This document shows positions 1 through 64,000 of a stretch of 64,000 bases of DNA, one piece after another. The position numbers and the translations under genes were made by a program. Positions within the stretch are counted from its first letter, which is position 1. Each line of letters starts with the position of its first letter. Source of the DNA: a candidate division FCPU426 bacterium (GTDB taxonomy: Bacteria > Oederibacteriota > JAAXVQ01 > JAUVAV01). The notes beneath the pieces are model-generated. The model saw nothing but the letters and a program-made list of their open reading frames with translations. It had not been told where the DNA came from and searched no databases. The stretch lies in the NCBI GenBank assembly GCA_040756875.1, contig JBFLYH010000002.1, positions 703,078 through 767,077 on the forward strand, written 5' to 3'.

Positions 1-129
1 GGGACTTCCGTTGGTCGCCCCAACAGGACAAATATATTTGCGCCTTTGGCGCCATGGGACTTCCGTTGGTCGCCCCAACAGGACAAATATATTTGCGCCT
101 TTGGCGCCACGGGACTTCCGTTGGTCGCC
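1..129. repeat. 55-bp tandem repeat (2 full units + 19-bp partial), truncated by window edge
   Basis: Unit GGGACTTCCGTTGGTCGCCCCAACAGGACAAATATATTTGCGCCTTTGGCGCCA(T/C) at 1-55 and 56-110; partial unit at 111-129. Confidence 0.95.
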
Positions 130-152
130 GGCATAGGGGTTTTATTAATGAC

Positions 153-587
153 TTACTGCTGCAAGGCCTCGGCTGGGGGTTCGTTTTTTACCAGCTGGAT
201 GGTGAGCTTGCGCGGAGTGTAGGCTTTGATTTCAAGGCCGGCCGGCGTGATGAAATCGCCGGGGGCGAGCTGATAGGTGTTGCGTCCGATTTTCATGCCC
301 GACAGGTCCAGGGACACCCAGATCTGCCGTTCGCGCAGGGACAGCATGCGGTCACGTCGTCCGGACAGGGTGACCTGAATGGTATCCGAGGAGGTGCGCG
401 TCATTTCGCTGCCGACCGGCAGATTCTGGAAAAAAATGGGGACCGTGTAAATGGCCTGGATGGTCTGCTGGCCGGCCACGTAGCTCCAGATGACGAAGGC
501 CGCGGCGCCCGCCGCCAGTTTGTACTGCCAGTTGAGGAACACCTTGGTCCGTATGAAATTCATCCAGCGGCGCGGCAGGCCTAACAT
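153..587 (-). CDS. cdaR: CdaR/YbbR-like diadenylate cyclase regulator (single YbbR domain)
   Basis: N-terminal TM helix (NWQYKLAAGAAAFVIWSYV), YbbR-like domain, directly downstream of cdaA; start set at ATG after AAAGGAGA. Confidence 0.75.
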   Translation of the reverse strand: MLGLPRRWMNFIRTKVFLNWQYKLAAGAAAFVIWSYVAGQQTIQAIYTVPIFFQNLPVGSEMTRTSSDTIQVTLSGRRDRMLSLRERQIWVSLDLSGMKIGRNTYQLAPGDFITPAGLEIKAYTPRKLTIQLVKNEPPAEALQQ

Positions 588-635
588 GGCTTCTCCTTTC
601 GACCCCGGCAACGGCCGGGCTCGGATCAGGCGGGA

Positions 636-1412
636 TTATCCCCGCTTGGGACCGTACAAGGTCAGCATTTCCTCCAGGGTCTGGGGGTCGATTGCAGGCG
701 TGATCTTCCCGCCCACGGCCAGGGAAATGCTGCGGTTCTCTTCGGAAATGACGATGGCCACCGCGTCCGTCTCCTCGGTCAGCCCGATGGCCGCGCGGTG
801 GCGCGTGCCCATGTTCTTGGCCACGTTCGGGTCCTCGGTCAGAGGCAGAATGCAGCCGGCCGCCACCACCCGCCCCTCGCGGATGACCGCGGCGCCGTCG
901 TGCAGCGGCGTTTTGGGCACGAACAGCGTGATCAGCAGCTCGCTGGTCAGCTCCGCGTCCAGGAGCGTGCCGCTGTCGATATAGGTTTTGAGCGCCACGT
1001 TGCGTTCGAGCACGATCAGGGCGCCGAGCTTGCGGCGCGACAGGATGCGGCAGGCGTCGGTGATCTCCTTGTACTGCCGTGCCTCGACCTTCATCAGCCC
1101 CTTAAACAGCCCCTGCCTCCCGAGCTGGACGAGGACCCGGCGCAGTTCGGGCTGGAAAATAATGGTGAAGCCGATGATCCACACGGCCCACAAACTGGTC
1201 AGCAGCCAGTTGATCGTATACAGATGCAGCTGCGACCCCAGCAGCCCGAAGCCCAGCAGCACCAAAAAGCCCTTGAGGACCTGCATGGCGCGCGTATCGC
1301 GGATCATAAGCAACAGGTAATAAATCAGGACCGCGACCAGCAGGATGTCCACGGCATCCTGCCAGCGGAAGTCGTTGAGCACCTGGAGCACGCGCGCCAG
1401 TTCCGAGTGCAT
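636..1412 (-). CDS. cdaA: diadenylate cyclase CdaA
   Basis: Three N-terminal TM helices, FQPELRR, PLHDGA and GTRHRAA DAC motifs. Confidence 0.95.
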   Translation of the reverse strand: MHSELARVLQVLNDFRWQDAVDILLVAVLIYYLLLMIRDTRAMQVLKGFLVLLGFGLLGSQLHLYTINWLLTSLWAVWIIGFTIIFQPELRRVLVQLGRQGLFKGLMKVEARQYKEITDACRILSRRKLGALIVLERNVALKTYIDSGTLLDAELTSELLITLFVPKTPLHDGAAVIREGRVVAAGCILPLTEDPNVAKNMGTRHRAAIGLTEETDAVAIVISEENRSISLAVGGKITPAIDPQTLEEMLTLYGPKRG

Positions 1413-1414
1413 GG

Positions 1415-2263
1415 TCAGGCTGCCTTTCCGCGCCGGATGGCCGCCGTCACCTGCGCGACCATGCGCATTTCCGCTACGTCGTGCACGCGGAGGACCCTGG
1501 CGCCACTGGCCACGGCCCAGGCCACCGCGGCGGCCGTTCCCCATACGCGTTCGCGCGGCGGCAGGGGTCCCAACACGGCCGCGAGAAACGCCTTGCGCGA
1601 GGGGCCCACCAACACGGGGTATCCGGCCCGGACCAGCCGGGGCAGCCCGCGCAGCAGGAGCAAATTGTGGCGCGCCGTCTTGCCGAAGCCGATGCCCGGG
1701 TCCAGAATGATGTGCCGCTGCGGCACGCCCGCGGCCCGGGCGCGGCGCGCGGCGGCGAGCAGGGCCCGCCTGACCTCGGCCTCCACGTCGGCATAGCGCG
1801 GGGCCCGCTGCATGGTTTGCGGCGTGCCGCGCATGTGCATGATGATCAGGGGCACGCGCCCGGCGGCCGCCACCCGGTACATGTCCGGATGGTTCAGCCC
1901 GCGGATGTCGTTCAGCAAAGCGGCGCCCACGGACAGGGCGGCCTGCGCGACGTCGGGTTTGTAGGTGTCCACCGAGACCGGGGCCGACAGCCGGGTCAGC
2001 CGCCGCAAAACCGGCAGCAGCCTGCGTTTCTCGGCGTCCGCGGGCAGCGGCGCCGCGCCCGGACGCGTGGATTCCGCGCCCACGTCAAGCAGATCGGCGC
2101 CCGCGGACAGCAGGGCGCGCGCGCGGCGTTCAGCCGAGGCCGGCCCGTTCACCAGGCCGCCGTCGGAAAACGAATCCGGACTCAGGTTGAGAATGCCCAT
2201 GATGAGCGGACGGTCGGGAAGGGTGAAGCGGCGGGTGCGGGTTTGCCAACTCAGGCTCGCCAT
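1415..2263 (-). CDS. folP: dihydropteroate synthase
   Basis: MGILNLSPDSFSDGG, GAESTRPGA, DPGIGFGK, SRK, RVHDV motifs; follows ftsH. Confidence 0.95.
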   Translation of the reverse strand: MASLSWQTRTRRFTLPDRPLIMGILNLSPDSFSDGGLVNGPASAERRARALLSAGADLLDVGAESTRPGAAPLPADAEKRRLLPVLRRLTRLSAPVSVDTYKPDVAQAALSVGAALLNDIRGLNHPDMYRVAAAGRVPLIIMHMRGTPQTMQRAPRYADVEAEVRRALLAAARRARAAGVPQRHIILDPGIGFGKTARHNLLLLRGLPRLVRAGYPVLVGPSRKAFLAAVLGPLPPRERVWGTAAAVAWAVASGARVLRVHDVAEMRMVAQVTAAIRRGKAA

Positions 2264-2376
2264 AGGGCGGGACTCCGGGTGTCGCGGCGGTCGGAGCCCT
2301 TCGTCCCCCGGGCGTGAAGCGCGGGACGAGCGGAGGCTTCTCCCTCCCGCCCGCAGCAAAGACGGTGGCGGAGGGA

Positions 2377-4242
<1,866 letters not shown>

Positions 4243-4265
4243 CGCAACCGCTTAAGGCGTGATTC

Positions 4266-4294
4266 AATCTAGCACACTGCCCCAGGGCTGGCAA
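4266..4294 (-). promoter_or_regulatory. sigma-70-type promoter of ftsH
   Basis: Minus strand TTGCCA-N17-TAGATT with TG extended -10. Confidence 0.6.
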
Positions 4295-4332
4295 CTTCAA
4301 TTTTTTTTCGAATAAAAAGGGATTTTACTAGA

Positions 4333-4359
4333 TTATCGGCTTGAAAAACCTCTTTTTTA
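4333..4359 (-). promoter_or_regulatory. sigma-28-type promoter upstream of ftsH
   Basis: Minus strand TAAA-AAAGAGGTTTTTCAA(15)-GCCGATAA, exact FliA consensus, in the tilS-ftsH intergenic region. Confidence 0.7.
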
Positions 4360-4366
4360 CATATAT

Positions 4367-5827
4367 TTAGCGACTTTTACCGTCCCTGAACCCAGATGCG
4401 GGGCTTGCCTTGAATATCCTTATTTTCAAGGCTTTTTTCGATGACGCCTGCAGCTTCAATCTCTCCGACATAGGGCCCTCGAAGACCCACAGGACCTCCT
4501 GTCCTTGGGCAATCAGCGGCCAGTCTTTCCGCTGCTCAGGCGGCAAACCCATGGCGGTGAATACTTTTTTCACGTCCTGCCTGTGGCCGGACATTCCGAG
4601 GGGCCGGATAAAATCGTCCGGTTGATAGGTCCTTGCCACCCACGATTTTTTCCACGACGCGGCATCGCATATGATCTGCTGCGGCCGGCGCGGCCCGCGC
4701 GCGGCGCGAATGGTGCGGGGCGCGGGAACAACCGCCACTTCGACCCCGAACGGACACGCGGGGTTCAAATTCACTCCGGGCCGGAGGCTAAGACGCCAGG
4801 ACGAACGGCGCGCGGCTGTCGCCGGCCGTCGCCCGAAAGTCCACTGCCGCGAAGTGACACGGCTGGTCCAGCCGCCGGGCAGACTCAGGCCCGCGTGCCC
4901 CTGTTCGCAGGCTGACACCACGCGCTCCAGATGCAGGGAGGATTTATGCGGCACGCCCAACTGGTCCCAGGCCAGGCCGGCCACGCGAAATTTCAGGGTC
5001 TGGGGCAGGCGCAGGAACCCGGCGCGGTCCAGGGTCAGCGTGCCCGCGGGGCCCGGCCGGGTCAGGCGGCGCAGAGCCCGCTCCGCCAGGCGCGCCAGAT
5101 AATCGTCGTCGCGGGCCTGGCCCGCGGCCAGGGCTCCCAGCCGGTGGACGATTTGGGGGTTGAACGCGCGCTCCAACATGGGCAGCAGGCGCCGCCGGAT
5201 GCGGTTGCGCGTGAATTCCTGCGAGCGGTTGCTGCGGTCCTCGCGCCAGCGCAACCCGCGGCTGCGGCAATAGGCTTCCAGTTCCCGCTTGCGCACGCCC
5301 AGCAGCGGGCGCAGCAGCAGCAGGCCGGCCGGCGCGGCCGGATGCGGGAACAATTTAGCCGGGCGCATGGCCGCCAGTCCCTGGCCGCCGGCCCCGCGCA
5401 GCAGTTGGGCCAGCACGGTTTCCGCCTGGTCGTCGAGATGGTGGGCCAGGAGCACGGCCGCGGCCCGCCAGTGCCAGGCCGCGTCCACCAGGCAGGCGTG
5501 CCGCACCATGCGGCCGGCTTCCTCGAGCGTCATTCGCCGCTTGGCCGCGAGCTGATTCACCTGGCTGCGGTAGCACCAGCAGGACAGCCCCAGCCGGCGG
5601 GCCTGGGCCTGCACCAGGCGCTGGTCCAGGTCCGCGTCCCGGGACCGGAGGCCGTGGTGGACATGGACGACTTTCAAGCGGCGCCGGGCGTCGGGGATGC
5701 AGGCTGCGGCCAGGTCGAGGAGCGCGAGGGAATCGGCGCCACCGGAAACGCCGACGAGGACCGCGCCGCGCCGGGGCAGGTGCGCGGCGAACGCGGCTTG
5801 CGCTTCGGACAGCACGCGGTTGGCCAT
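4367..5827 (-). CDS. tilS: tRNA(Ile)-lysidine synthetase
   Basis: SGGADS PP-loop, HVHHGLR, AHHLDDQAET, RPLL, EDRSN..RNRIR; tilS-ftsH synteny. Confidence 0.95.
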   Translation of the reverse strand: MANRVLSEAQAAFAAHLPRRGAVLVGVSGGADSLALLDLAAACIPDARRRLKVVHVHHGLRSRDADLDQRLVQAQARRLGLSCWCYRSQVNQLAAKRRMTLEEAGRMVRHACLVDAAWHWRAAAVLLAHHLDDQAETVLAQLLRGAGGQGLAAMRPAKLFPHPAAPAGLLLLRPLLGVRKRELEAYCRSRGLRWREDRSNRSQEFTRNRIRRRLLPMLERAFNPQIVHRLGALAAGQARDDDYLARLAERALRRLTRPGPAGTLTLDRAGFLRLPQTLKFRVAGLAWDQLGVPHKSSLHLERVVSACEQGHAGLSLPGGWTSRVTSRQWTFGRRPATAARRSSWRLSLRPGVNLNPACPFGVEVAVVPAPRTIRAARGPRRPQQIICDAASWKKSWVARTYQPDDFIRPLGMSGHRQDVKKVFTAMGLPPEQRKDWPLIAQGQEVLWVFEGPMSERLKLQASSKKALKIRIFKASPASGFRDGKSR

Positions 5828-5835
5828 GAAGGGGG

Positions 5836-7372
5836 TTAATTCAGCAGGACGTCGGCCCCGACGTAATCGATGACCATCTGGCGCCAGCGCCGATACGTGA
5901 CGCGGTTGAGGAATTCCACGGGATTGTAATCATCCGTGCACACCACGGCCTGGTCCGCGCCGTAAATCTCGACCTGGCGGGTTTTCAGGTCCTGCCAGGC
6001 CGGGTCGTCGGCCGGCTCGGGCGGAATCGGGCCGCGTCCGGCCACGAAGTCGATGTTGCCGAATTTCTCCTTTGAGTCGCGGAAATAGGCCCCGCACCAC
6101 ACGTTGGCTGATTTGAGCGTGGCGAACACTGACGCCGAAGCGGCCCGGTGGGGGCCCTGGATGTAGCCCACGAAGTTAAGGGCCACGATGCCGTTGGGCG
6201 CCAGGATGCGGTTGACCTCCTCGAAAAACTCCCGCGTCAGCATGTGCGTGGGAAACGACTCGCCGGAGAAGGTGTTGCACACCACCACATCGTATTTTTT
6301 CCCGCACGCGCGTATGAAGCGCCTGCCGTCATTGAGCGTGATATGGGCCCGCCGGGGATCCACCCCGAAAAAGCGGGTGGCCACGTCAAAGATTTTCGGA
6401 TCGATCTCCACCACGTCCACTTCCAGGCCGCGATCCAGCAGAGCGTGGATCATGTTCCCGCCGCCCAGGCCGAGCACCAGGGCCTGGCGCGCCTGGGGAT
6501 TGAAACGGCTGATCAGGAGATCCATGTCCTTGACGTACGGAGGCGTGGCCTGGTGCGTCGCGGCCAGCTCGCCGGACTGGGTCACGCCGTCTACCAACAG
6601 CAGCCGCTGCGCGCCGAAGTCCACGACTTTAATTTCGCCGTAGAAACTGGTGGTCTTATACACCAGTTTGACCCGGTCATTGCGGATGACCGTGGAATTC
6701 GCGGATAAAAGCGCGGCGGCTCCGGCCAACCCCAGGGCCAGCAGGGTCATGGCCATGCCCAGCTTTTGCCGGCGGTAAACCAGGAAATACAAAGCCGGCA
6801 TGAGCAGCAGCGTCAGGCCCAAAGACAGCAGGATCACTCTCAGGTTGAAATGGGGAATCAGGTAAAAACCCATGGTGATCGTCCCTAAAAAGCTTCCCAA
6901 GGTGGAGACCGCGTACAACAAACCCACCCGCGAACCCAGTTTTTCAAACTGGTCGGTGAACAGTTTGGTGGCATAGGGGCTGACCATGCCGAGCAGGAAC
7001 AGCGGCAGGCCGAACAGCAGGGTGCTGCCCACCAAGACGCCGCCGCGCACGCCGAACTGCCCGGCAAACGTCAGCACCGGGTTGCGCAATACCGGGATCA
7101 GCAGCGTGGCTGCGGCCGCCAGCAGGATCGCCAGGTACAGAAACTCCGGACGGCGCCGGTTGTCCGCCCACAGGCCGCCCAGCCAGTAACCCGCGGCCAG
7201 GGCCAGGAGCGTCACGGTGATGAGCGCGGACCAGACATAGATGCCCACTCCGAAATAGGGTCCGACCACGCGGGTGCCCACCACTTCGAGCATCATGACC
7301 ACGTTCCCCGTGATGAAGATCGTGGTCATGAGGAACCAGGGTGAAACGGACGTCCGTTCCGGGGACGGTGTT

Positions 7373-7383
<11 letters not shown>
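5836..7383 (-). CDS. fused membrane domain/spermidine-synthase-like SAM-dependent protein
   Basis: About 7 TM helices (MMLEVVGTRVVGPYFG, LYAVSTLGSFLG), then LGLGGG, VEIDP, DGRRF, TDDYNP. Confidence 0.8.
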
Positions 7384-9235
<1,852 letters not shown>

Positions 9236-9360
9236 GAAATGAACCTCCTGAAAAATCCAATTAAACGACCCCTATTCTATTACTGCAAGAGGAAAAATGC
9301 ATGATAAATTTGAGGGGTTCAGTATAGTAAAATTCCAAGCGCTATTTGTGCTATTTTTTA

Positions 9361-11841
9361 TTAAGAAGAGATCGGGATAGGAATAGCCAAACCAACTTGG
9401 ATGGCAACAGGAGTATAAATATCAATATCTTGGCGAGGAGTATTGATAGAAATAATTAACGAATATCGACTTTTTCTATTCCATCTATGTAAACTATTTC
9501 TTTCACGCCACCATCCCACTGCAGGATAAACAGCAATTTTGTTTGAATTTGAAAGATCAATAGCTCGGCCTTTCCATTTATCAGAATGTATCGATCCCAC
9601 ATTTCTAGCTTCACCTATTAACCACCTATCCCTTGGGCCTACTGTGCCTGGTGATAGGCCGTCTTGACGGGCCTGAGAGTTAATGCGTTCAACAAACTGT
9701 TTTTCAGACTCTCCAGGACCATTCATTTCAAACCGAAATGCATGCGAGGCGTATCTGTAACGGTTATCCCATCCAATTTCACCTGGACCAGGTTCGATAA
9801 AATACGAGAGTGTTACTCTCATTTCAATTGGAGTTTCACCTAATTCAGCAAGTACTTCTTTAGGCCAGGGCAACCTATAAAGATGCATCGCATTTGTTAT
9901 GTATACATTTTTCTTTTTATTAAATGGCTGAAGCTCTGCCTGAGCTATTAAAGTTAATGAATTTGACGCGCAATAAAGCGCCCTTTCCAGATTGGGTACA
10001 CCATATCCACAAATTCGAATTAATCTCACGTAATCACGCTTTGTGGGGTTTGTTACATTCATAAACCGCGACTTCATCTCATCAGTCCATTCTGCTGTAT
10101 GAACTATCAACGCACGAATGGTTTCAGGCCAAGACTCAGGATATCGCGCGTATATTTTTGCTGCCATCCATGAAGCTTGCGCAGTAGCCGCGCTTGTTTG
10201 ACCAAAAACAGAAAACTGGGCTATCTGAGGATCAGAGTGTGTAGAAAGCAATCCAAGATCATCTGAATTAATTATTGAATCATTAGGACCTTTGGCGACA
10301 TTTCCGCCTTCAAATAGAACATCTGGTTTTAATGGCCACTTATTTTCAGGCCAAACCGACGACGTCGTACTATATGGCGACAAACCACCACTTGGTGCGA
10401 TTGCAGAGAAGGCCTTTAGACTTTGATCGACAATATTTATTTTAGTTGTATAAGCGCCTATTGTTAATGCATTCCACGATTGTCCGGGATCTTGGATTTC
10501 GCTTGTTAAATTAGCCTCCGGGTATCTTCTCCAGTATTCCGCACCGATAACATTCCCACCACTTACAATAAGCAACCTGTGTATGTCATCGCTATAACCC
10601 GATGATAAAGCATCAATTTCCGCCGACCAAGATGATGGCCGTCCGCGATCAATGCTATCCGACGATGTAATTGCCATACAAATAATACGTTTACGCTTAG
10701 GGGAATGTATTTCAGCCAAACTTATTCCCTGTGCTGTTAAATAGCCCCATAGTTCTCTGGGATTTTGAGCAGGGTGTGGGGGAAGTATTTTCACAGACTC
10801 GAGACAATGTTGAATATCGATTGGATCATCATTATTAAGTAGCGTTAGTAAATCACCATAAACTGCCGTCCCGGCCATTAAAGTGCCATGAGCTCTATTT
10901 GGTTGATCATCATTTATTCCCCATTCGGCTCGAACTGTATGCAAATCGCCATTATGTAATATCGGCGCTAATAAAATGTGGCCATTATTTACACCTGTAT
11001 CCAAAATACAAATTGCTACACCAGAAGTATTATTGAACAAACAGCGGTTAAGGAGATTTCTTGCGACTTGTAACTGTTGTTGATTATCAAGTTCTAATAA
11101 ATATGTTGCAACTGCTTTTGCCAATCTAAATTCCGCAATATCATCCGATGATTCAATTATTCTCTCTAATTGACTCCGATTTGCACATATTAAAACGACA
11201 GCACGCTCGGGAAATTTGAGGAATCCCTCGGCAATATTTATTCCCAGTCTGTTTGCTAATTCAACAAACCGTCTAGTCGAGTCACCTTTCGCTTCGTTAA
11301 GCCACACTTCAATCCACCCAGGTGTTTCACCCGGTATCTTCTCAAGCTCATCGCACCAAAAGGATTCTAGGACAACGCGATGAATCTCAGACACACTTTC
11401 AATTAGTTTCTTATTTTTAGGCTTGTTACTTCGGCGATTTAATTCTTCGGCATATGCTTTAATTTTATTTAAAAAATAGGAGCGCTTATTGATAGGTATA
11501 TAAACGGTGGCTTGAATTCGCTCAGTTTCCCCGCTTGCTATTCTACGGACATTCAATAAACGTATATCCGAAGATACTCTTTCCAAGCTCTGGAATGCAA
11601 GGTCAAAACCAGGCTCTCCGGCAAACCCAAGGTAAACGCCTTCTCTTTCCACATGAATTTGAGTATACCGCTGTTCTGTTTCTTTCCATGCTTTCAAGAA
11701 AGAATCTCTAAGAAAGATACTATGATTTACGCGGACTCTTTGAGGAATTCGAAAATCCGAAGATCCTTTTCGGGGGTTGGTAAATTCGATCGCTTTTGTT
11801 GGGGCATTTAAAAATATATGTCTATATTGCTCTCCAGCCAT
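9361..11841 (-). CDS. S8 subtilisin-like protease, IetS/Y4bN-type
   Basis: ILDTGV (Asp), AHGTLMAG (His), GQTSAA (Ser), WPETIRALIVH, GYGVP; no signal peptide; AT-rich; follows AAA ATPase. Confidence 0.85.
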   Translation of the reverse strand: MAGEQYRHIFLNAPTKAIEFTNPRKGSSDFRIPQRVRVNHSIFLRDSFLKAWKETEQRYTQIHVEREGVYLGFAGEPGFDLAFQSLERVSSDIRLLNVRRIASGETERIQATVYIPINKRSYFLNKIKAYAEELNRRSNKPKNKKLIESVSEIHRVVLESFWCDELEKIPGETPGWIEVWLNEAKGDSTRRFVELANRLGINIAEGFLKFPERAVVLICANRSQLERIIESSDDIAEFRLAKAVATYLLELDNQQQLQVARNLLNRCLFNNTSGVAICILDTGVNNGHILLAPILHNGDLHTVRAEWGINDDQPNRAHGTLMAGTAVYGDLLTLLNNDDPIDIQHCLESVKILPPHPAQNPRELWGYLTAQGISLAEIHSPKRKRIICMAITSSDSIDRGRPSSWSAEIDALSSGYSDDIHRLLIVSGGNVIGAEYWRRYPEANLTSEIQDPGQSWNALTIGAYTTKINIVDQSLKAFSAIAPSGGLSPYSTTSSVWPENKWPLKPDVLFEGGNVAKGPNDSIINSDDLGLLSTHSDPQIAQFSVFGQTSAATAQASWMAAKIYARYPESWPETIRALIVHTAEWTDEMKSRFMNVTNPTKRDYVRLIRICGYGVPNLERALYCASNSLTLIAQAELQPFNKKKNVYITNAMHLYRLPWPKEVLAELGETPIEMRVTLSYFIEPGPGEIGWDNRYRYASHAFRFEMNGPGESEKQFVERINSQARQDGLSPGTVGPRDRWLIGEARNVGSIHSDKWKGRAIDLSNSNKIAVYPAVGWWRERNSLHRWNRKSRYSLIISINTPRQDIDIYTPVAIQVGLAIPIPISS

Positions 11842-11853
11842 TAAAAATTACCT

Positions 11854-12822
11854 CTACAGCCTTTTATGTGTTGCGCGCCTTTCCCCGATCATTTGTAGTA
11901 GGAGTTCTGTACTAACCGTTTTCATGTTATTCAGAATGGCTTTTTTAATTGCATCTCTGCAGACTTGTGCTATTTCCGCATGACTTAGACCCTTACTCTC
12001 TTTTAAAACTTTTTTCCAAATAAAATTATTTGAATAAAATTCACCGAGGATATTTCGTATCAACTTTCTACGATCTTCAACTTCGGGCTCTGTATAATGC
12101 AGAACATCATCAAATCTCCTAAAAAGTGCAGCATCTAGCAATCTCGGGCTATTTGATGCCGCAATAATAAGGCTATCGGATGTATTATGTTCAATGAACT
12201 GCAAGAAGGAATTTAAGACTCTGCGCATTTCTCCGACATCGTTATCTAATGTCCGTGCACCACCAATCGCATCAAATTCATCAAACAAATAGACACCTTG
12301 ATTTTTTTGAATTTGTTCAAATATCAGACGCAATTTTGCACTAGTTTCGCCCATGAATTTAGTGACCAACTTATCAACCTGGACAGAATAAAATGGCAAT
12401 CTTAATTCATGTGCAAGAATTCTGCTGGTCATTGTCTTGCCTGTTCCTGGCGGACCTATTAACATTATTTTTCTTCTATGAAAAAGACCATAGCTTTTAA
12501 GAATATGCTGTTGTCTAAACTCATGAATAATTCTTTCGATCCTGTTTAATAATGCACTTGGTACCACTAAGGCAGATTTCGGAACATAGGTATCTTCAGG
12601 TAATAACAAATCCAAAAGGTCGTTCGGAACCCTTGATAATTTCGTCCTATTTTCTCGTCTTGCGTTTTCAACAATATCTCTAATATCATGTGCAAGCGCA
12701 CCATGACCTTGCTGTGCCTCTTGGGCTGCTACTTGTAATGCAACCGTGAAGAACATTTCTTGATCTTCGCCAAAGTGTGACCGAATTAGAGCTTTTATCT
12801 GTTCGGCCGTTGCCATTCTCAT
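11854..12822 (-). CDS. AAA+ ATPase, IetA-type
   Basis: [41 protein letters not shown]; 12 bp upstream of the S8 gene. Confidence 0.88.
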   Translation of the reverse strand: MRMATAEQIKALIRSHFGEDQEMFFTVALQVAAQEAQQGHGALAHDIRDIVENARRENRTKLSRVPNDLLDLLLPEDTYVPKSALVVPSALLNRIERIIHEFRQQHILKSYGLFHRRKIMLIGPPGTGKTMTSRILAHELRLPFYSVQVDKLVTKFMGETSAKLRLIFEQIQKNQGVYLFDEFDAIGGARTLDNDVGEMRRVLNSFLQFIEHNTSDSLIIAASNSPRLLDAALFRRFDDVLHYTEPEVEDRRKLIRNILGEFYSNNFIWKKVLKESKGLSHAEIAQVCRDAIKKAILNNMKTVSTELLLQMIGERRATHKRL

Positions 12823-13091
12823 CCCTCATTAAAGTTAAATTTCAAAGATATAACCTATTAATCCTAGTAATTGGTTCAGTTATATCATGTTAAACACTGC
12901 ATTAATAGACAATAAAAAGTAAAAATACCAGACATTCGATTGCGTAGTTTGGCCTTTTCTTTATTTTTCTCAGCCGTTTTTAAATTCGTTTTAAAAGTAA
13001 TAATGCAATCTCCTATATACCCAAGTTACAGCTCTGGTTGCTTTTATTGTTTATCTGAATCCACTAACATCTACTTTACCCGCCTTCCGCC

Positions 13092-13460
13092 TTACGCTCC
13101 TGCCAATCCCCGCTCCAGGGCCACGATGATCTCCTGATTCAGGCTCACGCCTTCACGCTCGGCCTCGTAGGTGAGTTTCCGGTGCAGGGTTTTCGGTATA
13201 CGGATGTTTAGTTTGCCGCTATAAGCATCTCGGGGCAAGGGCACGGGTTTGCCACTTTCTAAAGTAGCCTTGATCCACAACGCCTTGGCCTTTTCGACCA
13301 TCTTCAACGCCTCTTCCTCGGTTTCTCCCTGGGAAATGCACCCGGGCAAATCCGGAATAAGGGCGGCAAAACCTCCCTCTTCCTTATCTGGCACCAACTC
13401 AATCCGATAGTCCATGGCTAGAAAACGCTTTACGTCTTGAACATGGGAGTTTTTATTCAT
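13092..13460 (-). CDS. hicB: HicB-family antitoxin
   Basis: IPDLPGCISQGETEEEAL domain plus RHH-type C-terminus YSGKLNIRIPKTLH..GVSLN. Confidence 0.9.
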   Translation of the reverse strand: MNKNSHVQDVKRFLAMDYRIELVPDKEEGGFAALIPDLPGCISQGETEEEALKMVEKAKALWIKATLESGKPVPLPRDAYSGKLNIRIPKTLHRKLTYEAEREGVSLNQEIIVALERGLAGA

Positions 13461-13465
13461 TTTGT

Positions 13466-13714
13466 TTACACCTCTTTCTGACCGCTTAAATGACGCCTGA
13501 GCACTTCCCTTACCTGCTCGATATAAACGCGTTTGACCGGTGAACGGCGCGGTACAACGACAACCGGATATGTTTGATGCCGAAAAACCATATGACTTCC
13601 CTTCCCCGAACTGGCCAAATACCCCAATTGCATTAAAACCCTCTGCAACTCCTCGAATCTAAGTTCCTTAGGGGCGTGAAGTATCTTGATAAAGAGTTTC
13701 TCGAGTCTGGTCAC
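13466..13714 (-). CDS. hicA: HicA-family mRNA interferase toxin
   Basis: 82 aa, basic, GKGSHMVFRH motif, upstream of hicB. Confidence 0.85.
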   Translation of the reverse strand: MTRLEKLFIKILHAPKELRFEELQRVLMQLGYLASSGKGSHMVFRHQTYPVVVVPRRSPVKRVYIEQVREVLRRHLSGQKEV

Positions 13715-13753
13715 CGAAGGCCGCCTCCTCGCGAACGCTCCGGCTTAATATTT

Positions 13754-13782
13754 ATAGTACCATATATGGTACTACGTTTCAA
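13754..13782 (-). promoter_or_regulatory. hicAB promoter with overlapping perfect 20-bp palindromic operator
   Basis: Minus strand TTGAAA-N17-TACTAT; TAGTACCATATATGGTACTA (13755-13774) covers the spacer and -10. Confidence 0.75.
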
Positions 13783-13899
13783 CTGCCTGCGCCGGAAGCT
13801 TTAATTGGTGATTTAGACCTTCGGAAACTGGAATCCTTGCGGAATATTTTACCGTGGGTAAATCCTCAACCCTTACCAGAACACGTACAAACTAGATCC

Positions 13900-13943
13900 A
13901 GATTGCTTCGTTATCCCATTACTGGAGACACCTCGCAATGACA
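13900..13943. repeat. half of a GATTGCTTCG...CCTCGCAATGAC palindromic (REP/RPE-like) element
   Basis: AGATTGCTTCG..N20..CCTCGCAATGACA resembles one arm of a widespread palindromic repeat family (recalled, not searched). Confidence 0.5.
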
Positions 13944-14035
13944 CCTCTTAACTCATTGATACAGGTAGCCGATCACTTAAAAAACGCTTGCCCAAACCGC
14001 AGGGGGCATGGTATTTTCGCCCACACGGCTATAAC

Positions 14036-14112
14036 GGCGGAGTAGCTCAGTTGGTCAGAGCAAACGGTTCATACCCGTTGTGTCCGGGGTTCGAATCCCT
14101 GCTCCGCTACCA
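14036..14112 (+). tRNA. tRNA with CAT anticodon, most likely elongator tRNA-Met
   Basis: GGCGGAG acceptor paired with CTCCGCT, TAGCTCAGTTGGTCAGAGC D-arm, AACGG-TTCATAC-CCGTT anticodon arm, GGTTCGAATCC T-arm, encoded CCA; TTGCCC..TGGTATTTT promoter upstream. Confidence 0.95.
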
Positions 14113-14120
14113 GCAATTAG

Positions 14121-14149
14121 AATGGCTGTCCTCCGGGGCAGCCATTTTC
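14121..14149 (+). terminator. intrinsic terminator after tRNA
   Basis: AATGGCTGTCC/GGGCAGCCATT hairpin followed by a T run. Confidence 0.65.
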
Positions 14150-14286
14150 ATTTGCACACATAACCAACCTGAACCCCGGACACGAGGGGGATCGGGGGGG
14201 ATAGCCCCCGAATCTATGGGGGGTGACCGCTAGCCGCTTGGGGGCGAGCACCAGAGGGGGAACTCCCCTTATGGAGGTTGCGTGGA

Positions 14287-14315
14287 CGGGGTTCGAATCC
14301 CTGCTCCGCTACCAG
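14287..14315 (+). repeat. 29-bp direct repeat of the tRNA 3' end (att-like)
   Basis: CGGGGTTCGAATCCCTGCTCCGCTACCAG, identical to 14085-14113. Confidence 0.95.
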
Positions 14316-14320
14316 AAAAT

Positions 14321-14354
14321 AAAAAGCCCTGCACCGCTGGTGCAGGGCTTTTTT
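14321..14354. terminator. bidirectional intrinsic terminator
   Basis: AAAAAGCCCTGCACC-GCT-GGTGCAGGGCTTTTT perfect hairpin between convergent units. Confidence 0.85.
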
Positions 14355-14385
14355 ATCTTTGGGCCTCACAATCCTTCCCTCTTCA

Positions 14386-14422
14386 CCCTCTCCCTAGCCC
14401 TCCCCCCTCAAGGGGGAGGGGG
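14386..14422. repeat. CCCTCTCCCT..GGGAGGG REP-like hairpin
   Basis: CCCTCTCCCTAGCCCTCCCCCCTCAAGGGGGAGGGGG, typical of a common intergenic palindrome family. Confidence 0.55.
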
Positions 14423-14428
14423 AAATAT

Positions 14429-14989
14429 TTAATGCGCCTTGCGCACGATCCAGACGTCCGGCCCGTGCGTTTCCACGCTGCCGCGCTCGAGCTGGGACTG
14501 GGAAAGCAGCCGCCGTACGCGGTCCGCGTCCATGGCCGCCTGCTGATAGGCCCGTTTCAGCGCCTCCGGGCCCGTGGCCAGCCACTTCCGCCAGGCGGGC
14601 AGGCCGCTGCGGGGCACGCCGATGAAATATTCCCCCTCCACTTTCAGCACGCGGGCCAGCTCATTGAGCAGGTCCAGGGGCTGCGGCCACATTGCCAGGC
14701 TGCCGAAGGAAACCACGGCCTCCACGCTGCGGTCCGGCAGGCCGAGGGGCAGGCCGGCCTGGGGCAAATACTCCGCCCGGTCCGCCACGCCCCAGGCCCG
14801 GGCCTGGGCCACGGCGGCTTTGCGCTCCGCTTCCTCAAACCCGAGCCCCACGAGATCAAGGTCCGGATTGGCGCGCAGCAATTCCAGGCCCGGCCACAGG
14901 CCGCCCGGCCCGAGTTCCAGCACGCGGCCCACGGTCACCCGCGGCCGGATGCGTTTTCCCGTCATATGCGACAAACTGCTGCCAAACAC
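14429..14989 (-). CDS. class I SAM-dependent methyltransferase-like protein (divergent)
   Basis: RVLELGPGG motif I, LPDRSVEAVVS, LNELARVLK; AGGAGG RBS. Confidence 0.7.
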   Translation of the reverse strand: MFGSSLSHMTGKRIRPRVTVGRVLELGPGGLWPGLELLRANPDLDLVGLGFEEAERKAAVAQARAWGVADRAEYLPQAGLPLGLPDRSVEAVVSFGSLAMWPQPLDLLNELARVLKVEGEYFIGVPRSGLPAWRKWLATGPEALKRAYQQAAMDADRVRRLLSQSQLERGSVETHGPDVWIVRKAH

Positions 14990-15046
14990 TGCTGGCCTCC
15001 TAGGGGTGCCGCCGGCGCAAGGGGCGGGATGCGAAAAACGCGCGGA

Positions 15047-15448
15047 TCAATTGAGGGTAAGGTTCTGCTGGTTGCGGACTTTGGCCAGGACCTTCTCGGC
15101 GAAATCCGGCAATTCGGTGGGATCGAACGGTTTGACGATATAACCGTCTGCCCGGACCGCGAAACCGCGGTCAATGTCCGCCTCCAGGCCCTTGACGGTC
15201 ACAAAGATCACGGGAATGTGTTTGGTTTCTTCGACGGTTTTCAGGGTGCGGCAGATTTCGTAGCCATCGAGCATGGGCATCATGACGTCCAGGAGGACCA
15301 GGTCCGGCCTCTCCTGGTAAACCTTGGCCAGGGCCTCCTGGCCGTTGGTGGCGGTCACGACTTCGAACCCCCGGCGGGTGAAAATCTCGCTGATGACCTC
15401 CACCATGTCCGGATTGTCGTCCACCACCAGAACCTTCTCTTTGGGCAT
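15047..15448 (-). CDS. stand-alone response regulator receiver protein
   Basis: VLVVDDN, LLDVMMP, FVT, KPF; own TTGCAT..TATAAT promoter and GAGG RBS place the start at MPKEK. Confidence 0.9.
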   Translation of the reverse strand: MPKEKVLVVDDNPDMVEVISEIFTRRGFEVVTATNGQEALAKVYQERPDLVLLDVMMPMLDGYEICRTLKTVEETKHIPVIFVTVKGLEADIDRGFAVRADGYIVKPFDPTELPDFAEKVLAKVRNQQNLTLN

Positions 15449-15543
15449 GCGGCGCCTCGGGAAGAACAGGGCTTTTAAAACCATATTATAGACGCCTCGC
15501 GGGCTCATATGCAATTGAAAAAACCGGGTTCCCGTTCCCGGGT

Positions 15544-16332
15544 TCAGCGCACCACGAAGTCCATCTGCTCGGCCTTGATGGCGCCGCGCAGGTGCGCAAT
15601 GGCTTGCCCGTGGATCTGGCAGACCCGCGATTCCGTGACCTCCAGGATGGCCGCGATTTCACGCAGGGTCAGCTCTTCGTAGTAGTAGAGCGTGAGCACC
15701 AGCCGCTCCCGTTCGGGCAGCCGCTCGATCAGGCGCGCCAGCACCTCGCGGGCTTCCTTGGCCGCGAGCTGGGTGAAGGCGCTGCCCAGGCTCCGGTCCA
15801 CGGGGTTGCCCTCGGCGGCGACCACGTCCCGGCGCTTCTTTTCCCGGTCTTCCATCAGTTCGTCCAGAGAGACCACGGGCGGCACGTTGACGTCGTCCAA
15901 CAGGGAGTGGAAGCGCTTCAGGGAGAGCTTCATGTGCCGGGCCACTTCCGTATCCGACACTTCGCGGTGGTGCTTTTTTTCCAGCGTCTCGTACGCCTGT
16001 TCCAGTTCCCGGTTTTTCTGCCGCACGGACCGCGGCACCCAGTCCAGGGCCCGCATTTCGTCCAGGATGGCGCCCCGGATGCGGAAAAAGGCGTAAGTCG
16101 AGAATTTTCCGCCCAGATCGGGATTGAACTTCTCGACCGCGTCCACCAGCCCGATGAACCCCGCGCTCACCAGGTCGTCCACGTCCAACCACGCGCGGTT
16201 CTGCGGAATGGTCATCCGCTCCAGGGTAAAGCGCACCAGCGGCACGTGGCGCTTCAGCAATTCCTCCCTGGCCACCGGGTCCTGCGTCTTCCGATACGTC
16301 TTCCACAATTCGCGTTCCGTTGCTGCTTCCAT
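15544..16332 (-). CDS. fliA: FliA/WhiG-family sigma factor (sigma-28)
   Basis: DDLVSAGFIGL, FSTYAFFRIRGAILDEMRALDWVPRSVR, LYYYEELTLREIAAILEVTESRVCQIH. Confidence 0.93.
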   Translation of the reverse strand: MEAATERELWKTYRKTQDPVAREELLKRHVPLVRFTLERMTIPQNRAWLDVDDLVSAGFIGLVDAVEKFNPDLGGKFSTYAFFRIRGAILDEMRALDWVPRSVRQKNRELEQAYETLEKKHHREVSDTEVARHMKLSLKRFHSLLDDVNVPPVVSLDELMEDREKKRRDVVAAEGNPVDRSLGSAFTQLAAKEAREVLARLIERLPERERLVLTLYYYEELTLREIAAILEVTESRVCQIHGQAIAHLRGAIKAEQMDFVVR

Positions 16333-16345
16333 TTTCTCCACCCCC

Positions 16346-17728
16346 TTAAATGCCGAGTTCACGCATTTTATTGAACAGCGTTTTGTAGTTGATCTTGAGG
16401 AGCTTGGCGGTCTTGACTTTGTTCCACCGGGTTTCCTGCAGCGCCCGGCTGATGGTTTCCCTTTCCACGCGGCGCGCGACTTCCTGGCAGACTTCCTTGA
16501 GCGGCCGCACGGCCGCCGTCGTGGCCGCAGCGGACTGCTCGGGCCGGGGCGCGTCGAAGCGGTCGGTGGGAAGGTGCGCCAGCTCGATCGTGCGTTCGGC
16601 CATCACCAACGCCCGCTTCACCGCGTTCATGAGCTCGCGCACGTTGCCCGGCCAGGCGTAGTCGTGGAAAAAAGCCAGGACTTCCGGCGAAAACCCGGTG
16701 ACGCTCTTGTTGAACTGGCGGTTGAACAGGGCGAGAAAATGCTGGGCTAAAAGGTCGATTTCGTCGCCGCGGGCGCGCAGGGGCGGCAGGACCACGGTGA
16801 ATTCGTTCAGGCGGTGGTACAAGTCTTCGCGGAAGTTGCCCGCGGCCATGGCTTCCTCGAGCGAGCTGTTGGTCGCGGCCACGACCCTGACGTCGATGTC
16901 CACCTCGTGCTTGCCGCCGAGACGGCGGAGGCGGCGCTCCTGCAGCACGCGCAGGAGCTTGATCTGCATGGCCTGGGGCAGATTCCCGATCTCATCCAAG
17001 AAAAGCGTGCCGCCCTGGGCCATCTCAAAGCGGCCGGGCTTGCTGTCCTGGGCGCCCGTAAAAGCGCCCCGTTCGAAACCGAAGAGTTCGGATTCCATGA
17101 GATTTTGCGGCAGGGCGCTGCAGTCGATGGAGACCAGGGGCTTGTCTGCGCGCGGGCTCTTGGCGTGCAGATGCGCGGCCACCACTTCCTTGCCCGTGCC
17201 GCTTTCGCCCCGGATCAGAACCGTCACGTCGTAGGGAGCGATCCGTTCGACGGTTTCCACCACCTGCTGCATGGCCGGGCAGGACCAGACCAGCTCCGGG
17301 CTCTGGCGCTGGGCGATCTGCCCTTTCAACAGCGTGACTTCCTTTTGCAGACGGCTGGTCTGCAGGGCGTTTTTCACCGTGATCCGCAATTCGTCGAGGT
17401 TTAGGGGTTTGCTCAGGTAATCATAGGCGCCGAATTTCATGGCCCTGACCGCGGCGTTCAGGTCGTCGAAAGCGGATAGAATAACCACAGGCTGGTCGCG
17501 CTGGCGGTCTTTCAGCTGGCGCAGCACTTCCAAGCCGTCCATGCCCGGCAGCTTGAGGTCGAGAAAAATAAGGTCCGGCCGCTGGCTGCCGGCGGTTTCG
17601 AGCCCTTGTTCGCCAGTGAATGCCGTGGACACGTCGTACCCTTCTTCGGACAAAGCCTTTTTGACAATCCAGCAAATTTCAGGCTCGTCGTCGACGATGA
17701 GGATGGTGGCTGCCGCAGATTGTGACAT
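16346..17728 (-). CDS. sigma-54-dependent NtrC/AtoC-family response regulator
   Basis: Receiver domain (IVDDE, FLDLKLP), GESGTGKE, intact GAFTGA, FLDEIG, WPGNVREL, Fis-type HTH. Confidence 0.95.
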   Translation of the reverse strand: MSQSAAATILIVDDEPEICWIVKKALSEEGYDVSTAFTGEQGLETAGSQRPDLIFLDLKLPGMDGLEVLRQLKDRQRDQPVVILSAFDDLNAAVRAMKFGAYDYLSKPLNLDELRITVKNALQTSRLQKEVTLLKGQIAQRQSPELVWSCPAMQQVVETVERIAPYDVTVLIRGESGTGKEVVAAHLHAKSPRADKPLVSIDCSALPQNLMESELFGFERGAFTGAQDSKPGRFEMAQGGTLFLDEIGNLPQAMQIKLLRVLQERRLRRLGGKHEVDIDVRVVAATNSSLEEAMAAGNFREDLYHRLNEFTVVLPPLRARGDEIDLLAQHFLALFNRQFNKSVTGFSPEVLAFFHDYAWPGNVRELMNAVKRALVMAERTIELAHLPTDRFDAPRPEQSAAATTAAVRPLKEVCQEVARRVERETISRALQETRWNKVKTAKLLKINYKTLFNKMRELGI

Positions 17729-17775
17729 GTGGCCCCTGGGCGCAGGCTCCTTCTACGAATATAGCTATAGACTAC

Positions 17776-17790
17776 GCAAAAGGCGTACCA
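17776..17790 (-). promoter_or_regulatory. sigma-54 (-24/-12) promoter of the activator-fliA operon
   Basis: Minus strand TGGTACG-CCTT-TTGC versus consensus TGGCACG-N4-TTGC, 47 bp upstream of the start codon. Confidence 0.8.
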
Positions 17791-17939
17791 AGGGCTTGGG
17801 CGCAGGCGGGCAAATGCCGGATTTCAGCGCAGGCGGGCAAAGCGTTGTTTTTATGGGGTAAAAATCCGGAGGGAAATCCTGCCGCAAATCCCCGCTGGCG
17901 GAGACCGCGGCTCGCGGGAGGACCTAGGTATTCAAATCC

Positions 17940-18215
17940 CTAATCTCTGGTCTGCTTTTCCTGGGAAAGGGGAAACCATTTATCCACTACATCCTTGCCG
18001 GAAACGTGGTATTCTCCCCTGGCGATTCGCCCTTTTATTTCCATTACTTTTTCCCGGCGAAAACAATCCGCGCGGGTATACGCGTCCATCAGGCTGCGCA
18101 GCAAGGCAGCCGGAATTTTCGGGGCCGGCTGCCGGCGGCGGCCGTTCTTTAAAACCCCTTTATTCTCCAGCTTTTTCTTCCAATGACGAAACGAGGCCAT
18201 GTCAACCAACTTCAT
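17940..18215 (-). CDS. FlgM-like anti-sigma-28 factor
   Basis: C-terminal RREKVMEIKGRIARGEYHVSGKDVVDKW matches the FlgM sigma-binding motif; overlaps the kinase stop; fliA nearby. Confidence 0.75.
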   Translation of the reverse strand: MKLVDMASFRHWKKKLENKGVLKNGRRRQPAPKIPAALLRSLMDAYTRADCFRREKVMEIKGRIARGEYHVSGKDVVDKWFPLSQEKQTRD

Positions 18216-19374
18216 TGGCAACCACTCCCTTCCCCCTGACAGCTTCAGTATCGGGAAGGGCACTCTGGGACTTAAGATTTTTTTGTTCTGATCCGACAGG
18301 CAGTGAAACGATAAAACGGGTGCCGTGGCCCACCTGGGATTCGACCCGGACGCTTCCGCCCAGCTCGTCGATGATCATTTTCACGACGTACAATCCCAAG
18401 CCCGAGCCGCCGCTGTGCCGGGAAAAAAACGGCTCAAATACGTGCTCCAAGTCGTCGGCCGCGATGCCGCGCCCGGTATCCGCGATTTCCACGCTGGCCA
18501 TGCCTCTCGGACCAGGCTGGGTGACGACCCGCAGGGTCCCGCCCTGGGACATGCTGTTGAGCGCATTGATGCAAATATTCAAAAATACCCGCTGCAGGTG
18601 TTCGTCGTCACCGTGGATGGGCGGAAGCGGATCAGCCAATTCCAGGGCCAGTTCCACGCCCTGGGCCAGGCATTTTTCCTTGATGAAGCCCACGACTTCG
18701 CGCACGCAGGCGTTGAGATCCACGGGCTCCTGTTTGAGCTTGAGGGGCCGGGCCGCGGCCAGCAGTTCCCGGATGGTGCCGTCGATTTCGGAGATTTTTC
18801 TTACGATGGTGTCCATCATGCCCTGCACCTCGGGTTGCTCGCTGAGCTTGCTTTTCAGGAACTGCACCGAGGCGCCGATGATGGAAAGCGGGTTGCGGAT
18901 TTCGTGGGCCATGGCCGCGGCCAGCTGTCCGACGGCCGCGAGTTTCTCCGCGGTCAACAGGCTCTGCCGGGTCTTCAACAAATCGTTGTACAATCGCTTG
19001 ATTCGCAGCATGACCGCGACCTTGGCCATAAGTTCCTCGTGATCGAAGGGCTTGAGAATGTAATCGTCGATCCCTTCTTCCAGGCTGCGGATTTTGCCTT
19101 CTTTGGAATCCAGGCCGGTCACCATGATGATGGGAATGTAAGGAATGGAGGGGTCCTGGCGGACGCGGGCGCAGATTTCCATGCCCGAATACTCCTGCCC
19201 CCTCATCACTTCGTCGAGGATCAGCAGGTCCGGATGCCGGCGGCTGATGGCGGCCAGGGCGTCCGCGCCGCTCGAAAGCAGCGTGACATCGTGCCCGGCC
19301 TGGCCGAGCACGATCTGATAAAGCCGCAGCGTATCCTCGTTGTCATCCACGCAATAGACGTGGCCGTGTTCCAT
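18202..19374 (-). CDS. cytoplasmic hybrid histidine kinase (receiver-HisKA-HATPase)
   Basis: N-terminal receiver (VDDN, ILDEV, KPF), AHEIRNPL H-box, N-box, DTGRG, GSGLGL; no TM or sensor domain. Confidence 0.93.
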   Translation of the reverse strand: MEHGHVYCVDDNEDTLRLYQIVLGQAGHDVTLLSSGADALAAISRRHPDLLILDEVMRGQEYSGMEICARVRQDPSIPYIPIIMVTGLDSKEGKIRSLEEGIDDYILKPFDHEELMAKVAVMLRIKRLYNDLLKTRQSLLTAEKLAAVGQLAAAMAHEIRNPLSIIGASVQFLKSKLSEQPEVQGMMDTIVRKISEIDGTIRELLAAARPLKLKQEPVDLNACVREVVGFIKEKCLAQGVELALELADPLPPIHGDDEHLQRVFLNICINALNSMSQGGTLRVVTQPGPRGMASVEIADTGRGIAADDLEHVFEPFFSRHSGGSGLGLYVVKMIIDELGGSVRVESQVGHGTRFIVSLPVGSEQKNLKSQSALPDTEAVRGKGVVANEVG

Positions 19375-19493
19375 GGTCCACCTCCCGAACCTAAAGCGAG
19401 GTCCCTATGGTAGTCTTTCGACCGGCCTCTGGCAAGCGCTTTTCCGTTTTTTCGAAGACAAGCGCCGGGGTGATGCGAGAAACGAAACTTTTA

Positions 19494-19520
19494 TTATCGG
19501 CGTCCAAAAAGAAAACTTTA
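19494..19520 (-). promoter_or_regulatory. sigma-28 promoter of the kinase-flgM operon
   Basis: Minus strand TAAAGTTT-TCTTTTTGGAC-GCCGATAA, a perfect match to TAAAGTTT-N11-GCCGATAA. Confidence 0.88.
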
Positions 19521-19688
19521 ATCCCTCCCCGTGCGGCCGCGCGGTTTTTGCATGAGCCGGGCGGCGCGCATCCGGGCCAGGCCGACTTTCGCGTTGCTGG
19601 CTAGAAAAAAAGCTGCTAGGATGGAGTTCCCTGCCGCAACCGTGGAAAGGGCGGGGCGAAAGTCCCCAGACCTGCCGGAGGTGGCAAT

Positions 19689-20453
19689 ATGCGCACGTTG
19701 ATGGTTGCCGTTCTGCTGTCCAGCCTGTGCTGTCCCTATTCCCTGTTGGCGGCCGACCCTGAGCCGACGGCCGTACCGCCCTCGCTTGATGCGTTGCTGG
19801 CCCAAGCCAATGAGTGGTACGACCAGCGGGAAAATCCCGAAGCCGTGCCCAAGGCCATCGACCTCTACCAGCAGGTGCTCGCCCAGGACCCCAACAATTA
19901 CCAAGCATTATGGCGTTTGTCTCGCTGCTGCTGGTGGCAGGGCGACCATTCGCCCCGCAACCAGCAGATGGCGCTCTACGACCTGGGCCAACAGACCGGG
20001 GAACGGGCCCGGGCCGCAGCGCCGCAGGAAGTGGACGGCCATTACTGGTACGGCGCCTGCGTCGGCCGGGCCGCTGAAGTGCGCGGCGTCCTCAACAGCC
20101 TGTTCGCCATTGATCCCATCCGCAAAGCCATGGAGACCGTCCTTTCGCTGGACCCCAAGCACGCCCATGCCCTTTACGTGCTCGGCGTGCTGTACCGCAA
20201 AGCGCCCGGTTGGCCGCTGTCGTGCGGCGACATCAACAAGTCGCTGGAGTACGCCCGCCAGGCCGCGGACCTGGCGCCGAACGAAGTGCTGACGCAAATG
20301 GGTTTGGCGGAGACGCTGCTGGCCAAGGGGGACAAAGCCGAGGCGAAAAGAATTTTGGAAATGGCGCTGACCTTGGAAGGGCCGGCGGACTTGCGGCCCG
20401 AAACCAAGACCGATAAAAAGACCGTGCAGGAACTGCTGAAGAAGAATTTTTAG
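19689..20453 (+). CDS. secreted tetratricopeptide-repeat protein
   Basis: Signal peptide, helical TPR-like repeats (AIDLYQQVLAQDP, LSLDPKHAHALYVLG); GGAGGT RBS. Confidence 0.8.
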   Translation: MRTLMVAVLLSSLCCPYSLLAADPEPTAVPPSLDALLAQANEWYDQRENPEAVPKAIDLYQQVLAQDPNNYQALWRLSRCCWWQGDHSPRNQQMALYDLGQQTGERARAAAPQEVDGHYWYGACVGRAAEVRGVLNSLFAIDPIRKAMETVLSLDPKHAHALYVLGVLYRKAPGWPLSCGDINKSLEYARQAADLAPNEVLTQMGLAETLLAKGDKAEAKRILEMALTLEGPADLRPETKTDKKTVQELLKKNF

Positions 20454-21979
20454 CGCTTGGGCGGCAGGGCGGCGGCCAGCAGCATTTGCACGGCGCGCCG
20501 GCTGACCATGTATACCGTATTGTCGCTCTGTTTTTTCAGGAAAAACACCCCGGCCGGTTCGGTTCCCTCCAAAAACACAAATTCCTCCAACTGGCTTCCA
20601 GTCGTGCGGTAAAAGCGGATTTGCATGACGCGCACGGCCTGCAGGTAGGCCGCATAGTAGGGATTCTGGTCGTTGACCACATCCAGATATTCCAGCGCCT
20701 GCAACCCCTGAATGAGCGGGCCCGCTTTGAAAAAATAAGGCGCCGGCTCCTCGGTCGGCTTGGCCCGCGAGGTCTTGCCGAGCTCGGTGTCAGGATTCGG
20801 TTTGCGCGTGGTGGCTGCCTGCCATCCTCCCCGCTGACTCCGCTGGAGCGCGATCCGCCAGTGGGCGGTGGAGATTTCGCACTGCCCCACCTCGTCCCAA
20901 AAATAGATCAGCCGCCGGCTGGCCACGCGGTTGAGCAGTTCCTGGACCCGCTCCAGGGCGCCGGTGGCCAGGAGGAAGATTTTCGCCTCCCGGCTGCTCT
21001 TGACATAGGTCGGCCCGGCCGCCCCCCGGGGCTGGCCGAACACCAGTTCCAGGGGATAGCGGCTGTCCTGCTGGTGCACCACCACGGCGGCATAGGGGTC
21101 GGTCAGGCCGTATTTGCCGAGATCCGTGCGGGCGCCCACGGATTCCTCCACGCACTCCTCCACCTCCCACTGGGACACCGCGCTCAGCACCTCGGCCGCA
21201 ACCTGGGGGTCCGTGGGCACGTAAAAGGGATAGGTGATGGCCCAGCGTGGTTCGGCGCCGCTTGCTCCCGCCGCAGCGCGCGCGGCCGGCTCCCGGCCGA
21301 AGCGGGGCAATTCCGGCGAGACAGGCGTGGCGGACTCCAGCGCCAGGGTCATGACCGCGTGCGCCTCGCGGAAGGTCAACTGCCGGATGCCGGCCAGCGG
21401 TTCCGTGAACAGGTTGCGGTCCCGCAGGTGTGAAACCCATCGCGACTGGAGCAATTCCTCCGGCATCCGCACGAGATAGGTTTTTCTTTCATCCATGCGC
21501 CGCGCGTAATATCGGCCGCTGACTGCATCCCGGCGCCCCACCTGAACGGTCCAGGCCCGGCCGGATTGGTCACGCAGCGTGACGCGCCAGCCCTGCCGGT
21601 CGGCCTCCCACTCCTGCTGGCCCTCGGTGTCCTCGACCACGCGCAGGGTTTGCCAATCGCACAGGTCGGAGAGCAGCGCAAAGACCGTGCCGGTATTGAC
21701 CTTGTCCTCCACCGGAGCCACCATGCGCCAGCCCTCCTCGGAACGCCGGAGCACCAAATGCTCCTTGGGGCCCCGCAGTTCCAACCCGTAGACCTGATCC
21801 GGCTTGAGCGAGAAAAACGTGCGGACGTGGCGCTCGGTCACGGCCCGCGGCGAAAGCAGGTAATAAGCCAGCCCGCCGGTCAGCCCGGCCGCGCCAATCC
21901 ATAGAACCAGGCTCAGAACCGCCCGCGGCTGGTTCAGGACTTCGCGCCAGGACGGCGGCAAAAACGAAGGCACTTTCAC
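20450..21979 (-). CDS. membrane-anchored DUF4340-like protein
   Basis: N-terminal TM, repeated W-x-P..V / YGL..P / LRDR-type segments typical of DUF4340. Confidence 0.6.
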   Translation of the reverse strand: MKVPSFLPPSWREVLNQPRAVLSLVLWIGAAGLTGGLAYYLLSPRAVTERHVRTFFSLKPDQVYGLELRGPKEHLVLRRSEEGWRMVAPVEDKVNTGTVFALLSDLCDWQTLRVVEDTEGQQEWEADRQGWRVTLRDQSGRAWTVQVGRRDAVSGRYYARRMDERKTYLVRMPEELLQSRWVSHLRDRNLFTEPLAGIRQLTFREAHAVMTLALESATPVSPELPRFGREPAARAAAGASGAEPRWAITYPFYVPTDPQVAAEVLSAVSQWEVEECVEESVGARTDLGKYGLTDPYAAVVVHQQDSRYPLELVFGQPRGAAGPTYVKSSREAKIFLLATGALERVQELLNRVASRRLIYFWDEVGQCEISTAHWRIALQRSQRGGWQAATTRKPNPDTELGKTSRAKPTEEPAPYFFKAGPLIQGLQALEYLDVVNDQNPYYAAYLQAVRVMQIRFYRTTGSQLEEFVFLEGTEPAGVFFLKKQSDNTVYMVSRRAVQMLLAAALPPKR

Positions 21980-22145
21980 GACTTGCGGCTCCTTTTCCTC
22001 TTCGGAAATACATCCGACGCTCCATTCTACCGCAAAGCCCTAAAAAACCGAATCACGTTTCACTTTGACTGTCATACTCCGCCTTCGTAAAAATCCCGCC
22101 TTTCCCCCGAGGGAGCCTGCGCCCGGGAGACTTCTTGCGGTGGGA

Positions 22146-22174
22146 TTGACTTTTAACCAGGCCTGGCCTAGAAT
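22146..22174 (+). promoter_or_regulatory. sigma-70-type promoter
   Basis: TTGACT-N17-TAGAAT upstream of the TPR-PBP gene. Confidence 0.65.
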
Positions 22175-22258
22175 CGGAAAATCCACGCGCTCCCGTCCCT
22201 TCCGCAGGGCTTTCGGCCAAGGGGCTCCATCCTGTACGGAAAGAAGAGGTCGTCACGC

Positions 22259-24046
22259 ATGTCTTTCAGCTTAAGCCGACGCCAAGGCCGGAGACGCCGG
22301 CGCTGGGTGACCGCAGCCGCCGTTTTGCTGGTTTTTTTAGCCGCCGCCTTTTATTTGTACGGCACGCGCCTGCGACTGAACCTGATTTTCAACCACGCGC
22401 TGACCCTGTTCCAACAGGGTCATTACGACCAGGCGCTGGAGCAGTTCAACCGCATTCTGGAAAAGTCAGCGAACCATCCCCAGGCCGTCGACGCCATCGG
22501 CCTGGTGTATCTGTTCCAGGGCGACCTGGTGAAGGCCGAAATCAAGTACGACCAGGCGGTGAAATTCGGGCTGCGTTTGAACCGCCGTCTCAGCCACGTA
22601 AAGTACGGCCAGTATTTCCTGTCCCGGGGCAGCTACGCCCCGGCAGGGCTGGAGTTCAAGCACGCCCTGGACCTGTCGCCCCGCGACGCTGAAGCCCATC
22701 TGGGTTACGCCCTGTCCCTGCACGCCCAGGGCCGTCTGACCGACGCCATTGACGCCTACCGCAAGGCCGTGTCCCTGGATCCGGACCTCAAATTGGGGCA
22801 CCAGAAACTCAGCGAGGCCCGGTCGGAATTGGAGCGGGGCTTCATTTATTATATATACGACCGCCGGGGCACGCCCCTGGCGCGTTTCCCGGTTTCCAAC
22901 CGGGAGGGCCGCCGCTATTACCCGCTGGCGCAATACGCCTCCCATGTCATCGGCTATCACAGCGAAGAGCACGGCCAGGCCGGCCTGGAGCGCGCCTTTG
23001 CCTCGTATTTGCCCGGAAACACGGTGACCCTGACCATCGACGCCCGCTGGCAGCGCGCCGCGGACCAGGCCATGGGCTGGTACAAAGGCAGCCTGGTGGC
23101 CATCCAGCCGAAAACCGGCGAGATCCTGGCCCTGGTCAACCACCCCTCCTATAATCCCAACCGCGTGGATGAGGACTGGAAGCGCATCACCAGCAACCGC
23201 AACCAGCCGCTGAAAAACCGGGCCTTCGAAACCCTGTACACCCCGGGTTCGATTTTCAAGCTGGTCACCGCGGCCGCGGCCCTGGAAACCGAGCTCAACC
23301 TGTCCACGATTTTTCCGGTGCAGTGCCCGGGCGCGCGGCGCTTCGGCGACCAGACCTTCTGGTGCTGGCAAAAACACGGCCGTGTGGAATCCCTGCAATC
23401 CGCGCTCGATACGTCCTGCAACCTGGCCATGGCTGAAATCGGCTTTGCGCTCGGACCGGACCGTTTGTATGAATACGCAAACAAATTCGGATTCGGCGCC
23501 CCCGTTGCCTGCGCCTGGTCCTCCCAGGTGCTCGATTGCAACCTGCCCATCGCCACGTCCCTGGCGCCCATGGTCAGCGACGACCGTTTCTCCCTGGCCT
23601 CGCGGGCCTGCGGCCTGGGCGAGGACATTTTCATCACGCCCCTGCACGCCGCCCTGCTGGCCGCCACCGTAGCCAACGAAGGGCGCATGCCCGCGCCTTT
23701 CGTGGTGAAGGAAATCAAGAACATCCGCGGCGACATGCTGGGCCAAGCCGAGCCCCGCGTGCTGGCCACGCCCATCCAGCCGGAGACCGCCAAGGCGCTC
23801 ACGGCCTTCATGGTGGACGCGGTCGCCCATGGCATCGGCCGCAAGGCCGCGGTCGAAGGGCTGACCGTGGCCGGGAAAACCGGCACCACGGGCAACTCCC
23901 GCCAGGGGCTCAACGGCTGGTTCATCTGCTTCGCGCCAGCCGAGCGGCCCCAGGTGGCCCTGGCGGTGTACGCTGAAAAAGAAGGCACGGGCATGGACCG
24001 GGCCGCGCCCATTGCGCGCGAATTCCTGCTGAGCATCCTGAAATGA
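22259..24046 (+). CDS. TPR-containing penicillin-binding transpeptidase (PbpA-like class B)
   Basis: TM anchor, about 4 TPRs, IYDRRG, transpeptidase motifs SIFK (SxxK), SCN (SxN), KTG. Confidence 0.85.
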   Translation: MSFSLSRRQGRRRRRWVTAAAVLLVFLAAAFYLYGTRLRLNLIFNHALTLFQQGHYDQALEQFNRILEKSANHPQAVDAIGLVYLFQGDLVKAEIKYDQAVKFGLRLNRRLSHVKYGQYFLSRGSYAPAGLEFKHALDLSPRDAEAHLGYALSLHAQGRLTDAIDAYRKAVSLDPDLKLGHQKLSEARSELERGFIYYIYDRRGTPLARFPVSNREGRRYYPLAQYASHVIGYHSEEHGQAGLERAFASYLPGNTVTLTIDARWQRAADQAMGWYKGSLVAIQPKTGEILALVNHPSYNPNRVDEDWKRITSNRNQPLKNRAFETLYTPGSIFKLVTAAAALETELNLSTIFPVQCPGARRFGDQTFWCWQKHGRVESLQSALDTSCNLAMAEIGFALGPDRLYEYANKFGFGAPVACAWSSQVLDCNLPIATSLAPMVSDDRFSLASRACGLGEDIFITPLHAALLAATVANEGRMPAPFVVKEIKNIRGDMLGQAEPRVLATPIQPETAKALTAFMVDAVAHGIGRKAAVEGLTVAGKTGTTGNSRQGLNGWFICFAPAERPQVALAVYAEKEGTGMDRAAPIAREFLLSILK

Positions 24047-24888
24047 AAAACCAGGCCGTCTTGGTGACCGGCACCTCAAGCGGCATCGGCCGCGCCACGG
24101 CCCTGGCCCTGCTGGCCGCCGGGTTCCGCGTGTTCGGCACGGTGCGCAAACCCGGCGATGGCGCCTATCTGCGGCGCGCGGGCGGCGAACCCGTGCTGCT
24201 GGATGTCACCTCAGCCGCCAGCCTGCGCCGCGCCCTCGCTTTCGTGCGCCGCCGGCTCGGCGCCGATCCCCTGGCCGGGCTCGTGAACAACGCCGGCATC
24301 TCCCTGTGCGCTCCATGGGAATTCGTAAGCGCGGACGACCTGCGCCTGCAGCTGGAAGTCAACCTGGTGGGCGCGGTGGAAGTGACCCGCGCCTTTCTGC
24401 CCCTCCTGCGGGCCGGCCGTGGCCGGATCGTGCTGGTCAGTTCGACCAGCGGCCGTTTCTCCGCCCCGCTGCTCGGCCCTTATTGCTGCTCCAAATTCGC
24501 GCTGGAAGCCTTCGCGGACAGCCTGCGGCGCGAGCTGCTGCGCGACGGAGTGGCGGTGACCGTCATCCAGCCGGGGCCGATTCAGACCCCCATCTTCGAC
24601 AAAACCCGGCGCTGGTCAGGAACCCGGCAACCCCGGGCCTGGGGCAAGGGCGTGCACGCGCGCTTCGACGACATGGCCGCGGGCCTCGGACGCACGGGCC
24701 TCCCGCCCGAGCGGGTGGCTGCCGCGATCGTGCATGCGCTCACAGCCAGGCGGCCACCCCTGCGCCGCGTCGTGGCGAGAAACGCGGGGTTCTTTCGCTT
24801 CCTCAACTGGGTACCCATGCGCTGGCTGGATTACTTCGTGGTCCGCGCAGTGTTCGGAAAACAAACCCGATATCGCCGGTCAAAATAA
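24043..24888 (+). CDS. short-chain dehydrogenase/reductase
   Basis: TGTSSGIG, NNAG, YCCSK. Confidence 0.9.
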   Translation: MKNQAVLVTGTSSGIGRATALALLAAGFRVFGTVRKPGDGAYLRRAGGEPVLLDVTSAASLRRALAFVRRRLGADPLAGLVNNAGISLCAPWEFVSADDLRLQLEVNLVGAVEVTRAFLPLLRAGRGRIVLVSSTSGRFSAPLLGPYCCSKFALEAFADSLRRELLRDGVAVTVIQPGPIQTPIFDKTRRWSGTRQPRAWGKGVHARFDDMAAGLGRTGLPPERVAAAIVHALTARRPPLRRVVARNAGFFRFLNWVPMRWLDYFVVRAVFGKQTRYRRSK

Positions 24889-25151
24889 AGATGATTGAAA
24901 CCTCCATCTCCTCAGCCCGCTTAGGAACAGGACGCATGGTTGAGAAAGCGTTTGCGAAAAGGACTGGTCGTCATACCTTTTCGCCCCGACAGGTTTGATA
25001 TGGGACTCCCGTTGGTCGCAAACCGAGGCTGCCCGGAGCGGATTTTATGGGCGACGTGCTCGGAGAGGTGCTTCCTTGCGGAGAGTGCACCCTATGGCAG
25101 CCGTCTTTCTAAACCATGCGTCCTGTTCTTAATAGGGCCCTTTACACGCTC

Positions 25152-26156
25152 ATGCCCCTGATCCTGGTCACCGGCGCCGCCGGATTCTTCGGTTCTGCCA
25201 TCACCCGCGCCCTGCTGGCAGCAGGCCATGCGGTGCGCGCGCTGGTTGAGCCCGGAGACCCTGCGCCCGGCCTGGCCGGCCTGGCCGTGGAACGCGCCGT
25301 TGGCGACGTGCTGGAGCCGTCTTCGCTGGCCGCGGCCTGCCAGGGCTGCCAAGCCGTGGTCCACGCGGCCGGTTGGACCAGCATGCGCGTGGCCAGGCGC
25401 AGCCGCCTGCGCCTGATCAACGTGGACGGCACGCGCAATATCTGCCAGGCCGCGCTGGCTGCCGGCGTTCCCAAGCTGGTTTACATTTCCTCGCTGGGCG
25501 TGCTGGGCGGCCACCCGGCCCCCTTGCCCGTAAACGAAATCTCGCCTGCGCCCAATGCGATGACCCAGCGCCAAACCTACCACCGCTCCAAAATCCGGGC
25601 CGAGGGCATCGCGCTGTCCTTCACCAGCCTGGGCCCGGAGGTGTGCGCCGTGCTGCCGGGAATGCTTTGGGGCCCTGGCGACTGGTCGATCTCCTCCACG
25701 GGCCTGGCCCGCCTGGTGCTCAAACAGCGCCGCGCGCTTTATCCGCCGGGCGGCACCGCGCTCCTGCACGTGGATGACGCGGCCCAGGGCGTGCTGCTCG
25801 CCCTGGAGCGCGGACAAAACGGCCGGCGCTACGTGCTGGCAGGCGACAACCTCACCAACGAGCAATTTTTCACTATGATTTGCCAGGCCGCGCATCCGGG
25901 CCTGTCACCCAAACCCGTGTCTTTGGGCCTGGTGACCATCACCGCGCTTGTGGCCGAAGGGCTCGGCCGCCTGGGCTGGGACGTGGATTTTTCGCTGGAT
26001 ACCCGGCGCCTGTGCGGAATTTACTGGTGGGGAGACGACAGCCGGGCGCGGAAGGAACTGGGATGGTCGCCCGCGCACAGCGCCGCGGAAACCATCGCCG
26101 CGACCGTGGCCTGGCATTGGGAGCACCTGAAGGATTTAAACGCCAATAAAAACTAA
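25152..26156 (+). CDS. NAD-dependent epimerase/dehydratase (HpnA/dihydroflavonol-reductase-like)
   Basis: VTGAAGFFG, HAAG, YHRSK, HVDDAA; start set at MPLILV. Confidence 0.85.
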   Translation: MPLILVTGAAGFFGSAITRALLAAGHAVRALVEPGDPAPGLAGLAVERAVGDVLEPSSLAAACQGCQAVVHAAGWTSMRVARRSRLRLINVDGTRNICQAALAAGVPKLVYISSLGVLGGHPAPLPVNEISPAPNAMTQRQTYHRSKIRAEGIALSFTSLGPEVCAVLPGMLWGPGDWSISSTGLARLVLKQRRALYPPGGTALLHVDDAAQGVLLALERGQNGRRYVLAGDNLTNEQFFTMICQAAHPGLSPKPVSLGLVTITALVAEGLGRLGWDVDFSLDTRRLCGIYWWGDDSRARKELGWSPAHSAAETIAATVAWHWEHLKDLNANKN

Positions 26157-26172
26157 ACCTTGTATGTCCTTT

Positions 26173-26760
26173 TTAACCAGCCTCGTTCCGTTTTCCCAGT
26201 GGACAAGTGTGCAGAACCGAATACACCGCGCCGGCCGGGGTGAGCTGCGAACGCATCACGTGCAGGCTGTTCACGGTTTGCTCGGCCCCGAGTGCGGGTG
26301 CTTGGGCCAGCACGGCTGTGGGGTTCCAGGCTTTCGCATCCTGCGGCACGCGGGCCAGGGTCAGGTGGGGCGCGAACTCGCGCTGCTCCAGTTCAAAGCC
26401 CGCCTGGCGCAGTCCGGCTGCGAGCGCCGTCTGCAGGCGTGACAGGGCTTCCTGCCCTGTCTCCAACCCCAGCCACAGCACGCGCGCCTGGCCGCGGCCC
26501 GGAAACACGCCCAGGCCGCCCAGCCGCATGACAAATGGTTGCTGTCCGCTGGCCGCAGCCCGGCCGGCCGCAGCAACGGTGTCCACGCGCTCAGCCGGAA
26601 TTTCGCCCATGAAAGCCATCGTGAAATGCAGATTCTCCGGCCTGACCCAGCGCAATCCCGGCGCCAGGGGGCGCAGCCGGCTGATCGCGGCTTCCACCTG
26701 CCTTCGAACCGCCTCTTCCAAGGCCACGGCGATAAAAATCCGTACCAGGCTGGATGGCAT
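26173..26760 (-). CDS. thpR: RNA 2',3'-cyclic phosphodiesterase
   Basis: RIFIAV, two HxT motifs (HFT, HLT); cinA-thpR context. Confidence 0.9.
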   Translation of the reverse strand: MPSSLVRIFIAVALEEAVRRQVEAAISRLRPLAPGLRWVRPENLHFTMAFMGEIPAERVDTVAAAGRAAASGQQPFVMRLGGLGVFPGRGQARVLWLGLETGQEALSRLQTALAAGLRQAGFELEQREFAPHLTLARVPQDAKAWNPTAVLAQAPALGAEQTVNSLHVMRSQLTPAGAVYSVLHTCPLGKRNEAG

Positions 26761-26795
26761 TTATTGGGGGAGAAAGGCGAACAGGCCGGGCGTTC

Positions 26796-27194
26796 TCAAT
26801 TGTCCATGCCCGGGCGCTGGCCCATTTCGCCGGCATCGTCCTCCCCGGCCGGCGTTTCCCCGGTCTTTTCCTCCGGGGTTCCTCCGGCCGCTTCGGCCGG
26901 CTGGCTGCCGGGCTGGGCGTCCTTCTCGCGTTCCTCGACGAAGTTGAGCTGCAGCGCCATGATGGTCTGGTCCATCATGCGCTCCTCTTCGGGCGCCAGA
27001 TTGCCCTGGCTTTTGGCCTTGAGCATGCGCATCAGGTCGATCGTGCCTTCGGCCTGGGCCAGGTTGCGCTCGGTTTGGCCTGTGGTCGGGTTGACGAGCT
27101 TGCCCAGCTGGATCATGGCCGCCTCGTTCAAGGACATGATCATCTGGTAAAACAGGATCTGGAACAATTGTTCATCCGGCGGTTTGCCTGCCAT
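26796..27194 (-). CDS. DUF1844-family protein
   Basis: AMIQLGKLVNP, IDLMRMLKAKSQGNL..EE..LQLNFV. Confidence 0.8.
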   Translation of the reverse strand: MAGKPPDEQLFQILFYQMIMSLNEAAMIQLGKLVNPTTGQTERNLAQAEGTIDLMRMLKAKSQGNLAPEEERMMDQTIMALQLNFVEEREKDAQPGSQPAEAAGGTPEEKTGETPAGEDDAGEMGQRPGMDN

Positions 27195-27207
27195 GGCGGT
27201 TCCTCCT

Positions 27208-28446
27208 TCAATGTGGCCCCGCGTCCAGCAGGGCCAGTCTGAGTTCGTTCAGGGCCAGGGTGGCGGCCAGGCGCTGGATGCGCTCGCGCTCCGCGGCGTC
27301 CGGCGGCGTCCCCATGTTCAGCAGCCAGCGTTTGTGCACGGTCTTGCGGCCGGGCCCGGCCAGGCCCAGGTAGACCAGGCCCACGGGTTTGGCCTGCGAA
27401 CCTCCGCCGGGCCCGGCGAGGCCGGTCGTGGCCAGCCCCCAATCCGCGCCCGCGCTCCGGCGCACGCCAGCGGCCATGCGCTCGGCCGTCTGCGCGCTGA
27501 CCGCGCCCCAGCGCGCCAGCAGGGGCTGCGGCACGCCCAGGCGTTTGGTCTTGGAGGCATTGGCGTACGCCACCACGCCCTCCAGAAAATATGCCGAACT
27601 TCCGGGCACTGAGGTCAGGCGGCTCGCGATCCGGCCGCCGGTGCACGATTCGGCAACTGCCAGGGTTTGACCCCGCGCCTGCAGCAGCCGGCCGACCACG
27701 GCTTCGAGGCTGCGGCCGCGGCTGTCCACCAGTTCCGCGCCCAGCACGGCCGCCAGCCGGCGCTGCGCCGCGGCCGGCGCCAGGTTCGGGCCGGACAGGC
27801 GGATCAGGATTTCGCCGGGCTCCTCGAGGGTCATGCCCCAGTCGCCCAGCTGCTCTGACAGGGGCTCCAGCCGCATCATGAGCAGGGATTCGGAAAACCC
27901 GCAGACGCGGTACAGGCGTTCAGCGAGCGGGCGGCCCGGCCAGCGCAGGGCAGGCAGCAGCCCGGCGTCGAACATGGCCAGGCATTCCGACGGCGGCCCG
28001 GGCAAAGCAGCCACCCAGCCCGACTTGACGGGCAGCAGAAACCCCGGCGCGGTCCCGCGGGCATTGGCCAGCGGCGTCGCGCCCCGGGGAATCAGGGCCT
28101 GCACGCGGTTGATCGCGGGCATGGGACGCTTCAGCCGGCGAAAGCGCGCCTCGATTTTTTTCATCAGCTCCGGATGGAAGCACAGCGGGCGGCCGCAGGC
28201 CTTGGCCACGGCCTGGCGCGTGACGTCGTCGCTGGTGGGCCCCAGGCCGCCGCTGCACAATACCAGCACGCCCGGCTTGAGCGCCGCGCGGATGGCCCGG
28301 GCCACGGACTCCAGGTCATCCGGCAGGACCATCCGGATGTTCGTCGGCACGCCCGCCCGGCGGAGCCGCCGGGCCAGTTCCAAACTGTTGCTGTCCTGGC
28401 GGCCGGACAAAAGCTCGGTGCCGATGGCAAGCAAGGCCGCGCGCAT
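27208..28446 (-). CDS. cinA: CinA competence/damage-inducible protein (NMN deamidase fusion)
   Basis: IGTELLSG, GGLGPTSDDVT, AVAESCTGG, GAVS, TGLAGPGGG. Confidence 0.92.
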   Translation of the reverse strand: MRAALLAIGTELLSGRQDSNSLELARRLRRAGVPTNIRMVLPDDLESVARAIRAALKPGVLVLCSGGLGPTSDDVTRQAVAKACGRPLCFHPELMKKIEARFRRLKRPMPAINRVQALIPRGATPLANARGTAPGFLLPVKSGWVAALPGPPSECLAMFDAGLLPALRWPGRPLAERLYRVCGFSESLLMMRLEPLSEQLGDWGMTLEEPGEILIRLSGPNLAPAAAQRRLAAVLGAELVDSRGRSLEAVVGRLLQARGQTLAVAESCTGGRIASRLTSVPGSSAYFLEGVVAYANASKTKRLGVPQPLLARWGAVSAQTAERMAAGVRRSAGADWGLATTGLAGPGGGSQAKPVGLVYLGLAGPGRKTVHKRWLLNMGTPPDAAERERIQRLAATLALNELRLALLDAGPH

Positions 28447-29199
28447 CTACGTCACCAGCCCGCCGTCCACGACCAGCACCTGGCCGTTGATGTAGCGGGC
28501 CTCGTCGGACAAAAGCCAGACCACGGCCGCCGCGATTTCATCCGGCTCTCCGAAGCGGCCGAGCGGAATGGTCTGAAGGGCCCAGTCGCGGATCCGGTCC
28601 GGCAGGCTGGCGGTCATGCGCGACGTCACGTACCCAGGGGCCACGGCATTCACCCGCACGCCGAAGTGCCCGGCTTCCCGGGCCAGGGACTTGACCAGGC
28701 CCAGCACGCCCGCCTTGGCGGCCGCATAATTGGCCTGACCCACCGACCCGGTCAGGGCCGCGATCGAGGACACGTGCACCATGGCGCCCTGTTGCTGCTT
28801 GAGCTGGTCGAAAATCAGGGCACGGGAAAAAAAGAAGGCCGCGTCCAGGTTGGCGTCCAGCACTTCCCTCCACTCCGCTTCTTCCATGCGCGCGAACACG
28901 AGGTCGTGGAGATGGCCGGCGCAGTTGGCGAGGTAATCCGCCGGGCCGCGCCACTCCCGGACTTCGGCCGCAATCCGCCGCGCGGTTTCCAGCCGGTTCT
29001 CGGCCACGGCCCAGCCGCGCACCGCTCCGCCCAGCTCTGTTTCCAGTGCCTTGGCGGCCTCCTGGTTGCTGTGATAGGTAAAGGCCACCTGCAGCCCGGC
29101 GGCTGACAGCCGGCGCACCACGCAGCGGCCGATGTCGCCCGTGCCGCCGGCCACCAAAGCCACGCGGCCGCGGAAATGAAGTCCGTTGTCCGTGTTCAC
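28447..29199 (-). CDS. 3-oxoacyl-ACP reductase (FabG-like)
   Basis: GGTGDIG, GQANYAAAKAG, VNAVAPG, IPLGRFG, VDGG. Confidence 0.88.
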   Translation of the reverse strand: MNTDNGLHFRGRVALVAGGTGDIGRCVVRRLSAAGLQVAFTYHSNQEAAKALETELGGAVRGWAVAENRLETARRIAAEVREWRGPADYLANCAGHLHDLVFARMEEAEWREVLDANLDAAFFFSRALIFDQLKQQQGAMVHVSSIAALTGSVGQANYAAAKAGVLGLVKSLAREAGHFGVRVNAVAPGYVTSRMTASLPDRIRDWALQTIPLGRFGEPDEIAAAVVWLLSDEARYINGQVLVVDGGLVT

Positions 29200-29238
29200 C
29201 TGCCTGCCTCCGCCTCGTCTGTTTTCGGCCCGTTCGCT

Positions 29239-29925
29239 TCAGATTTCAGCATGATCCCTTTCGGTTTCGTATAATTGCCGCACCCGCGCCTCCAGTTCCC
29301 GGTTCAGCCGGCGCGCGGCCTTGGGCAGAATCTCCCCGGGTTCGAGCCGCCTGACCATGGGCGCGCCGAACCGCACCTCGATGGGCCGGCGGCGCGGCCA
29401 CCAGCGGCCGGCAGGCAGGGCCTCGAAGGTTCCCCGCACGGCCACGGGCACGAGCGGAACGCCGCTGTCGAGGGCCAACATGGCCAGCAGGGGCTTAAAG
29501 GGCAGCAGCGACCCGTCGCGGGTGCGCGAACCCTGGGCGAACATCAGCAGCGAATATCCGGCCGCCAGCAACTGCCGCAGCCGGCTGTACTCGTCCAGGG
29601 TGGCCTGGCGCCGGTTGAGCGGAAAATTATGGTATGAGAGCCATTGCGTGACCCAGCGCCGCCAGGGCTGCTGGTAAAAAAAATCCGCGGCCGCAGCGAC
29701 ATAGGTGCGCCGCCGCAGCGCCGCGGGCATTCCCTCGAGCACGGCCCAAAAATCCAGATGGCTGGCGTGCGTCGGGGCCAGCACCACCTGCCCCAGCCCG
29801 GTCAGGCGTTCCGTGCCGATGGCACTCCACCCGCACCAGCGCTTCAGGACCAGACTCAGGGCCTGCCGCGCCACATGTTGCGTCGCACGCCGTGGCCAGG
29901 GCGGTGGAAATCCGGGCAGGTCCAC
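29239..29925 (-). CDS. lysophospholipid acyltransferase (PlsC family)
   Basis: HASHLD (HX4D), FAQGSRT (FPEGTR-like), VPVAVRG. Confidence 0.88.
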   Translation of the reverse strand: MDLPGFPPPWPRRATQHVARQALSLVLKRWCGWSAIGTERLTGLGQVVLAPTHASHLDFWAVLEGMPAALRRRTYVAAAADFFYQQPWRRWVTQWLSYHNFPLNRRQATLDEYSRLRQLLAAGYSLLMFAQGSRTRDGSLLPFKPLLAMLALDSGVPLVPVAVRGTFEALPAGRWWPRRRPIEVRFGAPMVRRLEPGEILPKAARRLNRELEARVRQLYETERDHAEI

Positions 29926-29928
29926 GCT

Positions 29929-30408
29929 TCACACCCGGGCGAAAAAGATTACGCACCGCGCCGCCACATCTTCGCCGATGCGGGCTTCAATCTCGTACAT
30001 GGCGTTGTTGCTCAACGCCTTCAACTGCCGGCCGATGATGAGCAGCTGGTCCCCGGGTTCCGGGCTCCGCTTGAGCTCCACGTGCTTGATCCGGGTCAGC
30101 AGGACGCGCAACGGCGGCACCCGCTTTTGCAGGTATTCGTCGTACGAACCCGCGGTTTGGGCCATGCACTCCAGCAAAATGCTCCAGGGCAGGCGGTAGC
30201 CCTCCTGTTCCGAGTACACCATGCACCATTCGTTGCGCGTGATGTTTTTCAGCACCCGGATTTCGTTGTCGTCCCGCACCAGGATCCTGTCGATGAAACG
30301 GTAGGGCGGCTGGCTTTCCACAAACCGGTCCGGATGCTCGGGATCAGGCCCGGCGGCCGCCAGGTGGACCTTGAAGTGTTCCAAACGCGTCGGATCGTCC
30401 ATGTTCAA
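29929..30408 (-). CDS. FabZ/FabA hotdog-fold dehydratase-like protein lacking the HFP histidine
   Basis: PPYRFIDRI, KNITRNE, LLECMAQ, PGDQL; start uncertain (30408 or 30402). Confidence 0.7.
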   Translation of the reverse strand: MNMDDPTRLEHFKVHLAAAGPDPEHPDRFVESQPPYRFIDRILVRDDNEIRVLKNITRNEWCMVYSEQEGYRLPWSILLECMAQTAGSYDEYLQKRVPPLRVLLTRIKHVELKRSPEPGDQLLIIGRQLKALSNNAMYEIEARIGEDVAARCVIFFARV

Positions 30409-30436
30409 TCCGGCCGCCTTTCGCGAAGAATCTCCG

Positions 30437-31630
30437 TCATGCCGCCTCCAGCACCAGGGCCGCGGCTTTGCGGTCCTGCTCCAAAGCCAGCACCACGGCC
30501 CGCTTTCCGGACACTGCCCGCGCCTCGCGGTTCAGGTTTATCCTTTGCGCCAGTCCCGCGTCCCCCAGGTTCAAGGTCCCGGGGATCCGCCCCTGCCTCA
30601 GGCACTCCAGCGCCAACACGGCCGCCAACGTCCCGTGCGCGTGATACGTCTCGCCCAGCGCCCCTTTCAAGGCCGTGGCTGGCGGCAGGTTCCCGCCGAA
30701 CACGCGCTCCAGCGCCTTGGCTTCGGCCTGGTCTTGCGACGCGTGGCCGTTCCCCGCCACGAACACCGCCGACACGTCCCGGGCCTCCAGCCCGGCCTGC
30801 TTCAGGGCCTGGCGCAAAGCCGCTTCCGCTGCCGCGGGATCTCCGCCCTTTGCTCCGGGATTCACGCCCATCCCGCTCCCCAACAGACCACCCAGCACCC
30901 GCGCCCCGCGCGCGCGCGCCTCGCCTTCGGTCTCCAGCATCATCAAACCGCACCCTTCGCCCGCCGTGATCTGGTTCGGCGCGCCTAGCCTCAGGGCCGT
31001 TGCCTGCCCTGCGTCCGCGTTCCGCCGGAATGCCTGGTGGAAACTGTAGCGGAACTGCTCGTTGCGCTCCTCGGCGCCGCCGGCCATCACCCAGCGCGCG
31101 CGGCCCGCGCGCAGGGCCAGCGCGGCCTGGTCCAGGGCCTCCAGCCCGGCGGTGAACCCCGTGGTCACGGTCATCGCGAACGCCTGCGCCTTCAGGTAGA
31201 TCGTCACCTGCGAGGCCGTGGCATTGGTGGAAATGTTCAGGAAAAACGCCGGATTGAGCAGGCTGAGGTTTTGGTTCCGGATGGTCTCCACGAACTCTTC
31301 GGAAAAAATGTTGTGGTTGTATCCCATGACCAGGCCCGCGTCTTCGGGGCGCCACGCCTGCTCCAGGCCGCTTTCCTTCCTCAGCTCCCGCGCCGCCAGG
31401 CACGCCATCAGCGCCGCCCGGTTGTGGTTGCGCCAGCCCTTCCCGCCCAGCGCCTGCTTCAGGTCCGCGCCCACTTCGCCGAACCAGGCCGCTTCCTTCA
31501 CTCCGAGCGCTTCCAGGCCGCAGGGGTTCAGTCCGCTCCCGCCTTCCAACAGCCGGTTCGCCGCCTCCTCCGGCGAGGCCCCCAGGCTGCACACCAGGCT
31601 CGTCCCCGTGACCACCACGCGTTCCCTCAT
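30437..31630 (-). CDS. ketosynthase-like chain-length factor (non-catalytic), copy 1
   Basis: KS fold with TTGFTAG in place of the Cys motif, VAGNG and GETY in place of the His motifs; ATGA-coupled to the upstream KS. Confidence 0.82.
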   Translation of the reverse strand: MRERVVVTGTSLVCSLGASPEEAANRLLEGGSGLNPCGLEALGVKEAAWFGEVGADLKQALGGKGWRNHNRAALMACLAARELRKESGLEQAWRPEDAGLVMGYNHNIFSEEFVETIRNQNLSLLNPAFFLNISTNATASQVTIYLKAQAFAMTVTTGFTAGLEALDQAALALRAGRARWVMAGGAEERNEQFRYSFHQAFRRNADAGQATALRLGAPNQITAGEGCGLMMLETEGEARARGARVLGGLLGSGMGVNPGAKGGDPAAAEAALRQALKQAGLEARDVSAVFVAGNGHASQDQAEAKALERVFGGNLPPATALKGALGETYHAHGTLAAVLALECLRQGRIPGTLNLGDAGLAQRINLNREARAVSGKRAVVLALEQDRKAAALVLEAA

Positions 31631-32886
31631 CGCCGCCATCCCGCTTCAGCCACTTCGCCAAACACCAGGCTGTCGTTGTTCCCGCCGAATCCCGAGGAGT
31701 TCGTCAGGCACGTGCGCAAACGCAGGCTCCGCGCTTTCCGCACTACTTCCACCGGGCACTCCGGGTCCGTCTCCTCGTGGTTGATCGTCGGCGGCAGCGT
31801 CTGGTGCTTCAGGCTCAGCACGCCGATCACCGCTTCGATCGCGCTCGCCGCTCCCATCGCATGCCCGATCATGGACTTGGGCGCGGTCACCGGCGGCACG
31901 CGTTCCCCGAACACTTCCCGGAACGCCTGGGCCTCGGTCCGGTCGTTCCCCGGCGTTCCGGTCCCGTGCGCCACGATCCCGTCAATCTCCTCCGCCTTCA
32001 GCCCCGCATCCTTCAAGGCCAGGGCCACCGACTGCCGGGTCCCCCACCCTTCGGGGTGCGGCGTGGACAGGTGGTACGCGTCGCTCGACCACCCATATCC
32101 CAGCACCCGGGCGTAGGCTTTCCCGCCCCGTTGCCTCAGGCTCTCGCCGGATTCCAGCACCAGCGCCGCTCCGGCCTCGCCCATGATCAGCCCCCGCCGC
32201 GCGCGGTCAAACGGGCGGCAGCAGTCCGGCGCCATGGCCCGCAGGCTGCAAAAGCCCGTGTAATCCGGCTCGGCCAGCAAATCCATGCCGCCGGCCAGAA
32301 CCACGTCGGCCAGGCCCTGGCGAATGCGCTCCACGGCCAGGGACAGCGCGTAGCCGCTGGCCGCGCAGGCGTTCGTGTTCGTGCTCTGCCAGCCCGTGAG
32401 CCCCAGCCGCTGCGCCATCTGGTAGAGAAAGCTGTAGGTCACGTTCTCGCTCACGATGTCGCGCGTGACCTCCAGGGCGCTGGCCAGGTCCTGCGTTTCC
32501 CAGGTCCGCTTGCAGCGCACCACGTGCTCGTTCAGGTCGCCGTGGGTGGTGCCGAACACCAGGTCCACGGCGCCGTGCTGCGAGCGCTGGTCCGCGCCCA
32601 GCCACCCCGCGTCCGCCAAGGCTGCCCGGCCGGCCGAGAGCGCCAGCCGCGCCGCCGGATCCAGGGCTTTTTGTTCCTCAGTGCTCAAGTTGCGCAGGCC
32701 GTCCAAATCCTTGATCTGCGCGGCCATGTGCACGGGCAGCCAGCGGGTGTCGAAGCGCGTCACCGGGCCCACGCCGGACGTCCCGGCGACCAGGGCCGGC
32801 CAGAACGCCTCCGCGCCCGCGCCCAGCGGCGTGTTCAGGCCCAATCCGGTCACATAGACTTCAGGCCTGCCGGCGCGGGCCGTCAT
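31627..32886 (-). CDS. beta-ketoacyl-ACP synthase (KS), copy 1
   Basis: NACAAS (Cys), AHGTGT, KSMIGH, GFGGNN; true start is the ATGA overlap with the Lnt-like stop, not the 807-aa ORF start. Confidence 0.92.
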   Translation of the reverse strand: MTARAGRPEVYVTGLGLNTPLGAGAEAFWPALVAGTSGVGPVTRFDTRWLPVHMAAQIKDLDGLRNLSTEEQKALDPAARLALSAGRAALADAGWLGADQRSQHGAVDLVFGTTHGDLNEHVVRCKRTWETQDLASALEVTRDIVSENVTYSFLYQMAQRLGLTGWQSTNTNACAASGYALSLAVERIRQGLADVVLAGGMDLLAEPDYTGFCSLRAMAPDCCRPFDRARRGLIMGEAGAALVLESGESLRQRGGKAYARVLGYGWSSDAYHLSTPHPEGWGTRQSVALALKDAGLKAEEIDGIVAHGTGTPGNDRTEAQAFREVFGERVPPVTAPKSMIGHAMGAASAIEAVIGVLSLKHQTLPPTINHEETDPECPVEVVRKARSLRLRTCLTNSSGFGGNNDSLVFGEVAEAGWRR

Positions 32887-34637
32887 GCCGGCCTCTCCTG
32901 GCCGGACTTGGAAAAACGCTCGCGCCCCCAGCTCCAGGCCATCATCGCGACCAAAACGGCGGTCAGGCCCAGCACCAGCCATCCCATCCAGTCGCCGCAG
33001 CGCACGTAAACCGTTTTTCCGTTGAGCAGGGGCAGGCGTTTGACCAGCGCCGCGCGCTGGCCGAAGGGCGCGCGGTCGCGGACCAGGCCAAGCGGATCCA
33101 CGTACGCCGCGCTCGCCGTGCTCGAAACCAGCCCGACCCAGCGCCGGGTTTCCACGGCGCGGAAGCAAGCCATCTGCAGGCGCATGTTGAAAAACACCGG
33201 CGTGGGAAACCAGTTGCCCGTGCCGGCGTTCAGGATGACCTCGCCGCCCAGGCGCACGCCCTGGACGAAATACTGAGGAAACATGATTTCCTCGCACACC
33301 CGCAGGATCACCGCGCCCTGCGGCAGCTGGAACACCTTGCTGGCCGATCCAGGCGACAGGTCTTTCATGTCCTCGTCCACGGAGGTAAGCTTGAGCAGTT
33401 CGTAGGTCGTCGCGAAAACACGGTTCAGCAGGCGGATCGCGCCGTTCACCAGCGGCCGGCCGGGCATGTATTCCCCGAAGGGTATGAGGTACTGCTTCAG
33501 GTAATAATCGCGGATCTTTCCCTTCGCGTCGACCAGGTACCAAACATTGAAGCGCCGTTCGGAGTCCAGGGCGGTGACCAGCCCGATGATCGCCGGCACG
33601 CCCGCCTCCTCGAGTATGTCCTGGAAGTCCCGCCACACCTTGGCCGTGGAGGGCAGGGTCAAGGGCAGTGCGCTCTCGGTAAAAACCAGCAGCTCGGCGC
33701 GGTCGGCTTTGGCGTTCAGGGCCAGCCGGCGGAAAAGGACGATGGCGGACTGCTTGATGCGTTCGCTCCACTCGCCATAATTGCCCGCGTCGAACTGCCC
33801 CTGCAACAAGGCCGGACGGAGGCTGCGCTCGGCCTGCGATTGCAGGCGTTCCACCTTGGCCGCGTCGAGGTTGCCGGCCACGATCAGGGCCGCGAAGCCC
33901 AGGCCCAAAACCGCGGCCATCAGGCTGTTGACGAGAAGCGGGCGCCCCTCCGCGGCCGGCACCTTGCCGGCAAGCACGGGCTCGGGCCGGCGCACATCCC
34001 AGGCGCGCAGGAAGCGCCAGGCCAGGAGGGCCAGGCCGGCGGCCACGCACAGCACGAAATAATCAGCGCCCAGCACGCCGGTCAGGGACGCCATTTGCAT
34101 GAGCGGCGGAAGCCCGGCCAGCGGATACGCATACAGCAGAATGGGCGGCGGGAAGAACCAGATTTTGGGCGTCAGCACCAGGCGCAGAAATTCGAAGGCC
34201 GCAAAATTCGCCGGTGCGAACAGCAAATACCAGGCGGGAAAGCGGCGGATGCAGGCGCCGGCCCACAGGCCCACGTTCCCGAAAATGCCGTACACCATGG
34301 CCGCGAGAAAAAGAAAAATCAGCGGCGTGGCCAGGGGAAACGAGGGCAGCATCTCGAACCACAGGGTGGCGGGAATCAAAAACATGGCCAGGCCGGACAG
34401 GCCGCACCAGCGGTAGGCTTCGCGGCCCTGGTAGCGCAGCATAATCATGAAGGTGGGCATTGGCACCAGAAACACCAGCAGCGCGGACAGGATGTTCGAC
34501 TCCGGCAGCAGGTAATTGGGCCACGCGAGATAGGCGCACAGCGCCTGCAGGATCAGCAGCCATGGCATGGGGCGTTTCAACGCGGATACCATCCATCCCC
34601 TCCGGGTCTCAGGCGCCGGTTTTTCGGCGAGCCGCAA
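32883..34637 (-). CDS. apolipoprotein N-acyltransferase (Lnt)-like, paralog 1
   Basis: Multi-TM N-terminus, nitrilase triad FTES/YLKQYLIPFGEY/VCEE, FRAVE, TVYVRCGDW; start uncertain. Confidence 0.85.
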   Translation of the reverse strand: MRLAEKPAPETRRGWMVSALKRPMPWLLILQALCAYLAWPNYLLPESNILSALLVFLVPMPTFMIMLRYQGREAYRWCGLSGLAMFLIPATLWFEMLPSFPLATPLIFLFLAAMVYGIFGNVGLWAGACIRRFPAWYLLFAPANFAAFEFLRLVLTPKIWFFPPPILLYAYPLAGLPPLMQMASLTGVLGADYFVLCVAAGLALLAWRFLRAWDVRRPEPVLAGKVPAAEGRPLLVNSLMAAVLGLGFAALIVAGNLDAAKVERLQSQAERSLRPALLQGQFDAGNYGEWSERIKQSAIVLFRRLALNAKADRAELLVFTESALPLTLPSTAKVWRDFQDILEEAGVPAIIGLVTALDSERRFNVWYLVDAKGKIRDYYLKQYLIPFGEYMPGRPLVNGAIRLLNRVFATTYELLKLTSVDEDMKDLSPGSASKVFQLPQGAVILRVCEEIMFPQYFVQGVRLGGEVILNAGTGNWFPTPVFFNMRLQMACFRAVETRRWVGLVSSTASAAYVDPLGLVRDRAPFGQRAALVKRLPLLNGKTVYVRCGDWMGWLVLGLTAVLVAMMAWSWGRERFSKSGQERPA

Positions 34638-36273
34638 CTACGGTCAGCAACAGCGTCAGCAGTACGCACAGCCAGGCAAACACATCTCCGAACCGCGCGT
34701 AAAAAGTCAGGCCGTCAAGCAAGGGCAGGGTCGGCACGGCCACCACCCGCTTCCCATAAGGTGTTTCACTCCGCACCGCGCCCAGGGCGTCGATTGTGGC
34801 CGCCGCGCCCATGTTGGCCACCACCCCGATCCAGCGCCGGGTCTCCACCGCCCGGAAGGCGCTTGTCTCCAGGTTTAAATACCAGTCCACCGGCGTCTTG
34901 AACCAGTTGACGGTCCTGGGCGTGAGAATCACATCGGCGCCTTGCATGACCGCCTGCCTGAAAAACCGGGGAATGATCGTTTCAGTGCATACCTTCAGCG
35001 CCACCCGTGCGCCGGCCACGTCAAATATTTTTTCCTGTTTGCCGGCACGAAGATCATAGTAATCCCGCGGAATGGCCGTAATTTTCAAGACCCGATAGGA
35101 CGTGCGCAAGAGTTTGTTTACTCCCGTCATCACCGGGTCCACCAAGCTGCGCAAGGGCAGGTACTCGCCAAACGGCGTCAGGTAGCGTTTGAGGTAATAA
35201 TCCTGGACCGTTCCCTGGGCGCTGATCAAATACCAGATATTGAAAACCTGCTCCTCCTCCACCGTGGTCGTAAGCCCCACGAAGGCCGGCAGGCCCACTT
35301 CCTTGAAGATGGTGCGGAGGTTCTGCCAGGCGTGCTCGTCCGCCGGCAGGGTCATGGGCAGTGCGTTCTCGGTGAAAACCAGCACCTGACCGCCTTGGGC
35401 CAGGGCTTCCAGGCTCATGTCACGATAGGTGCGCAGGGCAAATCCCTGCTGGGGCCTGCTCCAGTCCTTGGCCCGCGAGGGATCGAACTGGGATTGCAGC
35501 AACGCGGGACGCAGCGTGCGCCGCGCCTGGTCCTGCAGGCGGCTGACGCGCAGGGCGTCTACGTTACCCAGCATGAACAGCGCGAACAAAACCGCCACCG
35601 TGCCGCTGGCCACGGCCACTGTGAGGGTCCGCTGTCCGGGAGCGAGGGCGGGTATGTTCTGGGTGACGGGGAGGTGGGTGCGAAACCACGCCAGGCGGCC
35701 AAGAAGCGACAGCGCGACCAAGGCCAGGAGGGAGCTGATGAAAAAGGCAAGGAAAGCCGGTCCGTAGTATCCGGTGTAGGCGCTCATTTGGATCAGGGGC
35801 GGAAGCCCGGCAAAAGGAAAGGCAAACAACAACGAAGGAGGCGGCACCAGTGAAAAATGCTCGGCCAGCAGCACGCGCATGAACTCCTGGTTGCAAATGA
35901 TGGCCGGCGCCGCCAGGGTGAACGCCCAGGGCAGGCGCCGGTAAATGAACGAACCCAGATAACCGCAGGCGCCTCCCAGCAGAAAGGACAGCGCCAGTAC
36001 CAGCAGCCAAATCAATACGCCGGTCACGGGAAAGAAATTCATATGGACCAGGTGGACGGTCGGCAAAAGAACCATGGCCACTACAGATAATCCGGACCAC
36101 ACAAAAACCTGCCTCCCCCGGTAGGCCAGGAAGATGATGAAGTAGGTCGCGCCCATCAAGGGCAGGAGCAGGGCCGAAACGGGGTTGGGCCGGTAAAGGA
36201 TGGGGTTGGGAAACGCCAGAAAGGCAATCAGCGCCTGGATCAGCAGCAAACTTACGGAGAGAAAGGCTGGCAT
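34609..36273 (-). CDS. Lnt-like N-acyltransferase, paralog 2
   Basis: FTEN/YLKRYLTPFGEY/VCTE, FRAVE, TFYARFGD. Confidence 0.85.
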   Translation of the reverse strand: MPAFLSVSLLLIQALIAFLAFPNPILYRPNPVSALLLPLMGATYFIIFLAYRGRQVFVWSGLSVVAMVLLPTVHLVHMNFFPVTGVLIWLLVLALSFLLGGACGYLGSFIYRRLPWAFTLAAPAIICNQEFMRVLLAEHFSLVPPPSLLFAFPFAGLPPLIQMSAYTGYYGPAFLAFFISSLLALVALSLLGRLAWFRTHLPVTQNIPALAPGQRTLTVAVASGTVAVLFALFMLGNVDALRVSRLQDQARRTLRPALLQSQFDPSRAKDWSRPQQGFALRTYRDMSLEALAQGGQVLVFTENALPMTLPADEHAWQNLRTIFKEVGLPAFVGLTTTVEEEQVFNIWYLISAQGTVQDYYLKRYLTPFGEYLPLRSLVDPVMTGVNKLLRTSYRVLKITAIPRDYYDLRAGKQEKIFDVAGARVALKVCTETIIPRFFRQAVMQGADVILTPRTVNWFKTPVDWYLNLETSAFRAVETRRWIGVVANMGAAATIDALGAVRSETPYGKRVVAVPTLPLLDGLTFYARFGDVFAWLCVLLTLLLTVVAARRKTGA

Positions 36274-36482
36274 GTTTGCTTGCCCTTTCTTCAGTCAGCC
36301 GATATGGAGCCCTCCGGGCATGCCCGGGGTACCCATTCCTGCCCTGCGTTTCTTGCAGGATAGGCGGCGACATCCTCGCAGCAGAAGATCCGCATTCATC
36401 CCCGGCCATAGGCCGGGGTTTCCTGCGAAGGGGATGAAGTGGAGCCGCGTCGCGTTTCCGGGCCTTCTCCCAGCGAAGCTGC

Positions 36483-38171
36483 CTACGGACGCCGGGTGGC
36501 GGCGAACGCGACCAACAGCAGTATCACCAATACGCACAGCCAGGCAAACAGGTCGCCGAAGCGTGCGTAAAAAGTCAGACCGTCCAGCAACGGGAGCGTC
36601 GGCACGTCCACCGCCCGTATTCCGTAGGGTGTTTCGCTCCGCACCACGCCCAGGGCGTCGACGGTGGCCGCGGCGCCCATGCTGGCCACCAGGCCGATCC
36701 AGCGCCTGCTTTCCACCGCCCGGAACGAACAGGCCTCCATGTTCAAATACCAGTCCACCGGCGTTTTGAACCAATTGACCGCCCTGGGCGAGAAAAACAC
36801 TTCCGCTCCCTGGTTGACCGCCTGCCTGAAAAACCGGGGGATGGTGGTCTCGGTGCAGACCTTGAGGCTGACCCGGGCGCCGGCCACGGCGAACACCTTC
36901 TCCTCCCGTCCTGCGCCCAGATCGTAATGATCGTTGGGAATGGCGGTGATTCTGAAAATTTTATAGCTCGTGTTGAGCAAGGCGTTTACGCCGCCCAGCA
37001 CCGCATCCACCAATCCGCGCAAGGGCAAATACTCGCCAAAGGGGGTTAAGTACCGCTTGATATAATGATCCTCCATTTCGCCTTGCGCGCTGATCAGATA
37101 CCAGACATTGTACGTTTCCTCGTCTCCCACGGTGGTGATCAGGCCCACGAAAGCCGGCAGTCCGGTTTCCCTGAAAATGCCGCATAAATGCTGCCAGGCC
37201 TGCTGTTCCCCGGGCAGGGTCAGAGGCAGCGCGTTTTCAGTGAACACCAGCACCTGGGCCTGCTTGGCCACGGCTTCGTAGCACATCTGCCGGTAGGTGC
37301 GCAGCGCGAATCCCCTCTGGGGCGGGCCCCATTCCGGAGCCTGGGAAGGGTCGAACTGGGATTGCAACAGGGCGGGCCGGATCACGCGCTGCGCCTCCTT
37401 TTGCAGGCGGCTGAAGCGCATCGCGTCCGCGTTTCCCAGCACAGCCAGGAACAACAGGCCCGCGGCCACGGCCACGGACACCAGGCCGGCCAGCCGGCGC
37501 TGGGGCGCGGTTAAAACCAGATCCGGCTTGATCCAGCCGGCCCGCGCCAGGAATTCCGCCGCAACTTGGGCCAGGACCGCGCCGACGAAAAACACCATGA
37601 GCGCCGGCCCGTACAAACCCGTGAACGCACTCATTTGGATTAAAGGCGGCCAGCCGGCCAGGGGCAGGGACAGGGTGAACGACGGAGGCGGAACCAGCGA
37701 AAAAACTTCCGACAGCAGGACCCGGCCGAATTCCTCGCCGCACAGCAAAACCGGGGCCGACAGGGAAAACGACCAGGGCAAACGCCGGAAGATGAATGCG
37801 CCCAGGGACCCGTAGGCGCCGCCCAGCAGGAACGTCAGGGCGAGCGTCAGCAGCCAGAGCAACGCGCCGGTTACGGGAAACAAACTAATTTGGGTCAGGT
37901 GAAACGTCGGCAACAGGACAACAGCCGCCACGGAGAGTCCGGTCCAGAGAAAAGCCTGGCGCCCGCGGTATAGCAGGACAAATAAAAAAACCGGGGCCAA
38001 CGCGAGCGGCAACAGCAGGGCTGACACCGGATTGGGTTTCATGAGCAGGGGGGTGGGATAAGCCAGGAAAGCCATGAGTGCTTGCACCAGCAATACCAGC
38101 ACAGACACCTGCATCGGCATTTTCTTTGGGTCCTTTCCTCTGCCGGACGATTCCCGGTACGGCAACTTCAC
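36483..38171 (-). CDS. Lnt-like N-acyltransferase, paralog 3
   Basis: FTEN/YIKRYLTPFGEY/VCTE; long identical blocks shared with paralog 2. Confidence 0.85.
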   Translation of the reverse strand: MKLPYRESSGRGKDPKKMPMQVSVLVLLVQALMAFLAYPTPLLMKPNPVSALLLPLALAPVFLFVLLYRGRQAFLWTGLSVAAVVLLPTFHLTQISLFPVTGALLWLLTLALTFLLGGAYGSLGAFIFRRLPWSFSLSAPVLLCGEEFGRVLLSEVFSLVPPPSFTLSLPLAGWPPLIQMSAFTGLYGPALMVFFVGAVLAQVAAEFLARAGWIKPDLVLTAPQRRLAGLVSVAVAAGLLFLAVLGNADAMRFSRLQKEAQRVIRPALLQSQFDPSQAPEWGPPQRGFALRTYRQMCYEAVAKQAQVLVFTENALPLTLPGEQQAWQHLCGIFRETGLPAFVGLITTVGDEETYNVWYLISAQGEMEDHYIKRYLTPFGEYLPLRGLVDAVLGGVNALLNTSYKIFRITAIPNDHYDLGAGREEKVFAVAGARVSLKVCTETTIPRFFRQAVNQGAEVFFSPRAVNWFKTPVDWYLNMEACSFRAVESRRWIGLVASMGAAATVDALGVVRSETPYGIRAVDVPTLPLLDGLTFYARFGDLFAWLCVLVILLLVAFAATRRP

Positions 38172-38252
38172 GCCCGTTCCGAAAAACGCCTGCTTTTTTG
38201 GGCTATTCCGGCGCCCGCCAAGCGCCGCGGATTCAAATGCGCCGGATATCCT

Positions 38253-38291
38253 TGAATAATAACATACTTTGCGAGGATCGCCAAAACGTAT
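38253..38291 (-). promoter_or_regulatory. conserved 39-bp promoter element, copy A (upstream of the Lnt-like genes)
   Basis: Minus strand ATACGTT-TTGGCG-N17-TATTAT with TG; 33/39 identical to 43347-43385. Confidence 0.75.
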
Positions 38292-38352
38292 CTCCGCTTC
38301 ATCTTGCTGGCGCTGGATGGAACCAATGGTGCGGCAGGACCAGGGGGGAGGT

Positions 38353-39531
38353 TTAGGCGGGCAATTCCAGCAGGCAGGCCATGGCTTTGCGATCCTGGTC
38401 CAGGGCCATGACCATGGCCCGCCGGGCGTTCAATGGACGAGCCGTCATAGGCAGGTAAAGCTCGCGCGCGGCCCCAGACGAAGGCAAACGCTGCGTTGGC
38501 AACAGGAGGCGATGCTCGAGGCAGAGAATGGCCAGCACTGCGGCCATGGCACCGGCGGCGTGCCATGTTTCCCCCAGTGCTCCCTTGAGCGCGGTCATGG
38601 GCGGCCGCTGGTTCCCAAAAACGTTTTTCATGCTTTCCATCTCAGCCTGATCCTGCGCCGGATCGCCATTGGCGGCAAGAAAAACCGCTTCCACGTCCCC
38701 GGCCTTCCAGCCGGCGTCAGCCAAAGCCGCGGCGATGGCTTGGTTGCAGGCGCGGGGATCGCCTTGGCCGGCTGCCTCCGGATTATATGCCATGCCAAAG
38801 CCGCATAGCCGGGCCCTGGGGCGCAGCCCCTGTTGACGAGCTTCGTCGGCTCTCAACAAAAACATCCAGGCTGAGCCTTCTCCGAGATCAACGGCGCCCG
38901 GACGCCAGCCCTCCAGGATTCCCGTCCCTGATCCGGGGGGAGCGCCGGGCCCGGAAAAACCCCGCACCATTCTGGCACTGATTTCCTGAACCGCACCGGC
39001 TGCCACCTGCCGGGCCCGGCCGGTGGATAAAACCCGACACGCGGTTTCCAATGCTTCCAGCCCGGCCGTATGCCCGGTGGACATCGTCAAAATGAACGCC
39101 TGGATCCCGAGGAGGATCGACACTTGGCTGGCCGTGGCATTCGCCGACAGATTCAGAAAAAAGAAAGGGCTCATCAGATGATATTCGCGGGTGGACAAAA
39201 CCTGCAGGATGGTGTCGGAATAAATGTCCGGCGTGAATCCGGTCACCAGGCCGGTCTCCGCCGCCGCCGGTGGCTGCCCCGTGTCTTTCGCCCAGGCCTG
39301 CCACAAGCGGCGGCACGCTGCGCCGGCCAGCAGGGACGAACGTGTGAACCCCTGTTTTTTTCCGTTGCCCAGCAACACCCGGAGGTCCTGGGACACCGGG
39401 GCGCTTTCGGTCCCGTCGGACCCGCGTGTCAATCCCTGCCGGCCGGCGGCCAGGCTATCGAAAACCGCCTGCGGGTCGTCGCCCAGGGCATGCACCAGGC
39501 CAAGGTGGGTGATTACGATCGCGTCTTTCAC
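38353..39531 (-). CDS. ketosynthase-like chain-length factor (non-catalytic), copy 2
   Basis: STGHTAG, LAANG, GETW; paralog of 30437-31630; GTGA-coupled to KS copy 2. Confidence 0.82.
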   Translation of the reverse strand: MKDAIVITHLGLVHALGDDPQAVFDSLAAGRQGLTRGSDGTESAPVSQDLRVLLGNGKKQGFTRSSLLAGAACRRLWQAWAKDTGQPPAAAETGLVTGFTPDIYSDTILQVLSTREYHLMSPFFFLNLSANATASQVSILLGIQAFILTMSTGHTAGLEALETACRVLSTGRARQVAAGAVQEISARMVRGFSGPGAPPGSGTGILEGWRPGAVDLGEGSAWMFLLRADEARQQGLRPRARLCGFGMAYNPEAAGQGDPRACNQAIAAALADAGWKAGDVEAVFLAANGDPAQDQAEMESMKNVFGNQRPPMTALKGALGETWHAAGAMAAVLAILCLEHRLLLPTQRLPSSGAARELYLPMTARPLNARRAMVMALDQDRKAMACLLELPA

Positions 39532-40742
39532 GCAGGCCCGCTTTCGGCCTGCTGCAAGATCAGGCTGAGGTTGTTGCCGCCGAATCCCATGGCATTGACC
39601 ATGCACGTTTCCAGTCTGCCCGCCTTGGGCTCGGACACGACTACGGGCAGCGGACAGTCCGGATCCATCTCGATCGTTTCGGAAACCGGCGGGATCTGTC
39701 CCTCCCGCAGCATGAGCGCCGCAGACAGAATGTCAACCGCCTGGGCCGCGCCCTGTGAATGCCCCACGCGGGGTTTGAACGCCGTGACCGGCGGCAGGTC
39801 CGGACCGAAGACCGCCTGCAGGGCCCGGGCTTCCGCGCGGTCGTTGCTGGGCGTTCCGGTGCCGTGAGCCACCACACAGCTGATCTGCGCAGGCGCCAGC
39901 CGGGCCGCCTGCAACGCGCGCCGCATGGCGGTTTCCAGACCTTCGCCGCGGGGCCGGGGCGCGGAAATATGATAAGCGTCCGCGGACCAGCCTTCTCCGG
40001 CCAGTCGCGCCCACGGCCGCGCGTTCCGGCTCCGCGCGGAATCGGCCGATTCCAGAAGAAACATGGCGGCCGCGTCGCCCAGCATCGTGCCTTCTCGGCC
40101 ACGGTCGAACGGCCGGATGCACGACGGCGCCAGGGCCCGCAGGTTGGCGAACCCGGCCTGCACGACCTCGGCAAACAGGTCCGCAGCCCCGCACAAGACC
40201 GCTTCCGCACGCTCCAGGCGGATGAGGTCCGCGGCCAGGGAAACAGCGTACCCGGCCGCGGCGCAGGTGTTGGTGTTCAACCCCTGGGCCTCCCGCAATC
40301 CCAGCGCCCGGGCCATGTCCGTTAAAAAAGCATAGGGTTGCCGCTCACGAAATCCCGCGCCCAGGGTCTCCTCCGGTTCCCTGCGCAGGTAGTTTTCGCC
40401 GTCATTCAAACCGCCGTTGCTGGTGCCGAGCAGCACGGCGAGGCTAGGCAACCGGCTGCGCCGCTCCTCTGACAGCAGGCGGGCATCCGCCAGAGCCTGC
40501 CGCGCGGCCGACAAAGCGGCGGCGGCGAGCCGGCTGAGGCGTCCGGTTTCCTCCGGGTCCAGCCACTGATCAGCGGCCAATGGCTCGATTTCGGCGCCGC
40601 GAACAAAAGCCAGGCCCTGGGTATTGAATTTTTGTATGGGTTTTATTCCTGAACGGCCTTCCAGGCAGGCTTGCCAATAAGGCGCTACGCCGATTCCCAG
40701 TGGCGTAACCGCTCCCATCCCTGTGATCCAAACATCCCTCAT
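39528..40742 (-). CDS. beta-ketoacyl-ACP synthase (KS), copy 2
   Basis: NTCAAA (Cys), AHGTGT, KPRVGH, GFGGNN. Confidence 0.92.
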   Translation of the reverse strand: MRDVWITGMGAVTPLGIGVAPYWQACLEGRSGIKPIQKFNTQGLAFVRGAEIEPLAADQWLDPEETGRLSRLAAAALSAARQALADARLLSEERRSRLPSLAVLLGTSNGGLNDGENYLRREPEETLGAGFRERQPYAFLTDMARALGLREAQGLNTNTCAAAGYAVSLAADLIRLERAEAVLCGAADLFAEVVQAGFANLRALAPSCIRPFDRGREGTMLGDAAAMFLLESADSARSRNARPWARLAGEGWSADAYHISAPRPRGEGLETAMRRALQAARLAPAQISCVVAHGTGTPSNDRAEARALQAVFGPDLPPVTAFKPRVGHSQGAAQAVDILSAALMLREGQIPPVSETIEMDPDCPLPVVVSEPKAGRLETCMVNAMGFGGNNLSLILQQAESGPA

Positions 40743-40862
40743 GGTTCTTCCTTGTTCGTTTGATCCTGCCACCCGGCCTGCGGGATGGGCATCATGACCA
40801 GGTGCCAAAGCAGACAGGAAGCTTTTGGACCGTATTCGCCGCTTGACGCCGCGTGGAGCCGG

Positions 40863-41174
40863 TCAGCCCGCGCCCCCGCCGCTTTCAGAAGGAGGCGCGG
40901 ACGGCGTCCGGGCTTTATCTTCCATTTTCCGGCGGATGAGCTCGACCACCTGGCCGAGCTGGGTCACCTGTTTCAGATCCTCCTCGGAAAGACCCACGCC
41001 GTAGCGGCGCTCCAGGGTCACCAGGACCTCGAGCAGGGCCACGGAATCGATCTGCATGATCTGTTCCAGTGAACCGTCGAGCCGCACCTGGTCGGGGTCC
41101 ACTTCCAACACCTCGACCACGAGGTCCTTGATTTCCTGTTCCAGATTTTCGGGGATAGGTTTCTGCTCGGTCAT
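40863..41174 (-). CDS. acyl carrier protein
   Basis: Small and acidic; QIDSVALLE phosphopantetheine-attachment motif; ATGA overlap with the SPFH gene. Confidence 0.85.
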   Translation of the reverse strand: MTEQKPIPENLEQEIKDLVVEVLEVDPDQVRLDGSLEQIMQIDSVALLEVLVTLERRYGVGLSEEDLKQVTQLGQVVELIRRKMEDKARTPSAPPSESGGGAG

Positions 41175-42031
41175 TTCTTCCCCGCCGTGGCTGAACTGAT
41201 CCGCTCAGCCAGGGGTTTCAGAAAACCAAGAAATTCCATGGGCAGAATGTACTTGGCCGCCGGGCTTTCGCCGAGCGCCTTCAGGGCCTCGAGATACTGC
41301 AGGCTGATGGTCTTGTCGTCGATGCGGTTGGCGGCCGCGAAGATTTTTTCCAGGGCCTGGGCATACCCCTCGGCCTTCAGGATCTGGGCCTGGCGTTCGC
41401 CCTCGGCCTGCAAAATCCGCGATTGCCGGTCGCCTTCGGCCACGGTGATGGAAAACTGCTTTTTACCGTCCGCTTCCAGCACCAGGGCGCGCCGGGTCCG
41501 CTCGGCGGCCATTTGCTTGTTCATGGCCTCCTGCACGTCGGCCGGCGGCTGGATCTCGCGGATTTCCACGGTCGTAACCTTGACGCCCCAGCGCTCGGTG
41601 ACTTCGTCCAGTTTGGCCCGCAGCACGCGGTTGATGTCCTCGCGCTTGGCCAGCACGTCGTCCAGGGGAATGTCGCCCACCACCGCGCGCAGCGTGGTCA
41701 TGGCGATGCCCTGCGCGGCGCCGGAGAAATTGCGCACTTGGACCACCGAGTGCACGGGGTTGGTCACCTTGAGGTAGATGAGGAAGTCGATGGCAATGGG
41801 CGCGTTGTCCTTGGTGATGCAGGTTTGGGAGGGGATCTCCAGGAAAATTTCCCGCAGATCGACGCTCACGACTTTATCGATGAACGGAATGATCACCACC
41901 AGGCCCGGCCCGAGCTGGCCCTTGCAGGCCCCCAGGCGGAAGAGCACCAGGCGCTGGTACTCGGGAACGATTTTCACCGCCATCATCACCAGCAGCACGG
42001 CGGCCGCAATCAACGTGGCATAGACACCCAT
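41171..42031 (-). CDS. SPFH/stomatin-like (band 7) protein
   Basis: N-terminal TM, FRLG, PG...IPFID, ITKDN, WGVKV, AERTRRA. Confidence 0.92.
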   Translation of the reverse strand: MGVYATLIAAAVLLVMMAVKIVPEYQRLVLFRLGACKGQLGPGLVVIIPFIDKVVSVDLREIFLEIPSQTCITKDNAPIAIDFLIYLKVTNPVHSVVQVRNFSGAAQGIAMTTLRAVVGDIPLDDVLAKREDINRVLRAKLDEVTERWGVKVTTVEIREIQPPADVQEAMNKQMAAERTRRALVLEADGKKQFSITVAEGDRQSRILQAEGERQAQILKAEGYAQALEKIFAAANRIDDKTISLQYLEALKALGESPAAKYILPMEFLGFLKPLAERISSATAGKK

Positions 42032-42050
42032 GACAAGCCTCCCTGGAAAT

Positions 42051-43316
42051 TTATTCCGGCGCGACCGGCCGGACTTTCAGACGCAGTCCCTCGACTGCCT
42101 CGACCACCACGCGCTGGTTGGGCGCCAGCGGGCCGGACTCGCCCGTGGCCAGCCAGTCGTCGCCGGCCACGTGCACGATCACGCCGGCCATGGTTTTCGC
42201 CGTGACTACACCTTGGGCTCCGACCAGGCTTTCCGTACCCGAGATGGCCGGCCGCCGCCTGAGGCGCAGCGCCACCAGCGCGAACAGCATCACATAAGCC
42301 ACGGTCAGGCCGCTCATGGTCGCCAGCACCGACGTGGCCAACCGGAACGAGGGCAGGTCCGAGGGGAACAGCATGAACGATCCCAAAATCAGGGACACGG
42401 CGCCGCCCGCGGCCAAAATCCCGTGGCTCACGACGAATGCCTCCAGCACCAGCAGCACCGCGCCCAAGACCAGCAGGAGCAGGCCGGTGAGCGAGAGCGG
42501 CAGGCCTTCGAAACCCATAAGCGCCAAGAGCAGGCAGATGGCGCCCGCCACGCCGGGCAGGATCGCGCCCGGGCTCGCCAATTCGTAAATCAGCCCGTAC
42601 ACGCCCAGCAGAAACAATACGTACGTCAGATTCGGATTGGACAGGGCGTGCAGCAGCTCCTCGGTCGGCCGCACGGGCACGGGCTGCACCGGCCGGCCGG
42701 CAAGTTCCAGTTGCGGGTCCTTGGCCGCGATCTGCCGCAGCAGATCGTCGACGTCCGGGGCGATAAAATCCGCCACGCCCTGTTTGAGCGCCTCCTCGGC
42801 CGGCAAAGACAGGCTCTTGGTCACCATGCGGCCGGCCGCGTCTTCGTTGCGGCCGCGCCGGCGCGCCAGGCCGACCAGGTAGGCCGCTGCGTCGTTGGTG
42901 ATTTTGGCCGAGGCTTTCTTGCCCTGCAAATCCACCGGGTGCGCGGCGCCAAGGTTGGTGCCGGGCGTCATGGCCAGGTACGTGGCCGCTGCGCCGATGA
43001 AGGCCCCAGCTGAAGCCGCGCGGGCGCCGGCCGGATGCACGTACACCGCGGTGGGCACGGAGGCATTGAGCAGGCTCTTGGTGATGCGCCGCATGGAGGG
43101 ATCCAGGCCGCCCGGCGTGTCCAGAACGAGCAGCACCAGCGCGGCGTCAGCCTTGTGGGCGCGGGCCAGGCCCCGTTCCACGTATCGGGCCAAAATCGGG
43201 TCGATGATGCCTTCCACGTCCAGCCGTATCACCGGTCCGGCGGCCGCCTGGGCCCACCCCGGGAAACCGGCCATAATCAAGGCTATAGCTGCGATCCATC
43301 CCCGTTGTGTTCGCAC
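42051..43316 (-). CDS. nfeD: NfeD membrane-bound ClpP-class serine protease
   Basis: LDTPGG, ARAASAG, GAAHPV, TM bundle, C-terminal OB fold; adjacent to SPFH gene; start uncertain. Confidence 0.88.
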   Translation of the reverse strand: MRTQRGWIAAIALIMAGFPGWAQAAAGPVIRLDVEGIIDPILARYVERGLARAHKADAALVLLVLDTPGGLDPSMRRITKSLLNASVPTAVYVHPAGARAASAGAFIGAAATYLAMTPGTNLGAAHPVDLQGKKASAKITNDAAAYLVGLARRRGRNEDAAGRMVTKSLSLPAEEALKQGVADFIAPDVDDLLRQIAAKDPQLELAGRPVQPVPVRPTEELLHALSNPNLTYVLFLLGVYGLIYELASPGAILPGVAGAICLLLALMGFEGLPLSLTGLLLLVLGAVLLVLEAFVVSHGILAAGGAVSLILGSFMLFPSDLPSFRLATSVLATMSGLTVAYVMLFALVALRLRRRPAISGTESLVGAQGVVTAKTMAGVIVHVAGDDWLATGESGPLAPNQRVVVEAVEGLRLKVRPVAPE

Positions 43317-43346
43317 GGCAACACCCCTGGGCAGCGAGGATAATAG

Positions 43347-43385
43347 TGAATAATAGCATATTTTCAAGGGATCGCCAAAACGTAT
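43347..43385 (-). promoter_or_regulatory. conserved 39-bp promoter element, copy B (upstream of nfeD-SPFH-ACP)
   Basis: Minus strand ATACGTTTTGGCGATCCCTTGAAAATATGCTATTATTCA. Confidence 0.75.
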
Positions 43386-43395
43386 TGGCGGGCGC

Positions 43396-43716
43396 TCAGT
43401 GCAGCTTGATCTGATGCTCCTCGGGGCCGGCTGCGGCTTCCTTGATTTCGCCGAACACCTGCTCGTAGCGCGTGACGTTTTCGGACAGGGCGCGCAGGAA
43501 CCGCTTGGTGTGCCCGGGCGAACTGATGACGCGCGCCCGCACTTTGGCTTTGGGCTGCTGGGGCTGGACGAAGATGAAATCCATCACGAACTCCGTAGCG
43601 TTGTGGGCAACCAGGGCCAGGTTGACGTAGGCGCCCTGCGACGTGGCCTCGTCGATCTCCACCTGGAGCTGCAGCCCCTGCTGCGCAGGGGTTTCGGGGG
43701 TTTTGGGTTTGTTCAT
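43396..43716 (-). CDS. DUF3467-family protein
   Basis: GAYVNLALVAHNATEFVMDF, ARVISSPGHTKR, YEQVFGEI. Confidence 0.85.
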   Translation of the reverse strand: MNKPKTPETPAQQGLQLQVEIDEATSQGAYVNLALVAHNATEFVMDFIFVQPQQPKAKVRARVISSPGHTKRFLRALSENVTRYEQVFGEIKEAAAGPEEHQIKLH

Positions 43717-43717
43717 G

Positions 43718-46700
43718 TCATTGTCCTCCTGGGACGCGATAAATGCGCACGCCCTGCTGGTCGTAGACCAGGTCCAGCAGGCGGCTGAATTTTTCCAGAC
43801 CCGCGCCAGAATAGGCGCGCCGCTCGTTCTCGCCCACGAACACGTATTTGACGCGGTAGCGCCGCATGAGCTTCAGCGCCTGGCCCACATCCAGCGTGGA
43901 ATAAATCGTATCCGCGTCGCGCGTGTGGCTTGCGGTCAGTTCGGGATGGTAGCGCATCTGCTCTTCCTGCCCCACCCAGCCGATCAGGGTGGGCAGGCCG
44001 GTGAAAATCGCCACGCGCGTGTCGAAGCAATTGTACCCCCGCACGCCCGGCGCTTCCAGCACCACCTCCGTGCGGTCCACATTCTGCCGCAGCCACTCCA
44101 GGGCCGGGGCCTCGCTGCTGAGCAGGTTCCGCAGGTAGGCGAAGCCGTCGAGGGTCGGCCGCTTGAAAGCGGAGCATAGCCGCATGCGGTCGTAGACCGA
44201 CACCGGCGCGTACAGGGCCGCCACCAGGACCACGGCCGCCAGCACGCCGGCCCAGACGGCGCGGGACCACGCCGGCCTCGGCCAGAGCGCCCAGGCCAGG
44301 GGCGCGCCCAAGAGGCTCGCCGCCAGAACCCACGCCAGCCAGGGCCAGCTTTCGGTTTCCTGGAAATAATTGGCCGCGGCCCACAAGGCGAGCACGCCCA
44401 GGCCCAGCAGCAACAGCCGCCACCAGCGGCCGCGGCCGAACAGTTCCTGCCAGCGCTTCCCTTCCTCGCGGGTGCCGGGGAAAAGCCGGGCCAGCAGGCT
44501 GGCGGCCACCAGGGCGAAATAAATCCATACCACCATGTAGAACTTGAACACTGTGTTCATGCGGCTCATGTCGCCGCCCACGCCCATGAAGTCGCGGACG
44601 TGCACCAGCTCGCAGCCCCAGACCACGGCCAGGCCCAGCACGGCCAGCAGCATGGTCAGGCGCAGTTGCGGCGAGAGCGGCTGCCAGCCCAGGCTGTACA
44701 CAGCGGCCAGCAGCAGGAGCGAAAGCACGGCCAGCAGGACCTGGTCGAACATCAGCAACACCACGAGGACCACCAATCCGGAGAGCGCGGCGTACAGGGC
44801 CAGGGGATGCCTGGCCCACACCGTGGCGGCCACGCGCTGCAGGCGCTCCCACCAGGCCAGGCGCGACCGGCTGGCCCAGCCCCACTGCTTCAGCTGGCGC
44901 TGGGCCTGGGGCACGAGCTGCTGGGCCCAAAAAGTGACGGCCAGGAACACCACCAGCCCGAAAAATTCCAAAAACTCCTTGAGGGGCGTGCGCACCGCCG
45001 GATTGACCCAGGCCAAAGAGGTGGATTGCGGTTTGAAGTTCCAATGGAAGAAAAACATCAGCGCCAGGCCGCCCACCACCAGACGCAGCCAGGCCAGGCC
45101 CGCCTCGCCCAGTTCGGCCCAGGGGAAGACGCGCGCCGCGCGGCCCTTGCGTTCCTGGAAGGTTTTAGCCGCCAGCACGCCCAGGCACAGCAGGGCGTAG
45201 GGCGGGAAATTCCAGGTGTTAATCGCGGACAGGGCGCCGAGCGTCAAGGCGGTCACGAAGAAGGCCAGCCCGCGCTCCGTGCCCGTGCGCCCCGGCGCCT
45301 CCAGGAGCAGGCTGCGCTCGCGCGAGGGCGAGAGCAGGTTCATGCCCCAGGCGATCAGTGGCAGGGAGTACGGCATGGCAATAATGTGCGCGTGCAGATC
45401 GCCGTACAGGAACGAGAACCAGGGCATCTCGTTGATGGTGCCCTTGATAAGGCGCGTCGGATTCCAGATGAATTCGAACCGCCCCGCGTGGCGCAGGGCA
45501 TCGCCGAACGTGCGGCCCAGGTTGGTGAAGATATCGCCCACGTGCCAGGCGCGGTTGAACGGCTCCATCAGGTAGAAGAAGGTGTGCAGGTTGCCGGCGA
45601 GCATGGCCGCCCCGGCCGCAACCAGGCCCCAGCGCCGCTTGCCCGTCAGCGCCAGGCCCAGGCCGTACACGCCCGTGAACGTCAAGGCAAACAGCAGGGA
45701 CAGGCAGATCTGATACGACCACTGCGGCGGCACGCCGATCAGCTTGGCCAAAATGCCCAGGATCATCTGGCCGTAATAATAATAGTTGATGGAATAGCCG
45801 GACAGCCACGGATCATAGGGCGGAAAGTGCAGGCTGTGGTACACCGCGGAGAGGAAGGTCACGCCCATGGGCTCGCCGCCGCCGTTGTAGCCCTGGCCGT
45901 AGGGGTTCTTGATGTCCGGATTGTACAGCTTGGTCAGCAGATACAGGACAAAGACCGCCAGAAAAACCGCTTCAGCGACCAGCCACTCCCGGCCGCGCAG
46001 GCGCAGGAACTCGCGGATCTCGACGCGCCGGTGGTAGGCCCACAGCAGCGAGGCGCCGGCCAACAGCAGCAGCACCAGGGCCGAGGTGCCCTGCAGGTGC
46101 CGGGCCAGTCCCGCGGAGACCAGCATCCACACCACCCAGGTGAACACCAGGGTGCCGATGATTTTCGCCAGGGCCAGCCCCGAGTCCGGCAGCCGCGGAA
46201 ACAGGCTCAGGCACAACGGCAGGGCCAGGAGGCCGATGAACTCCACCAGGAGCAGCCAGGCCAGGCTCGCGGTGAAACCGTTGAGCCGGCCCAGCACGAA
46301 CACCGGGCGGCCCTGGGGTTCCCCGATGTTGGCGTTGACCACCGTGGGCAGTTCGCCCGCCGCAGGTTTGACGGCCGCCGGTTTCGGCGCCTGAACGCGG
46401 GCCGGGACTTTTTCGGCCACACGGCGCTGGATCTCGACCACGCGCTCGTCCAGGCGCCGCGCCTGCTCTTCGGGCGCGAGCGGCGGGGATTGCCGCCGGA
46501 AAAGATACACGTGCGGATGGTCGTAGAGCGTGAAACTTTCGTCCGCCGCGTCGTCCGCGAATTCGCGGCCGAAGAGCGAGGGATAATTCTTGAACTCCGC
46601 CGCCAGCTTGAATCCCAGCCGCCCCTCGAACATCAGCTCGTAGTACGCCGCGTTGATAGGGTAGCGCTCGGGCAGGCGGCGGTACACCGCGTGCGCCCGG

Positions 46701-48349
46701 GTGTCGGCCATGACGATCAGGTCGTTGGCCGCGAGCGCCTGCAGGATCATCTCGCGCTTGCGCGGGGTGTCCGGCTCCTGGATGGCCAGCTTGTTCATGC
46801 GGAAAGCCTTGGGCGTGAGCCCGGGCACGTGCGTGGGCAGGTCGTCGCCCCATTCCTCGTTGAGAACGGCCAGGGGCCGGGCCAGGCCGTTTTCCTGGAC
46901 CATGGCCGGCAGCTCCTGCTGGATCCACCGGCTGGCCGCGATCCAGGGGTGCTCGTGCCGGTAAATGGAGGTGAACGCCAGGGCCCACAACACGGTTCCG
47001 GCCAGCGCCAGGCCGATGATCGCCGCGGCCGCCTGTTTCGGCCAGCCGGTTGGGAGCCGCTGCCTGAGGCTTAGTAAAGCGTGGCTGGCCAGCAGGGCGA
47101 AGACCGGGGTCAGGGGCAGCAGGTAGCGGTTGAACTTGGCGAAGGACACGCCGATCAGGCCGAAATAGACCAGCGCGAACCCCAGGACGATCCACCAGGA
47201 CCCGTGGCGCAGCAGCAACGCGCGCAAGGCCTGCCACTGGCGCCGGAACGCCAGGCGCGCGGACTGAACGACACCGATCGCCGGATACGCCGCAAAAGCC
47301 AGCAAGCCCGCCAGACCCAGGGTCCAGCCCACGGTGTACATGAGCAGCTGCTTGATGAAATATATGTAGGGAAGGGTCTTGAGGTATTGGCGGTTGTAGG
47401 GCACGTCCGCCACGCCGGTCACCAAGATCCGGCGCTGCTCGTTCTGGTTGGTCCAGAACTTGTCCCAGTCCAGGAGCGCGTGCGGCATGGCCAGGAAAAA
47501 ACTGAGCGCCCCTGCGCCCACGGCCCAGGCCAGGTCCTGCCAGCGTTGCCGGCGGGCGGCGGGCGGGGCCTGCAGCAGGCCGAAGCCGTGGCCCAGGATG
47601 ACCGATACCGCCAGGGGCGCGGCGCTGGTCTTGGTGGCCGCGGCCAGGCCCAGGAAGACGCCGGTCAGAACATAGGCCTTGCGGCCGCCCTCGCTGGCCA
47701 GGCGCACGGACCAGTACAGCGTGGCAGCCACCAGAAACCCGAGGGGCACGTCCACCACAAAGAAGCGCGCCATTTGGACATTGAGAACCGTGAAAGAGAG
47801 AAACGCCGCGGCCAGGAGCCCGACCCAGGTGCCCTGCCCGCGGGGCGCGAGCCGGCGGCCCAGTAAAAACGTGAACACGATCGTGCCCAGGTCAAAAAAC
47901 CCGGAAAGCATGCGGCCGGCCCAGATCACGAAGCGGTTGGAATCAAAATGGCCGAACCAGCCGGCCACCGTGCTCACTGCGTCTTTGATCATCGCCAGCA
48001 CGTACATGGGGAACGTGCCGTACTGCAGGCCCGTGGGTTCCTGGGGGTAGGAGAGCTGGCTGACCACTCCGAAGATCCAGCGTTCGTCCGGGTGGAACTG
48101 GCGGTCCACGTACCAATCCGGCCGCAGGAAGCGCAGCAGCGCGGCCGCGAGCAGGATGGCGGCCAGCCACAGCCATTCCGGCTGGGCCTCCAGTTGGGCG
48201 CGCCAGCGGTTCCAAACCGCCAGGATGCGGCTGCGTTGTTGGTCCCACCATCCGGCCGGTTTGCGGGCCGGCCGGGGACGCGCTTTATGGACAGACCGGG
48301 GACGCGTTTTGCGGACTGCGCGGGATTTGACTGGGCGGCGGCTGGGCAT
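43718..48349 (-). CDS. large polytopic GT-C glycosyltransferase fusion (PMT/ArnT-like + DUF2298/YYY)
   Basis: FHPDER DE motif; second module GGEPM, PPYDPWLSGYSINYYYYG, INEMPWFSFLYGDLHAH, RMNTVFKFY. Confidence 0.82.
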   Translation of the reverse strand: MPSRRPVKSRAVRKTRPRSVHKARPRPARKPAGWWDQQRSRILAVWNRWRAQLEAQPEWLWLAAILLAAALLRFLRPDWYVDRQFHPDERWIFGVVSQLSYPQEPTGLQYGTFPMYVLAMIKDAVSTVAGWFGHFDSNRFVIWAGRMLSGFFDLGTIVFTFLLGRRLAPRGQGTWVGLLAAAFLSFTVLNVQMARFFVVDVPLGFLVAATLYWSVRLASEGGRKAYVLTGVFLGLAAATKTSAAPLAVSVILGHGFGLLQAPPAARRQRWQDLAWAVGAGALSFFLAMPHALLDWDKFWTNQNEQRRILVTGVADVPYNRQYLKTLPYIYFIKQLLMYTVGWTLGLAGLLAFAAYPAIGVVQSARLAFRRQWQALRALLLRHGSWWIVLGFALVYFGLIGVSFAKFNRYLLPLTPVFALLASHALLSLRQRLPTGWPKQAAAAIIGLALAGTVLWALAFTSIYRHEHPWIAASRWIQQELPAMVQENGLARPLAVLNEEWGDDLPTHVPGLTPKAFRMNKLAIQEPDTPRKREMILQALAANDLIVMADTRAHAVYRRLPERYPINAAYYELMFEGRLGFKLAAEFKNYPSLFGREFADDAADESFTLYDHPHVYLFRRQSPPLAPEEQARRLDERVVEIQRRVAEKVPARVQAPKPAAVKPAAGELPTVVNANIGEPQGRPVFVLGRLNGFTASLAWLLLVEFIGLLALPLCLSLFPRLPDSGLALAKIIGTLVFTWVVWMLVSAGLARHLQGTSALVLLLLAGASLLWAYHRRVEIREFLRLRGREWLVAEAVFLAVFVLYLLTKLYNPDIKNPYGQGYNGGGEPMGVTFLSAVYHSLHFPPYDPWLSGYSINYYYYGQMILGILAKLIGVPPQWSYQICLSLLFALTFTGVYGLGLALTGKRRWGLVAAGAAMLAGNLHTFFYLMEPFNRAWHVGDIFTNLGRTFGDALRHAGRFEFIWNPTRLIKGTINEMPWFSFLYGDLHAHIIAMPYSLPLIAWGMNLLSPSRERSLLLEAPGRTGTERGLAFFVTALTLGALSAINTWNFPPYALLCLGVLAAKTFQERKGRAARVFPWAELGEAGLAWLRLVVGGLALMFFFHWNFKPQSTSLAWVNPAVRTPLKEFLEFFGLVVFLAVTFWAQQLVPQAQRQLKQWGWASRSRLAWWERLQRVAATVWARHPLALYAALSGLVVLVVLLMFDQVLLAVLSLLLLAAVYSLGWQPLSPQLRLTMLLAVLGLAVVWGCELVHVRDFMGVGGDMSRMNTVFKFYMVVWIYFALVAASLLARLFPGTREEGKRWQELFGRGRWWRLLLLGLGVLALWAAANYFQETESWPWLAWVLAASLLGAPLAWALWPRPAWSRAVWAGVLAAVVLVAALYAPVSVYDRMRLCSAFKRPTLDGFAYLRNLLSSEAPALEWLRQNVDRTEVVLEAPGVRGYNCFDTRVAIFTGLPTLIGWVGQEEQMRYHPELTASHTRDADTIYSTLDVGQALKLMRRYRVKYVFVGENERRAYSGAGLEKFSRLLDLVYDQQGVRIYRVPGGQ

Positions 48350-48352
48350 GGA

Positions 48353-49225
48353 CTATTTCAGATACAGGATGAGCCCCACGGTCAGGACCCACAACAGGAT
48401 CGCCACGATCATGGGCCGGTCGCGCAGCAGGATCATCTCAGGCGCGCCGCCCTGGTTTTTCTGGTAGACGAGATAAAGATAGCGAAGCACGCCGTAAAGC
48501 ACGAACGGCACGGTGAGCATCAGTGAGCGGTAATCCTGGGCCGTGGCCGACGTGGCGGCGTAGAGGCAGTAGGCGATGATCGTGGCCGAAGCCACCACGC
48601 CCATGATCTGGTCGAGTAGCTGGGCGGAATATTCGCCCAGGGAACGGCGGTGCTGGGTCGCTTTCTCCCCCAGCACCAGGAGTTCGTGGCGGCGTTTGGC
48701 GAAGCCGAGGAACAGCGAGAGCAGCGTGGTCACGATCAGGAGCCAGCTGGAAATCGGCACCTGGATCAGCCAGGCGCCGGCCGCAGCGCGCAGCACGAAG
48801 CCCGCGGTCACGGTAAAGACATCGAGCAGCACCGCGTGCTTCAGGCCTAGGGAGTAGGCCGCGTTCAGCCCCAGGTACAGCAGCACCACGCCGAGCATGA
48901 GAGGCGAAAGGGCCGCGCTCCAGGCCAGGCTGATTGCCAGCAAAACAAAAGCGCCGGTCACGGCCGCCCGGGGCGAGATGGCTTTGGACGCCAGGGGCCG
49001 GTTTTTCTTCTGGGGATGGAGCCGGTCGCCGGGCATGTCCCGCCAGTCGTTGAAGATGTACACCACGCCGGCTGCCAGGCAGAAAATGACGAACAATTGC
49101 AACACTTGCAGCAATTTCGCGGCGTCGAACAGGTTGGCGGAAAACACCAGGCCCGCGAACACCACCAGGTTTTTCGTCCACTGTTTGGGCCGGATGAGCT
49201 GCAGGAACGCTTTCAGACCGCGCAT
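48353..49225 (-). CDS. decaprenyl-phosphate phosphoribosyltransferase-like (UbiA family)
   Basis: RPKQWTKN, YIFND..D..DRLHPQKKNRPLAS, YSLGLKH, KRRHE. Confidence 0.88.
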   Translation of the reverse strand: MRGLKAFLQLIRPKQWTKNLVVFAGLVFSANLFDAAKLLQVLQLFVIFCLAAGVVYIFNDWRDMPGDRLHPQKKNRPLASKAISPRAAVTGAFVLLAISLAWSAALSPLMLGVVLLYLGLNAAYSLGLKHAVLLDVFTVTAGFVLRAAAGAWLIQVPISSWLLIVTTLLSLFLGFAKRRHELLVLGEKATQHRRSLGEYSAQLLDQIMGVVASATIIAYCLYAATSATAQDYRSLMLTVPFVLYGVLRYLYLVYQKNQGGAPEMILLRDRPMIVAILLWVLTVGLILYLK

Positions 49226-49325
49226 GGAAATTCCTTGAAATAAGGGGATTTTAAGGCAAATGGTATCATTCAGAGGCGCGGGGTGTCAAGGCGGATTGCC
49301 TGTCCTGCCCCGGTTGCCCAGAAAA

Positions 49326-49356
49326 AAGCCCCGGCCGCAGGAACACGGCCGGGGCT
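49326..49356 (-). terminator. intrinsic terminator / 31-bp direct repeat copy 1
   Basis: AAGCCCCGGCCG-CAGGAACA-CGGCCGGGGCT hairpin with T tail on the minus strand; identical to 53773-53803. Confidence 0.85.
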
Positions 49357-49373
49357 TGAATCGCAGAGGAATA

Positions 49374-52300
49374 TTATCGAATCAACGCCACTTTCTTCTT
49401 CTGGTCCAGCACGACCTTGCCTTCTGCATCCGTGATCTTGATCCGGCACAAATAGATCCCCGGCGCCACGTTGGCAGCCTGCCAGACCGTGGCCAGGGTC
49501 TGCCCTGCCCCGCCGTTCACAGTCTCGCTGATCGAGGCCACCCGCTCGCCAGTCAGGCGGTAGATGTCGATCTTCACTGTCGCCTGACCGCTCAGTGTGT
49601 AGGCGAAATTCACCTGCCCCCGTGCGGGCTGGGGATAAACCACCACGGTTTGCGCCTTTACAAACGGCGTGGAAGTGGGCATTGGTGTCGAGGTTCCGGT
49701 TGCAGTCAGCGTGGGCATGACCAGCGTTGAAGTTGGAGTGGCGGTCGGCGTCTCTGTGGCCGTGTCCGGGAGATGCAGTGATGCCTGCGCTTCATTCAAC
49801 CATTGCTCGCCTGCTGCCTGAGCTTCTTCCTGGGTGGAGAAGTTCATATTGTCCGTAGGCGTTTCATTGGGCTGCTCAACGGCCGCCGCCCACACCCACC
49901 ACCACGGGACCACGATGATCGGCAGGTAGGTGACGCCGCCCAGGCCTTGGTTGTCGATCTGCAGTATATTGACTCTCGCGATCTGCAGGCCGCCGGCGGT
50001 GAAATCCGCGCCAGCCGGCTGTCCGGCCGGGCCGGTATATGCAAACGCGTCCTGGGACCCTCCGAAGGTGCCTGAACCGAAGACCACGCGGTAATGAATC
50101 AGGACATTCGGCTGCGGCGTACCGTGGTACGAGGACAAGGCGAATATCTTTTGGGTATGCCCCTGACGCATGAAGATGGAGATTGAGGGCCAGGCAATGA
50201 CCTGCTGCGGCGTGGGCGGAGTGGCGGTGGCAACCGGCGTGCAGGTGGTGGTAATCGTCGCTGTGTCTGTCGAAGTAGGCGTCAGCGTGACGGTGGGCGT
50301 TGCCGTCGCGGTGACAGTGTAGGTTTCCGTCTCCGTCGGTGTCTCCGTGGAAGTCCAGGTCGGCGTCTCCGTGCAGGTGGCAGTCGCGCTCGTCGTCTCG
50401 GTGGCGGTAACCGTCGCGGTATCGATCTCGGTTCCGGTGGCCGTGCAAGTCGGGGTGCCGGTTGGAACCGAGGTATTCGTGGGCGTAATGGTCGCAGAGC
50501 ACGTGACTGTCACCGTACTACTGGGAGTAGCTGCGTTTCGCGCTCCGAAAATCACCCCAAAGCCGTTCCCGGAATCCGTGCTGAAGGCAATGTCGGTCAA
50601 TCCGTCCCCATTGTAATCGCCCTCGGCGTCCAACGCCCAAACCGTATAGACCGTAGCCAATTCTTGCGGTGCGGAGAATTGCCCTTGGCCGTCCCCGTAA
50701 TAAAGCTTAATGCCGGAAAAGGCATTGCCTCCGGCCACCAGAACGTCCAGATGGCCGTCGCCGTTTATCTCCTTAAAAACGGCGCCGGGAAAACTTCCGG
50801 CGTAGGCAGGACCATAGTTCTGCTGGTTCCAGATATAATCGCCCGCTGGTTTTGCGCCATTTAGGAACGCCAGCTGATAGGGCGGAGGATTGGTGTTGTC
50901 ATAGGCCACATAGTCGGCATAGCCGTCTTGGTTCACATCCCCGGCGCTGCGTTTGAAACCATTTCCGATGCGGATGGCATCCGAAGCTACCAGGGAGGCG
51001 GACCAGGCCCGGCTGCCCAGATTTAAATATGCCCTGAGGCAAGACAGGATTTCGGGCCCGTTGAGTTCAATGGAAGCTCCGATCAAATCCAGCAATCCGT
51101 CGTGGTTGATATCGATCAGGTCAAATACGCATCCAGCCGGAGTTTGCGGGCAAGCAGGGCCTCCGCCGTTGGCAAAATTACCCAGACCGTCGCCGTAGAA
51201 TACCCTGGCATACCAGTATAATTGCGTGCCGCCGGGACTATGGACAATGTCCAGATTCCCATCCTGGTCCACATCGGCAATTTGTATCGTATTGCCGTAG
51301 GGATGGATGAGGCGGGTTTTTGTCCAGTTGCCGCCGCCTTGGCTGATCAATACCCAAGGCCCTTCCCAGCGCATGGTCACTGCGATATCCGTTTTGCCGT
51401 CCTTGTTCAGGTCGGCTGCGGCAATGTCATGAGGATCGTCCCAACCGGGGTCGGTGATGGTTTGCTCCTTGGCCCAGGTTCTGGTGACGCTATCAAAGGA
51501 CCAAATGTCGAGGCACGGACCGCCGGCATCCACGCGCATTCCAACAATCAGCTTTTCTTTCCCAGCTTCGGTAAAATAGGCATGGCACAAAGCTCTGCTG
51601 CTGCCATAGCCGACAATTTGGGGCGTTTCCCAAACGACCGGCTCTCCGTAATCCGGAGTCGCAAAAGGAGTGAAGGTGGCGGTCGGCGTTTCCGCGGGAG
51701 TCGGCGTCTCGGTCGCGGTTATCGTGGGAGTGGGTGTGAGGGTGACCGTCGGCGATACGGTTGCCGTTGCGCTGGGAGTCGGGGTGGAAGGGATGAAATG
51801 AAACACTTCCAAACCCGCGAGAAAATCCGCCACATAGATGTCATTGCCGTCCAGTACGAGACTTCTGGCGTCAGCCGGCGTTTGATAGTACCCCGCCTCA
51901 AAGGGCGCGGCCGGATCGCTGATGTCGAACACCCGCAGGTCGCCGTCCGCCACATAGGCATAATTCCCGCTGACAACGATTTGATTGGCGGTTTGCGGCA
52001 GCGTGCATTGCCCCGTTTCGAACGGCATGAACGGATCGCTGATATTAATCGTCCGCAAGGTGGTCCCGTCCAGAACGAAGGCATACTCGCCGTTCACGGC
52101 CACGCCTTGGCTGGAACCCGAGGTGTCAACATGGCCCACCACAAAAGGAAAGGACGGATTGCTGATACTGATAATTTCCAATGCGCCGTCCGTCACATAG
52201 GCATAGTCGCCTTTCACAGCCACGCCATGGGCTGACCCCGGCGTGTCACAATGCCCCGCTTCGGCCGGCGAGGCGGGATTGCTGACATCAATGACACGCA

Positions 52301-53660
52301 GCGAGCCGTTCGTCACATAGGCATAATTTCCGCTCAACGCGATATTTTGGACTGATCCCGGCAGCTGGGCGCTGAAACCCGACATGCTTATTTGGCCCAC
52401 GCTCGTCGGCAAAGCCGGGTCGCTGATACTGATCACGCGAAAACCGTTCATATCGTCCGCTGCATAAACATAGCTTCCATTCATGGCCAGATCAATAATG
52501 ACCCCGTCAATATACCCCCTGTCCACAGGCAAAGCTGGATTGCTGACATCCATGACATGCATGCCGCCGTTGTAATCCGCCGCACATGAATAAGCTCCGC
52601 TTTTGGCTATGCTGCAGGCGCTTCCCGGCGTGGTAAAAAATCCCACCTCGGCTGGCAAGGAGGGATTGCTGATGTCGATTGCACGCAAGCCTTGATAATA
52701 ATCCGCTAAAAAAGCGTAATTACCACTAACGTCTACACCAAAAGACCAATATAAATGATCACTGAAAGATCCTACAACCATGGGAACAACAGGATTGCTG
52801 ATATTAATCACGCTTAGTCCCGCCCTGGCCGCCACAAACGCAAAATCTTCTCTCACTACTACATGGGTGCTGCCAGCAACAATAGTGCAAATCCCGGTTT
52901 GGGTTGGAGCTGTTGGATTGCTGACATCAATGACACGGAGACCTTCCCAATAATCCACAAGATAGGCATGATTTCCATTTGCCGCAACGCCCTGGGCCCC
53001 TTCCGAATGGAAAGAGAAGGGATTTTCAAAATGACCTACTTCACTTGGCGATAAGGGATTGCTGATATCGATCACGTACATACCCGCCATTTCGGCGGCC
53101 ACATAGGCATAATTCCCGCTGACCGCCACGTCAACATAAGCGCTGGTTCCTTCTGTCCCGCTGCCATACCGGCCAACCACTGCCGGTGATGCGGGATTGG
53201 AAATATCGATCACCTGCAGGCCGGTAAATCCGGCTGCCACATAGGCATAATTTCCGCTAAGGGTTATACTATGGGCGGAAGGCCCGTACCCCAAGTCTCC
53301 AAGCAAATCGCAGTAACCAGCTTGATAAGGTGATGTTGGGTTGCTGACATTAACGACGCTCATACTGGTTCTGGACACCACATACGCGTAATCCCCGCTT
53401 ACGGCTGCGTCGCGGGCGCCGACGGCATAATACGCGGCCTGCACAGGATGGGCCGGATTGGAAATATCCATTATGGATAAAACTCCATCAGCAGCCACAT
53501 AGGCATAATTACCCTGCAAGGATACTGCCCAGGGATTACCGCCAACCAATGCCCCAACCAGATGAACGTTATTCGAATCCGCAGCCATGGCGACAGGGAA
53601 TGGGACGAAGAGAACCGTAGTAATGACCCAAAGGATTAAGCTGCGTTTTATTGGTTTCAC
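49374..53660 (-). CDS. secreted LVIVD-repeat + FG-GAP-repeat protein with Thr-rich linkers and T9SS-like C-terminal domain
   Basis: Signal peptide; 13 [DNS][IV]S[ND]P repeats; 6 DxxxDG loops; three TP/TA linkers; VYPQPARG..KKKVALIR tail. Confidence 0.85.
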   Translation of the reverse strand: MKPIKRSLILWVITTVLFVPFPVAMAADSNNVHLVGALVGGNPWAVSLQGNYAYVAADGVLSIMDISNPAHPVQAAYYAVGARDAAVSGDYAYVVSRTSMSVVNVSNPTSPYQAGYCDLLGDLGYGPSAHSITLSGNYAYVAAGFTGLQVIDISNPASPAVVGRYGSGTEGTSAYVDVAVSGNYAYVAAEMAGMYVIDISNPLSPSEVGHFENPFSFHSEGAQGVAANGNHAYLVDYWEGLRVIDVSNPTAPTQTGICTIVAGSTHVVVREDFAFVAARAGLSVINISNPVVPMVVGSFSDHLYWSFGVDVSGNYAFLADYYQGLRAIDISNPSLPAEVGFFTTPGSACSIAKSGAYSCAADYNGGMHVMDVSNPALPVDRGYIDGVIIDLAMNGSYVYAADDMNGFRVISISDPALPTSVGQISMSGFSAQLPGSVQNIALSGNYAYVTNGSLRVIDVSNPASPAEAGHCDTPGSAHGVAVKGDYAYVTDGALEIISISNPSFPFVVGHVDTSGSSQGVAVNGEYAFVLDGTTLRTINISDPFMPFETGQCTLPQTANQIVVSGNYAYVADGDLRVFDISDPAAPFEAGYYQTPADARSLVLDGNDIYVADFLAGLEVFHFIPSTPTPSATATVSPTVTLTPTPTITATETPTPAETPTATFTPFATPDYGEPVVWETPQIVGYGSSRALCHAYFTEAGKEKLIVGMRVDAGGPCLDIWSFDSVTRTWAKEQTITDPGWDDPHDIAAADLNKDGKTDIAVTMRWEGPWVLISQGGGNWTKTRLIHPYGNTIQIADVDQDGNLDIVHSPGGTQLYWYARVFYGDGLGNFANGGGPACPQTPAGCVFDLIDINHDGLLDLIGASIELNGPEILSCLRAYLNLGSRAWSASLVASDAIRIGNGFKRSAGDVNQDGYADYVAYDNTNPPPYQLAFLNGAKPAGDYIWNQQNYGPAYAGSFPGAVFKEINGDGHLDVLVAGGNAFSGIKLYYGDGQGQFSAPQELATVYTVWALDAEGDYNGDGLTDIAFSTDSGNGFGVIFGARNAATPSSTVTVTCSATITPTNTSVPTGTPTCTATGTEIDTATVTATETTSATATCTETPTWTSTETPTETETYTVTATATPTVTLTPTSTDTATITTTCTPVATATPPTPQQVIAWPSISIFMRQGHTQKIFALSSYHGTPQPNVLIHYRVVFGSGTFGGSQDAFAYTGPAGQPAGADFTAGGLQIARVNILQIDNQGLGGVTYLPIIVVPWWWVWAAAVEQPNETPTDNMNFSTQEEAQAAGEQWLNEAQASLHLPDTATETPTATPTSTLVMPTLTATGTSTPMPTSTPFVKAQTVVVYPQPARGQVNFAYTLSGQATVKIDIYRLTGERVASISETVNGGAGQTLATVWQAANVAPGIYLCRIKITDAEGKVVLDQKKKVALIR

Positions 53661-53772
53661 ACCAGCCTCCCACGACTTAGATCTAACCGATTGCGATTAT
53701 ATATGATTTGAGCCTGTGCACCTGCTGAATACTACATTAAAAATAATCAAAATCTATTGAATCAAGCATAGT

Positions 53773-53803
53773 AAGCCCCGGCCGCAGGAACACGGCCGGG
53801 GCT
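53773..53803 (-). repeat. 31-bp direct repeat copy 2 (hairpin downstream of mscL)
   Basis: Identical to 49326-49356 but without the long T tail. Confidence 0.9.
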
Positions 53804-53829
53804 GTCGGGATTGCCTGTCTGTTTGGCGG

Positions 53830-54261
53830 TTACCTGATCTCCGAGGTGCAGTGCGGGCAGCGGGTGGCTTTAAGCGGGATGTTCGAGAGGCAGAACGGGC
53901 ATTCCTTGGTGGTGGGCGCTGCCGGAGCGGGCGCGCGCTTCAAGCGGTTTACCTGCTTGATCACGATAAACAGAACGAACGCCACGATGGTAAAATCAAT
54001 GACCTGGTTGATGAACAGGCCGTAATTCAGCGTCGCGGCGCCCGCAGCCTTGGCTGCAGCCAGGGAAGCATACGACTGGCCGGACAGGCTGAGGAACAGG
54101 TTGGAAAAATCCAGCTTGCCCAGCAGCATGCCAATGGGCGGCATCATGATATCCGCCACGATCGAGGAAACCAGCTTGCTGAACGCGCCTCCCAAAATGA
54201 ACCCCACGGCCAGATCGACCAGGTTTCCCTTCAGCGCAAACTCCTTGAACTCCTTGAACAT
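53830..54261 (-). CDS. mscL: large-conductance mechanosensitive channel with C-terminal CxxC..CxxC
   Basis: [37 protein letters not shown] tail. Confidence 0.95.
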
Positions 54262-54390
54262 GATTGCCCTCCCCGTATATTGATAGCAACGCTTCATTAC
54301 TATATTCGCTCAGAGACAGAAATCAAGCGCAGAAGATAAAATGTGGAGGTCAGGTGGGATGGTGATGTTTTGGCGGGAGCCTTTCGCGGT

Positions 54391-55698
54391 TTACTTCAGA
54401 TAGATCCGTTGCGCTTTGGTTTTTACGCTCTCCACGCCGTTGCCTGCCACGGCTGTGACGCTGAGGTAATAGGTTTGCTTGCGGCGAAGGATCTTGGTGC
54501 TGAAAGAAAGTTTGGTGATGGGCTGGACATTGATTTTTTGCGGCTGGGTTTTGCTTGTGCTCATATAAACATTATAGGTAAAAGGGCCTTCGGCTTGCGG
54601 CGGCTTCCAGGCAACTGTGATTCTTGCACCTTTGGATTTCAGGCTCACAATGCGCGGCAGGGGCGTTTCCCGTACCGGCGCTGGCTTGGGCGCAGTCTTT
54701 TCGGCTTTGGCTGTTTGGGTGCGAACCGGAAGCGCCGCCGGTTGGACGGCAGGCGCCAGGGACAAAACCGGAGCGGCCGGCGGCTCGCCGAACCGGTAGG
54801 CGATGCTCATGCGATGGCTGGCGTTCAAAAACATACCGGGAATATAGGCGTAATTGATTTCTATATTTTGCCAGCATAGCCCGGCCCCGAAGTGCAGGTA
54901 CGCCTCTTCCTGGTTCAGGCGGTAACCGGCGTTCACGGACGCGATTTTATATCTGACTTCCAACCCCGCCTCCGGAAACCACGTCTCATCCACCCAGTTG
55001 TACGCCAGGCCCACGCCGGGCAGCACCTGCCAGTCTTGCAGCCTGAAGACGTAGCTGCTGCCAAGATAAACCGAACCAGGCAGGGGGATTTCCGCTTCCA
55101 GGTATTTGGCCGACCACCCGAGGTTTTGCACGGCAGCCAAGACCAGCCACGCTGCCTCGGGTTTCCACATCGCCCCCGCGTCCGCGGCCACGGCCCAGGC
55201 GGATTCCCGCTCGGCCAGTTCGCTTTGCACGAACTTCAGAGTCGCGCCGGTCCAGAGGTTTCCGGCCAACCTCCGCCCATACGAGCCCAGGGCGATCACT
55301 TCGCGGTCCGCCAAAACAGTTTCGGTTTGCAGCGTTCCGTCCTCAATCCAATTCAACTCTATGGGTCCGGCGTCATAATACACGAATCCGCCGGCCAAAG
55401 CGTCTTCCGGCCAGGGCACGGCCAGCAGGAGGCCGCCGAATTTGTCTTCCGCGAACCCCAGTTCGGAAATCATGGCCAGCGAGGTCTGGGAAACCGCGCC
55501 CAGCAAAGCCGGGTTGCCCAGGACATCCGCGGCCTGGCCAATGCCGGCCAGGCTGGAAAAGCGGGCGCCCCGGACTTTCTGGAAAATCGGCCAGCCCGAT
55601 TTCCCGGCACCGGCTTGCGCCCAGCCGGCGAATCCGGCCAGATATAAAACCAACAAGAAGACGATAAGATTATTAGGCTTGCGGGTCATCTCGGTCAC
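54391..55698 (-). CDS. PorV/PorQ-like outer-membrane beta-barrel with C-terminal fibronectin-III-like domain
   Basis: Signal peptide, GAR..G..A..NPA N-terminus, DAG..QNLG, alternating beta strands ending HRMSIAYRF, then Pro linker and W..P/YNVY/YYLSVTAV..NGVES. Confidence 0.7.
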   Translation of the reverse strand: MTEMTRKPNNLIVFLLVLYLAGFAGWAQAGAGKSGWPIFQKVRGARFSSLAGIGQAADVLGNPALLGAVSQTSLAMISELGFAEDKFGGLLLAVPWPEDALAGGFVYYDAGPIELNWIEDGTLQTETVLADREVIALGSYGRRLAGNLWTGATLKFVQSELAERESAWAVAADAGAMWKPEAAWLVLAAVQNLGWSAKYLEAEIPLPGSVYLGSSYVFRLQDWQVLPGVGLAYNWVDETWFPEAGLEVRYKIASVNAGYRLNQEEAYLHFGAGLCWQNIEINYAYIPGMFLNASHRMSIAYRFGEPPAAPVLSLAPAVQPAALPVRTQTAKAEKTAPKPAPVRETPLPRIVSLKSKGARITVAWKPPQAEGPFTYNVYMSTSKTQPQKINVQPITKLSFSTKILRRKQTYYLSVTAVAGNGVESVKTKAQRIYLK

Positions 55699-58600
55699 CG
55701 GATAATCGCGATTTTCTTATGGGCGTGCAGCCCCGGCCCTTGCACCACGGCAATGTAAATGCCGGGCGCCGCCTCGCGGGCGCGCCACTCGAACATCCCG
55801 CTCTGGGTGTGCTCGCGGGTCTCTTTCCAAATCAGCACGCCATTGAGATTGAGCACACGGCATTCCACCAAGCCGATGCCAGCCGCCTGATAATAGATTT
55901 TAACCGTATCGCCCAAGCTGGGATTGACCGTGCCCCGGCCCAGCGCGGACCCCAGCACCAGGATCTGCCCCGCCGGCAGGCTCAGGGCAAAAGTGGGTGT
56001 CACGGTCGGCGTCTGCGTCTGCGTCGGGGTTATGGTCCTGGTCGGCGTGGCGGTCGGCGTGGCCGTGGCTTGCCCTGTGGGCGTGATCGTGGCCGTGGCC
56101 GTCGGCGTGGGCGTGGGATTCGCAACCGTGATCGAAACCGGCGCGGAGGTGGTGCGGTTGCCCGCCTGGTCCCGGGCCACCGCGGTCAGCACGTGCGTTC
56201 CGTTAGCGACCAGGGTGGTGTCCCAAATGAAGGAGTACGGCGCCACCGTGTCCTCGCTGCCCAGGCTCACGCCGTCGGCGCGGAAACGCACGCCCGCCAC
56301 CTGCCGGTTGTCCGAGGCATTGGCCGTGATCACCAGCGAGCCCAGGACCACCGCGCCGCTGACCGGCGAGGTGATGCTGACGCTGGGCGGCGTGTAATCG
56401 TTGAAGTAGGTGGCCGTATGGCTGGCGTTGAACCACATCATCGGCCACTGCATGTACGGACGCTGGAAGGCCGCGCCGGTGTTCCACACGTTGATCGTGT
56501 CATTGTAGGCCAGCACCAGATCCGTCACGCCGTCGGCCTCCAAGTCCCAAAGCGCCGGAGACAGCGACGACCCCTGGGGCACAATCCGCGGCCAGCCGGA
56601 CAGCGAAACGCCGTTGCCGCTCCAGGCGTACACCGTGTTCTCGTCGGCCGAGACTTGCACGATATCCGGCAGACCGTCCCCGCTCACGTCACCGGAAACC
56701 GGGCCCGGCCATACCGAGCCGCCGGCCATGTCCGGCAGGTTGATCGGCCAGCCGCTGACCGCGGTGCCGTTGTGGTGATAGGCGTACTCATTGTCCTGGC
56801 CCTGGCCATGGACGACGATTTCCAGATCATTGTCATTGTCCAGGTCCGCCAGGGTCGCCGGCGCCAGGCTGTCGGTCCCGATAGTGACCGGCCAGCCGCT
56901 TATGGCCGTGCCATTGGCCTCGAACGCGCACAGCCAGCCGTTCTCGTTCGCGGCCACGATTTCCATCGCGCCGTCGTTGTCAATGTCCCCGGCTACGGGA
57001 TGCGGCGTGTAACCATCGGCCAAAATGACGGGCCAGCCGCTGACCACGGCGCCGTTGTGGTGGAAGGCGTACAGCCGGCTGTTGTTGTAGTATCCCAGGC
57101 CGACCACGATTTCCAGATCATTGTCGTTGTCCAGGTCCACCAGGCAGGCGTGGCTGGCCTGGTTCTGTACCGTGCCCATACCCGTCGGGAAATTCAGGTA
57201 GAAGTATTGGGGCCAGCCGGACAGCAAGGTGCCGTTGTAGCGGTAGACGAAAATCGCGGCCGTGATGCTGGTGCCGCTGGAATCGGTTTCGCTGGTGAAC
57301 ACGATTTCCTGGTTGCCGTCGTTGTCCACGTCCCCCACGGACGGCGTGTGGCTGCCGTATCCGTTCCCCGCCAGCACGACGCTTTGCGGCCAGCCGGGCA
57401 GGTAGTTGCCCGCCTGGTCGAACACGTGGAACGTGGTCGTGCAGTTGGGGAACCCCCAGTTATACCCGCCGACGATGATCTGCTGGTCGCCGCTGCCCAC
57501 CAGGTCAGCCACGGTGGGCGCGCTCAACCAGGTGCGGTTGAGCGTGCTGCGCGGCCAGCCCAGGGCTTCGCTGCCGTCGTGGTGGAACAGGTGCACGTCA
57601 TACGCCCAGTTGGGGCCGCCGAGGTTGCGCCGCGTGGTGACCGCGATTTCCTGGTCGCCGTTGTTGTCGGCATCCCCCAGGGCCACGCCGTCGCTCCACA
57701 CCAGGCCGCTGATCGTGCGCGGCCAGCCCGTTTGCACGCTCTTTTGCAGGTACACCAGCTTCTCGGAAATGCTCACGTTGCCGCTGGCATCCGTGGTGCG
57801 CAGCCGCAACATATAAGGAAGATTGTCGGTCAAGCCGCCCACGGACCAGGTTCCCAGCGTGCCGTTGGTCACGGGCGTGCCGCTGGTCTGGATCGTGACC
57901 CAGGCGGTGGGATAGAGCCGTTCGCCGTATTCCAGGGTATAGGAGGAAAAGTTCGCGCCGCCGGCAGATCCGGTCACCTGAATGTCGATCGCGACCGTCT
58001 GCTCGTGGGGCGGCGAAGTGATCTCCGCCACCGGCACGGCCGACAGCTGCAAGGCGGACAGCACGTTCACCCGGCCAGTGCCGATGTATTTGTCCGAAAC
58101 CGGCCGGTCGGTCGTGGAGTAAATCACTTTGCCAACTTCCGCGTTGCTGAATTGCGGCCGACGCGAGCGGACCAGCGCCGCCAAACCGGACACATAGGCG
58201 CAGGAAAAACTGGTGCCGTTCCCGCCGGCCGCGTAGGTGTCGTCGAAGGCCGTGGCCGCGATGTTGCTTCCGGGCGCGGCTACGCTCACCCACGTGCCAT
58301 AGTTGCTGGCATTTCCCTGGTTCAGCGGCGGCTGCGGCACGCCCCAGATCGAGCGCTGGTCGCTGCTGTCCGTGGCCGCCACGCCGATCACGTACGGCTG
58401 GTAGGCCGCGGGGTAATACGGGTTGCCGCTGTCGTGGTTGCCGGCGCTGGCCACGATCACCGCGCCCTGGCTGTAGGCGAAATCCACCGCGTCCTTGACC
58501 GCGCCCGGCCAGTTGTTGTCTCCCAGGGAGAGGTTGATGACCTGGGCGCCGTTGCGGCCGGCGTAGTAAATCGCGCTGGCGATCCATTCGGAAATGATGT

Positions 58601-59492
58601 ACACGCTGTAGGTGCAGGCCACGCCCACGCGCAGCGGCATGATTTTGCAGCGCCAGCTTGTGCCCGCGATGCCCGCGCTGTTGTTGCCCACGGCCGCGGC
58701 CACGCCGGCCATCATAGTGCCGTGGCCCTGGAAATCCATGGGGTCGTTGTCCGGGACCTCGTAGTCCTCGCCCGGCGCATACGCGGTCACCGTAACCGCG
58801 TAATACACGAAATCCCAGCCGCGCACGTCGTCGATGTAGCCGTTGCTGTCGTCGTCCACGCCGTTGATGCTGTTCGCGCCGCTTTCCGCGGGATTGGTCC
58901 AAAGGTTGCCGGCCAAATCCGGATGGTTCCAGTCCACGCCCGTGTCCACCACGGCGATCACCACACCGGTATTACCCTGTTCCAAGTCCCACCCGGCTTC
59001 GGATTGCATTTGCGGATGCGCCCACTGCTGGCCGTAATTAGGGTCATTGGGAACGATGTCCAACTGGAAAAGGTAATTGGGATGGGCGTATTCCACGGCC
59101 GGATCCCGCTCCAACTCCCTCGCCATGGCTTCGGGATCGGCCGTGGTACGGTTCACTTTGATCTTGTATATGTTCTCCAGATGCGGCGCGGCCGGCATGG
59201 GCGCCGGCTGTTGTTTGCCTGTTCCCCGGGCGGCGGCCGTTGCCGTTGCTCCGGGGAAAAGCCGGTGGATGTCCCCCACGCCAAACCGCCGGTCCAACTG
59301 ACTCAGTCCCGCGCAAAAAGCCAGGGAAGGCTTGCTCGCGGCCACGGCGGCACCGGCGGCCGCGCCCGCTGATTCCTTAAACTTGACGATCACCTCGCCG
59401 GGAACATACTCCTCAGCTGCCCAGCCCGGGGCAACTGCCAGGAGAAACAAACCCATGGCCAAGCCTGCGGCCCGAGAAAAAAATGTTCTCAT
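55695..59492 (-). CDS. secreted S8 peptidase with FG-GAP-like GWP repeats, Ig-like domain, Thr-rich linker and C-terminal sorting-like domain
   Basis: YVPGEVIVKFK prodomain, VVDTG/GHGT/GTS triad, 8 GWP repeats, PPSVSITSP Ig domain, PGIYI..KKIAIIR tail. Confidence 0.88.
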   Translation of the reverse strand: MRTFFSRAAGLAMGLFLLAVAPGWAAEEYVPGEVIVKFKESAGAAAGAAVAASKPSLAFCAGLSQLDRRFGVGDIHRLFPGATATAAARGTGKQQPAPMPAAPHLENIYKIKVNRTTADPEAMARELERDPAVEYAHPNYLFQLDIVPNDPNYGQQWAHPQMQSEAGWDLEQGNTGVVIAVVDTGVDWNHPDLAGNLWTNPAESGANSINGVDDDSNGYIDDVRGWDFVYYAVTVTAYAPGEDYEVPDNDPMDFQGHGTMMAGVAAAVGNNSAGIAGTSWRCKIMPLRVGVACTYSVYIISEWIASAIYYAGRNGAQVINLSLGDNNWPGAVKDAVDFAYSQGAVIVASAGNHDSGNPYYPAAYQPYVIGVAATDSSDQRSIWGVPQPPLNQGNASNYGTWVSVAAPGSNIAATAFDDTYAAGGNGTSFSCAYVSGLAALVRSRRPQFSNAEVGKVIYSTTDRPVSDKYIGTGRVNVLSALQLSAVPVAEITSPPHEQTVAIDIQVTGSAGGANFSSYTLEYGERLYPTAWVTIQTSGTPVTNGTLGTWSVGGLTDNLPYMLRLRTTDASGNVSISEKLVYLQKSVQTGWPRTISGLVWSDGVALGDADNNGDQEIAVTTRRNLGGPNWAYDVHLFHHDGSEALGWPRSTLNRTWLSAPTVADLVGSGDQQIIVGGYNWGFPNCTTTFHVFDQAGNYLPGWPQSVVLAGNGYGSHTPSVGDVDNDGNQEIVFTSETDSSGTSITAAIFVYRYNGTLLSGWPQYFYLNFPTGMGTVQNQASHACLVDLDNDNDLEIVVGLGYYNNSRLYAFHHNGAVVSGWPVILADGYTPHPVAGDIDNDGAMEIVAANENGWLCAFEANGTAISGWPVTIGTDSLAPATLADLDNDNDLEIVVHGQGQDNEYAYHHNGTAVSGWPINLPDMAGGSVWPGPVSGDVSGDGLPDIVQVSADENTVYAWSGNGVSLSGWPRIVPQGSSLSPALWDLEADGVTDLVLAYNDTINVWNTGAAFQRPYMQWPMMWFNASHTATYFNDYTPPSVSITSPVSGAVVLGSLVITANASDNRQVAGVRFRADGVSLGSEDTVAPYSFIWDTTLVANGTHVLTAVARDQAGNRTTSAPVSITVANPTPTPTATATITPTGQATATPTATPTRTITPTQTQTPTVTPTFALSLPAGQILVLGSALGRGTVNPSLGDTVKIYYQAAGIGLVECRVLNLNGVLIWKETREHTQSGMFEWRAREAAPGIYIAVVQGPGLHAHKKIAIIR

Positions 59493-59649
59493 GCCCAATC
59501 CTTATCAAGATGAGATGGGACCGCTAAAAAGCGCAACGTATATCCACTGCAAGCAGGGATGCGCGGGTTTTTCGGCGAATATATATGTGAATACTAACTA
59601 TATCCCAGGATGGGGGTTTTAGCAAGTTAGGCAGGAATGAACGGGAGGG

Positions 59650-60078
59650 TCAAACACTTGTGGCAGATAATACTTTGTAAATACACTGGTTTTGTACGAC
59701 CTTGAGCCCAGCGGCCTCGGCTCGCTGGGCGGCTTCGGGGTGGGAAATGCCTTCCTGCATCCATACGATCTTACAGCCAAGCGTGATGGCCTCATCCACG
59801 ATCGCGGGCACGGCTTCCGCATTCCGGAAAATATCCACCACATCCACGGCCTGGCCGTAAGCCGTCAGCGACGGATAGGCTTTGCGCCCCAAGATCGCGT
59901 CCGTCGCCGGCCGGATGGGAATCACTTCATAGCCGCGTTCAATCAGGAATTTGGCGATGCGGTGTGATGGCCGGTCCGGAGTGGGCGACAGTCCGACCAC
60001 GGCGATGGTGCGGACGCCTGCCAGCAAGGACGCGGCTTCCCCCGCCGGCGTGGGCAGGCCGCAGGCAAAATCGCTCAT
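59650..60078 (-). CDS. CoA-binding domain protein (YccU-like)
   Basis: IAVVGLS..RPS, VDVVDIFR, VWMQEG. Confidence 0.9.
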   Translation of the reverse strand: MSDFACGLPTPAGEAASLLAGVRTIAVVGLSPTPDRPSHRIAKFLIERGYEVIPIRPATDAILGRKAYPSLTAYGQAVDVVDIFRNAEAVPAIVDEAITLGCKIVWMQEGISHPEAAQRAEAAGLKVVQNQCIYKVLSATSV

Positions 60079-60620
60079 AGCTGGCCGGGCTTGGCCTTCA
60101 GCGCCGCAATGTCCGCCTCGAACACGCTTTTATCCCGGTATCCGACGTAACTCTTGTAAATCCGCCCTTCCTGGTCCAACACCAAGGTGTGCGGAATCCC
60201 GCGCAAGCCCACATACCGGGCGATTTCTTCGCTGCCCCAATAGAGGTCGTAGTTGATCTTCAGCTCCTGGGCAAAGGCTTTTACTTGCTCAGCCGGCGCC
60301 TGGTCGAACGACAGTCCCACCACGGCCATTACATCACGGTGTTCCTGTTGCAGTTCAACAAAGTGGGGAATTTCCATGCGGCAAGGCGGGCACCAGGTGG
60401 CGAACAAATCCAGAATCACGATTTTGCCGCGGTATTGCTTCAACTCCGCGTTCTGGCCGTCCAAGGTGCGCACCGTGAAATCCGGAAAGCGCTGCGTCTC
60501 TTGGGCAGCCGCCGGCTTGCTATCGACATTGCCGGCCGGCCCGGGCTGTTCCGCGCCTTGGCAGCCTGCCAGCCACCAGGCGCCTGCCAACAGGACGGCA
60601 AGCAGAATGTTTCGCTTCAT
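60075..60620 (-). CDS. TlpA-family thiol-disulfide oxidoreductase lipoprotein
   Basis: LAGC lipobox, FATWCPPC, GIP. Confidence 0.9.
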   Translation of the reverse strand: MKRNILLAVLLAGAWWLAGCQGAEQPGPAGNVDSKPAAAQETQRFPDFTVRTLDGQNAELKQYRGKIVILDLFATWCPPCRMEIPHFVELQQEHRDVMAVVGLSFDQAPAEQVKAFAQELKINYDLYWGSEEIARYVGLRGIPHTLVLDQEGRIYKSYVGYRDKSVFEADIAALKAKPGQL

Positions 60621-60644
60621 GGGAGTCTCCTTCCTTAACTTTAA

Positions 60645-60809
60645 TTACGCGGCCAGCAGAGCGCCCAGTCCGGCGCCATAAAGCGTGGCCAGCCAGGGCG
60701 AACTCCAAATCGGACAGGCGCCGCTGGCGCAACCGACAAACCGGTATAGGAGGAATCCGGTCCCCGCGCCCAATCCGGCGCCGATGGCGAGTTTCACGAT
60801 CTGAGGCAT
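60645..60809 (-). CDS. small membrane protein, DUF6132-like (54 aa, absent from the ORF track)
   Basis: MPQIVKLAIGAGLGAGTGFLLYRFVGCASGACPIWSSPWLATLYGAGLGALLAA; AAGGAG RBS. Confidence 0.8.
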   Translation of the reverse strand: MPQIVKLAIGAGLGAGTGFLLYRFVGCASGACPIWSSPWLATLYGAGLGALLAA

Positions 60810-60818
60810 GCCTGCTCC

Positions 60819-61148
60819 TTACTTTTTGGCCAATGCCTGGTCGATTTCGGACAACAGCAGGGGTTTGGGGCGCAAGCCCACCCAGCTAGCCAGCCGTTTG
60901 CCGCCGGAAAACAGCAGCAGCGTGGGAATGCTCATAATGGTAAACCGTTCGGCCAATTCCTGGGCGCGGTCCACATTGACTTTCACAATCTTGACCCCTG
61001 GCCGCTCTCGGGCGATTTCTTCCAAAATCGGAGCCACCATGCGGCAAGGCGCGCACCAGTCGGCGTAAAAATCGACCAAAATCGTGCCCGCTGCCTGCTC
61101 TACTTCCTGGGTAAACTGTTCGCTGGTTATGTCGACGGCCATTTCCAA
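60819..61148 (-). CDS. trxA: thioredoxin
   Basis: VDFYADWCAPC, SIPT. Confidence 0.9.
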   Translation of the reverse strand: MEMAVDITSEQFTQEVEQAAGTILVDFYADWCAPCRMVAPILEEIARERPGVKIVKVNVDRAQELAERFTIMSIPTLLLFSGGKRLASWVGLRPKPLLLSEIDQALAKK

Positions 61149-61203
61149 TCCTCCTCGCCATGATGAGTGATCCTGCTTCCGGGTGCGGGATTCCCCGTCC
61201 CGG

Positions 61204-61515
61204 CTAGGATTCTGAGTTCGCGACCCACTGGCACAGCATTTCCAGCAACTGCTTGACCTGAGGGTCAGTCACCTGATAGCAAATCTGCTTTCCCCGGCGT
61301 TGGGCGCTCACCAGTCCGGCCCGCCGCAGCCGGTGAAGGTGCTGCGACGCCAGAGGCTGGCTGATGCGCAATTGCCGCCAGATCTTGTCCACGTGGCATT
61401 CCTGCTGGCACAAACCGAGCAGCATCTGCAGGCGAACCGGGTGCGCCATAGCCCTCATTTTTTCCGCCAGCCGCACCTGCACCTGGCGGCGGGTGGTCTT
61501 CTCGTTAGGTTTCAT
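61204..61515 (-). CDS. ArsR/SmtB-family transcriptional regulator
   Basis: MAHPVRLQM, SQPLASQHL..LR, RRGKQICY. Confidence 0.9.
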   Translation of the reverse strand: MKPNEKTTRRQVQVRLAEKMRAMAHPVRLQMLLGLCQQECHVDKIWRQLRISQPLASQHLHRLRRAGLVSAQRRGKQICYQVTDPQVKQLLEMLCQWVANSES

Positions 61516-61519
61516 GGTT

Positions 61520-61551
61520 ATTATATAACATATTGTTTATATAATTGTCAA
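61520..61551 (-). promoter_or_regulatory. ArsR-type operator overlapping promoter
   Basis: ATTATATAA-CATATTGT-TTATATAAT inverted repeat beside minus-strand TTGACA, immediately before the ATG. Confidence 0.65.
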
Positions 61552-61559
61552 CGAATATT

Positions 61560-63290
61560 TTAGGCGTGGCGGGCCCGCAGGAGGGCTTCCACCTCTCCGG
61601 CTGTGGACAGGCGCAGGCTCGCGGCCGCCAATTCACGGCAGGCATCCAGGTGCAACCGGGTAATGGCCTGGGCCAGGTCGGGCAATAATACGGGCGCTAC
61701 AGAGAATTCGCGGTATCCCAGCCCCAGCAGAAGCGGAAGGTAGCGGGGGTCTCCGGCGATTTCCCCACAGATGCTGATGGTCTTCCCGGCTGCGGCCGCG
61801 GCCTGGGCCAGGCGGTTAAGCAGGGAAAGAATCACCGGCGCCGTGGAGCGGTAGTACGGCTGCAGCCGCTCGGAGGTGCGGTCCGCCACCATCACGTACT
61901 GCACCAGGTCGTTGGTGCCGACCGAAAGGAAGTCAGCTTCCGGCAACAGAATCTCCGGAAGCACGGCCGCGGCCGGCGTTTCGATCATGGCGCCGACCGG
62001 CACCTTCGGATCGTGCGGCACCTTGGCTGCCGACAGGATTTGTATTTGTTCGGCCACGAGCGTGCGTACCTGGCGCAATTCCTCCACGCCGCTGACCATG
62101 GGCAGCAGGATGCGGGCCGGGCCGTGGGCGCCGGCCCGCAGGATGGCGCGCAACTGGGCGGCGAAGACTTTTTGGTAGGCAAGCGACAGGCGCAGGGAAC
62201 GCCATCCCAGCACGCACGTCGGCTGCGGTTCCACGGGGTTTTCGAAGTCAAAATGCTTGTCCTCGCCGATGTCCAAAGTGCGGATGGTCACGGGATGCGG
62301 CGCCATCATTTCCACCACGTGGCGGTACGCCTGATACTGGGCGTCCTCGTTTAAAAATTCTCCCCGATCCATGAATAAAAATTCGGTGCGCAGCAGCCCC
62401 ACACCCAACGCACCCAGCCGGCGGGCTTCCTCGGCTTCAAATTCGCGGGTGAGGTTGGCCGCGAGGATCACTTCGGTGCCGTCCGCGGTGCGAACCGTCT
62501 GGGCAGGACGCTGAGGTTCGGCCGCGCCCTGCCGGACGGAAATATCCTGGCGGGCGGCGGCGATCTCCTTGGCCGTCGGCTCGGTAAGCACCTGCCCGGC
62601 CGTGCCGTCCACCACGACCAGCGTTCCGGCTTGCAGGCGGGTAAGGGCCTGCGGCACACTGACCACGGCCGGCAGTTTGAGGGAACGGGCCAGGATGGCG
62701 GCGTGGGAAGACACTCCGCCATGCTCGGTGATGAAGGCGGCCACGTGCTGGCGGTGAAAATGCACCGTGTCCGACGGCATTAACTCCCTCGCCACCAGGA
62801 TGATCTGTTCCCCTTCGTCCAGGGTGCATTGGCGCTGGTAGGAGATCAAATTGTCCAGAATGCGCCGGCCGATGTCGCGGTAATCGCCGGCCCTTTCCTG
62901 GATATAGGGGTCCGGGATTTTCTGGAAGATCCGGCCGAGGTCCTCGATGACCTCTTCAACCGCAGCCTCCAGATTCACGTTTTTGGTGATCAGCGTTTTT
63001 TCCACCCGGGCGTAAAAAGCGGGATCATCCAGCAACAACCGGTGGGAAGCAAAAATGGCGGCCTCATCCTGCCCCACTTCCTGCTCCACCCGTTCGCGCA
63101 ACTGGCCGATCTGGCGGCGGGAAGCGGCCAGGGCTTCGTCCAGACGCTTAAGCTCGTCGCGCACCTGTTCGGGCTTGATGGCGTAACGAGGAATCGCTTC
63201 AGGATCGTTCCAGAAGCAAACACGTCCCACGGCCAATCCGGGCGAAGCGGGGATGCCGAGAATGAGGCCCGGCTTCTCGCTGATGCTCAC
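61560..63290 (-). CDS. ptsI: phosphoenolpyruvate-protein phosphotransferase (PTS enzyme I)
   Basis: GGVSSHAAILAR phospho-His, GLLRTEF, RTLDIG, MIETP, GTNDL, CGE. Confidence 0.93.
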   Translation of the reverse strand: MSISEKPGLILGIPASPGLAVGRVCFWNDPEAIPRYAIKPEQVRDELKRLDEALAASRRQIGQLRERVEQEVGQDEAAIFASHRLLLDDPAFYARVEKTLITKNVNLEAAVEEVIEDLGRIFQKIPDPYIQERAGDYRDIGRRILDNLISYQRQCTLDEGEQIILVARELMPSDTVHFHRQHVAAFITEHGGVSSHAAILARSLKLPAVVSVPQALTRLQAGTLVVVDGTAGQVLTEPTAKEIAAARQDISVRQGAAEPQRPAQTVRTADGTEVILAANLTREFEAEEARRLGALGVGLLRTEFLFMDRGEFLNEDAQYQAYRHVVEMMAPHPVTIRTLDIGEDKHFDFENPVEPQPTCVLGWRSLRLSLAYQKVFAAQLRAILRAGAHGPARILLPMVSGVEELRQVRTLVAEQIQILSAAKVPHDPKVPVGAMIETPAAAVLPEILLPEADFLSVGTNDLVQYVMVADRTSERLQPYYRSTAPVILSLLNRLAQAAAAAGKTISICGEIAGDPRYLPLLLGLGYREFSVAPVLLPDLAQAITRLHLDACRELAAASLRLSTAGEVEALLRARHA

Positions 63291-63943
63291 AAACCGCCTC
63301 CGGTCACCATGGACAGCACTTTATCCACGAATTGCGGTTCGGGCATGGCACCCTCGAATGAACCCAGTCCCTCCACCACGGTCTTGGGAACGCCCATTAC
63401 CTGTTCCTTGACGGTCAGATACGGAAACTCCGACGATTCGATCATGTCCGCCGTGATCAGCGGACTGGCCACGGCCAGCTGGTGCGCCATGTGCACCGCG
63501 CTCGGGCAGTAGGGGCAGGTCAGGGTGACGAACACCTTCAAATGAATCGGCTTGGTGATGGCGCCGAGTTTCTGCAGCGAAGCCGGCGAGAGGTCCGGTT
63601 TTCCTTGGGCAACCAGTTTGATCGCCGAGAGCAGGGAGGTGAATTCATACCCGGCCGGAACGCCGTAAAATCTCACCCCGTAATCCTGGGTGCCCACCAC
63701 GGCCAGAGCCGGGATTTTATCGATTTTATATTTTTGCACCGCCTCTTTGTCGAGCACGAAGTCGTGAACCTCAAGCTTGACTTTCTGCGGCGCCAGCTGG
63801 GAGATCTCCTCGGCCAACTGGTGGTTCTCCCGGCAGTACTGGCATTCCAATTGCTGCGTAAACACATGCAAGGTCACCGGCTGGGGTAAAGCCTCCAGCA
63901 GGGGTTTCACCTGTTTTTGAACTTCGGAATCCAAGAGCGGCAT
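63287..63943 (-). CDS. protein disulfide oxidoreductase (two thioredoxin folds, AhpF-NTD/PDO-like)
   Basis: CQYC and CPYC motifs, GVPAGYEFTS. Confidence 0.88.
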   Translation of the reverse strand: MPLLDSEVQKQVKPLLEALPQPVTLHVFTQQLECQYCRENHQLAEEISQLAPQKVKLEVHDFVLDKEAVQKYKIDKIPALAVVGTQDYGVRFYGVPAGYEFTSLLSAIKLVAQGKPDLSPASLQKLGAITKPIHLKVFVTLTCPYCPSAVHMAHQLAVASPLITADMIESSEFPYLTVKEQVMGVPKTVVEGLGSFEGAMPEPQFVDKVLSMVTGGGL

Positions 63944-64000
63944 GGGACACCTCCAGAGAATGTTTTCTTCTGCCTTGCCTGCGGAATGCCACGAAACCTG

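Follow-up and report, generated by a model that had tools for sequence, protein, structure and literature searches.

We analysed a 64,000-nucleotide stretch of a candidate division FCPU426 genome (the window; C2:703-767 kb of a 3.22 Mb genome) that contains a compact regulatory cassette. Its six genes, all on the minus strand, encode in order a kinase, an FlgM-like protein, a sigma-54 activator, a sigma-28 factor, a receiver and a methyltransferase, and these genes and two promoter motifs lie where the initial annotation had placed them (Table 1). Our comparison set comprised 15 genomes of the order, this one and 14 relatives, which are non-independent samples. Gene order is preserved in 14/14 relatives as far as their contigs extend: the kinase and activator genes are neighbours in all 13 loci (window included) whose contig reaches the kinase, and the methyltransferase gene is syntenic in 13 of the 14 relatives, the contig of G024 stopping short of it. 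Predicted terminators set the transcription units of the cassette apart. Among sequencing runs, one DNA run, possibly the source of the assembly, matched the locus, and no RNA run did.

Table 1. Features of the cassette and of the paralogous regulators in the flagellar cluster. Unprefixed positions are those of the window; all promoters are sequence motifs.
Feature	Position	Strand	Remarks
Bidirectional terminator hairpin	14321..14353	.	cassette end
Class I SAM-dependent methyltransferase	14429..14989	-	last cassette gene; generic
Single-domain receiver	15047..15448	-	133 aa from ATG 15448; acceptor Asp in DLVLLD
Sigma-70-like promoter, receiver/methyltransferase unit	15485..15514	-	TTGCAT-N18-TATAAT
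Intrinsic terminator after sigma-28 gene	15524..15541	-	CCGGGAACGGGAACCCGG + TTTTTT
FliA/WhiG sigma-28 ('W')	15544..16362	-	likely start ATG 16332, giving 262 aa, the homologue length
NtrC-type sigma-54 activator	16346..17728	-	REC + AAA+ (Sigma54_activat) + HTH_8; GAFTGA, Walker A
Sigma-54 promoter	17775..17790	-	TGGTAC-N5-TTGCG (TGGTACGCCTTTTGCG); GG-N10-GC; ends 47 nt before activator ATG
Two exact 15-nt direct repeats	17800..17841	.	GCGCAGGCGGGCAAA on +; 27 nt apart; just upstream of -24 box
FlgM-like anti-sigma-28	17940..18215	-	91 aa; ATG 18215 best start; RBS GGGAG
Hybrid kinase, REC-HisKA-HATPase	18202..19374	-	390 aa; cytoplasmic, without sensor or membrane domain
Sigma-28-type promoter of FlgM-like gene	18247..18275	-	TTAAG-N16-CCGATACT; in kinase gene 3' end, 31 nt before FlgM-like ATG
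Sigma-70-like promoter, kinase/FlgM-like operon	19407..19435	-	TTGCCA-N17-TACCAT
Perfect sigma-28 consensus promoter	19494..19520	-	TAAAGTTTTCTTTTTGGACGCCGATAA; 120 nt upstream of kinase start; genome-specific
Flagellar-cluster FlgM	C2:932901-933437		
Flagellar-cluster activator	C2:972252-973739		
Flagellar-cluster divergent sigma-28	C2:974135-974911		

The regulatory proteins of the cassette retain the residues expected of their families. The kinase has an intact phospho-acceptor Asp, H-box (HEIRNP) and G1 box, and an H-box is present in 12/12 kinases compared. The activator matches Pfam Response_reg, Sigma54_activat (233.5 bits) and HTH_8; with GESGTGKE and GAFTGA both found, it combines the receiver domain, the AAA+ domain bearing GAFTGA and Walker A motifs and the Fis-type helix-turn-helix of NtrC-type enhancer-binding proteins. 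GAFTGA is kept in 14/15 activators of the order. Similarity to the AtoS/AtoC and ZraS/ZraR families is seen for both kinase and activator. The kinase core is nearest AtoS/ZraS with scores under those families' cut-offs, and the activator falls under the equivalog cut-offs of AtoC, NtrC, ZraR, FlbD and FlgR and thus has no named orthologue among them. The sigma factor belongs to the FliA/WhiG family (TIGR02479, 250.1 bits against a cut-off of 189.6), with Pfam Sigma70_r2, r3 and r4 all found.

The FlgM-like protein matches Pfam FlgM (PF04316) at 32.8 bits against a cut-off of 25; across the order the cassette copy exceeds this cut-off in 10/15 genomes and gives a weaker match in the other 5. 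Both of its ends are conserved, as SYRxWRNKLxxKGF at the N-terminus and FRKEKVxEIKxxIxxGxYxVSGKxVVDKWF at the C-terminus. A complex prediction for the sigma factor and the FlgM-like protein (each supplied as an alignment) scored 0.59 versus 0.48 for a control, which we weigh neither for nor against binding. For the receiver, the open reading frame first called (15047-15514) is longer than the one that we judge more likely (Table 1). Structure and sequence searches named no substrate for the methyltransferase.

Two promoters are conserved across the order

The activator and sigma-28 genes form a unit behind a sigma-54 element recognized by its doublets and upstream position, in a genome that encodes sigma-54. 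A YGGYAY-N5-TTGCN element occurs at the equivalent place in 15/15 loci of the order, lying in 13 of them about 50 nt ahead of the activator start (at -122 in G032 and, relative to the aligned start, at -20 in G019), and RpoN is encoded in 15/15 genomes. This conservation argues for the proposal of the initial annotation that the activator-sigma-28 operon is sigma-54-dependent. The direct repeats just upstream are candidate binding sites for the activator. The exact 15-mer has only these two copies genome-wide, and we dropped the repeat as a mark of an activator regulon: since no further exact copy exists in the genome, it defines none.

A second promoter, overlooked by the initial annotation, lies directly upstream of the FlgM-like gene. 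The sigma-28-type pattern T[TAC]AAG-N15/16-CCGATA precedes this gene in 13/13 loci that reach the region, within the kinase gene in some and past its stop in others, and a stricter version gives one match per locus in 11 loci and none elsewhere in 185,465 bases. Seven of the genomes with this promoter are non-flagellated and have the window-type sigma as their sole sigma-28-family match (E<=1e-20). The conserved motif supports the suggestion made earlier that the FlgM-like gene would provide sigma-28-dependent negative feedback.

The receiver and methyltransferase genes do follow the sigma gene, as noted before. They appear not to be the tail of the sigma-28 operon, however, and instead probably constitute a unit of their own, with a sigma-70-type promoter behind the terminator; relatives carry equivalent TTGCnn-N17-TATAAT elements before the receiver gene.

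A sigma-28 motif upstream of the kinase gene is specific to this genome

The kinase gene is preceded by a match to all 16 of the 16 specified bases of the sigma-28 consensus TAAAGTTT-N11-GCCGATAA. Allowing up to 2 mismatches, the consensus has one match in the window, a count that 0/100 shuffles attained; with zero mismatches it has one match in the 3.22 Mb genome, where the next best of the intergenic matches listed have 3 mismatches. The motif is thus as perfect as first described, and it is unique in the genome. It is nonetheless missing from 11/11 relatives whose contig covers the region, the same-genus genome included, and 6/12 loci (window, G032, G031, G022, G021 and G019) show the same sigma-70-like element for the kinase operon. 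A back-link from sigma-28 to the kinase, which the initial annotation had made part of the circuit, does not hold up as a design principle, and these two observations make it at most an add-on of this genome.

Within this genome, such a link would close a loop in which sigma-28 transcribes the kinase operon, the kinase activates the activator and the activator yields more sigma-28, the whole acting as a switch or pulse generator damped by FlgM. We regard this loop as a real possibility that falls somewhat short of probable. The perfect motif is intergenic, correctly oriented and 120 nt ahead of the kinase start, the window sigma keeps residues conserved in FliA elsewhere, and neither the sigma-54 promoter nor GAFTGA is disrupted. 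Against this, the absence of the motif from every relative covered places it outside the conserved design, other excellent sigma-28 sites in this genome (before ftsH and clpC) are unconserved too, either of two sigma-28 paralogues could read the motif, and between motif and kinase gene there is a sigma-70-like promoter. With the sigma-54 and FlgM-like promoters conserved and the kinase sigma-28 promoter not, the conserved core would consist of sigma-54 driving activator and sigma-28, and of sigma-28 driving its own anti-sigma.

The cassette persists in genomes without flagella

The initial annotation had stated that the window has no flagellar genes, which holds for the 51 window ORFs scanned but not for the genome. 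A full flagellar regulon, from flgF to the flagellar-cluster kinase, lies on the same contig (C2:928-978 kb), 205-255 kb away, and includes an activator and a sigma-28 of its own as well as a second FlgM. The flagellar-cluster activator is the nearest paralogue of the window activator in the genome (54% identity), and the two sigma factors are 38% identical. The flagellar set resembles the cassette in having the activator followed by the sigma factor, and both FlgM genes have a sigma-28-like promoter, which for the flagellar flgM reads TAAG-N15-ACCGATGA. Sigma-54 promoters precede the flgB and fliL operons, and further sigma-28-like promoters lie after motB and before flagellin; directly after flhA, no sigma-54 promoter of its own is visible for the flagellar-cluster sigma. 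We also inspected a site on contig 1 that lies close to a third activator paralogue and rejected it as a further cassette, as no sigma-28 cassette occurs there.

Comparison across the order separates the cassette from the flagellum. Orthologues of the window sigma occur in 15/15 genomes (54-83% identity) and an FlgM-family match lies within the cassette in 15/15, whereas FlhA is encoded in 7/15 genomes and flagellin in the same 7. The cassette is retained in 8/8 relatives without FlhA and flagellin, as expected from the earlier view that it is untied from flagella. In 7/7 flagellated genomes a second sigma gene follows flhA at a distance of 2-3 kb, and a second FlgM occurs in 6/7 flagellated and 0/8 non-flagellated genomes. 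The non-flagellated relatives are mostly metagenome bins with completeness of 87-98%, and 2/8 genomes without FlhA and flagellin are 100% complete.

A phylogenetic analysis of the sigma factors recovered a window clade (support 98/94) and a flagellar-cluster clade (100/100) on a branch of 1.07. Of the 53 columns that are conserved among 22 outside FliA/WhiG sequences, the window clade keeps 52 and the flagellar-cluster clade 40. By sequence, the canonical FliA/WhiG lineage is represented by the window sigma, and the flagellar-cluster copy is the divergent one, which, unlike the window sigma, has a long branch, has lost 13/53 family-conserved positions and disappears with flagella. Some non-flagellated genomes tend to have longer terminal branches for the window sigma, which could reflect some relaxation. 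Two other families of the phylum have the sister sigma within an flhA-activator-sigma-receiver...kinase arrangement.

These results bear on whether the cassette is simply part of a flagellar hierarchy, with the window sigma as the true late-gene sigma-28, an FlgS/FlgR-like pair and FlgM around it, the cluster copy as a specialised helper, and the retention of the cassette in non-flagellated relatives a sign of recent flagellar loss and not of a separate function. The complete flagellar set of this genome, with its sigma-54 and sigma-28-like promoters, is compatible with such an arrangement, as are the canonical sequence of the window sigma and the position of the sister sigma in flagellar clusters of other families. 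We nevertheless consider it unlikely. The 8/15 genomes without FlhA and flagellin span at least 5 genera and are scattered among the flagellated ones in the sigma tree, which calls for several independent flagellar losses; all 8 keep, as far as contigs reach, intact ORFs, catalytic motifs and both conserved promoters; and the flagellar-cluster sigma and FlgM vanished with the flagella, the exception being a sigma/activator remnant in G025 (87% complete). A flagellar regulon with a paralogous activator, sigma-28 and FlgM, which the initial annotation had raised as a possible explanation for the cassette, therefore exists, but the comparative genomics leaves the cassette unexplained by it.

Search for targets of the cassette sigma-28

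We searched for sigma-28-type promoters that could define an output of the cassette. The 12-base pattern TAAA-N15-GCCGATAA gave 18 matches in the 15 genomes versus 25 for the reversed control and is too common to be telling on its own; its matches in relatives mostly resemble coding sequence. TAAR-N16-CCGATA was likewise unenriched in five non-flagellated genomes (46 versus 61 for the reversed control), and 16 of its matches that we inspected lie mostly within long open frames. With a matrix derived from the FlgM-like promoters we obtained 32 matches versus 27 reversed in this genome, and beyond two sites nothing scored above control. Other than at the FlgM-like promoter, sigma-28-type motifs are thus unenriched, and a sizeable non-flagellar regulon lacks support. 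The best matrix match after the FlgM-like promoter falls inside the flagellar cluster of this genome, after motB; together with the promoter of the flagellar flgM, this suggests that the window sigma may be a working flagellar sigma here.

The best candidate target is a giant secreted protein of about 1,900 residues. Its gene has a conserved sigma-70 promoter with a sigma-28-like element located about 50 nt further upstream, and a strict pattern finds this element at the same place in 6/11 orthologous loci, with 0 matches in the three other orientations. The -10 box of the element is weaker (CGAAAAT in several genomes), and the element is shifted in 3 genomes, altered in 1 and absent there in 1.

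Excellent sigma-28-like sites also occur in this genome before ftsH (4333-4359) and before clpC. We abandoned the idea of a proteostasis regulon, because these sites are unconserved even within the genus and the sigma-70-like promoters there are conserved.

That the motif searches yielded no demonstrable target regulon would fit a cassette that is a decaying, functionless remnant with chance or historical motifs. We find this highly improbable, given that conservation across the 15 genomes, whose sigma identities are 54-83%, extends to six genes and two promoter elements and that the ORFs compared are free of stop codons and retain catalytic motifs. In the same-genus genome pair, moreover, the core regulators are 79-83% identical, versus 63% for the FlgM-like protein and 61% for the methyltransferase.

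A proposed circuit of flagellar descent

Gene content, synteny, promoter-motif conservation, phyletic pattern and phylogeny were established directly, and from them we infer each binding, phosphotransfer and transcription step of the circuit described here. On balance, we favour the interpretation that the cassette is a conserved three-unit regulatory circuit of flagellar-cluster descent, with a sigma-54 step, FlgM feedback and a non-flagellar output. It would have originated as the activator-sigma-28-receiver(-kinase) segment adjoining flhA in flagellar clusters of the phylum. The first unit (kinase and FlgM-like gene) and the third (receiver and methyltransferase) would be expressed from housekeeping-type promoters, and the second (activator and sigma-28) from the sigma-54 promoter only. 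With that promoter as its sole source, the second unit would be on only in the presence of a phosphorylated NtrC-type activator, most simply the encoded one, which would be phosphorylated by the neighbouring kinase and would activate its own expression. Sigma-28, once made, would use the promoter in the 3' end of the kinase gene, so that more of its FlgM-type anti-sigma is produced. The outcome would be a sigma-54 step under positive autoregulation, with negative feedback setting in after a delay, to which the second, perfect sigma-28 promoter would add, in this genome only, control of the entire kinase/FlgM-like operon by sigma-28.

Because the cassette is independent of flagella, at least one output of its sigma-28 must be non-flagellar, and the six-gene cassette most likely also switches on something besides flagella. 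In flagellated members it may feed late flagellar genes as well. In the 8 genomes that lack FlhA, FlgM cannot be exported. We put forward, as a more speculative extension that we hold to be rather doubtful, that a complete flagellar-type circuit freed from the flagellum now operates autonomously, generating pulses or acting as a switch for a surface or lifestyle programme, such as expression of the giant secreted adhesin-like protein, with the FlgM-type anti-sigma released non-secretorily by proteolysis or by a phosphorylation-dependent step involving the cassette receivers. The conserved N-terminus of the FlgM-like protein could be a handle for such a release route.

Relation to known sigma-28 systems

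Hierarchies running from sigma-54 to sigma-28 control flagella through FlrB/FlrC in Vibrio, FleS/FleR in Pseudomonas and FlgS/FlgR in Campylobacter and Helicobacter, together with FliA and FlgM, and Vibrio fliA is itself sigma-54-dependent. These systems share their parts with the cassette: a soluble or simple kinase, a GAFTGA activator, sigma-54 promoters, FliA, FlgM and a sigma-28-dependent flgM promoter. The cassette differs in being compact and away from flagellar genes, in having a second, divergent set in the flagellar cluster, in the N-terminal receiver of its kinase and in persisting in 8/15 genomes without FlhA or flagellin.

Legionella provides another parallel, as sigma-28 and FlgM are likewise kept there after loss of the flagellar regulon and flgM expression is sigma-28-dependent. 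Since export through a basal body is impossible, FlgM must be controlled otherwise, and proteolysis has been proposed there. In Legionella, fliA and flgM alone remain, with one sigma-28, whereas the cassette adds the kinase, sigma-54 activator, receiver and methyltransferase, and flagellated members of this uncultivated phylum carry two sigma-28/FlgM sets.

FliA/WhiG-family sigma factors also serve non-flagellar programmes in other bacteria. In Chlamydia, sigma-28 acts in the same developmental window as sigma-54 with CtcB/CtcC, an NtrB/NtrC-type pair. Streptomyces WhiG functions in development with RsiG and c-di-GMP, as described in PMC12871210. The anti-sigma of the cassette is of the FlgM type, not RsiG, and its sigma-28, in contrast to both systems, itself lies behind a sigma-54 promoter. 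A literature search on two FliA paralogues found nothing on point, and among the matches listed for FCPU426 there were surveys and, by title or abstract, none on regulation.

Sigma-28 and FlgM form the textbook checkpoint linking gene expression to the building of a secretion machine. Across this order of an uncultivated phylum, a full control layer of sigma-54 activator, sigma-28, FlgM and kinase outlasts repeated loss of the machine, while a fast-evolving second copy remains with the flagellar genes. The order thus offers a natural experiment in how a checkpoint circuit is rewired after loss of its mechanical input, one that poses the questions of how FlgM is released without export and which transcripts the orphan sigma-28 makes. 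For annotation, it follows that FliA and FlgM matches in these genomes are no predictor of motility.

A regulatory cassette conserved in flagellated and non-flagellated genomes

The six cassette genes, one of which encodes a sigma-28 (the window sigma), lie within window positions 14321-19520 on the minus strand (table). From promoter and terminator scans, the cassette is predicted to be transcribed as three units rather than as one or two. Promoters equivalent to that of the receiver gene also precede this gene in relatives, and many relatives have a terminator hairpin between the FlgM-like gene and the sigma-54 promoter.

The initial annotation described a closed sigma-54/sigma-28 loop and found no flagellar genes in the window. 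These observations are confirmed for the window itself (C2:703078-767077). The absence does not extend to the genome: a flagellar set lies on the window's own contig, C2. Its sigma shares 38% identity with the window sigma and scores barely above the TIGR02479 cut-off (192.7 bits). Among the 10 paralogues listed for the window activator, that of the flagellar set ranks closest (54% identity). Sigma-54 promoters lie upstream of the flgB and fliL operons.

We identified orthologues of the window sigma in all 15 genomes of the order (54-83% identity) and FlhA in seven, the same seven that encode flagellin. The eight genomes without FlhA and flagellin have completeness values of 100, 100, 98, 97, 96, 91, 89, and 87%, and one of the 100%-complete genomes shares its genus with the window's genome. 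The order kinase, FlgM-like, activator, sigma, receiver, methyltransferase recurs in 14/14 relatives, as far as contigs reach. An FlgM match occurs within the cassette in every genome (above cut-off in 10), RpoN is encoded in 15/15, GAFTGA is present in 14 of the 15 activators, and the H-box is present in all 12 comparable kinases. In each of the seven flagellated genomes, the second sigma gene lies 2-3 kb downstream of flhA, and a second FlgM match occurs in 6/7 flagellated genomes and 0/8 others. The second sigma and its activator persist as a remnant in the 87%-complete non-flagellated genome.

At least five relatives have a gene inserted 5' of the methyltransferase gene, between it and the receiver gene, that encodes a fusion of a Fur-family regulator and a FeoA domain (240-255 residues). 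This fusion is absent from the window's genome.

An AT-rich island (window 9361-14112; GC ~41% versus 63% around it) adjoins tRNA-Met (14036-14112), carries a defence pair and a toxin-antitoxin pair, and stands between the cassette and the cassette's ancestral neighbours. Elsewhere in the window (32883-38171), three tandem paralogues of ~560 residues, each with a carbon-nitrogen hydrolase domain (apolipoprotein N-acyltransferase-like) at the C-terminus, adjoin a cluster encoding an acyl carrier protein, ketoacyl synthases, and an acyltransferase.

Predicted features of the cassette and related loci. Positions refer to the window unless prefixed by a contig of the same genome (C1, C2) or an extracted locus of a relative (L).
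Feature	Position	Strand	Details
Sigma-70-like promoter TTGCCA-N17-TACCAT	19435-19407	-	promoter scan; between sigma-28 motif and kinase start
Kinase, 390 residues	18202-19374	-	domain matches: receiver domain, HisKA, and HATPase only
Sigma-28-type promoter of FlgM-like gene, with CCGATACT	18275-18247	-	predicted transcription start near 18240
FlgM-like protein, small, FlgM family	likely start ATG 18215	-	Pfam FlgM 32.8 bits, cut-off 25; ribosome site GGGAG
NtrC-type sigma-54 activator	16346-17728	-	receiver, AAA+, Fis-type HTH, GAFTGA, Walker A
FliA/WhiG sigma factor	most likely start ATG 16332	-	TIGR02479 250 bits, cut-off 189.6; 262 residues from this start, as in closest homologues
Intrinsic terminator directly 3' of sigma gene	15541-15524	-	terminator scan
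Receiver gene promoter TTGCAT-N18-TATAAT	15514-15485	-	
Single-domain receiver	most likely start ATG 15448	-	
Class I methyltransferase		-	
Bidirectional terminator 3' of methyltransferase gene			scan
Subtilase, IetS (AT-rich island)	9361-11841		109 bits; IetA/IetS-type defence pair
AAA ATPase, IetA (AT-rich island)	11854-12822		244 bits; IetA/IetS-type defence pair
HicA/HicB toxin-antitoxin pair (AT-rich island)	13092-13714		
Fur-FeoA fusion	L042:8486-9211; L043:8333-9052		equivalents in L044, L050, L052
Flagellar set, first part	C2:928-978 kb		flgF, flgG, flgA, flgI, FlgM, flgL, fliW, csrA, flagellin, fliD, fliS
Flagellar set, next	same		kinase, flgB, flgC, fliE, fliF, fliG, fliI, flgD, flgE, motA, motB
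Flagellar set, continuing	same		fliL, fliM, fliN, fliP, fliQ, fliR, flhA
Second regulatory set	directly 3' of flhA		second NtrC-type activator, second FliA-family sigma, PilZ protein, HDOD protein, another kinase
Giant gene, 1,939 residues	C1:464298-470117		window's genome

A conserved, putative feedback promoter precedes the FlgM-like gene

The sigma-28 motif reported before the kinase is present (TAAAGTTTTCTTTTTGGACGCCGATAA, 19494-19520) and matches 16/16 specified bases of the extended enterobacterial consensus. This site is the sole zero-mismatch match to the extended consensus in the 3.22 Mb genome, and no match with two or fewer mismatches arose in 100 shuffles of the window. The 12-base core yielded 18 matches in the order's 15 genomes versus 25 for a reversed control and is thus too common to carry weight by itself. 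None of the 11 relatives whose contig covers the region, including the same-genus genome and four flagellated genomes, has the motif upstream of the kinase; in 6 of 12 loci, the sigma-70-like TTGCCA-N17-TACCAT element is found instead. The putative sigma-28-to-kinase back-link is thus an add-on peculiar to the window's genome rather than part of a conserved core.

Two other promoters are conserved. The reported sigma-54 motif (TGGTACGCCTTTTGCG, 17775-17790) is present, and a YGGYAY-N5-TTGCN element lies 5' of the activator start in 15/15 loci, at a distance of ~50 nt in 13. The second, which the initial annotation had not seen, is a sigma-28-type promoter, T[TAC]AAG-N15/16-CCGATA(C/A)T, just 5' of the FlgM-like gene in all 13 loci that reach the region; its end lies 21-84 nt from the called start in the nine loci with a callable start. 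The strict pattern with a 16-nt spacer matches once per locus in 11 loci, always in the same place, with no other match in 185,465 bases on both strands and none in reversed controls; the spacer in the two remaining loci is 15 nt. As the promoter falls within the final kinase codons in some loci and behind the kinase stop in others, protein conservation does not account for its presence. Seven of the 13 loci belong to genomes in which the window-type sigma is the sole sigma-28-family match at E<=1e-20, so the window-type sigma likely reads this promoter. The FlgM-like promoter would be the conserved negative-feedback promoter. The wiring as a whole is inferred from motifs and conservation.

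Candidate targets and a possible flagellar role of the window sigma

Motif searches for further sigma-28 targets gave no excess over controls. The surviving lead is a match 5' of a giant-gene orthologue in the non-flagellated same-genus genome. The 1,939-residue protein of the window's genome contains many Thr, Gly, Ser, and Asn residues. Its N-terminus includes a hydrophobic stretch that by eye resembles a signal peptide, and its sole Pfam match is to an FlgD Ig-like domain at the C-terminus (29 bits against a cut-off of 27). Across 11 orthologous loci, a sigma-28-like element lies 5' of a conserved TTGACA-N17-TATAAT or TAAAAT promoter. A strict T[TA]AA[GT]-N16-CGA[AT]A pattern occurs in the same place in six, with no matches in the three other orientations; in three of the other loci a CGATACT box lies farther upstream, a fourth carries CGTTA, and the fifth has none at this position. 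These observations are suggestive of, but do not prove, a sigma-28 target.

Sigma-28-like sites also lie 100-120 nt 5' of two further giant genes of the window's genome, C2:1078345-1099185 (6,947 residues; no Pfam family in the first 3,885) and C3:94815-108422 (4,536 residues). The genome's second exact TAAA-N15-GCCGATAA match (window 4333-4359, minus strand) lies 91 nt 5' of ftsH (2377-4242), and a TAAA-N14-GCCGATAA site precedes clpC on contig 1 (C1:994991). Neither site is conserved in relatives, while a TTGCCA-N17-TAGGAT-type promoter before ftsH is kept in 14/15 loci. In several relatives, as here, ftsH lies ~10 kb from the cassette.

Within the flagellar cluster of the window's genome, flgM is preceded by TAAG-N15-ACCGATGA, and the second-best match to a matrix derived from the FlgM-like promoters of the loci falls 3' of motB. 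These sites make a flagellar role for the window sigma possible in this genome. In the flagellated genomes, the promoter TTTAAGAAA-N12-nnCGAAGTA and a CsrA-type leader hairpin are common to the flagellin genes.

In the flagellin leaders (C2:935-938 kb, L011; loci L117-L129), this conserved hairpin, ACGGCAGGGATGCCG, adjoins the ribosome site, and flagellin has fliW and csrA immediately 5' of it, which points to FliW/CsrA control of flagellin translation. The 650-nt motB-fliL gap (C2:963850-964507; L002 13850-14500) contains repeated ~150-nt units, seen as recurring peptide strings in several frames, as well as a sigma-28-like site and, immediately before fliL, a sigma-54 promoter.

A probable flagellar origin of the cassette

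The cassette has the same parts list as sigma-54-dependent flagellar hierarchies. In a maximum-likelihood tree built from 47 sigma sequences (two database rows omitted as duplicates of genome rows), window-type sigmas are monophyletic (support 98/94), as are flagellar-cluster sigmas (100/100), whose branch of 1.07 substitutions per site carries a long-branch warning. With two further rows dropped (one very long branch, one with a stop), 53 columns are conserved at >=80% in 22 FliA/WhiG sequences outside both clades; 52 of these are retained in window-type sigmas and 40 in flagellar-cluster sigmas, which argues that the window sigma is canonical and the flagellar-cluster sigma derived.

Sequences from two other families of the phylum form the sister group to the window clade (support 94/82); their gene order is flhA, activator, sigma, receiver, and, farther on, kinase. 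Given this arrangement, the cassette probably arose by duplication or relocation of a regulatory segment of a flagellar cluster. Four of five genomes tested from the sister-group families (G087, G091, G092, G093) have two FlhA genes and probably dual flagellar systems; in the three sister-family genomes whose second locus contains flhA, the second sigma lies ~3 kb downstream of it. In these four genomes, a sigma-28 gene lies 2-4 kb downstream of each FlhA.

Comparison with other non-flagellar systems

We found no published account of such a cassette in the literature searched. FliA and FlgM persist without flagella in Legionella oakridgensis, where flgM expression is sigma-28-dependent and FlgM removal needs a non-secretory way (PMC5655016). 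The lineage studied here differs in three respects: a single cassette retains the entire control layer, with kinase, sigma-54 activator, and receiver among its parts; flagellated members have a divergent second set alongside this cassette; and conservation spans an order, whose closest named homologue is labelled candidate division FCPU426 (70% identity). For this lineage, the reading of a sigma-54/sigma-28/FlgM feedback circuit independent of flagella is partly supported.

What the first reader, a model, noticed from the sequence alone, without database searches (positions are those of the whole stretch)
28447..41174. Type II FAS/PKS-like cluster built around three tandem Lnt-like N-acyltransferases: candidate pathway for custom acyl chains
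Seen: one co-oriented, largely overlap-coupled run ACP - KS2 - CLF2 - Lnt3 - Lnt2 - Lnt1 - KS1 - CLF1 - FabZ-like - PlsC-like - FabG. Known: KS/non-catalytic CLF heterodimers with FabG and hotdog dehydratases occur in aryl-polyene and highly reducing type II PKS; PlsC moves acyl-ACP onto lysophospholipid; Lnt moves a phospholipid acyl chain onto an amine and is usually a housekeeping gene outside such clusters. Inference: the cluster makes an unusual (long or polyene) chain, loads it onto a phospholipid carrier and uses the Lnt paralogs to transfer it on the outer face of the membrane to lipoproteins, peptides or amino-glycans. I do not recall a described cluster with this architecture.
Basis: partly seen in the sequence, partly recalled or inferred. 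Interest (0 to 1): 0.9.

Follow-up and report, generated by a model that had tools for sequence, protein, structure and literature searches.

The report
Acyl-chain operon with Lnt-like acyltransferases
A rare, divergent branch of the lipoprotein N-acyltransferase (Lnt) family sits in one operon with its own fatty-acid-building enzymes in several uncultured bacterial lineages, which suggests an undescribed way of attaching a custom lipid chain to the cell envelope.

Summary
Window 28447-41174 (minus strand) carries 11 co-oriented genes: ACP, KS2, CLF2, three Lnt-like genes, KS1, CLF1, a FabZ-like hotdog gene, a PlsC-like acyltransferase and FabG.

The link is not chance. All 5 other genomes found with an Lnt of this clade have ACP, KS, CLF and the hotdog gene beside it. 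None of 74 canonical-lnt loci has a CLF, ACP or hotdog match.

The Lnt-like proteins form a small, sharply separated clade: 15 representatives among 1.84 billion. They keep the Lnt fold and the Glu-Lys-Cys triad. The aromatic residue after the catalytic Cys is replaced (0 of 26 against 103 of 104 canonical).

- The hotlog "FabZ" lacks the catalytic His in 6 of 6 orthologs.
- FabG is missing from 2 of 6 loci.
- No aryl-polyene accessory genes were found.

A polyene product is therefore not supported. In one lineage the block lies inside a lipid A/LPS-core operon.

Best reading (about 0.45): a dedicated acyl chain is loaded on a membrane lipid, then transferred by the Lnt-like enzymes on the outer face of the inner membrane. 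Product and acceptor are unknown. I found no description in print.

The parts
40863..41174 (-). Dedicated acyl carrier protein (103 aa), phosphopantetheine Ser in the motif DSV
   Evidence: PF00550 E=1.2e-10. All NCBIfam ACP models score below cut-off. Sequence. An ACP lies beside the Lnt-like gene in 6 of 6 genomes.
39528..40742 (-). KS2, catalytic ketosynthase (Cys/His/His kept). The ORF runs up to TTG 40808; ATG 40742 has a Shine-Dalgarno-like AAGGAAG.
   Evidence: PF00109 and PF02801. fabF model 281 bits against cut-off 494. Active-site columns in A4. Start codons.
38353..39531 (-). CLF2, non-catalytic ketosynthase partner (Cys>His, His>Ala, His>Glu)
   Evidence: Pfam. Alignment A4. Groups with P0275 inside the CLF family, SH-aLRT 99.
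38121..38352 (-). Non-coding gap upstream of Lnt3 with one sigma-70-like site (38284-38256)
   Evidence: The promoter count in the region is not clearly above shuffles (6 against 2.2, sd 1.7), so this is a lead only.
36483..38120 (-). Lnt3, Lnt-like membrane acyltransferase with the Glu-Lys-Cys triad kept. The ORF runs up to GTG 38171.
   Evidence: TIGR00546 128.6 bits against cut-off 132.9. Triad. Sister to (P0121,(Lnt2, L001_LntB)) in the tree.
34609..36273 (-). Lnt2, Lnt-like membrane acyltransferase with the triad kept
   Evidence: TIGR00546 132.3 bits against 132.9.. 76% identical to the first Lnt of L001. Query of the exhaustive search.
32883..34592 (-). Lnt1, Lnt-like membrane acyltransferase with the triad kept. 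The ORF runs up to TTG 34637; the database record of 569 aa starts at ATG 34592.
   Evidence: TIGR00546 143.1 bits.. AF2 model pLDDT 88.6. Foldseek top hits are all Lnt structures, target TM-score 0.73-0.81.
31627..32886 (-). KS1, catalytic ketosynthase (Cys/His/His kept)
   Evidence: fabF model 333 bits against cut-off 494. PDB: 9s5h_B 276, 6kxd_A 267, 1j3n 266 bits. A4.
30437..31639 (-). CLF1, non-catalytic ketosynthase partner (Cys>Phe, His>Ala, His>Glu)
   Evidence: Pfam, NCBIfam, A4. Only 12 close clusters in 5.8 billion proteins. AF2 model pLDDT 89.8 with a generic KS fold.
29929..30408 (-). FabZ-fold hotdog protein without the catalytic His (Ser at that position); the Glu is kept
   Evidence: No Pfam hit. 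FabZ models 42 bits against cut-off 113. A2. Profile against PDB FabZs. Atlas structure TM about 0.8 to FabZ/ApeP-like clusters.
29239..29925 (-). PlsC/LPLAT-family acyltransferase (HX4D present as HASHLD)
   Evidence: PF01553 E=4e-17. Weak matches to AGPAT and to the acyltransferase part of acyl-ACP--phospholipid O-acyltransferase. Atlas. Present in 5 of 6 genomes.
28447..29199 (-). FabG-type ketoreductase (SDR)
   Evidence: PF13561 E=2e-53. FabG equivalog 233 bits against cut-off 298. Present in 4 of 6 genomes.

Best explanation
This is an envelope-lipid operon that couples synthesis of a dedicated acyl chain to a special branch of Lnt-type transacylases.

Proposed steps:
1. The dedicated ACP and the KS1/CLF1 heterodimer build or extend an acyl chain on the cytoplasmic side. 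In this genome a second pair, KS2/CLF2, also takes part. FabG reduces the keto group. The His-less hotdog protein probably acts as a non-catalytic or atypical partner. The remaining steps (malonyl transfer, dehydration, enoyl reduction) would be borrowed from the housekeeping FAS II. The product is therefore more likely a long or modified fatty acyl chain than a polyene.
2. The PlsC-like acyltransferase moves the chain from ACP onto a membrane glycerolipid or lysolipid.
3. After the lipid flips, the Lnt-like enzymes take the chain onto their Cys as a thioester. Their active site faces the periplasm. They pass the chain to an amine of an envelope molecule.

My single best guess for the acceptor is lipoprotein N-termini. 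An amine on LPS or a glycolipid comes second. The two or three paralogs would differ in donor or acceptor.

Shown here: gene content, catalytic residues, fold and topology, the clade, and the conserved linkage. Inferred: every chemical step, the carrier lipid, the product and the acceptor.
For: - Linkage: ACP, KS, CLF and hotdog lie next to the Lnt-like gene in 5 of 5 other genomes of the clade. For canonical lnt loci the count is 0 of 74.
- Co-distribution: the Lnt-like and CLF1 families are both tiny (15 representatives; 12 clusters). They share contig lengths in three cases: 77160, 12088 and 35268.
- Active site: the Glu-Lys-Cys triad is present in 24 of 26 family members and in all three window copies.
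- Fold and topology: full-length Lnt fold with 8 TM helices. Basic N- and C-termini place the catalytic domain outside the cytoplasm, read from the sequence. Acyl-ACP cannot then be the direct donor.
- Canonical mechanism: PDB titles for Lnt list a thioester acyl-intermediate and PE and lyso-PE complexes. The abstract of PMC5500890 in the listing states that Lnt takes the acyl chain from a phospholipid.
- Carrier loading: the PlsC-like protein has HX4D and matches acyl-ACP-dependent phospholipid acyltransferases.
- Changed specificity: the residue after the nucleophile is aromatic in 103 of 104 canonical Lnts. It is never aromatic in the 26 family members (mostly Asp or Glu).
- Dependence on housekeeping FAS: no enoyl reductase or malonyl transferase gene in any locus; FabG missing in 2 of 6; hotdog His-less in 6 of 6.
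Against: - No product, donor or acceptor was observed. Everything chemical is inference from family membership and gene order.
- PlsC is absent from the L002 locus, so the carrier-loading step is not universal within the block.
- I could not test whether these genomes also have a canonical lnt and fabF. If they do not, the Lnt-like genes may simply be the housekeeping Lnt.
- The only informative neighbourhood (L002, L003) points to LPS rather than to lipoproteins.
- Loci were retrieved through the Lnt-like protein, so the reverse question was not tested: does every CLF1-like gene have an Lnt neighbour?
- L002 and L003 are close relatives, and L001 is a sister of the window. The independent lineages therefore number about four.
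Confidence: 0.45

Rival explanations
1. LPS-directed pathway, analogous to the rhizobial acpXL-lpxXL cluster for the very-long-chain fatty acid of lipid A. The dedicated ACP, the KS pair and the hotdog protein make a special chain. The PlsC-like enzyme puts it directly on a lipid A/core precursor in the cytoplasm. The Lnt-like enzymes then remodel or further acylate LPS after export.
For: In L002 and L003 the block lies in one co-oriented run. Upstream are a UDP-GlcNAc 3-dehydrogenase-like gene, LpxB, Kdo transferase, LpxK and GT9/GT2 genes. Downstream are GT4, GT2, two GT9 genes and a deacetylase. The acpXL-fabZXL-fabF2XL-fabF1XL-adhA2XL-lpxXL cluster has the same parts list: ACP, FabZ-like, two FabF-like genes, a dehydrogenase and an acyltransferase. 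It also relies on general FAS enzymes (passages of PMC11901934).
Against: This context occurs in one lineage only (2 of 6 genomes, closely related to each other; tree). The window, L001, L004 and L005/L006 are not in LPS loci. The acyltransferase is PF01553, not the LpxL family. No known lipid A step uses an Lnt-type enzyme. L002 lacks the PlsC-like gene.
Confidence: 0.22
2. Co-regulated but not substrate-coupled. The KS/CLF/ACP/PlsC genes make a special membrane phospholipid. The Lnt-like genes are the organism's ordinary apolipoprotein N-acyltransferases, kept in the same operon because both serve envelope biogenesis.
For: Lnt1 passes the NCBIfam lnt equivalog cut-off (143.1 against 132.9), and Lnt2 and Lnt3 fall just below it. 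Fold and triad are those of Lnt. Public records name the family members 'apolipoprotein N-acyltransferase'.
Against: The clade is sharply separated, with a changed residue next to the nucleophile. It carries 2-3 paralogs in 3 of 6 genomes. The linkage is conserved across at least three lineages that share no other flanking genes. Among canonical lnt loci, 0 of 74 show a CLF, ACP or hotdog match.
Confidence: 0.15
3. Highly reducing type II PKS that makes a polyene (aryl-polyene, flexirubin or ishigamide type), which the Lnt-like enzymes anchor to the envelope.
For: A KS/CLF heterodimer with a KR and a hotdog protein and no enoyl reductase. KS1 scores 267 bits to the ishigamide KS 6kxd_A. FabG matches the flexirubin reductase model at 177 bits, below its cut-off of 340.
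Against: The hotdog protein lacks the catalytic His in 6 of 6 orthologs. The H48N mutant of a FabZ is much less active (passages of PMC10139942). FabG is absent in 2 of 6 loci. No starter ligase, thioesterase, methyltransferase, LolA-like or MMPL gene was found in any locus. KS1 scores only 142-156 bits to ApeO/ApeR structures, against 266 to a FabF.
Confidence: 0.1
4. The Lnt-like proteins act as hydrolases (lipid amidases or phospholipases) rather than transferases. They would release or trim the custom chain.
For: They belong to the carbon-nitrogen hydrolase superfamily (PF00795). The pocket next to the Cys is changed.
Against: The whole Lnt membrane architecture and the residues Lnt uses for transfer are kept.
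Confidence: 0.05

Closest known systems
Apolipoprotein N-acyltransferase Lnt (E. coli and P. aeruginosa structures 5n6h, 5n6m, 6nwr, 8b0l)
   Same: 8-TM plus nitrilase-domain architecture. Predicted structure aligns over about 575 columns with target TM-score 0.73-0.81. Glu-Lys-Cys triad, the PFGE Glu and the NWF motif are kept.
   Different: Only 17-21% identity to the solved Lnt structures in the fold alignment, and at most 28% for the nearest canonical hits. A separate clade. LNT_N Pfam is below its gathering score. Aromatic residue after the Cys is replaced in 26 of 26. Present as 1-3 tandem copies inside an ACP/KS/CLF operon. Canonical lnt loci show this in 0 of 74.
Rhizobial VLCFA cluster acpXL-fabZXL-fabF2XL-fabF1XL-adhA2XL-lpxXL (PMC11901934, passages)
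   Same: A dedicated ACP, a FabZ-like protein, two FabF-like proteins, a dehydrogenase and an LPLAT-superfamily acyltransferase in one co-oriented cluster. It makes a special envelope acyl chain with help from the general FAS. In L002 and L003 the block is also in a lipid A locus.
   Different: It has no Lnt-type gene. Its acyltransferase is annotated as a lipid A biosynthesis lauroyl acyltransferase (LpxXL; figure legend in the passages), whereas here it is a PlsC-type PF01553 protein. I did not test whether FabF1XL/FabF2XL form a KS/CLF pair or whether FabZXL keeps its His. From recall only, the NCBIfam models PRK09116 and PRK06519 are the XL synthases; they score far below cut-off here (202 and 30-64 bits).
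Highly reducing type II PKS KS/CLF pairs (ishigamide Iga11/Iga12, 6kxd; aryl-polyene ApeO/ApeC, 7F28, 6qsp)
   Same: A catalytic KS paired with a partner that lacks the active-site Cys, a discrete ACP, a KR and a hotdog protein, and no ER in the cluster.
   Different: The hotdog protein has no catalytic His. No starter or export genes. KS1 is equally close to FabF. ApeO/ApeR score only 142-156 bits.
NodFE plus NodA/NodB of Nod-factor synthesis, and the Lnt/LplT/Aas lysophospholipid cycle of E. coli (both recalled, not tested here)
   Same: The logic only. In the first, a specialised ACP and KS make a custom chain that an N-acyltransferase puts on an amine. In the second, Lnt consumes the sn-1 acyl of a phospholipid, and an acyl-ACP-dependent acyltransferase re-acylates the lysolipid.
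   Different: The N-acyltransferases are unrelated (NodA). All Nod steps are cytoplasmic. No LplT-like gene was seen in the loci. The match of the PlsC-like protein to the Aas-type model is weak (37 bits against cut-off 1221).

Membership tests
Apolipoprotein N-acyltransferase (Lnt, TIGR00546 / PF20154+PF00795) | Multi-pass membrane domain with an extracytoplasmic nitrilase-fold domain between TM7 and TM8 | tested here: met
   AF2 model of Lnt1 (pLDDT 88.6). Foldseek top 24 listed hits are all Lnt, target TM-score 0.73-0.81.
Apolipoprotein N-acyltransferase (Lnt, TIGR00546 / PF20154+PF00795) | Glu-Lys-Cys catalytic triad | tested here: met
   Present in Lnt1, Lnt2 and Lnt3 and in 24 of 26 family members. 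The triad is in 104 of 104 canonical sequences.
Apolipoprotein N-acyltransferase (Lnt, TIGR00546 / PF20154+PF00795) | Score at or above the curated family cut-offs | tested here: inconclusive
   TIGR00546: 143.1, 132.3 and 128.6 bits against 132.9. PF20154 LNT_N: 19.9 bits against 27.1 for Lnt1, and no hit for Lnt2 or Lnt3.
Apolipoprotein N-acyltransferase (Lnt, TIGR00546 / PF20154+PF00795) | Aromatic residue directly after the nucleophile Cys (Tyr388 in E. coli numbering, recalled) | tested here: not met
   F/Y/W in 103 of 104 canonical sequences and in 0 of 26 family sequences (Asp 14, Glu 4, Thr 3, others 5).
Apolipoprotein N-acyltransferase (Lnt, TIGR00546 / PF20154+PF00795) | Branches with housekeeping Lnt orthologs | tested here: not met
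   29 family rows against 13 canonical rows are split by a branch with SH-aLRT 100. Bit scores fall from 185 to 116.
Apolipoprotein N-acyltransferase (Lnt, TIGR00546 / PF20154+PF00795) | N-acylates the diacylglyceryl-Cys of apolipoproteins using a phospholipid donor | not testable with these tools
   Needs complementation of an lnt depletion strain or an in vitro assay.
Type II KS/CLF systems (highly reducing PKS or FAS-like elongation) | A catalytic KS (Cys-His-His) next to a partner that lacks the active-site Cys | tested here: met
   5 of 5 KS rows keep C/H/H. 15 of 15 CLF rows have F/H/P/N, Ala and Glu instead.
Type II KS/CLF systems (highly reducing PKS or FAS-like elongation) | A functional in-cluster dehydratase (catalytic His plus Glu/Asp) | tested here: not met
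   The His column holds Ser, Ser, Asp or Asn, or falls in a 3-residue deletion, in the 6 orthologs. The Glu is invariant.
Aryl-polyene / flexirubin clusters | Starter-unit enzymes, a second KS (ApeR type), a thioesterase, and LolA-like and MMPL export genes | tested here: not met
   None found in the window cluster or in the flanks (up to 10 kb each side where the contig allowed) of L002, L003, L004 and L006. ApeO/ApeR score 142-156 bits to KS1.
Rhizobial acpXL-lpxXL VLCFA cluster | An LpxL-family late acyltransferase and a location with lipid A genes | tested here: inconclusive
   The acyltransferase is PF01553, not the LpxL family. A lipid A/core context occurs in L002 and L003 only, 2 of 6 genomes.

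The most novel reading that the evidence does not exclude
A previously unrecognised branch of the Lnt family works as a donor-dedicated transacylase. The operon makes its own acyl chain and parks it on a membrane lipid. The Lnt-like paralogs then install it on the outer face of the inner membrane onto a non-lipoprotein amine, such as an LPS-core or lipid A amino sugar or an aminolipid head group. This would be a new route of periplasmic N-acylation and a new class of envelope lipid in candidate phyla (Goldiibacteriota, Firestonebacteria and unclassified lineages).
Probability: 0.3. Interest if true: 0.85.

Novelty: new variant of a known kind. Interest (0 to 1): 0.68.

Why it matters
Lnt is treated as a single-purpose housekeeping enzyme that uses bulk phospholipids. 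Here a distinct Lnt branch is genetically tied to a dedicated ACP and KS/CLF machinery and has a changed residue next to the nucleophile. That suggests Lnt-type chemistry (phospholipid to Cys thioester to amine) has been recruited for a pathway-specific lipid.

This gives a concrete, testable handle on envelope lipids of uncultured phyla and on the substrate range of an antibiotic-target enzyme family. It also shows that KS/CLF pairs with a catalytically disabled FabZ-like partner exist outside classical polyketide clusters.

Tried and rejected
- Searches used the wrong frame for CLF1 (30405-31661) and gave no hits. This was corrected.
- L007 (32% partial match) was considered as a family member and rejected. 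It is a canonical Lnt (LNT_N 136.5 bits), has no KS, CLF or ACP nearby, and groups with the outgroup.
- PDB entry 9s5h is the best sequence hit for both KS1 and CLF1. I could not learn what it is: no paper holds the code, and it did not appear among the listed Foldseek hits.
- Atlas look-alikes gave only generic FabZ/ApeP-like and PF01553 clusters.
- Source names for family members gave only 'apolipoprotein N-acyltransferase [bacterium]' or nothing, so they add no taxonomy.
- I considered the deacetylase in L002 and L003 as a periplasmic, NodB-like partner that frees an amine for the Lnt-like enzyme. Its N-terminus shows no signal peptide or TM segment, so that version was dropped.
- The promoter and terminator scan was not clearly above shuffles.
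- Complex prediction was not run. A KS/CLF pass would only reflect solved homologs, and I claim no other binding.
- The third homologous-protein search (fused or longer forms) was not run.

Full report
OBSERVATION. The window is GC-rich (about 62-69% around the cluster). On the minus strand between 28447 and 41174 lie eleven co-oriented genes (ORFs; Pfam; NCBIfam; junctions and start codons):
- ACP, 40863-41174
- KS2, 39528-40742
- CLF2, 38353-39531
- Lnt3, 36483-38120
- Lnt2, 34609-36273
- Lnt1, 32883-34592
- KS1, 31627-32886
- CLF1, 30437-31639
- a FabZ-fold hotdog protein, 29929-30408
- a PlsC-like acyltransferase, 29239-29925
- FabG, 28447-29199

Three details need correcting. CLF1 is the frame 30437-31639, not the overlapping spurious ORF. 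Only four or five of the ten junctions overlap or nearly touch, and two junctions (CLF2>Lnt3 and Lnt3>Lnt2) are gaps of about 200 bp. The run is also contiguous with SPFH/NfeD genes upstream (4-base overlap with ACP) and CinA downstream.

THE PARTS.
- KS1 and KS2 keep the Cys-His-His set.
- CLF1 and CLF2 have Phe or His for the Cys, Ala for the first His and Glu for the second. This pattern holds in 15 of 15 CLF rows, and 5 of 5 KS rows are intact.
- Both KSs score well below the FabF equivalog cut-off (333 and 281 bits against 494).
- The ACP has its Ser in the motif DSV.
- By reading the translation, FabG has the SDR Tyr-x3-Lys and the PlsC-like protein has HX4D (HASHLD).
- The hotdog protein matches FabZ only weakly (42 bits against cut-off 113; no Pfam hit). 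A profile of its six orthologs aligns to solved FabZs with the catalytic His column filled by Ser, Ser, Asp or Asn, or lying in a short deletion, while the catalytic Glu is invariant. In FabZ that His abstracts the C2 proton, and an H48N mutant is much less active (passages of PMC10139942).

THE Lnt-LIKE PROTEINS. All three keep the Lnt Glu-Lys-Cys triad. An AlphaFold model of Lnt1 (pLDDT 88.6, pTM 0.90) has eight transmembrane helices with the nitrilase domain between the seventh and eighth. It aligns over its full length to the E. coli and P. aeruginosa Lnt structures (target TM-score 0.73-0.81). The N-terminus and the tail after the last helix are basic. I therefore place the catalytic domain outside the cytoplasm, as in Lnt; this is an inference.

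They are nevertheless not ordinary Lnt:
- An exhaustive search of 1.84 billion representatives found 15 proteins at E<=1e-30 (185-747 bits). There is then a gap to the canonical Lnt cloud at 116 bits or less; 10,664 proteins in all had E<=1e-3.
- A word-indexed search of 5.8 billion proteins found nine close clusters and then proteins of at most 28% identity.
- In a tree, 29 family rows separate from 13 canonical rows with SH-aLRT 100.
- The residue after the nucleophile Cys is Phe, Tyr or Trp in 103 of 104 canonical sequences. It is never aromatic in the 26 family sequences (Asp 14, Glu 4, Thr 3, others 5).
- Two family representatives (P0130, P0131) have lost both the Glu and the Cys.

Lnt1 and Lnt2 each have an ortholog in the sister genome L001. 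Lnt3 branches just outside Lnt2 and its ortholog, so it is an older copy that L001 lacks.

IS THE LINKAGE REAL? One scan of 185,579 species-representative genomes with the family alignment returned 80 loci. Six of them, from five genomes, belong to the clade:
- L001, a sister of the window with the same flanks
- L002 and L003, unclassified bacteria
- L004, Candidatus Goldiibacteriota
- L005 plus L006, two contigs of one Candidatus Firestonebacteria bin that join inside an Lnt gene

All five genomes have ACP, Lnt-like (one or two copies), hotdog, KS and CLF in one co-oriented block. The PlsC-like gene is present in 4 of these 5, and FabG in 3 of 5. Counting the window as well, PlsC is in 5 of 6 genomes and FabG in 4 of 6.

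As a control, the other 74 loci surround canonical lnt genes. Matches of at least 50 bits to CLF, ACP or hotdog occur in 0 of 74, and to a KS in 2 of 74. Fisher p is 4e-8, or 1.4e-5 counting only three lineages independent of the window's.

Caveats: the loci were found through the Lnt protein, and relatedness reduces the independent cases to about four lineages. Independently, the CLF1 family is just as small: 12 clusters at 234 bits or more, then a drop to 135. Three of its members sit on contigs of the same length as Lnt-like hits (77160, 12088, 35268).

The window is the richest version. It has a second KS/CLF pair, whose CLF groups with P0275 inside the same family (SH-aLRT 99), and a third Lnt.

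CONTEXT. In L002 and L003 the block lies inside a tightly packed, co-oriented lipid A/LPS-core run. Upstream are a UDP-GlcNAc 3-dehydrogenase-like oxidoreductase, LpxB, Kdo transferase, LpxK, a GT9 and a GT2. Downstream are a GT4, a GT2, two GT9s and a polysaccharide deacetylase. In L004 and L005/L006 the neighbours are ribosomal-protein and cell-division genes. In the window and L001 they are SPFH/NfeD, DUF3467, a 1543-aa DUF2298/PMT_2 glycosyltransferase and CinA. The only functionally telling neighbourhood therefore points to the outer-membrane glycolipid, and it comes from one lineage.

HOW IT MOST LIKELY WORKS. Shown: the gene set, the catalytic residues, the Lnt fold and topology, the separate clade and the conserved linkage. 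Inferred: the chemistry.

The Lnt-type active site faces away from the cytoplasm, so the ACP-bound chain cannot be its direct substrate. [quoted passage not shown] The simplest consistent path has three steps:
1. ACP, KS/CLF and FabG build or extend a dedicated chain. The housekeeping malonyl transferase, dehydratase and enoyl reductase would supply the missing steps, since no ER or MCAT gene is in any locus and the hotdog protein lacks its His.
2. The PlsC-like enzyme loads the chain onto a glycerolipid or lysolipid.
3. After flipping, the Lnt-like enzymes transfer it to an envelope amine.

The change from an aromatic to an acidic residue beside the nucleophile argues for a donor or acceptor different from that of housekeeping Lnt. 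I put about 0.45 on this scheme. Within it, lipoprotein N-termini are the first guess for the acceptor and an LPS or glycolipid amine the second.

RIVALS.
- An LPS-directed pathway like the rhizobial acpXL-lpxXL very-long-chain cluster, which has the same parts list except for Lnt (passages of PMC11901934): about 0.22.
- Co-regulation without substrate coupling, with the Lnt-like genes serving as the ordinary Lnt: about 0.15.
- A polyene-making highly reducing type II PKS: about 0.10. This is weakened by the His-less hotdog protein, the dispensable FabG, the absence of starter, thioesterase or export genes, and a KS that is no closer to the ishigamide KS (267 bits) than to a FabF (266 bits) and is far from ApeO/ApeR (142-156 bits).
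- A hydrolase role for the Lnt-like proteins: about 0.05.

COMPARISON AND NOVELTY. The proteins belong to known superfamilies. The Lnt-like ones meet the architectural and catalytic definitions of Lnt but fail the ortholog test and one conserved active-site position. The operon resembles the acpXL-lpxXL cluster and KS/CLF systems in logic.

I found no description of an Lnt-type gene embedded in an ACP/KS/CLF operon:
- No paper holds both 'apolipoprotein N-acyltransferase' and 'chain length factor'.
- A search on Lnt, ketosynthase, polyene and lysophospholipid acyltransferase gave only the E. coli aryl-polyene paper, which does not contain the term Lnt (listing only).
- 'Lnt-like', 'Lnt homolog(ue)' and 'Lnt paralog' gave lipoprotein papers only (listing).

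These searches cover open-access text only. Public records simply call the family members apolipoprotein N-acyltransferase. I rate it a new variant of a known kind.

LEFT UNCHECKED.
- The identity of PDB 9s5h is unknown.
- No reference sequences for FabF1XL/FabF2XL, Iga12 or anammox synthases could be brought into a tree.
- No supplementary files were consulted.

Noticed in passing
window 9361-12822 (minus strand), beside tRNA-Met at 14036-14112: A low-GC island (41-42% against about 60-69% in most of the window) encodes an IetA-like AAA ATPase (244 bits) and an IetS-like subtilase (109 bits). This looks like an IetAS defence system inserted next to a tRNA gene.
   Followed up: partly
window 43718-49225 (minus strand): A 1543-aa membrane protein with DUF2298 (Chlor_Arch_YYY, 473 bits) and PMT_2 domains is followed by a UbiA-family protein. 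The latter passes the NCBIfam cut-off for decaprenyl-phosphate phosphoribosyltransferase (283 against 234 bits). Together they suggest a polyprenyl-phosphate sugar glycosylation system. They are conserved next to the cluster in L001.
   Followed up: partly
window 41171-43367; loci L035, L050, L058, L074, L076: SPFH (Band 7) and NfeD genes lie directly upstream of the ACP, with a 4-base overlap. SPFH matches also occur near canonical lnt genes in 5 of 74 control loci, all deltaproteobacterial bins.
   Followed up: no
window 25116-26156 (+); L005 977-2038: An NAD-dependent epimerase / 3-beta-HSD / male-sterility-type reductase lies 2.3 kb from the cluster. It has a 52%-identical homolog directly upstream of the ACP in the Firestonebacteria locus. 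The overlapping minus-strand ORF 25092-25895 is probably spurious.
   Followed up: partly
proteins P0130 and P0131 (relatives, not in the window): Two representatives of the Lnt-like clade have lost both the catalytic Glu and the Cys (Gly/Asn and Pro/Asp). They are probably inactive paralogs. They group next to the L002/L003 branch.
   Followed up: no
window 36400-36418 (minus strand), in the Lnt3-Lnt2 gap: A perfect 8-bp GC hairpin (CCCCGGCC-TAT-GGCCGGGG) without a T-tract lies in the 209-bp spacer. A sigma-70-like site lies at 38284-38256 in the CLF2-Lnt3 spacer. The two spacers flank Lnt3, the gene that the sister genome lacks.
   Followed up: no
window 49374-53660 and 55695-59498 (minus strand): Two very large secreted-type proteins. 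One has 13 LVIVD repeats, FG-GAP repeats and a weak T9SS C-terminal sorting domain (24.7 bits, below cut-off). The other combines a subtilase with FG-GAP and Ig-like domains.
   Followed up: no

Follow-up and report, generated by a model that had tools for sequence, protein, structure and literature searches.

Three Lnt-like N-acyltransferases of a rare branch encoded with an acyl carrier protein, ketosynthase pairs and a PlsC-type acyltransferase

Results

Three Lnt-like genes within an acyl-chain operon

The window considered here, that is, the whole stretch of DNA that was analysed, comprises 64,000 nucleotides from a candidate division FCPU426 bacterium. Its minus strand carries three intact Lnt-family genes in tandem, within an operon of tightly packed genes that also encodes an acyl carrier protein (ACP), two pairs of a ketosynthase and a ketosynthase-like partner (KS/CLF), a FabZ-like dehydratase (DH), a PlsC-type acyltransferase (AT) and a FabG-like reductase (KR). 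The features, with their positions in the window, are as follows.

25116..26156, plus strand: HpnA/OleD-like extended SDR, a recurrent neighbour of the cluster (Pfam Epimerase/3Beta_HSD)
27208..28446, minus strand: CinA-family gene, abutting the reductase gene
28447..29199, minus strand: FabG-like 3-oxoacyl-ACP reductase, 250 aa (adh_short_C2, E 2e-53; TIGR01830, 233 bits, below cut-off)
29239..29925, minus strand: PlsC-type (LPLAT) acyltransferase, 228 aa (PF01553, E 4e-17; HX4D motif as HASHLD)
29929..30408, minus strand: FabZ-like hot-dog dehydratase, 159 aa (NCBIfam FabZ models, E 6e-11, below cut-off; weak FabA Pfam match)
30437..31639, minus strand: CLFb, KS-like partner without catalytic Cys/His, 400 aa (PF00109/PF02801)
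31627..32886, minus strand: KSb, FabF-like ketosynthase, Cys-His-His (PF00109/PF02801; fabF, 332.8 bits, below cut-off)
32883..34637, minus strand: Lnt1, Lnt-like N-acyltransferase, 584 aa from TTG (likely ATG start at 34592, 569 aa)
34609..36273, minus strand: Lnt2, Lnt-like N-acyltransferase, 554 aa
36483..38171, minus strand: Lnt3, Lnt-like N-acyltransferase, 562 aa from GTG (likely ATG start at 38120, 545 aa)
38353..39606, start uncertain, minus strand: CLFa, KS-like partner without catalytic Cys/His (PF00109/PF02801, weak)
39528..40808, exact start uncertain, minus strand: KSa, FabF-like ketosynthase, Cys-His-His (PF00109/PF02801; fabF, 281 bits, below cut-off)
40863..41174, minus strand: ACP, 103 aa, first gene of the module (PF00550 PP-binding, E 1.2e-10; NCBIfam ACP models; serine motif DSV)

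The host lineage is uncultured and comes from groundwater; its relatives bear the NCBI labels Candidatus Firestonebacteria and Candidatus Goldiibacteriota.

KSa has the active-site Cys and both His residues, and it forms a long, deep branch in the KS tree; in CLFa, whose ORF overlaps KSa, the Cys is replaced by His and both catalytic His are lost. The closest PDB sequences to KSb are 9s5h_B, 6kxd_A (E 2e-78) and 1j3n_A. Those closest to CLFb, in which the Cys has become Phe and both His are again lost, are 9s5h_C and 7f27_A (E 9e-28). A 418-aa ORF at 30405-31661, overlapping CLFb in another frame, was rejected as spurious, since PF00109 and PF02801 match in the CLFb frame only. The TGA stop of Lnt1 overlaps the ATG of KSb (ATGA), and a promoter-like site is found at 38284-38256, inside the 232-nt gap 5' of Lnt3.

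Judged by its sequence, the cluster acyltransferase is a generic LPLAT whose matches to the PlsC, Aas and OlsA models all lie far below cut-off. It weakly matches TIGR00530, the Aas-type acyl-ACP:phospholipid acyltransferase model (E 8.6e-10, 37 bits, against a cut-off of 1221) and the OlsA (lyso-ornithine-lipid O-acyltransferase) model (E 1.6e-5), the last match being weaker than those to PlsC and Aas. Its sole PDB sequence match is PlsC 5kym.

Much of this arrangement recurs elsewhere. An ACP orthologue lies 5' of the Lnt-like gene in loci L007, L008, L010, L086, L088 and L089, and the FabZ-like dehydratase gene is kept beside the Lnt-like gene in related loci. The CinA-family gene follows the cluster in four genomes of family f1 (G000, G032, G027 and G026). 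The HpnA/OleD-like SDR, which matches HpnA at 189.6 bits (below cut-off) as well as SdmB and OleD, also lies close to the cluster in L086 and L090, and in L008 it is immediately 5' of the ACP. In genus g2 the cluster is embedded in an LpxB-KdtA-LpxK-heptosyltransferase operon; outside that genus, no LPS genes lie beside it. There is no flippase gene in the cluster. Family searches found no lipoprotein or Lol component genes within it, no ABC or TolC-type genes in or adjoining it, and no ammonia-lyase, CoA-ligase, thioesterase or LolA/RND-type export genes between 27208 and 41174. The operon had no place in the original prediction, which dealt with the three Lnt paralogs, and it is the decisive context for interpreting them.

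Family membership, predicted fold and active site

In HMM searches all three paralogs match the CN_hydrolase family (PF00795) and TIGR00546 (lnt), the latter with 143.1 bits for Lnt1, 132.3 for Lnt2 and 128.6 for Lnt3; Lnt1 is above the cut-off of 132.9 bits. Against Pfam LNT_N (PF20154, cut-off 27.1) Lnt1 scores 19.9 bits and Lnt3 17.5, and Lnt2 gives no match. Lnt2 and Lnt3 share 66% identity, including the identical blocks RPALLQSQFDPS, GFALRTYR and NWFKTPVDWYLN, versus 40% between Lnt1 and Lnt2. This agrees with the original description of Lnt1 as the more distant paralog.

The AF2 model of Lnt2 (pLDDT 92.2, pTM 0.94) has the full Lnt fold, with its helices placed as in Lnt. A structure-prediction check had been proposed along with the original prediction, and it places the model nearest to E. 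coli and P. aeruginosa Lnt (TM 0.75/0.83); Lnt structures, at 18-20% identity, make up all of the top ~20 fold matches, and amidases and carbamoylases come next. Eight transmembrane helices are predicted, TM7 and TM8 flanking a CN-hydrolase domain that sits on the outer face, and the K/R counts of the loops agree with the Lnt topology, in which the nitrilase domain is outside.

We examined the active site in an alignment of 58 rows: 13 from the clade defined below, the three canonical Lnts of the same genome, 41 other canonical Lnts, and E. coli Lnt. The Glu-Lys-Cys triad is intact in all three paralogs, in the contexts originally reported (FTES/FTEN; YLK/YIK followed by PFGEY; VCEE/VCTE), and so are the equivalents of E343 and E389. 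More generally, all 13 clade rows keep the equivalents of E267, E343, P346, C387, E389, W415, F416 and E435, and W237 is retained in the clade along with W415, F416 and E343. The clade lysine K362 (K335 in E. coli) is invariant in both a 9-row and a 17-row alignment, and HMMER pairs the clade lysine with the catalytic lysine of Lnt. The catalytic Glu and Cys are missing from two of 17 clade representatives.

The substrate-facing motifs, by comparison, are altered, as the original prediction had it and as the alignment with E. coli Lnt now confirms. W265-P266-E267 has become F-T/N-E in 11 of the 13 clade rows and F-P-E in the other two. Y388 is replaced by the non-aromatic T, E, I or D in all 13, where the 41 other canonical rows invariably have F, Y or W. 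The clade reads [TAS]-[VGS]-[NE]-W-F for N412-D413-A414-W-F, and it has lost Q424-H425 (the other canonical rows have Q in 37/41 and H in 37/41). A further change, which had escaped the original prediction, turns G145-F146-P147-W148 into P-P-P-x, with Pro at position 145 in 13/13 clade rows. Work on E. coli Lnt describes five cavity residues as essential, namely G145, V339, G342, Y388 and F416 (PMC5500890). Of these, the clade keeps G342 and F416, has T, I or V in place of V339, and has other residues for G145 and Y388. The same source describes an E. coli Y388W variant that still forms the acyl-enzyme yet is inactive (PMC5500890).

The retained triad and E343/E389/E435 equivalents, the intact reading frames and a dN/dS of 0.16-0.24 (against the nearest orthologue or paralogue, a rough figure with dS near saturation) suggest that the three paralogs could well be specialised, catalytically competent Lnt-family acyltransferases. 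The original view of them as active enzymes with a changed donor or acceptor is to this extent supported, though indirectly; the predicted full Lnt fold and the replaced cavity residues, Y388 among them, also speak for it, as does the position of the paralogs outside the canonical Lnt clade (below).

A rare clade that travels with the cluster

Among 20,098 Lnt-family matches in a profile search, the clade comprises 14 full-length representatives. These score at least 380 bits, and the next match scores 181 bits. In a tree of 38 rows (a quick LG+G4 search, with long-branch warnings) the 14 clade rows group with an SH-aLRT of 100 on a stem of branch length 1.03. A family tree had been named as a check on the original prediction, and in it the paralogs fall outside the canonical Lnt clade, which holds the genome's three other lnt genes. 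By these sequence comparisons the three paralogs belong to a rare, well-separated Lnt branch. The three canonical genes lie elsewhere in the genome and score 256-275 bits against TIGR00546, versus 129-143 for the paralogs here; the genome also has one Lgt and one LspA. On these comparisons the paralogs are probably not the cell's housekeeping lipoprotein N-acyltransferase.

The clade is present in 10 of the 99 genomes of the phylum, all 10 in one order. The CLF type occurs in 11 genomes, 10 of which have the Lnt type, and the remainder of the 99 have neither. Fifteen of the 16 clade genes in the 10 genomes sit in an ACP/DH/AT/KS/CLF/KR cluster, and two metagenome contigs likewise carry a clade gene in the cluster. 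At 140 canonical-Lnt loci, an ACP, DH or AT match was found in none and a KS match in three. The lone clade gene (G027:C27) has zero cluster genes within ~10 kb, and in G023 neither the acyltransferase nor the reductase was found within the examined locus. Because all cluster-bearing genomes fall in one order, the conserved synteny represents few independent events.

Simple tandem duplication, the origin proposed for the paralogs in the original prediction, is not supported by the trees. Lnt1 and Lnt2-3 had separated before at least three genera of the family diverged, and the split between Lnt3 and Lnt2 precedes the divergence of the genus's two species. Moreover, the arrival of Lnt3 coincides with that of the deep-branching second KS/CLF pair.

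Discussion

Comparison with known systems

The paralogs share with Lnt of E. coli and P. aeruginosa (PDB 5n6h, 5n6m, 8b0l and others) the eight-helix membrane domain with its outward nitrilase domain, the triad and the E343, E389, W415, F416 and E435 equivalents. They differ in their low identity and separate clade, in the replacements at G145-F146-P147-W148, Y388, N412-A414 and Q424-H425, and in being part of an ACP/KS-CLF/DH/AT/KR operon in a genome with three further canonical lnt genes. In the E. coli Lnt/LplT/Aas cycle, Lnt uses the sn-1 chain of a phospholipid on the outside, and on the inside the lyso-lipid receives a new chain from acyl-ACP through a PlsC-type domain. That cycle works like the shuttle we propose below, and the cluster acyltransferase weakly matches the Aas-type model; here, however, the ACP, the chain builders and the acyltransferase are co-encoded with the Lnt-like genes, and the cluster is without an LplT-like flippase.

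Highly reducing type II PKSs (the aryl polyene ApeO-ApeC, 7F28, and ApeR, 7F27; KS-CLF 6KXD) resemble the cluster in combining an active KS with a Cys-less partner and in having their ACP, KR and DH as separate proteins, and both lack a cyclase and an enoyl reductase. KSb matches ordinary FabF (1j3n) equally well. Aryl polyene clusters carry aryl-starter enzymes, a thioesterase and LolA/RND-type export genes. By its description, the acpXL-lpxXL cluster of Rhizobiaceae and Agrobacterium makes a special very-long chain for lipid A and includes a lipid A lauroyl acyltransferase; like the present cluster it has an ACP, a FabZ-type dehydratase, two FabF-type enzymes, a dehydrogenase and an acyltransferase, and no enoyl reductase is described (PMC11901934). 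Its target is an envelope lipid, and the cluster studied here lies within an LPS operon in genus g2 only. The acpXL-lpxXL cluster as described contains no Lnt-like gene (PMC11901934); the acyltransferase of the present cluster belongs to PF01553. A precedent for a dedicated Lnt-like enzyme in a pathway operon is AatD of the enteroaggregative E. coli Aat system, described as a non-essential Lnt homologue serving one pathway; it is encoded with an ABC/TolC-type exporter, in an aatPABCD-type operon, and its substrate is a single secreted protein (PMC7478709). Compared with that description, the partners here are fatty-acid or polyketide-type enzymes, with no exporter or cargo gene.

A proposed role and its alternatives

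The paralogs probably attach a custom-made fatty chain to an envelope molecule. We hold with moderate confidence that the PlsC-type enzyme loads the operon's acyl chain on a glycerolipid and that the Lnt-like enzymes transfer this chain to an amine acceptor; the donor, the acceptor and every chemical step are what we infer from the features above. The module would consist of the dedicated ACP, one or more KS/CLF heterodimers, KR, DH, the PlsC-type acyltransferase and the Lnt-like acyltransferases. A special acyl chain would be built in the cytoplasm on the module's own ACP, and the PlsC-type enzyme, at the inner membrane face, would move it from ACP to a lyso-glycerolipid. Once the lipid had reached the outer leaflet, the catalytic Cys of an Lnt-like enzyme, its nitrilase domain in the periplasm, would take the chain as a thioester and hand it to an amino group on an envelope molecule. 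The released lyso-lipid could undergo re-acylation, and for this reason the glycerolipid would be a carrier that brings the custom chain across the membrane. The acceptor could be the N-terminus of a lipoprotein, an amino sugar or ethanolamine carried by LPS or by a glycolipid, or phosphatidylethanolamine. Among the paralogs, it is probably the acceptor position or the chain accepted that varies. Only tentatively do we go further and suggest an undescribed route, in which a type II synthase chain passes by a glycerolipid carrier and a new Lnt branch to the amino group of a non-protein envelope molecule, for example an LPS or glycolipid amino sugar, with duplicates for different positions or chain lengths.

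The same shuttle might instead serve a special subset of lipoproteins; a dedicated donor lipid would then supply the operon's unusual chain for N-acylation of their diacylglyceryl-cysteine, yielding lipoproteins with an unusual third chain. This would depart least from what Lnt is known to do; the clade still has W237, W415, F416 and E343, and the co-encoded ACP, KS-CLF and AT genes plausibly change the donor side. We nevertheless regard it as unlikely, given the lack of lipoprotein or Lol component genes in the cluster and the replacement throughout the clade of Y388, which in the account of E. coli Lnt is linked to the step after acyl-enzyme formation (PMC5500890). In another reading, the paralogs would be redundant housekeeping enzymes that N-acylate every apolipoprotein of the cell from ordinary phospholipids, and their fatty-acid neighbourhood would have no bearing on function. 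The shared fold, topology and triad, the score of Lnt1 over the TIGR00546 cut-off and the presence of Lgt and LspA agree with this reading, and E. coli Lnt is described as able to replace AatD (PMC7478709), so family specificity can be loose. It is quite improbable, however, in view of the three better-scoring lnt genes elsewhere in the genome, the separate long-stem clade, the replacement of the E. coli-essential G145 and Y388 in 13/13 clade rows, and a cluster linkage of 15/16 for the clade versus 0/140 for canonical Lnt loci.

Two further readings dispense with the carrier or with acyl transfer. The product might be an acyloxyacyl amino-lipid of the ornithine-lipid type, with the Lnt-like enzyme placing an N-linked chain on a small amine or an amino acid, the PlsC-type enzyme then adding a second, ester-linked one, and no glycerolipid carrier. 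The weak OlsA match of the acyltransferase points this way, and KR and DH could give 3-hydroxyacyl chains; but that match is weaker than those to PlsC and Aas, the clade shows no co-occurrence with the genome's own amino-lipid operon, and the predicted periplasmic position of the Lnt-type active site is hard to combine with cytoplasmic acyl-ACP, which together make the reading quite improbable. Finally, the nitrilase triad could remove an acyl chain from the module's product, in the manner of an amidase or phospholipase A1. The CN-hydrolase superfamily is mostly hydrolytic, and amidases and carbamoylases are the next folds after Lnt; the preservation of the whole 8-TM Lnt architecture and of the Lnt-specific E343/E389/W415/F416 equivalents makes such a hydrolase or remodelling role very improbable.

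Implications

Lnt is regarded as an enzyme with one purpose, lipoprotein maturation. AatD, the one dedicated Lnt homologue found in the literature searched, is likewise described as acylating a protein (PMC7478709). Here an Lnt branch is tied genetically to its own ACP, chain builders and PlsC-type enzyme, and phospholipid-to-amine chemistry may thus be recruited to a lipid pathway. Transfer of the operon's chain from a glycerolipid to an amine acceptor, the reading we prefer, would provide a concrete route by which an acyl chain built in the cytoplasm reaches the outer face of the inner membrane, and it would open a way into the envelope chemistry of this uncultured lineage from groundwater. 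If the acceptor is a non-protein molecule, these would be the first Lnt-family enzymes in lipid biosynthesis instead of protein lipidation.

Gene content of the operon

The original prediction overlooked the context of the three Lnt-like paralogs (Lnt1, Lnt2 and Lnt3), which lie inside a set of co-directional, closely spaced genes.

Genes of the cluster in order of transcription
40863-41174, minus strand: ACP, first in order
39528-40808, minus strand: KSa, ketosynthase with Cys-His-His active site
38353-39606, minus strand: CLFa, ketosynthase-like partner; Cys replaced by His, both His lost
36483-38171, minus strand: Lnt3, intact ORF; likely true start ATG at 38120 (545 aa)
34609-36273, minus strand: Lnt2, intact ORF
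32883-34637, minus strand: Lnt1, intact ORF; likely true start ATG at 34592 (569 aa)
31627-32886, minus strand: KSb, ketosynthase with Cys-His-His active site
30437-31639, minus strand: CLFb, ketosynthase-like partner; Cys replaced by Phe, both His lost
29929-30408, minus strand: FabZ-like dehydratase (DH)
29239-29925, minus strand: PlsC-type acyltransferase (AT) with HX4D motif
28447-29199, minus strand: FabG-like reductase (KR)
27208-28446, minus strand: CinA, last in order

The Lnt-like genes stand between CLFa and KSb; Lnt1 and KSb overlap in the sequence ATGA, which holds the stop codon of the one and the start codon of the other. The later starts of Lnt1 and Lnt3 are suggested by comparison with orthologues and with the database entry P0004. 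Since CLFa and CLFb have each lost the Cys and both His, we regard them as partners of the chain-length-factor type. KSb matches 9s5h_B, the KS-CLF complex 6kxd_A (identity from PMC10698177) and FabF 1j3n_A about equally well (E 6e-81 to 5e-78); the best PDB match of CLFb is 9s5h_C, followed by ApeR 7f27_A (identities of 7F27/7F28 from PMC8358021). PlsC is the sole PDB sequence match of the acyltransferase, which matches the models of the Aas-type acyl-ACP:phospholipid acyltransferase and of OlsA weakly, far below cut-off. No enoyl reductase, cyclase, thioesterase or exporter is found among the cluster genes.

Four other ORFs in the region (38168-38566, 132 aa; 30405-31661, 418 aa; 36295-36774; 35564-36409) gave no family match and were taken as spurious. 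Two unusually long gaps flank Lnt3 in this packed operon: 38121-38352 (232 nt), with a promoter-like site at 38284-38256, and 36274-36482 (209 nt), with a GC-rich hairpin that lacks a T tract.

Directly upstream of the cluster region we find a UbiA-family gene (48353-49225), which scores above the cut-off for decaprenyl-phosphate phosphoribosyltransferase, and a gene for a membrane protein of 1543 aa that has PMT_2 and DUF2298/chlor_Arch_YYY domains (43718-48349). Together (43718-49225) these may form a polyprenyl-phospho-sugar glycosylation system, and a DUF2298 gene adjoins the cluster in G027 and G032, two other genomes of the phylum, as well. Elsewhere in the window are genes for two giant proteins that probably lie at the cell surface. 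The product of 49374-53660 (1428 aa) has ten LVIVD repeats as well as FG-GAP repeats; that of 55695-59498 (1267 aa) combines FG-GAP repeats with a subtilase and a Big_7 domain. A low-GC island at 9361-13999 (0.41-0.42, against about 0.65 in its surroundings) carries genes for a subtilase of 826 aa and for an AAA ATPase of 322 aa that weakly matches STAND.

Catalytic and substrate-facing residues

All three paralogs match the CN_hydrolase family and TIGR00546, the lnt model, the latter with 143.1, 132.3 and 128.6 bits for Lnt1, Lnt2 and Lnt3 against a curated cut-off of 132.9; matches to the Pfam Lnt N-terminal domain, where present, are sub-threshold. The sequences bear out the original prediction of an intact Glu-Lys-Cys triad, with the contexts FTES/FTEN, YLK/YIK followed by PFGEY, and VCEE/VCTE. 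Lnt2 and Lnt3 do have the quoted identical blocks in common, GFALRTYR included, and are 66% identical; Lnt1 is indeed more distant (40% identity to Lnt2).

We aligned 13 paralog relatives with canonical Lnts: the three of the window's genome (G000), 41 others and the E. coli protein as given in the K-12 record, whose numbering we use. E267, E343, P346, C387, E389, W415, F416 and E435 are kept in 13/13 clade rows, the clade being the branch of the paralogs and their relatives. The predicted changes to the canonical motifs hold across the clade. W265-P266 of the WPE motif becomes F-T/N in 11 of the 13 rows; Y388 becomes T, E, I or D in all 13, compared with F, Y or W in 41/41 other canonical rows; N412-D413-A414 becomes [TAS]-[VGS]-[NE]; and the Q424-H425 motif is lost. 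A further change is that of G145-F146-P147-W148 to P-P-P-x, with Pro at 145 in 13/13 rows. According to the available text of PMC5500890, the substrate cavity of E. coli Lnt is lined by L143-W148, Y388 and D413-F416, and G145, Y388 and F416 are essential. The same text reports that Y388W is inactive yet still forms the acyl-enzyme, which ties Y388 to the second, acceptor step.

When the three paralogs were aligned with 14 clade representatives, 15 of the 17 sequences proved to keep the triad. The other two, P0052 and P0053, have lost the catalytic Glu and Cys together with the NWF motif, and by sequence may be pseudoenzymes.

Modelled with AlphaFold2 from a 57-row alignment, Lnt2 has a mean pLDDT of 92.2 and a pTM of 0.94. 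Lnt structures alone make up the best PDB matches of the model (TM 0.75 normalised by query, 0.83 by target; 18-20% identity); soluble amidases come next and cover the nitrilase domain only. Arg and Lys are concentrated in loops whose Lnt counterparts are cytoplasmic, with one in total across the three short outer loops, and this distribution supports an active site facing the periplasm. NG86 estimates of dN/dS are 0.20 for Lnt1 against its orthologue in G032, 0.16 for Lnt2 against its orthologue and 0.24 for Lnt3 against Lnt2, values that are rough because dS is 0.8-1.0, near saturation. Judged by their sequences, all three look like functional genes.

Separation from canonical Lnt

G000 carries six Lnt-family genes; the three outside the window reach 256-275 bits with TIGR00546. 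It has a single Lgt and a single LspA gene. We compared 38 rows in a tree: Lnt1, Lnt2 and Lnt3 with 11 relatives and, as canonical Lnts, the three further copies of G000, that of E. coli and 20 others. Those 20 comprise 15 picked by hand from about 60 canonical ORFs of loci L011-L072 and five from the database representatives P0011-P0029, the rest being left out. In this tree, a quick IQ-TREE run under LG+G4 that gave long-branch warnings, the paralogs group with their relatives in a clade (SH-aLRT 100, stem length 1.03), and all canonical sequences fall outside it. The possibility that the paralogs belong inside the canonical clade, which would have counted against the original prediction, is thus not what the tree returns.

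Searched with a profile, 1.84 billion representative proteins gave 20,098 hits at E <= 0.001, among which 14 full-length proteins score at least 380 bits and the next full-length protein 181 bits; at least one clade-level fragment was also present (P0054, 216 aa, 263 bits). This gap agrees with the tree while being independent of any tree. Similarly, word-based searching of 5.8 billion clusters gave eight close relatives, after which the scores fell from 414 to 84 bits. Fused Lnt-like forms were absent at E <= 1e-10 among proteins of 971-2770 aa, which is weak evidence.

By predicted fold and by triad, then, the three genes are members of the Lnt superfamily. Two defining features of Lnt came out otherwise in the window paralogs: the cavity residues essential in E. 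coli are not all preserved, and the proteins do not place within the canonical clade. We do not class Lnt1, Lnt2 and Lnt3 as Lnt in the functional sense; on sequence grounds they are probably not the housekeeping enzyme.

Two of the canonical lnt genes of G000, at C2:1076571-1077818 (L002) and 1099431-1100711 (L003), are 23 kb apart and sisters in the tree. Their products carry A or S at the F416 position, essential in E. coli, and Ala at P266, so that the genome may have only one fully canonical Lnt, that of L001 on C1.

Conservation of the cluster

At E <= 1e-70 the Lnt clade occurs in 10 of 99 genomes of the phylum (G000, G032, G023, G024, G026, G027, G031, G020, G021 and G022), which belong to two families of one order; outside that order it occurs in 0 of 84. 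Those 10 genomes also have the CLF type (E <= 1e-60), as does G025, a genome of 87% completeness. The records behind loci L008/L009 and L010 are two of these genomes, labelled Candidatus Firestonebacteria and Candidatus Goldiibacteriota at NCBI. Being non-independent kin, the ten genomes represent few evolutionary events.

Fifteen of the 16 clade genes in the ten genomes lie inside the cluster, in which ACP-Lnt-DH-AT-KS-CLF-KR recurs as the core; the sixteenth, on G027:C27, stands alone and retains the triad. The same arrangement occurs on two metagenome contigs, from a scan whose pattern was generic and which placed clade members at 2 of 80 kept loci. As a control, 140 canonical-Lnt loci (92 of at least 8 kb) were searched with the cluster proteins of the window: ACP, DH and AT were found at 0 and KS at 3.

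In G022 (locus L091) the gene that directly precedes the Lnt-like gene encodes a B12-binding radical SAM protein (8312-9862), with weak matches to TIGR04072, a model for lipid biosynthesis, and to HpnR, the hopanoid methylase; in this species it may be an added gene for modifying the chain. On a delta-proteobacterial MAG contig, L047, a KS gene follows a canonical-type Lnt gene within 0.5 kb, and a 1366-aa ORF has an Lnt-like region (81.6 bits); this may be a separate, unrelated Lnt-KS association.

The original prediction attributed the three paralogs to tandem duplication, which proves to be only part of their history. The split between the Lnt1 and Lnt2/3 types is old, since each type has members from other genera of the family. 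Lnt3 falls outside the group of Lnt2, its G032 orthologue, P0005 and P0006 in the 38-row tree, and the cluster of G032, a genome of the same genus, is limited to ACP-Lnt2-Lnt1-DH-AT-KS-CLF-KR. In a KS tree, KSa and CLFa are long, deep branches and not recent copies of KSb and CLFb, which makes the window cluster a composite of two modules. The Lnt gene was duplicated independently in the Firestonebacteria-labelled genome.

Proposed mechanism and candidate acceptors

Lnt works by a ping-pong reaction at the outer face of the inner membrane, in which the sn-1 chain of a phospholipid passes to the Cys and from there to an amine. The paralogs would retain all that the first half-reaction needs, and their cavity appears altered, including at the position linked in E. 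coli to the second. Because acyl-ACP is cytoplasmic, it would not be the direct donor of the Lnt-like enzymes. The co-encoded PlsC-type enzyme would be the obvious link, moving the ACP-bound chain onto a lyso-glycerolipid, and the acylated glycerolipid would then serve the Lnt-like enzymes as donor and carrier. In E. coli, Lnt leaves behind lyso-PE, which LplT flips back for re-acylation by Aas, a cycle that the proposed carrier route would parallel.

As to the chain itself, the parts list fits a polyene-type, highly reducing type II PKS and an acpXL-lpxXL cluster equally well. A cluster of the latter kind supplies rhizobial lipid A with its very long chain and, in the available text of PMC11901934, also does so without an enoyl reductase. 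Among acceptors we considered the product of an amino-lipid operon of G000, followed through its alpha-oxoamine synthase (G000:C1:910511-911764). The synthase is present in G000, G032, G026, G031, G028, G029, G030 and G019; among the 15 genomes of the order, four have both synthase and Lnt clade, six the clade only, four the synthase only and one neither. We rejected this acceptor, as the two are not associated. LPS is a candidate acceptor, from the position of the cluster in one lineage, genus g2 (G023 and G024), where it lies inside an LpxB-KdtA-LpxK-heptosyltransferase-deacetylase-WaaL operon. G000 carries its LPS operon on a contig other than that of the cluster, and different genes occupy the matching spot. 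The g2 loci (L088 in G023, L089 in G024) have the ACP-Lnt-DH-(AT)-KS-CLF set between glycosyltransferase genes, in an operon that runs from a UDP-GlcNAc 3-dehydrogenase-like gene, LpxB, KdtA and LpxK to a polysaccharide deacetylase and O-antigen ligase.

A dedicated, non-essential Lnt homologue is described in the available text of PMC7478709: AatD, which acylates the dispersin Aap. Among the matches listed by full-text literature searches, the text returned ties no Lnt homologue to a KS/CLF or ACP cluster. Built on comparative evidence from sequences and a predicted structure, the finding of an Lnt-like clade associated with such a cluster should be of real interest to workers on envelope lipids.
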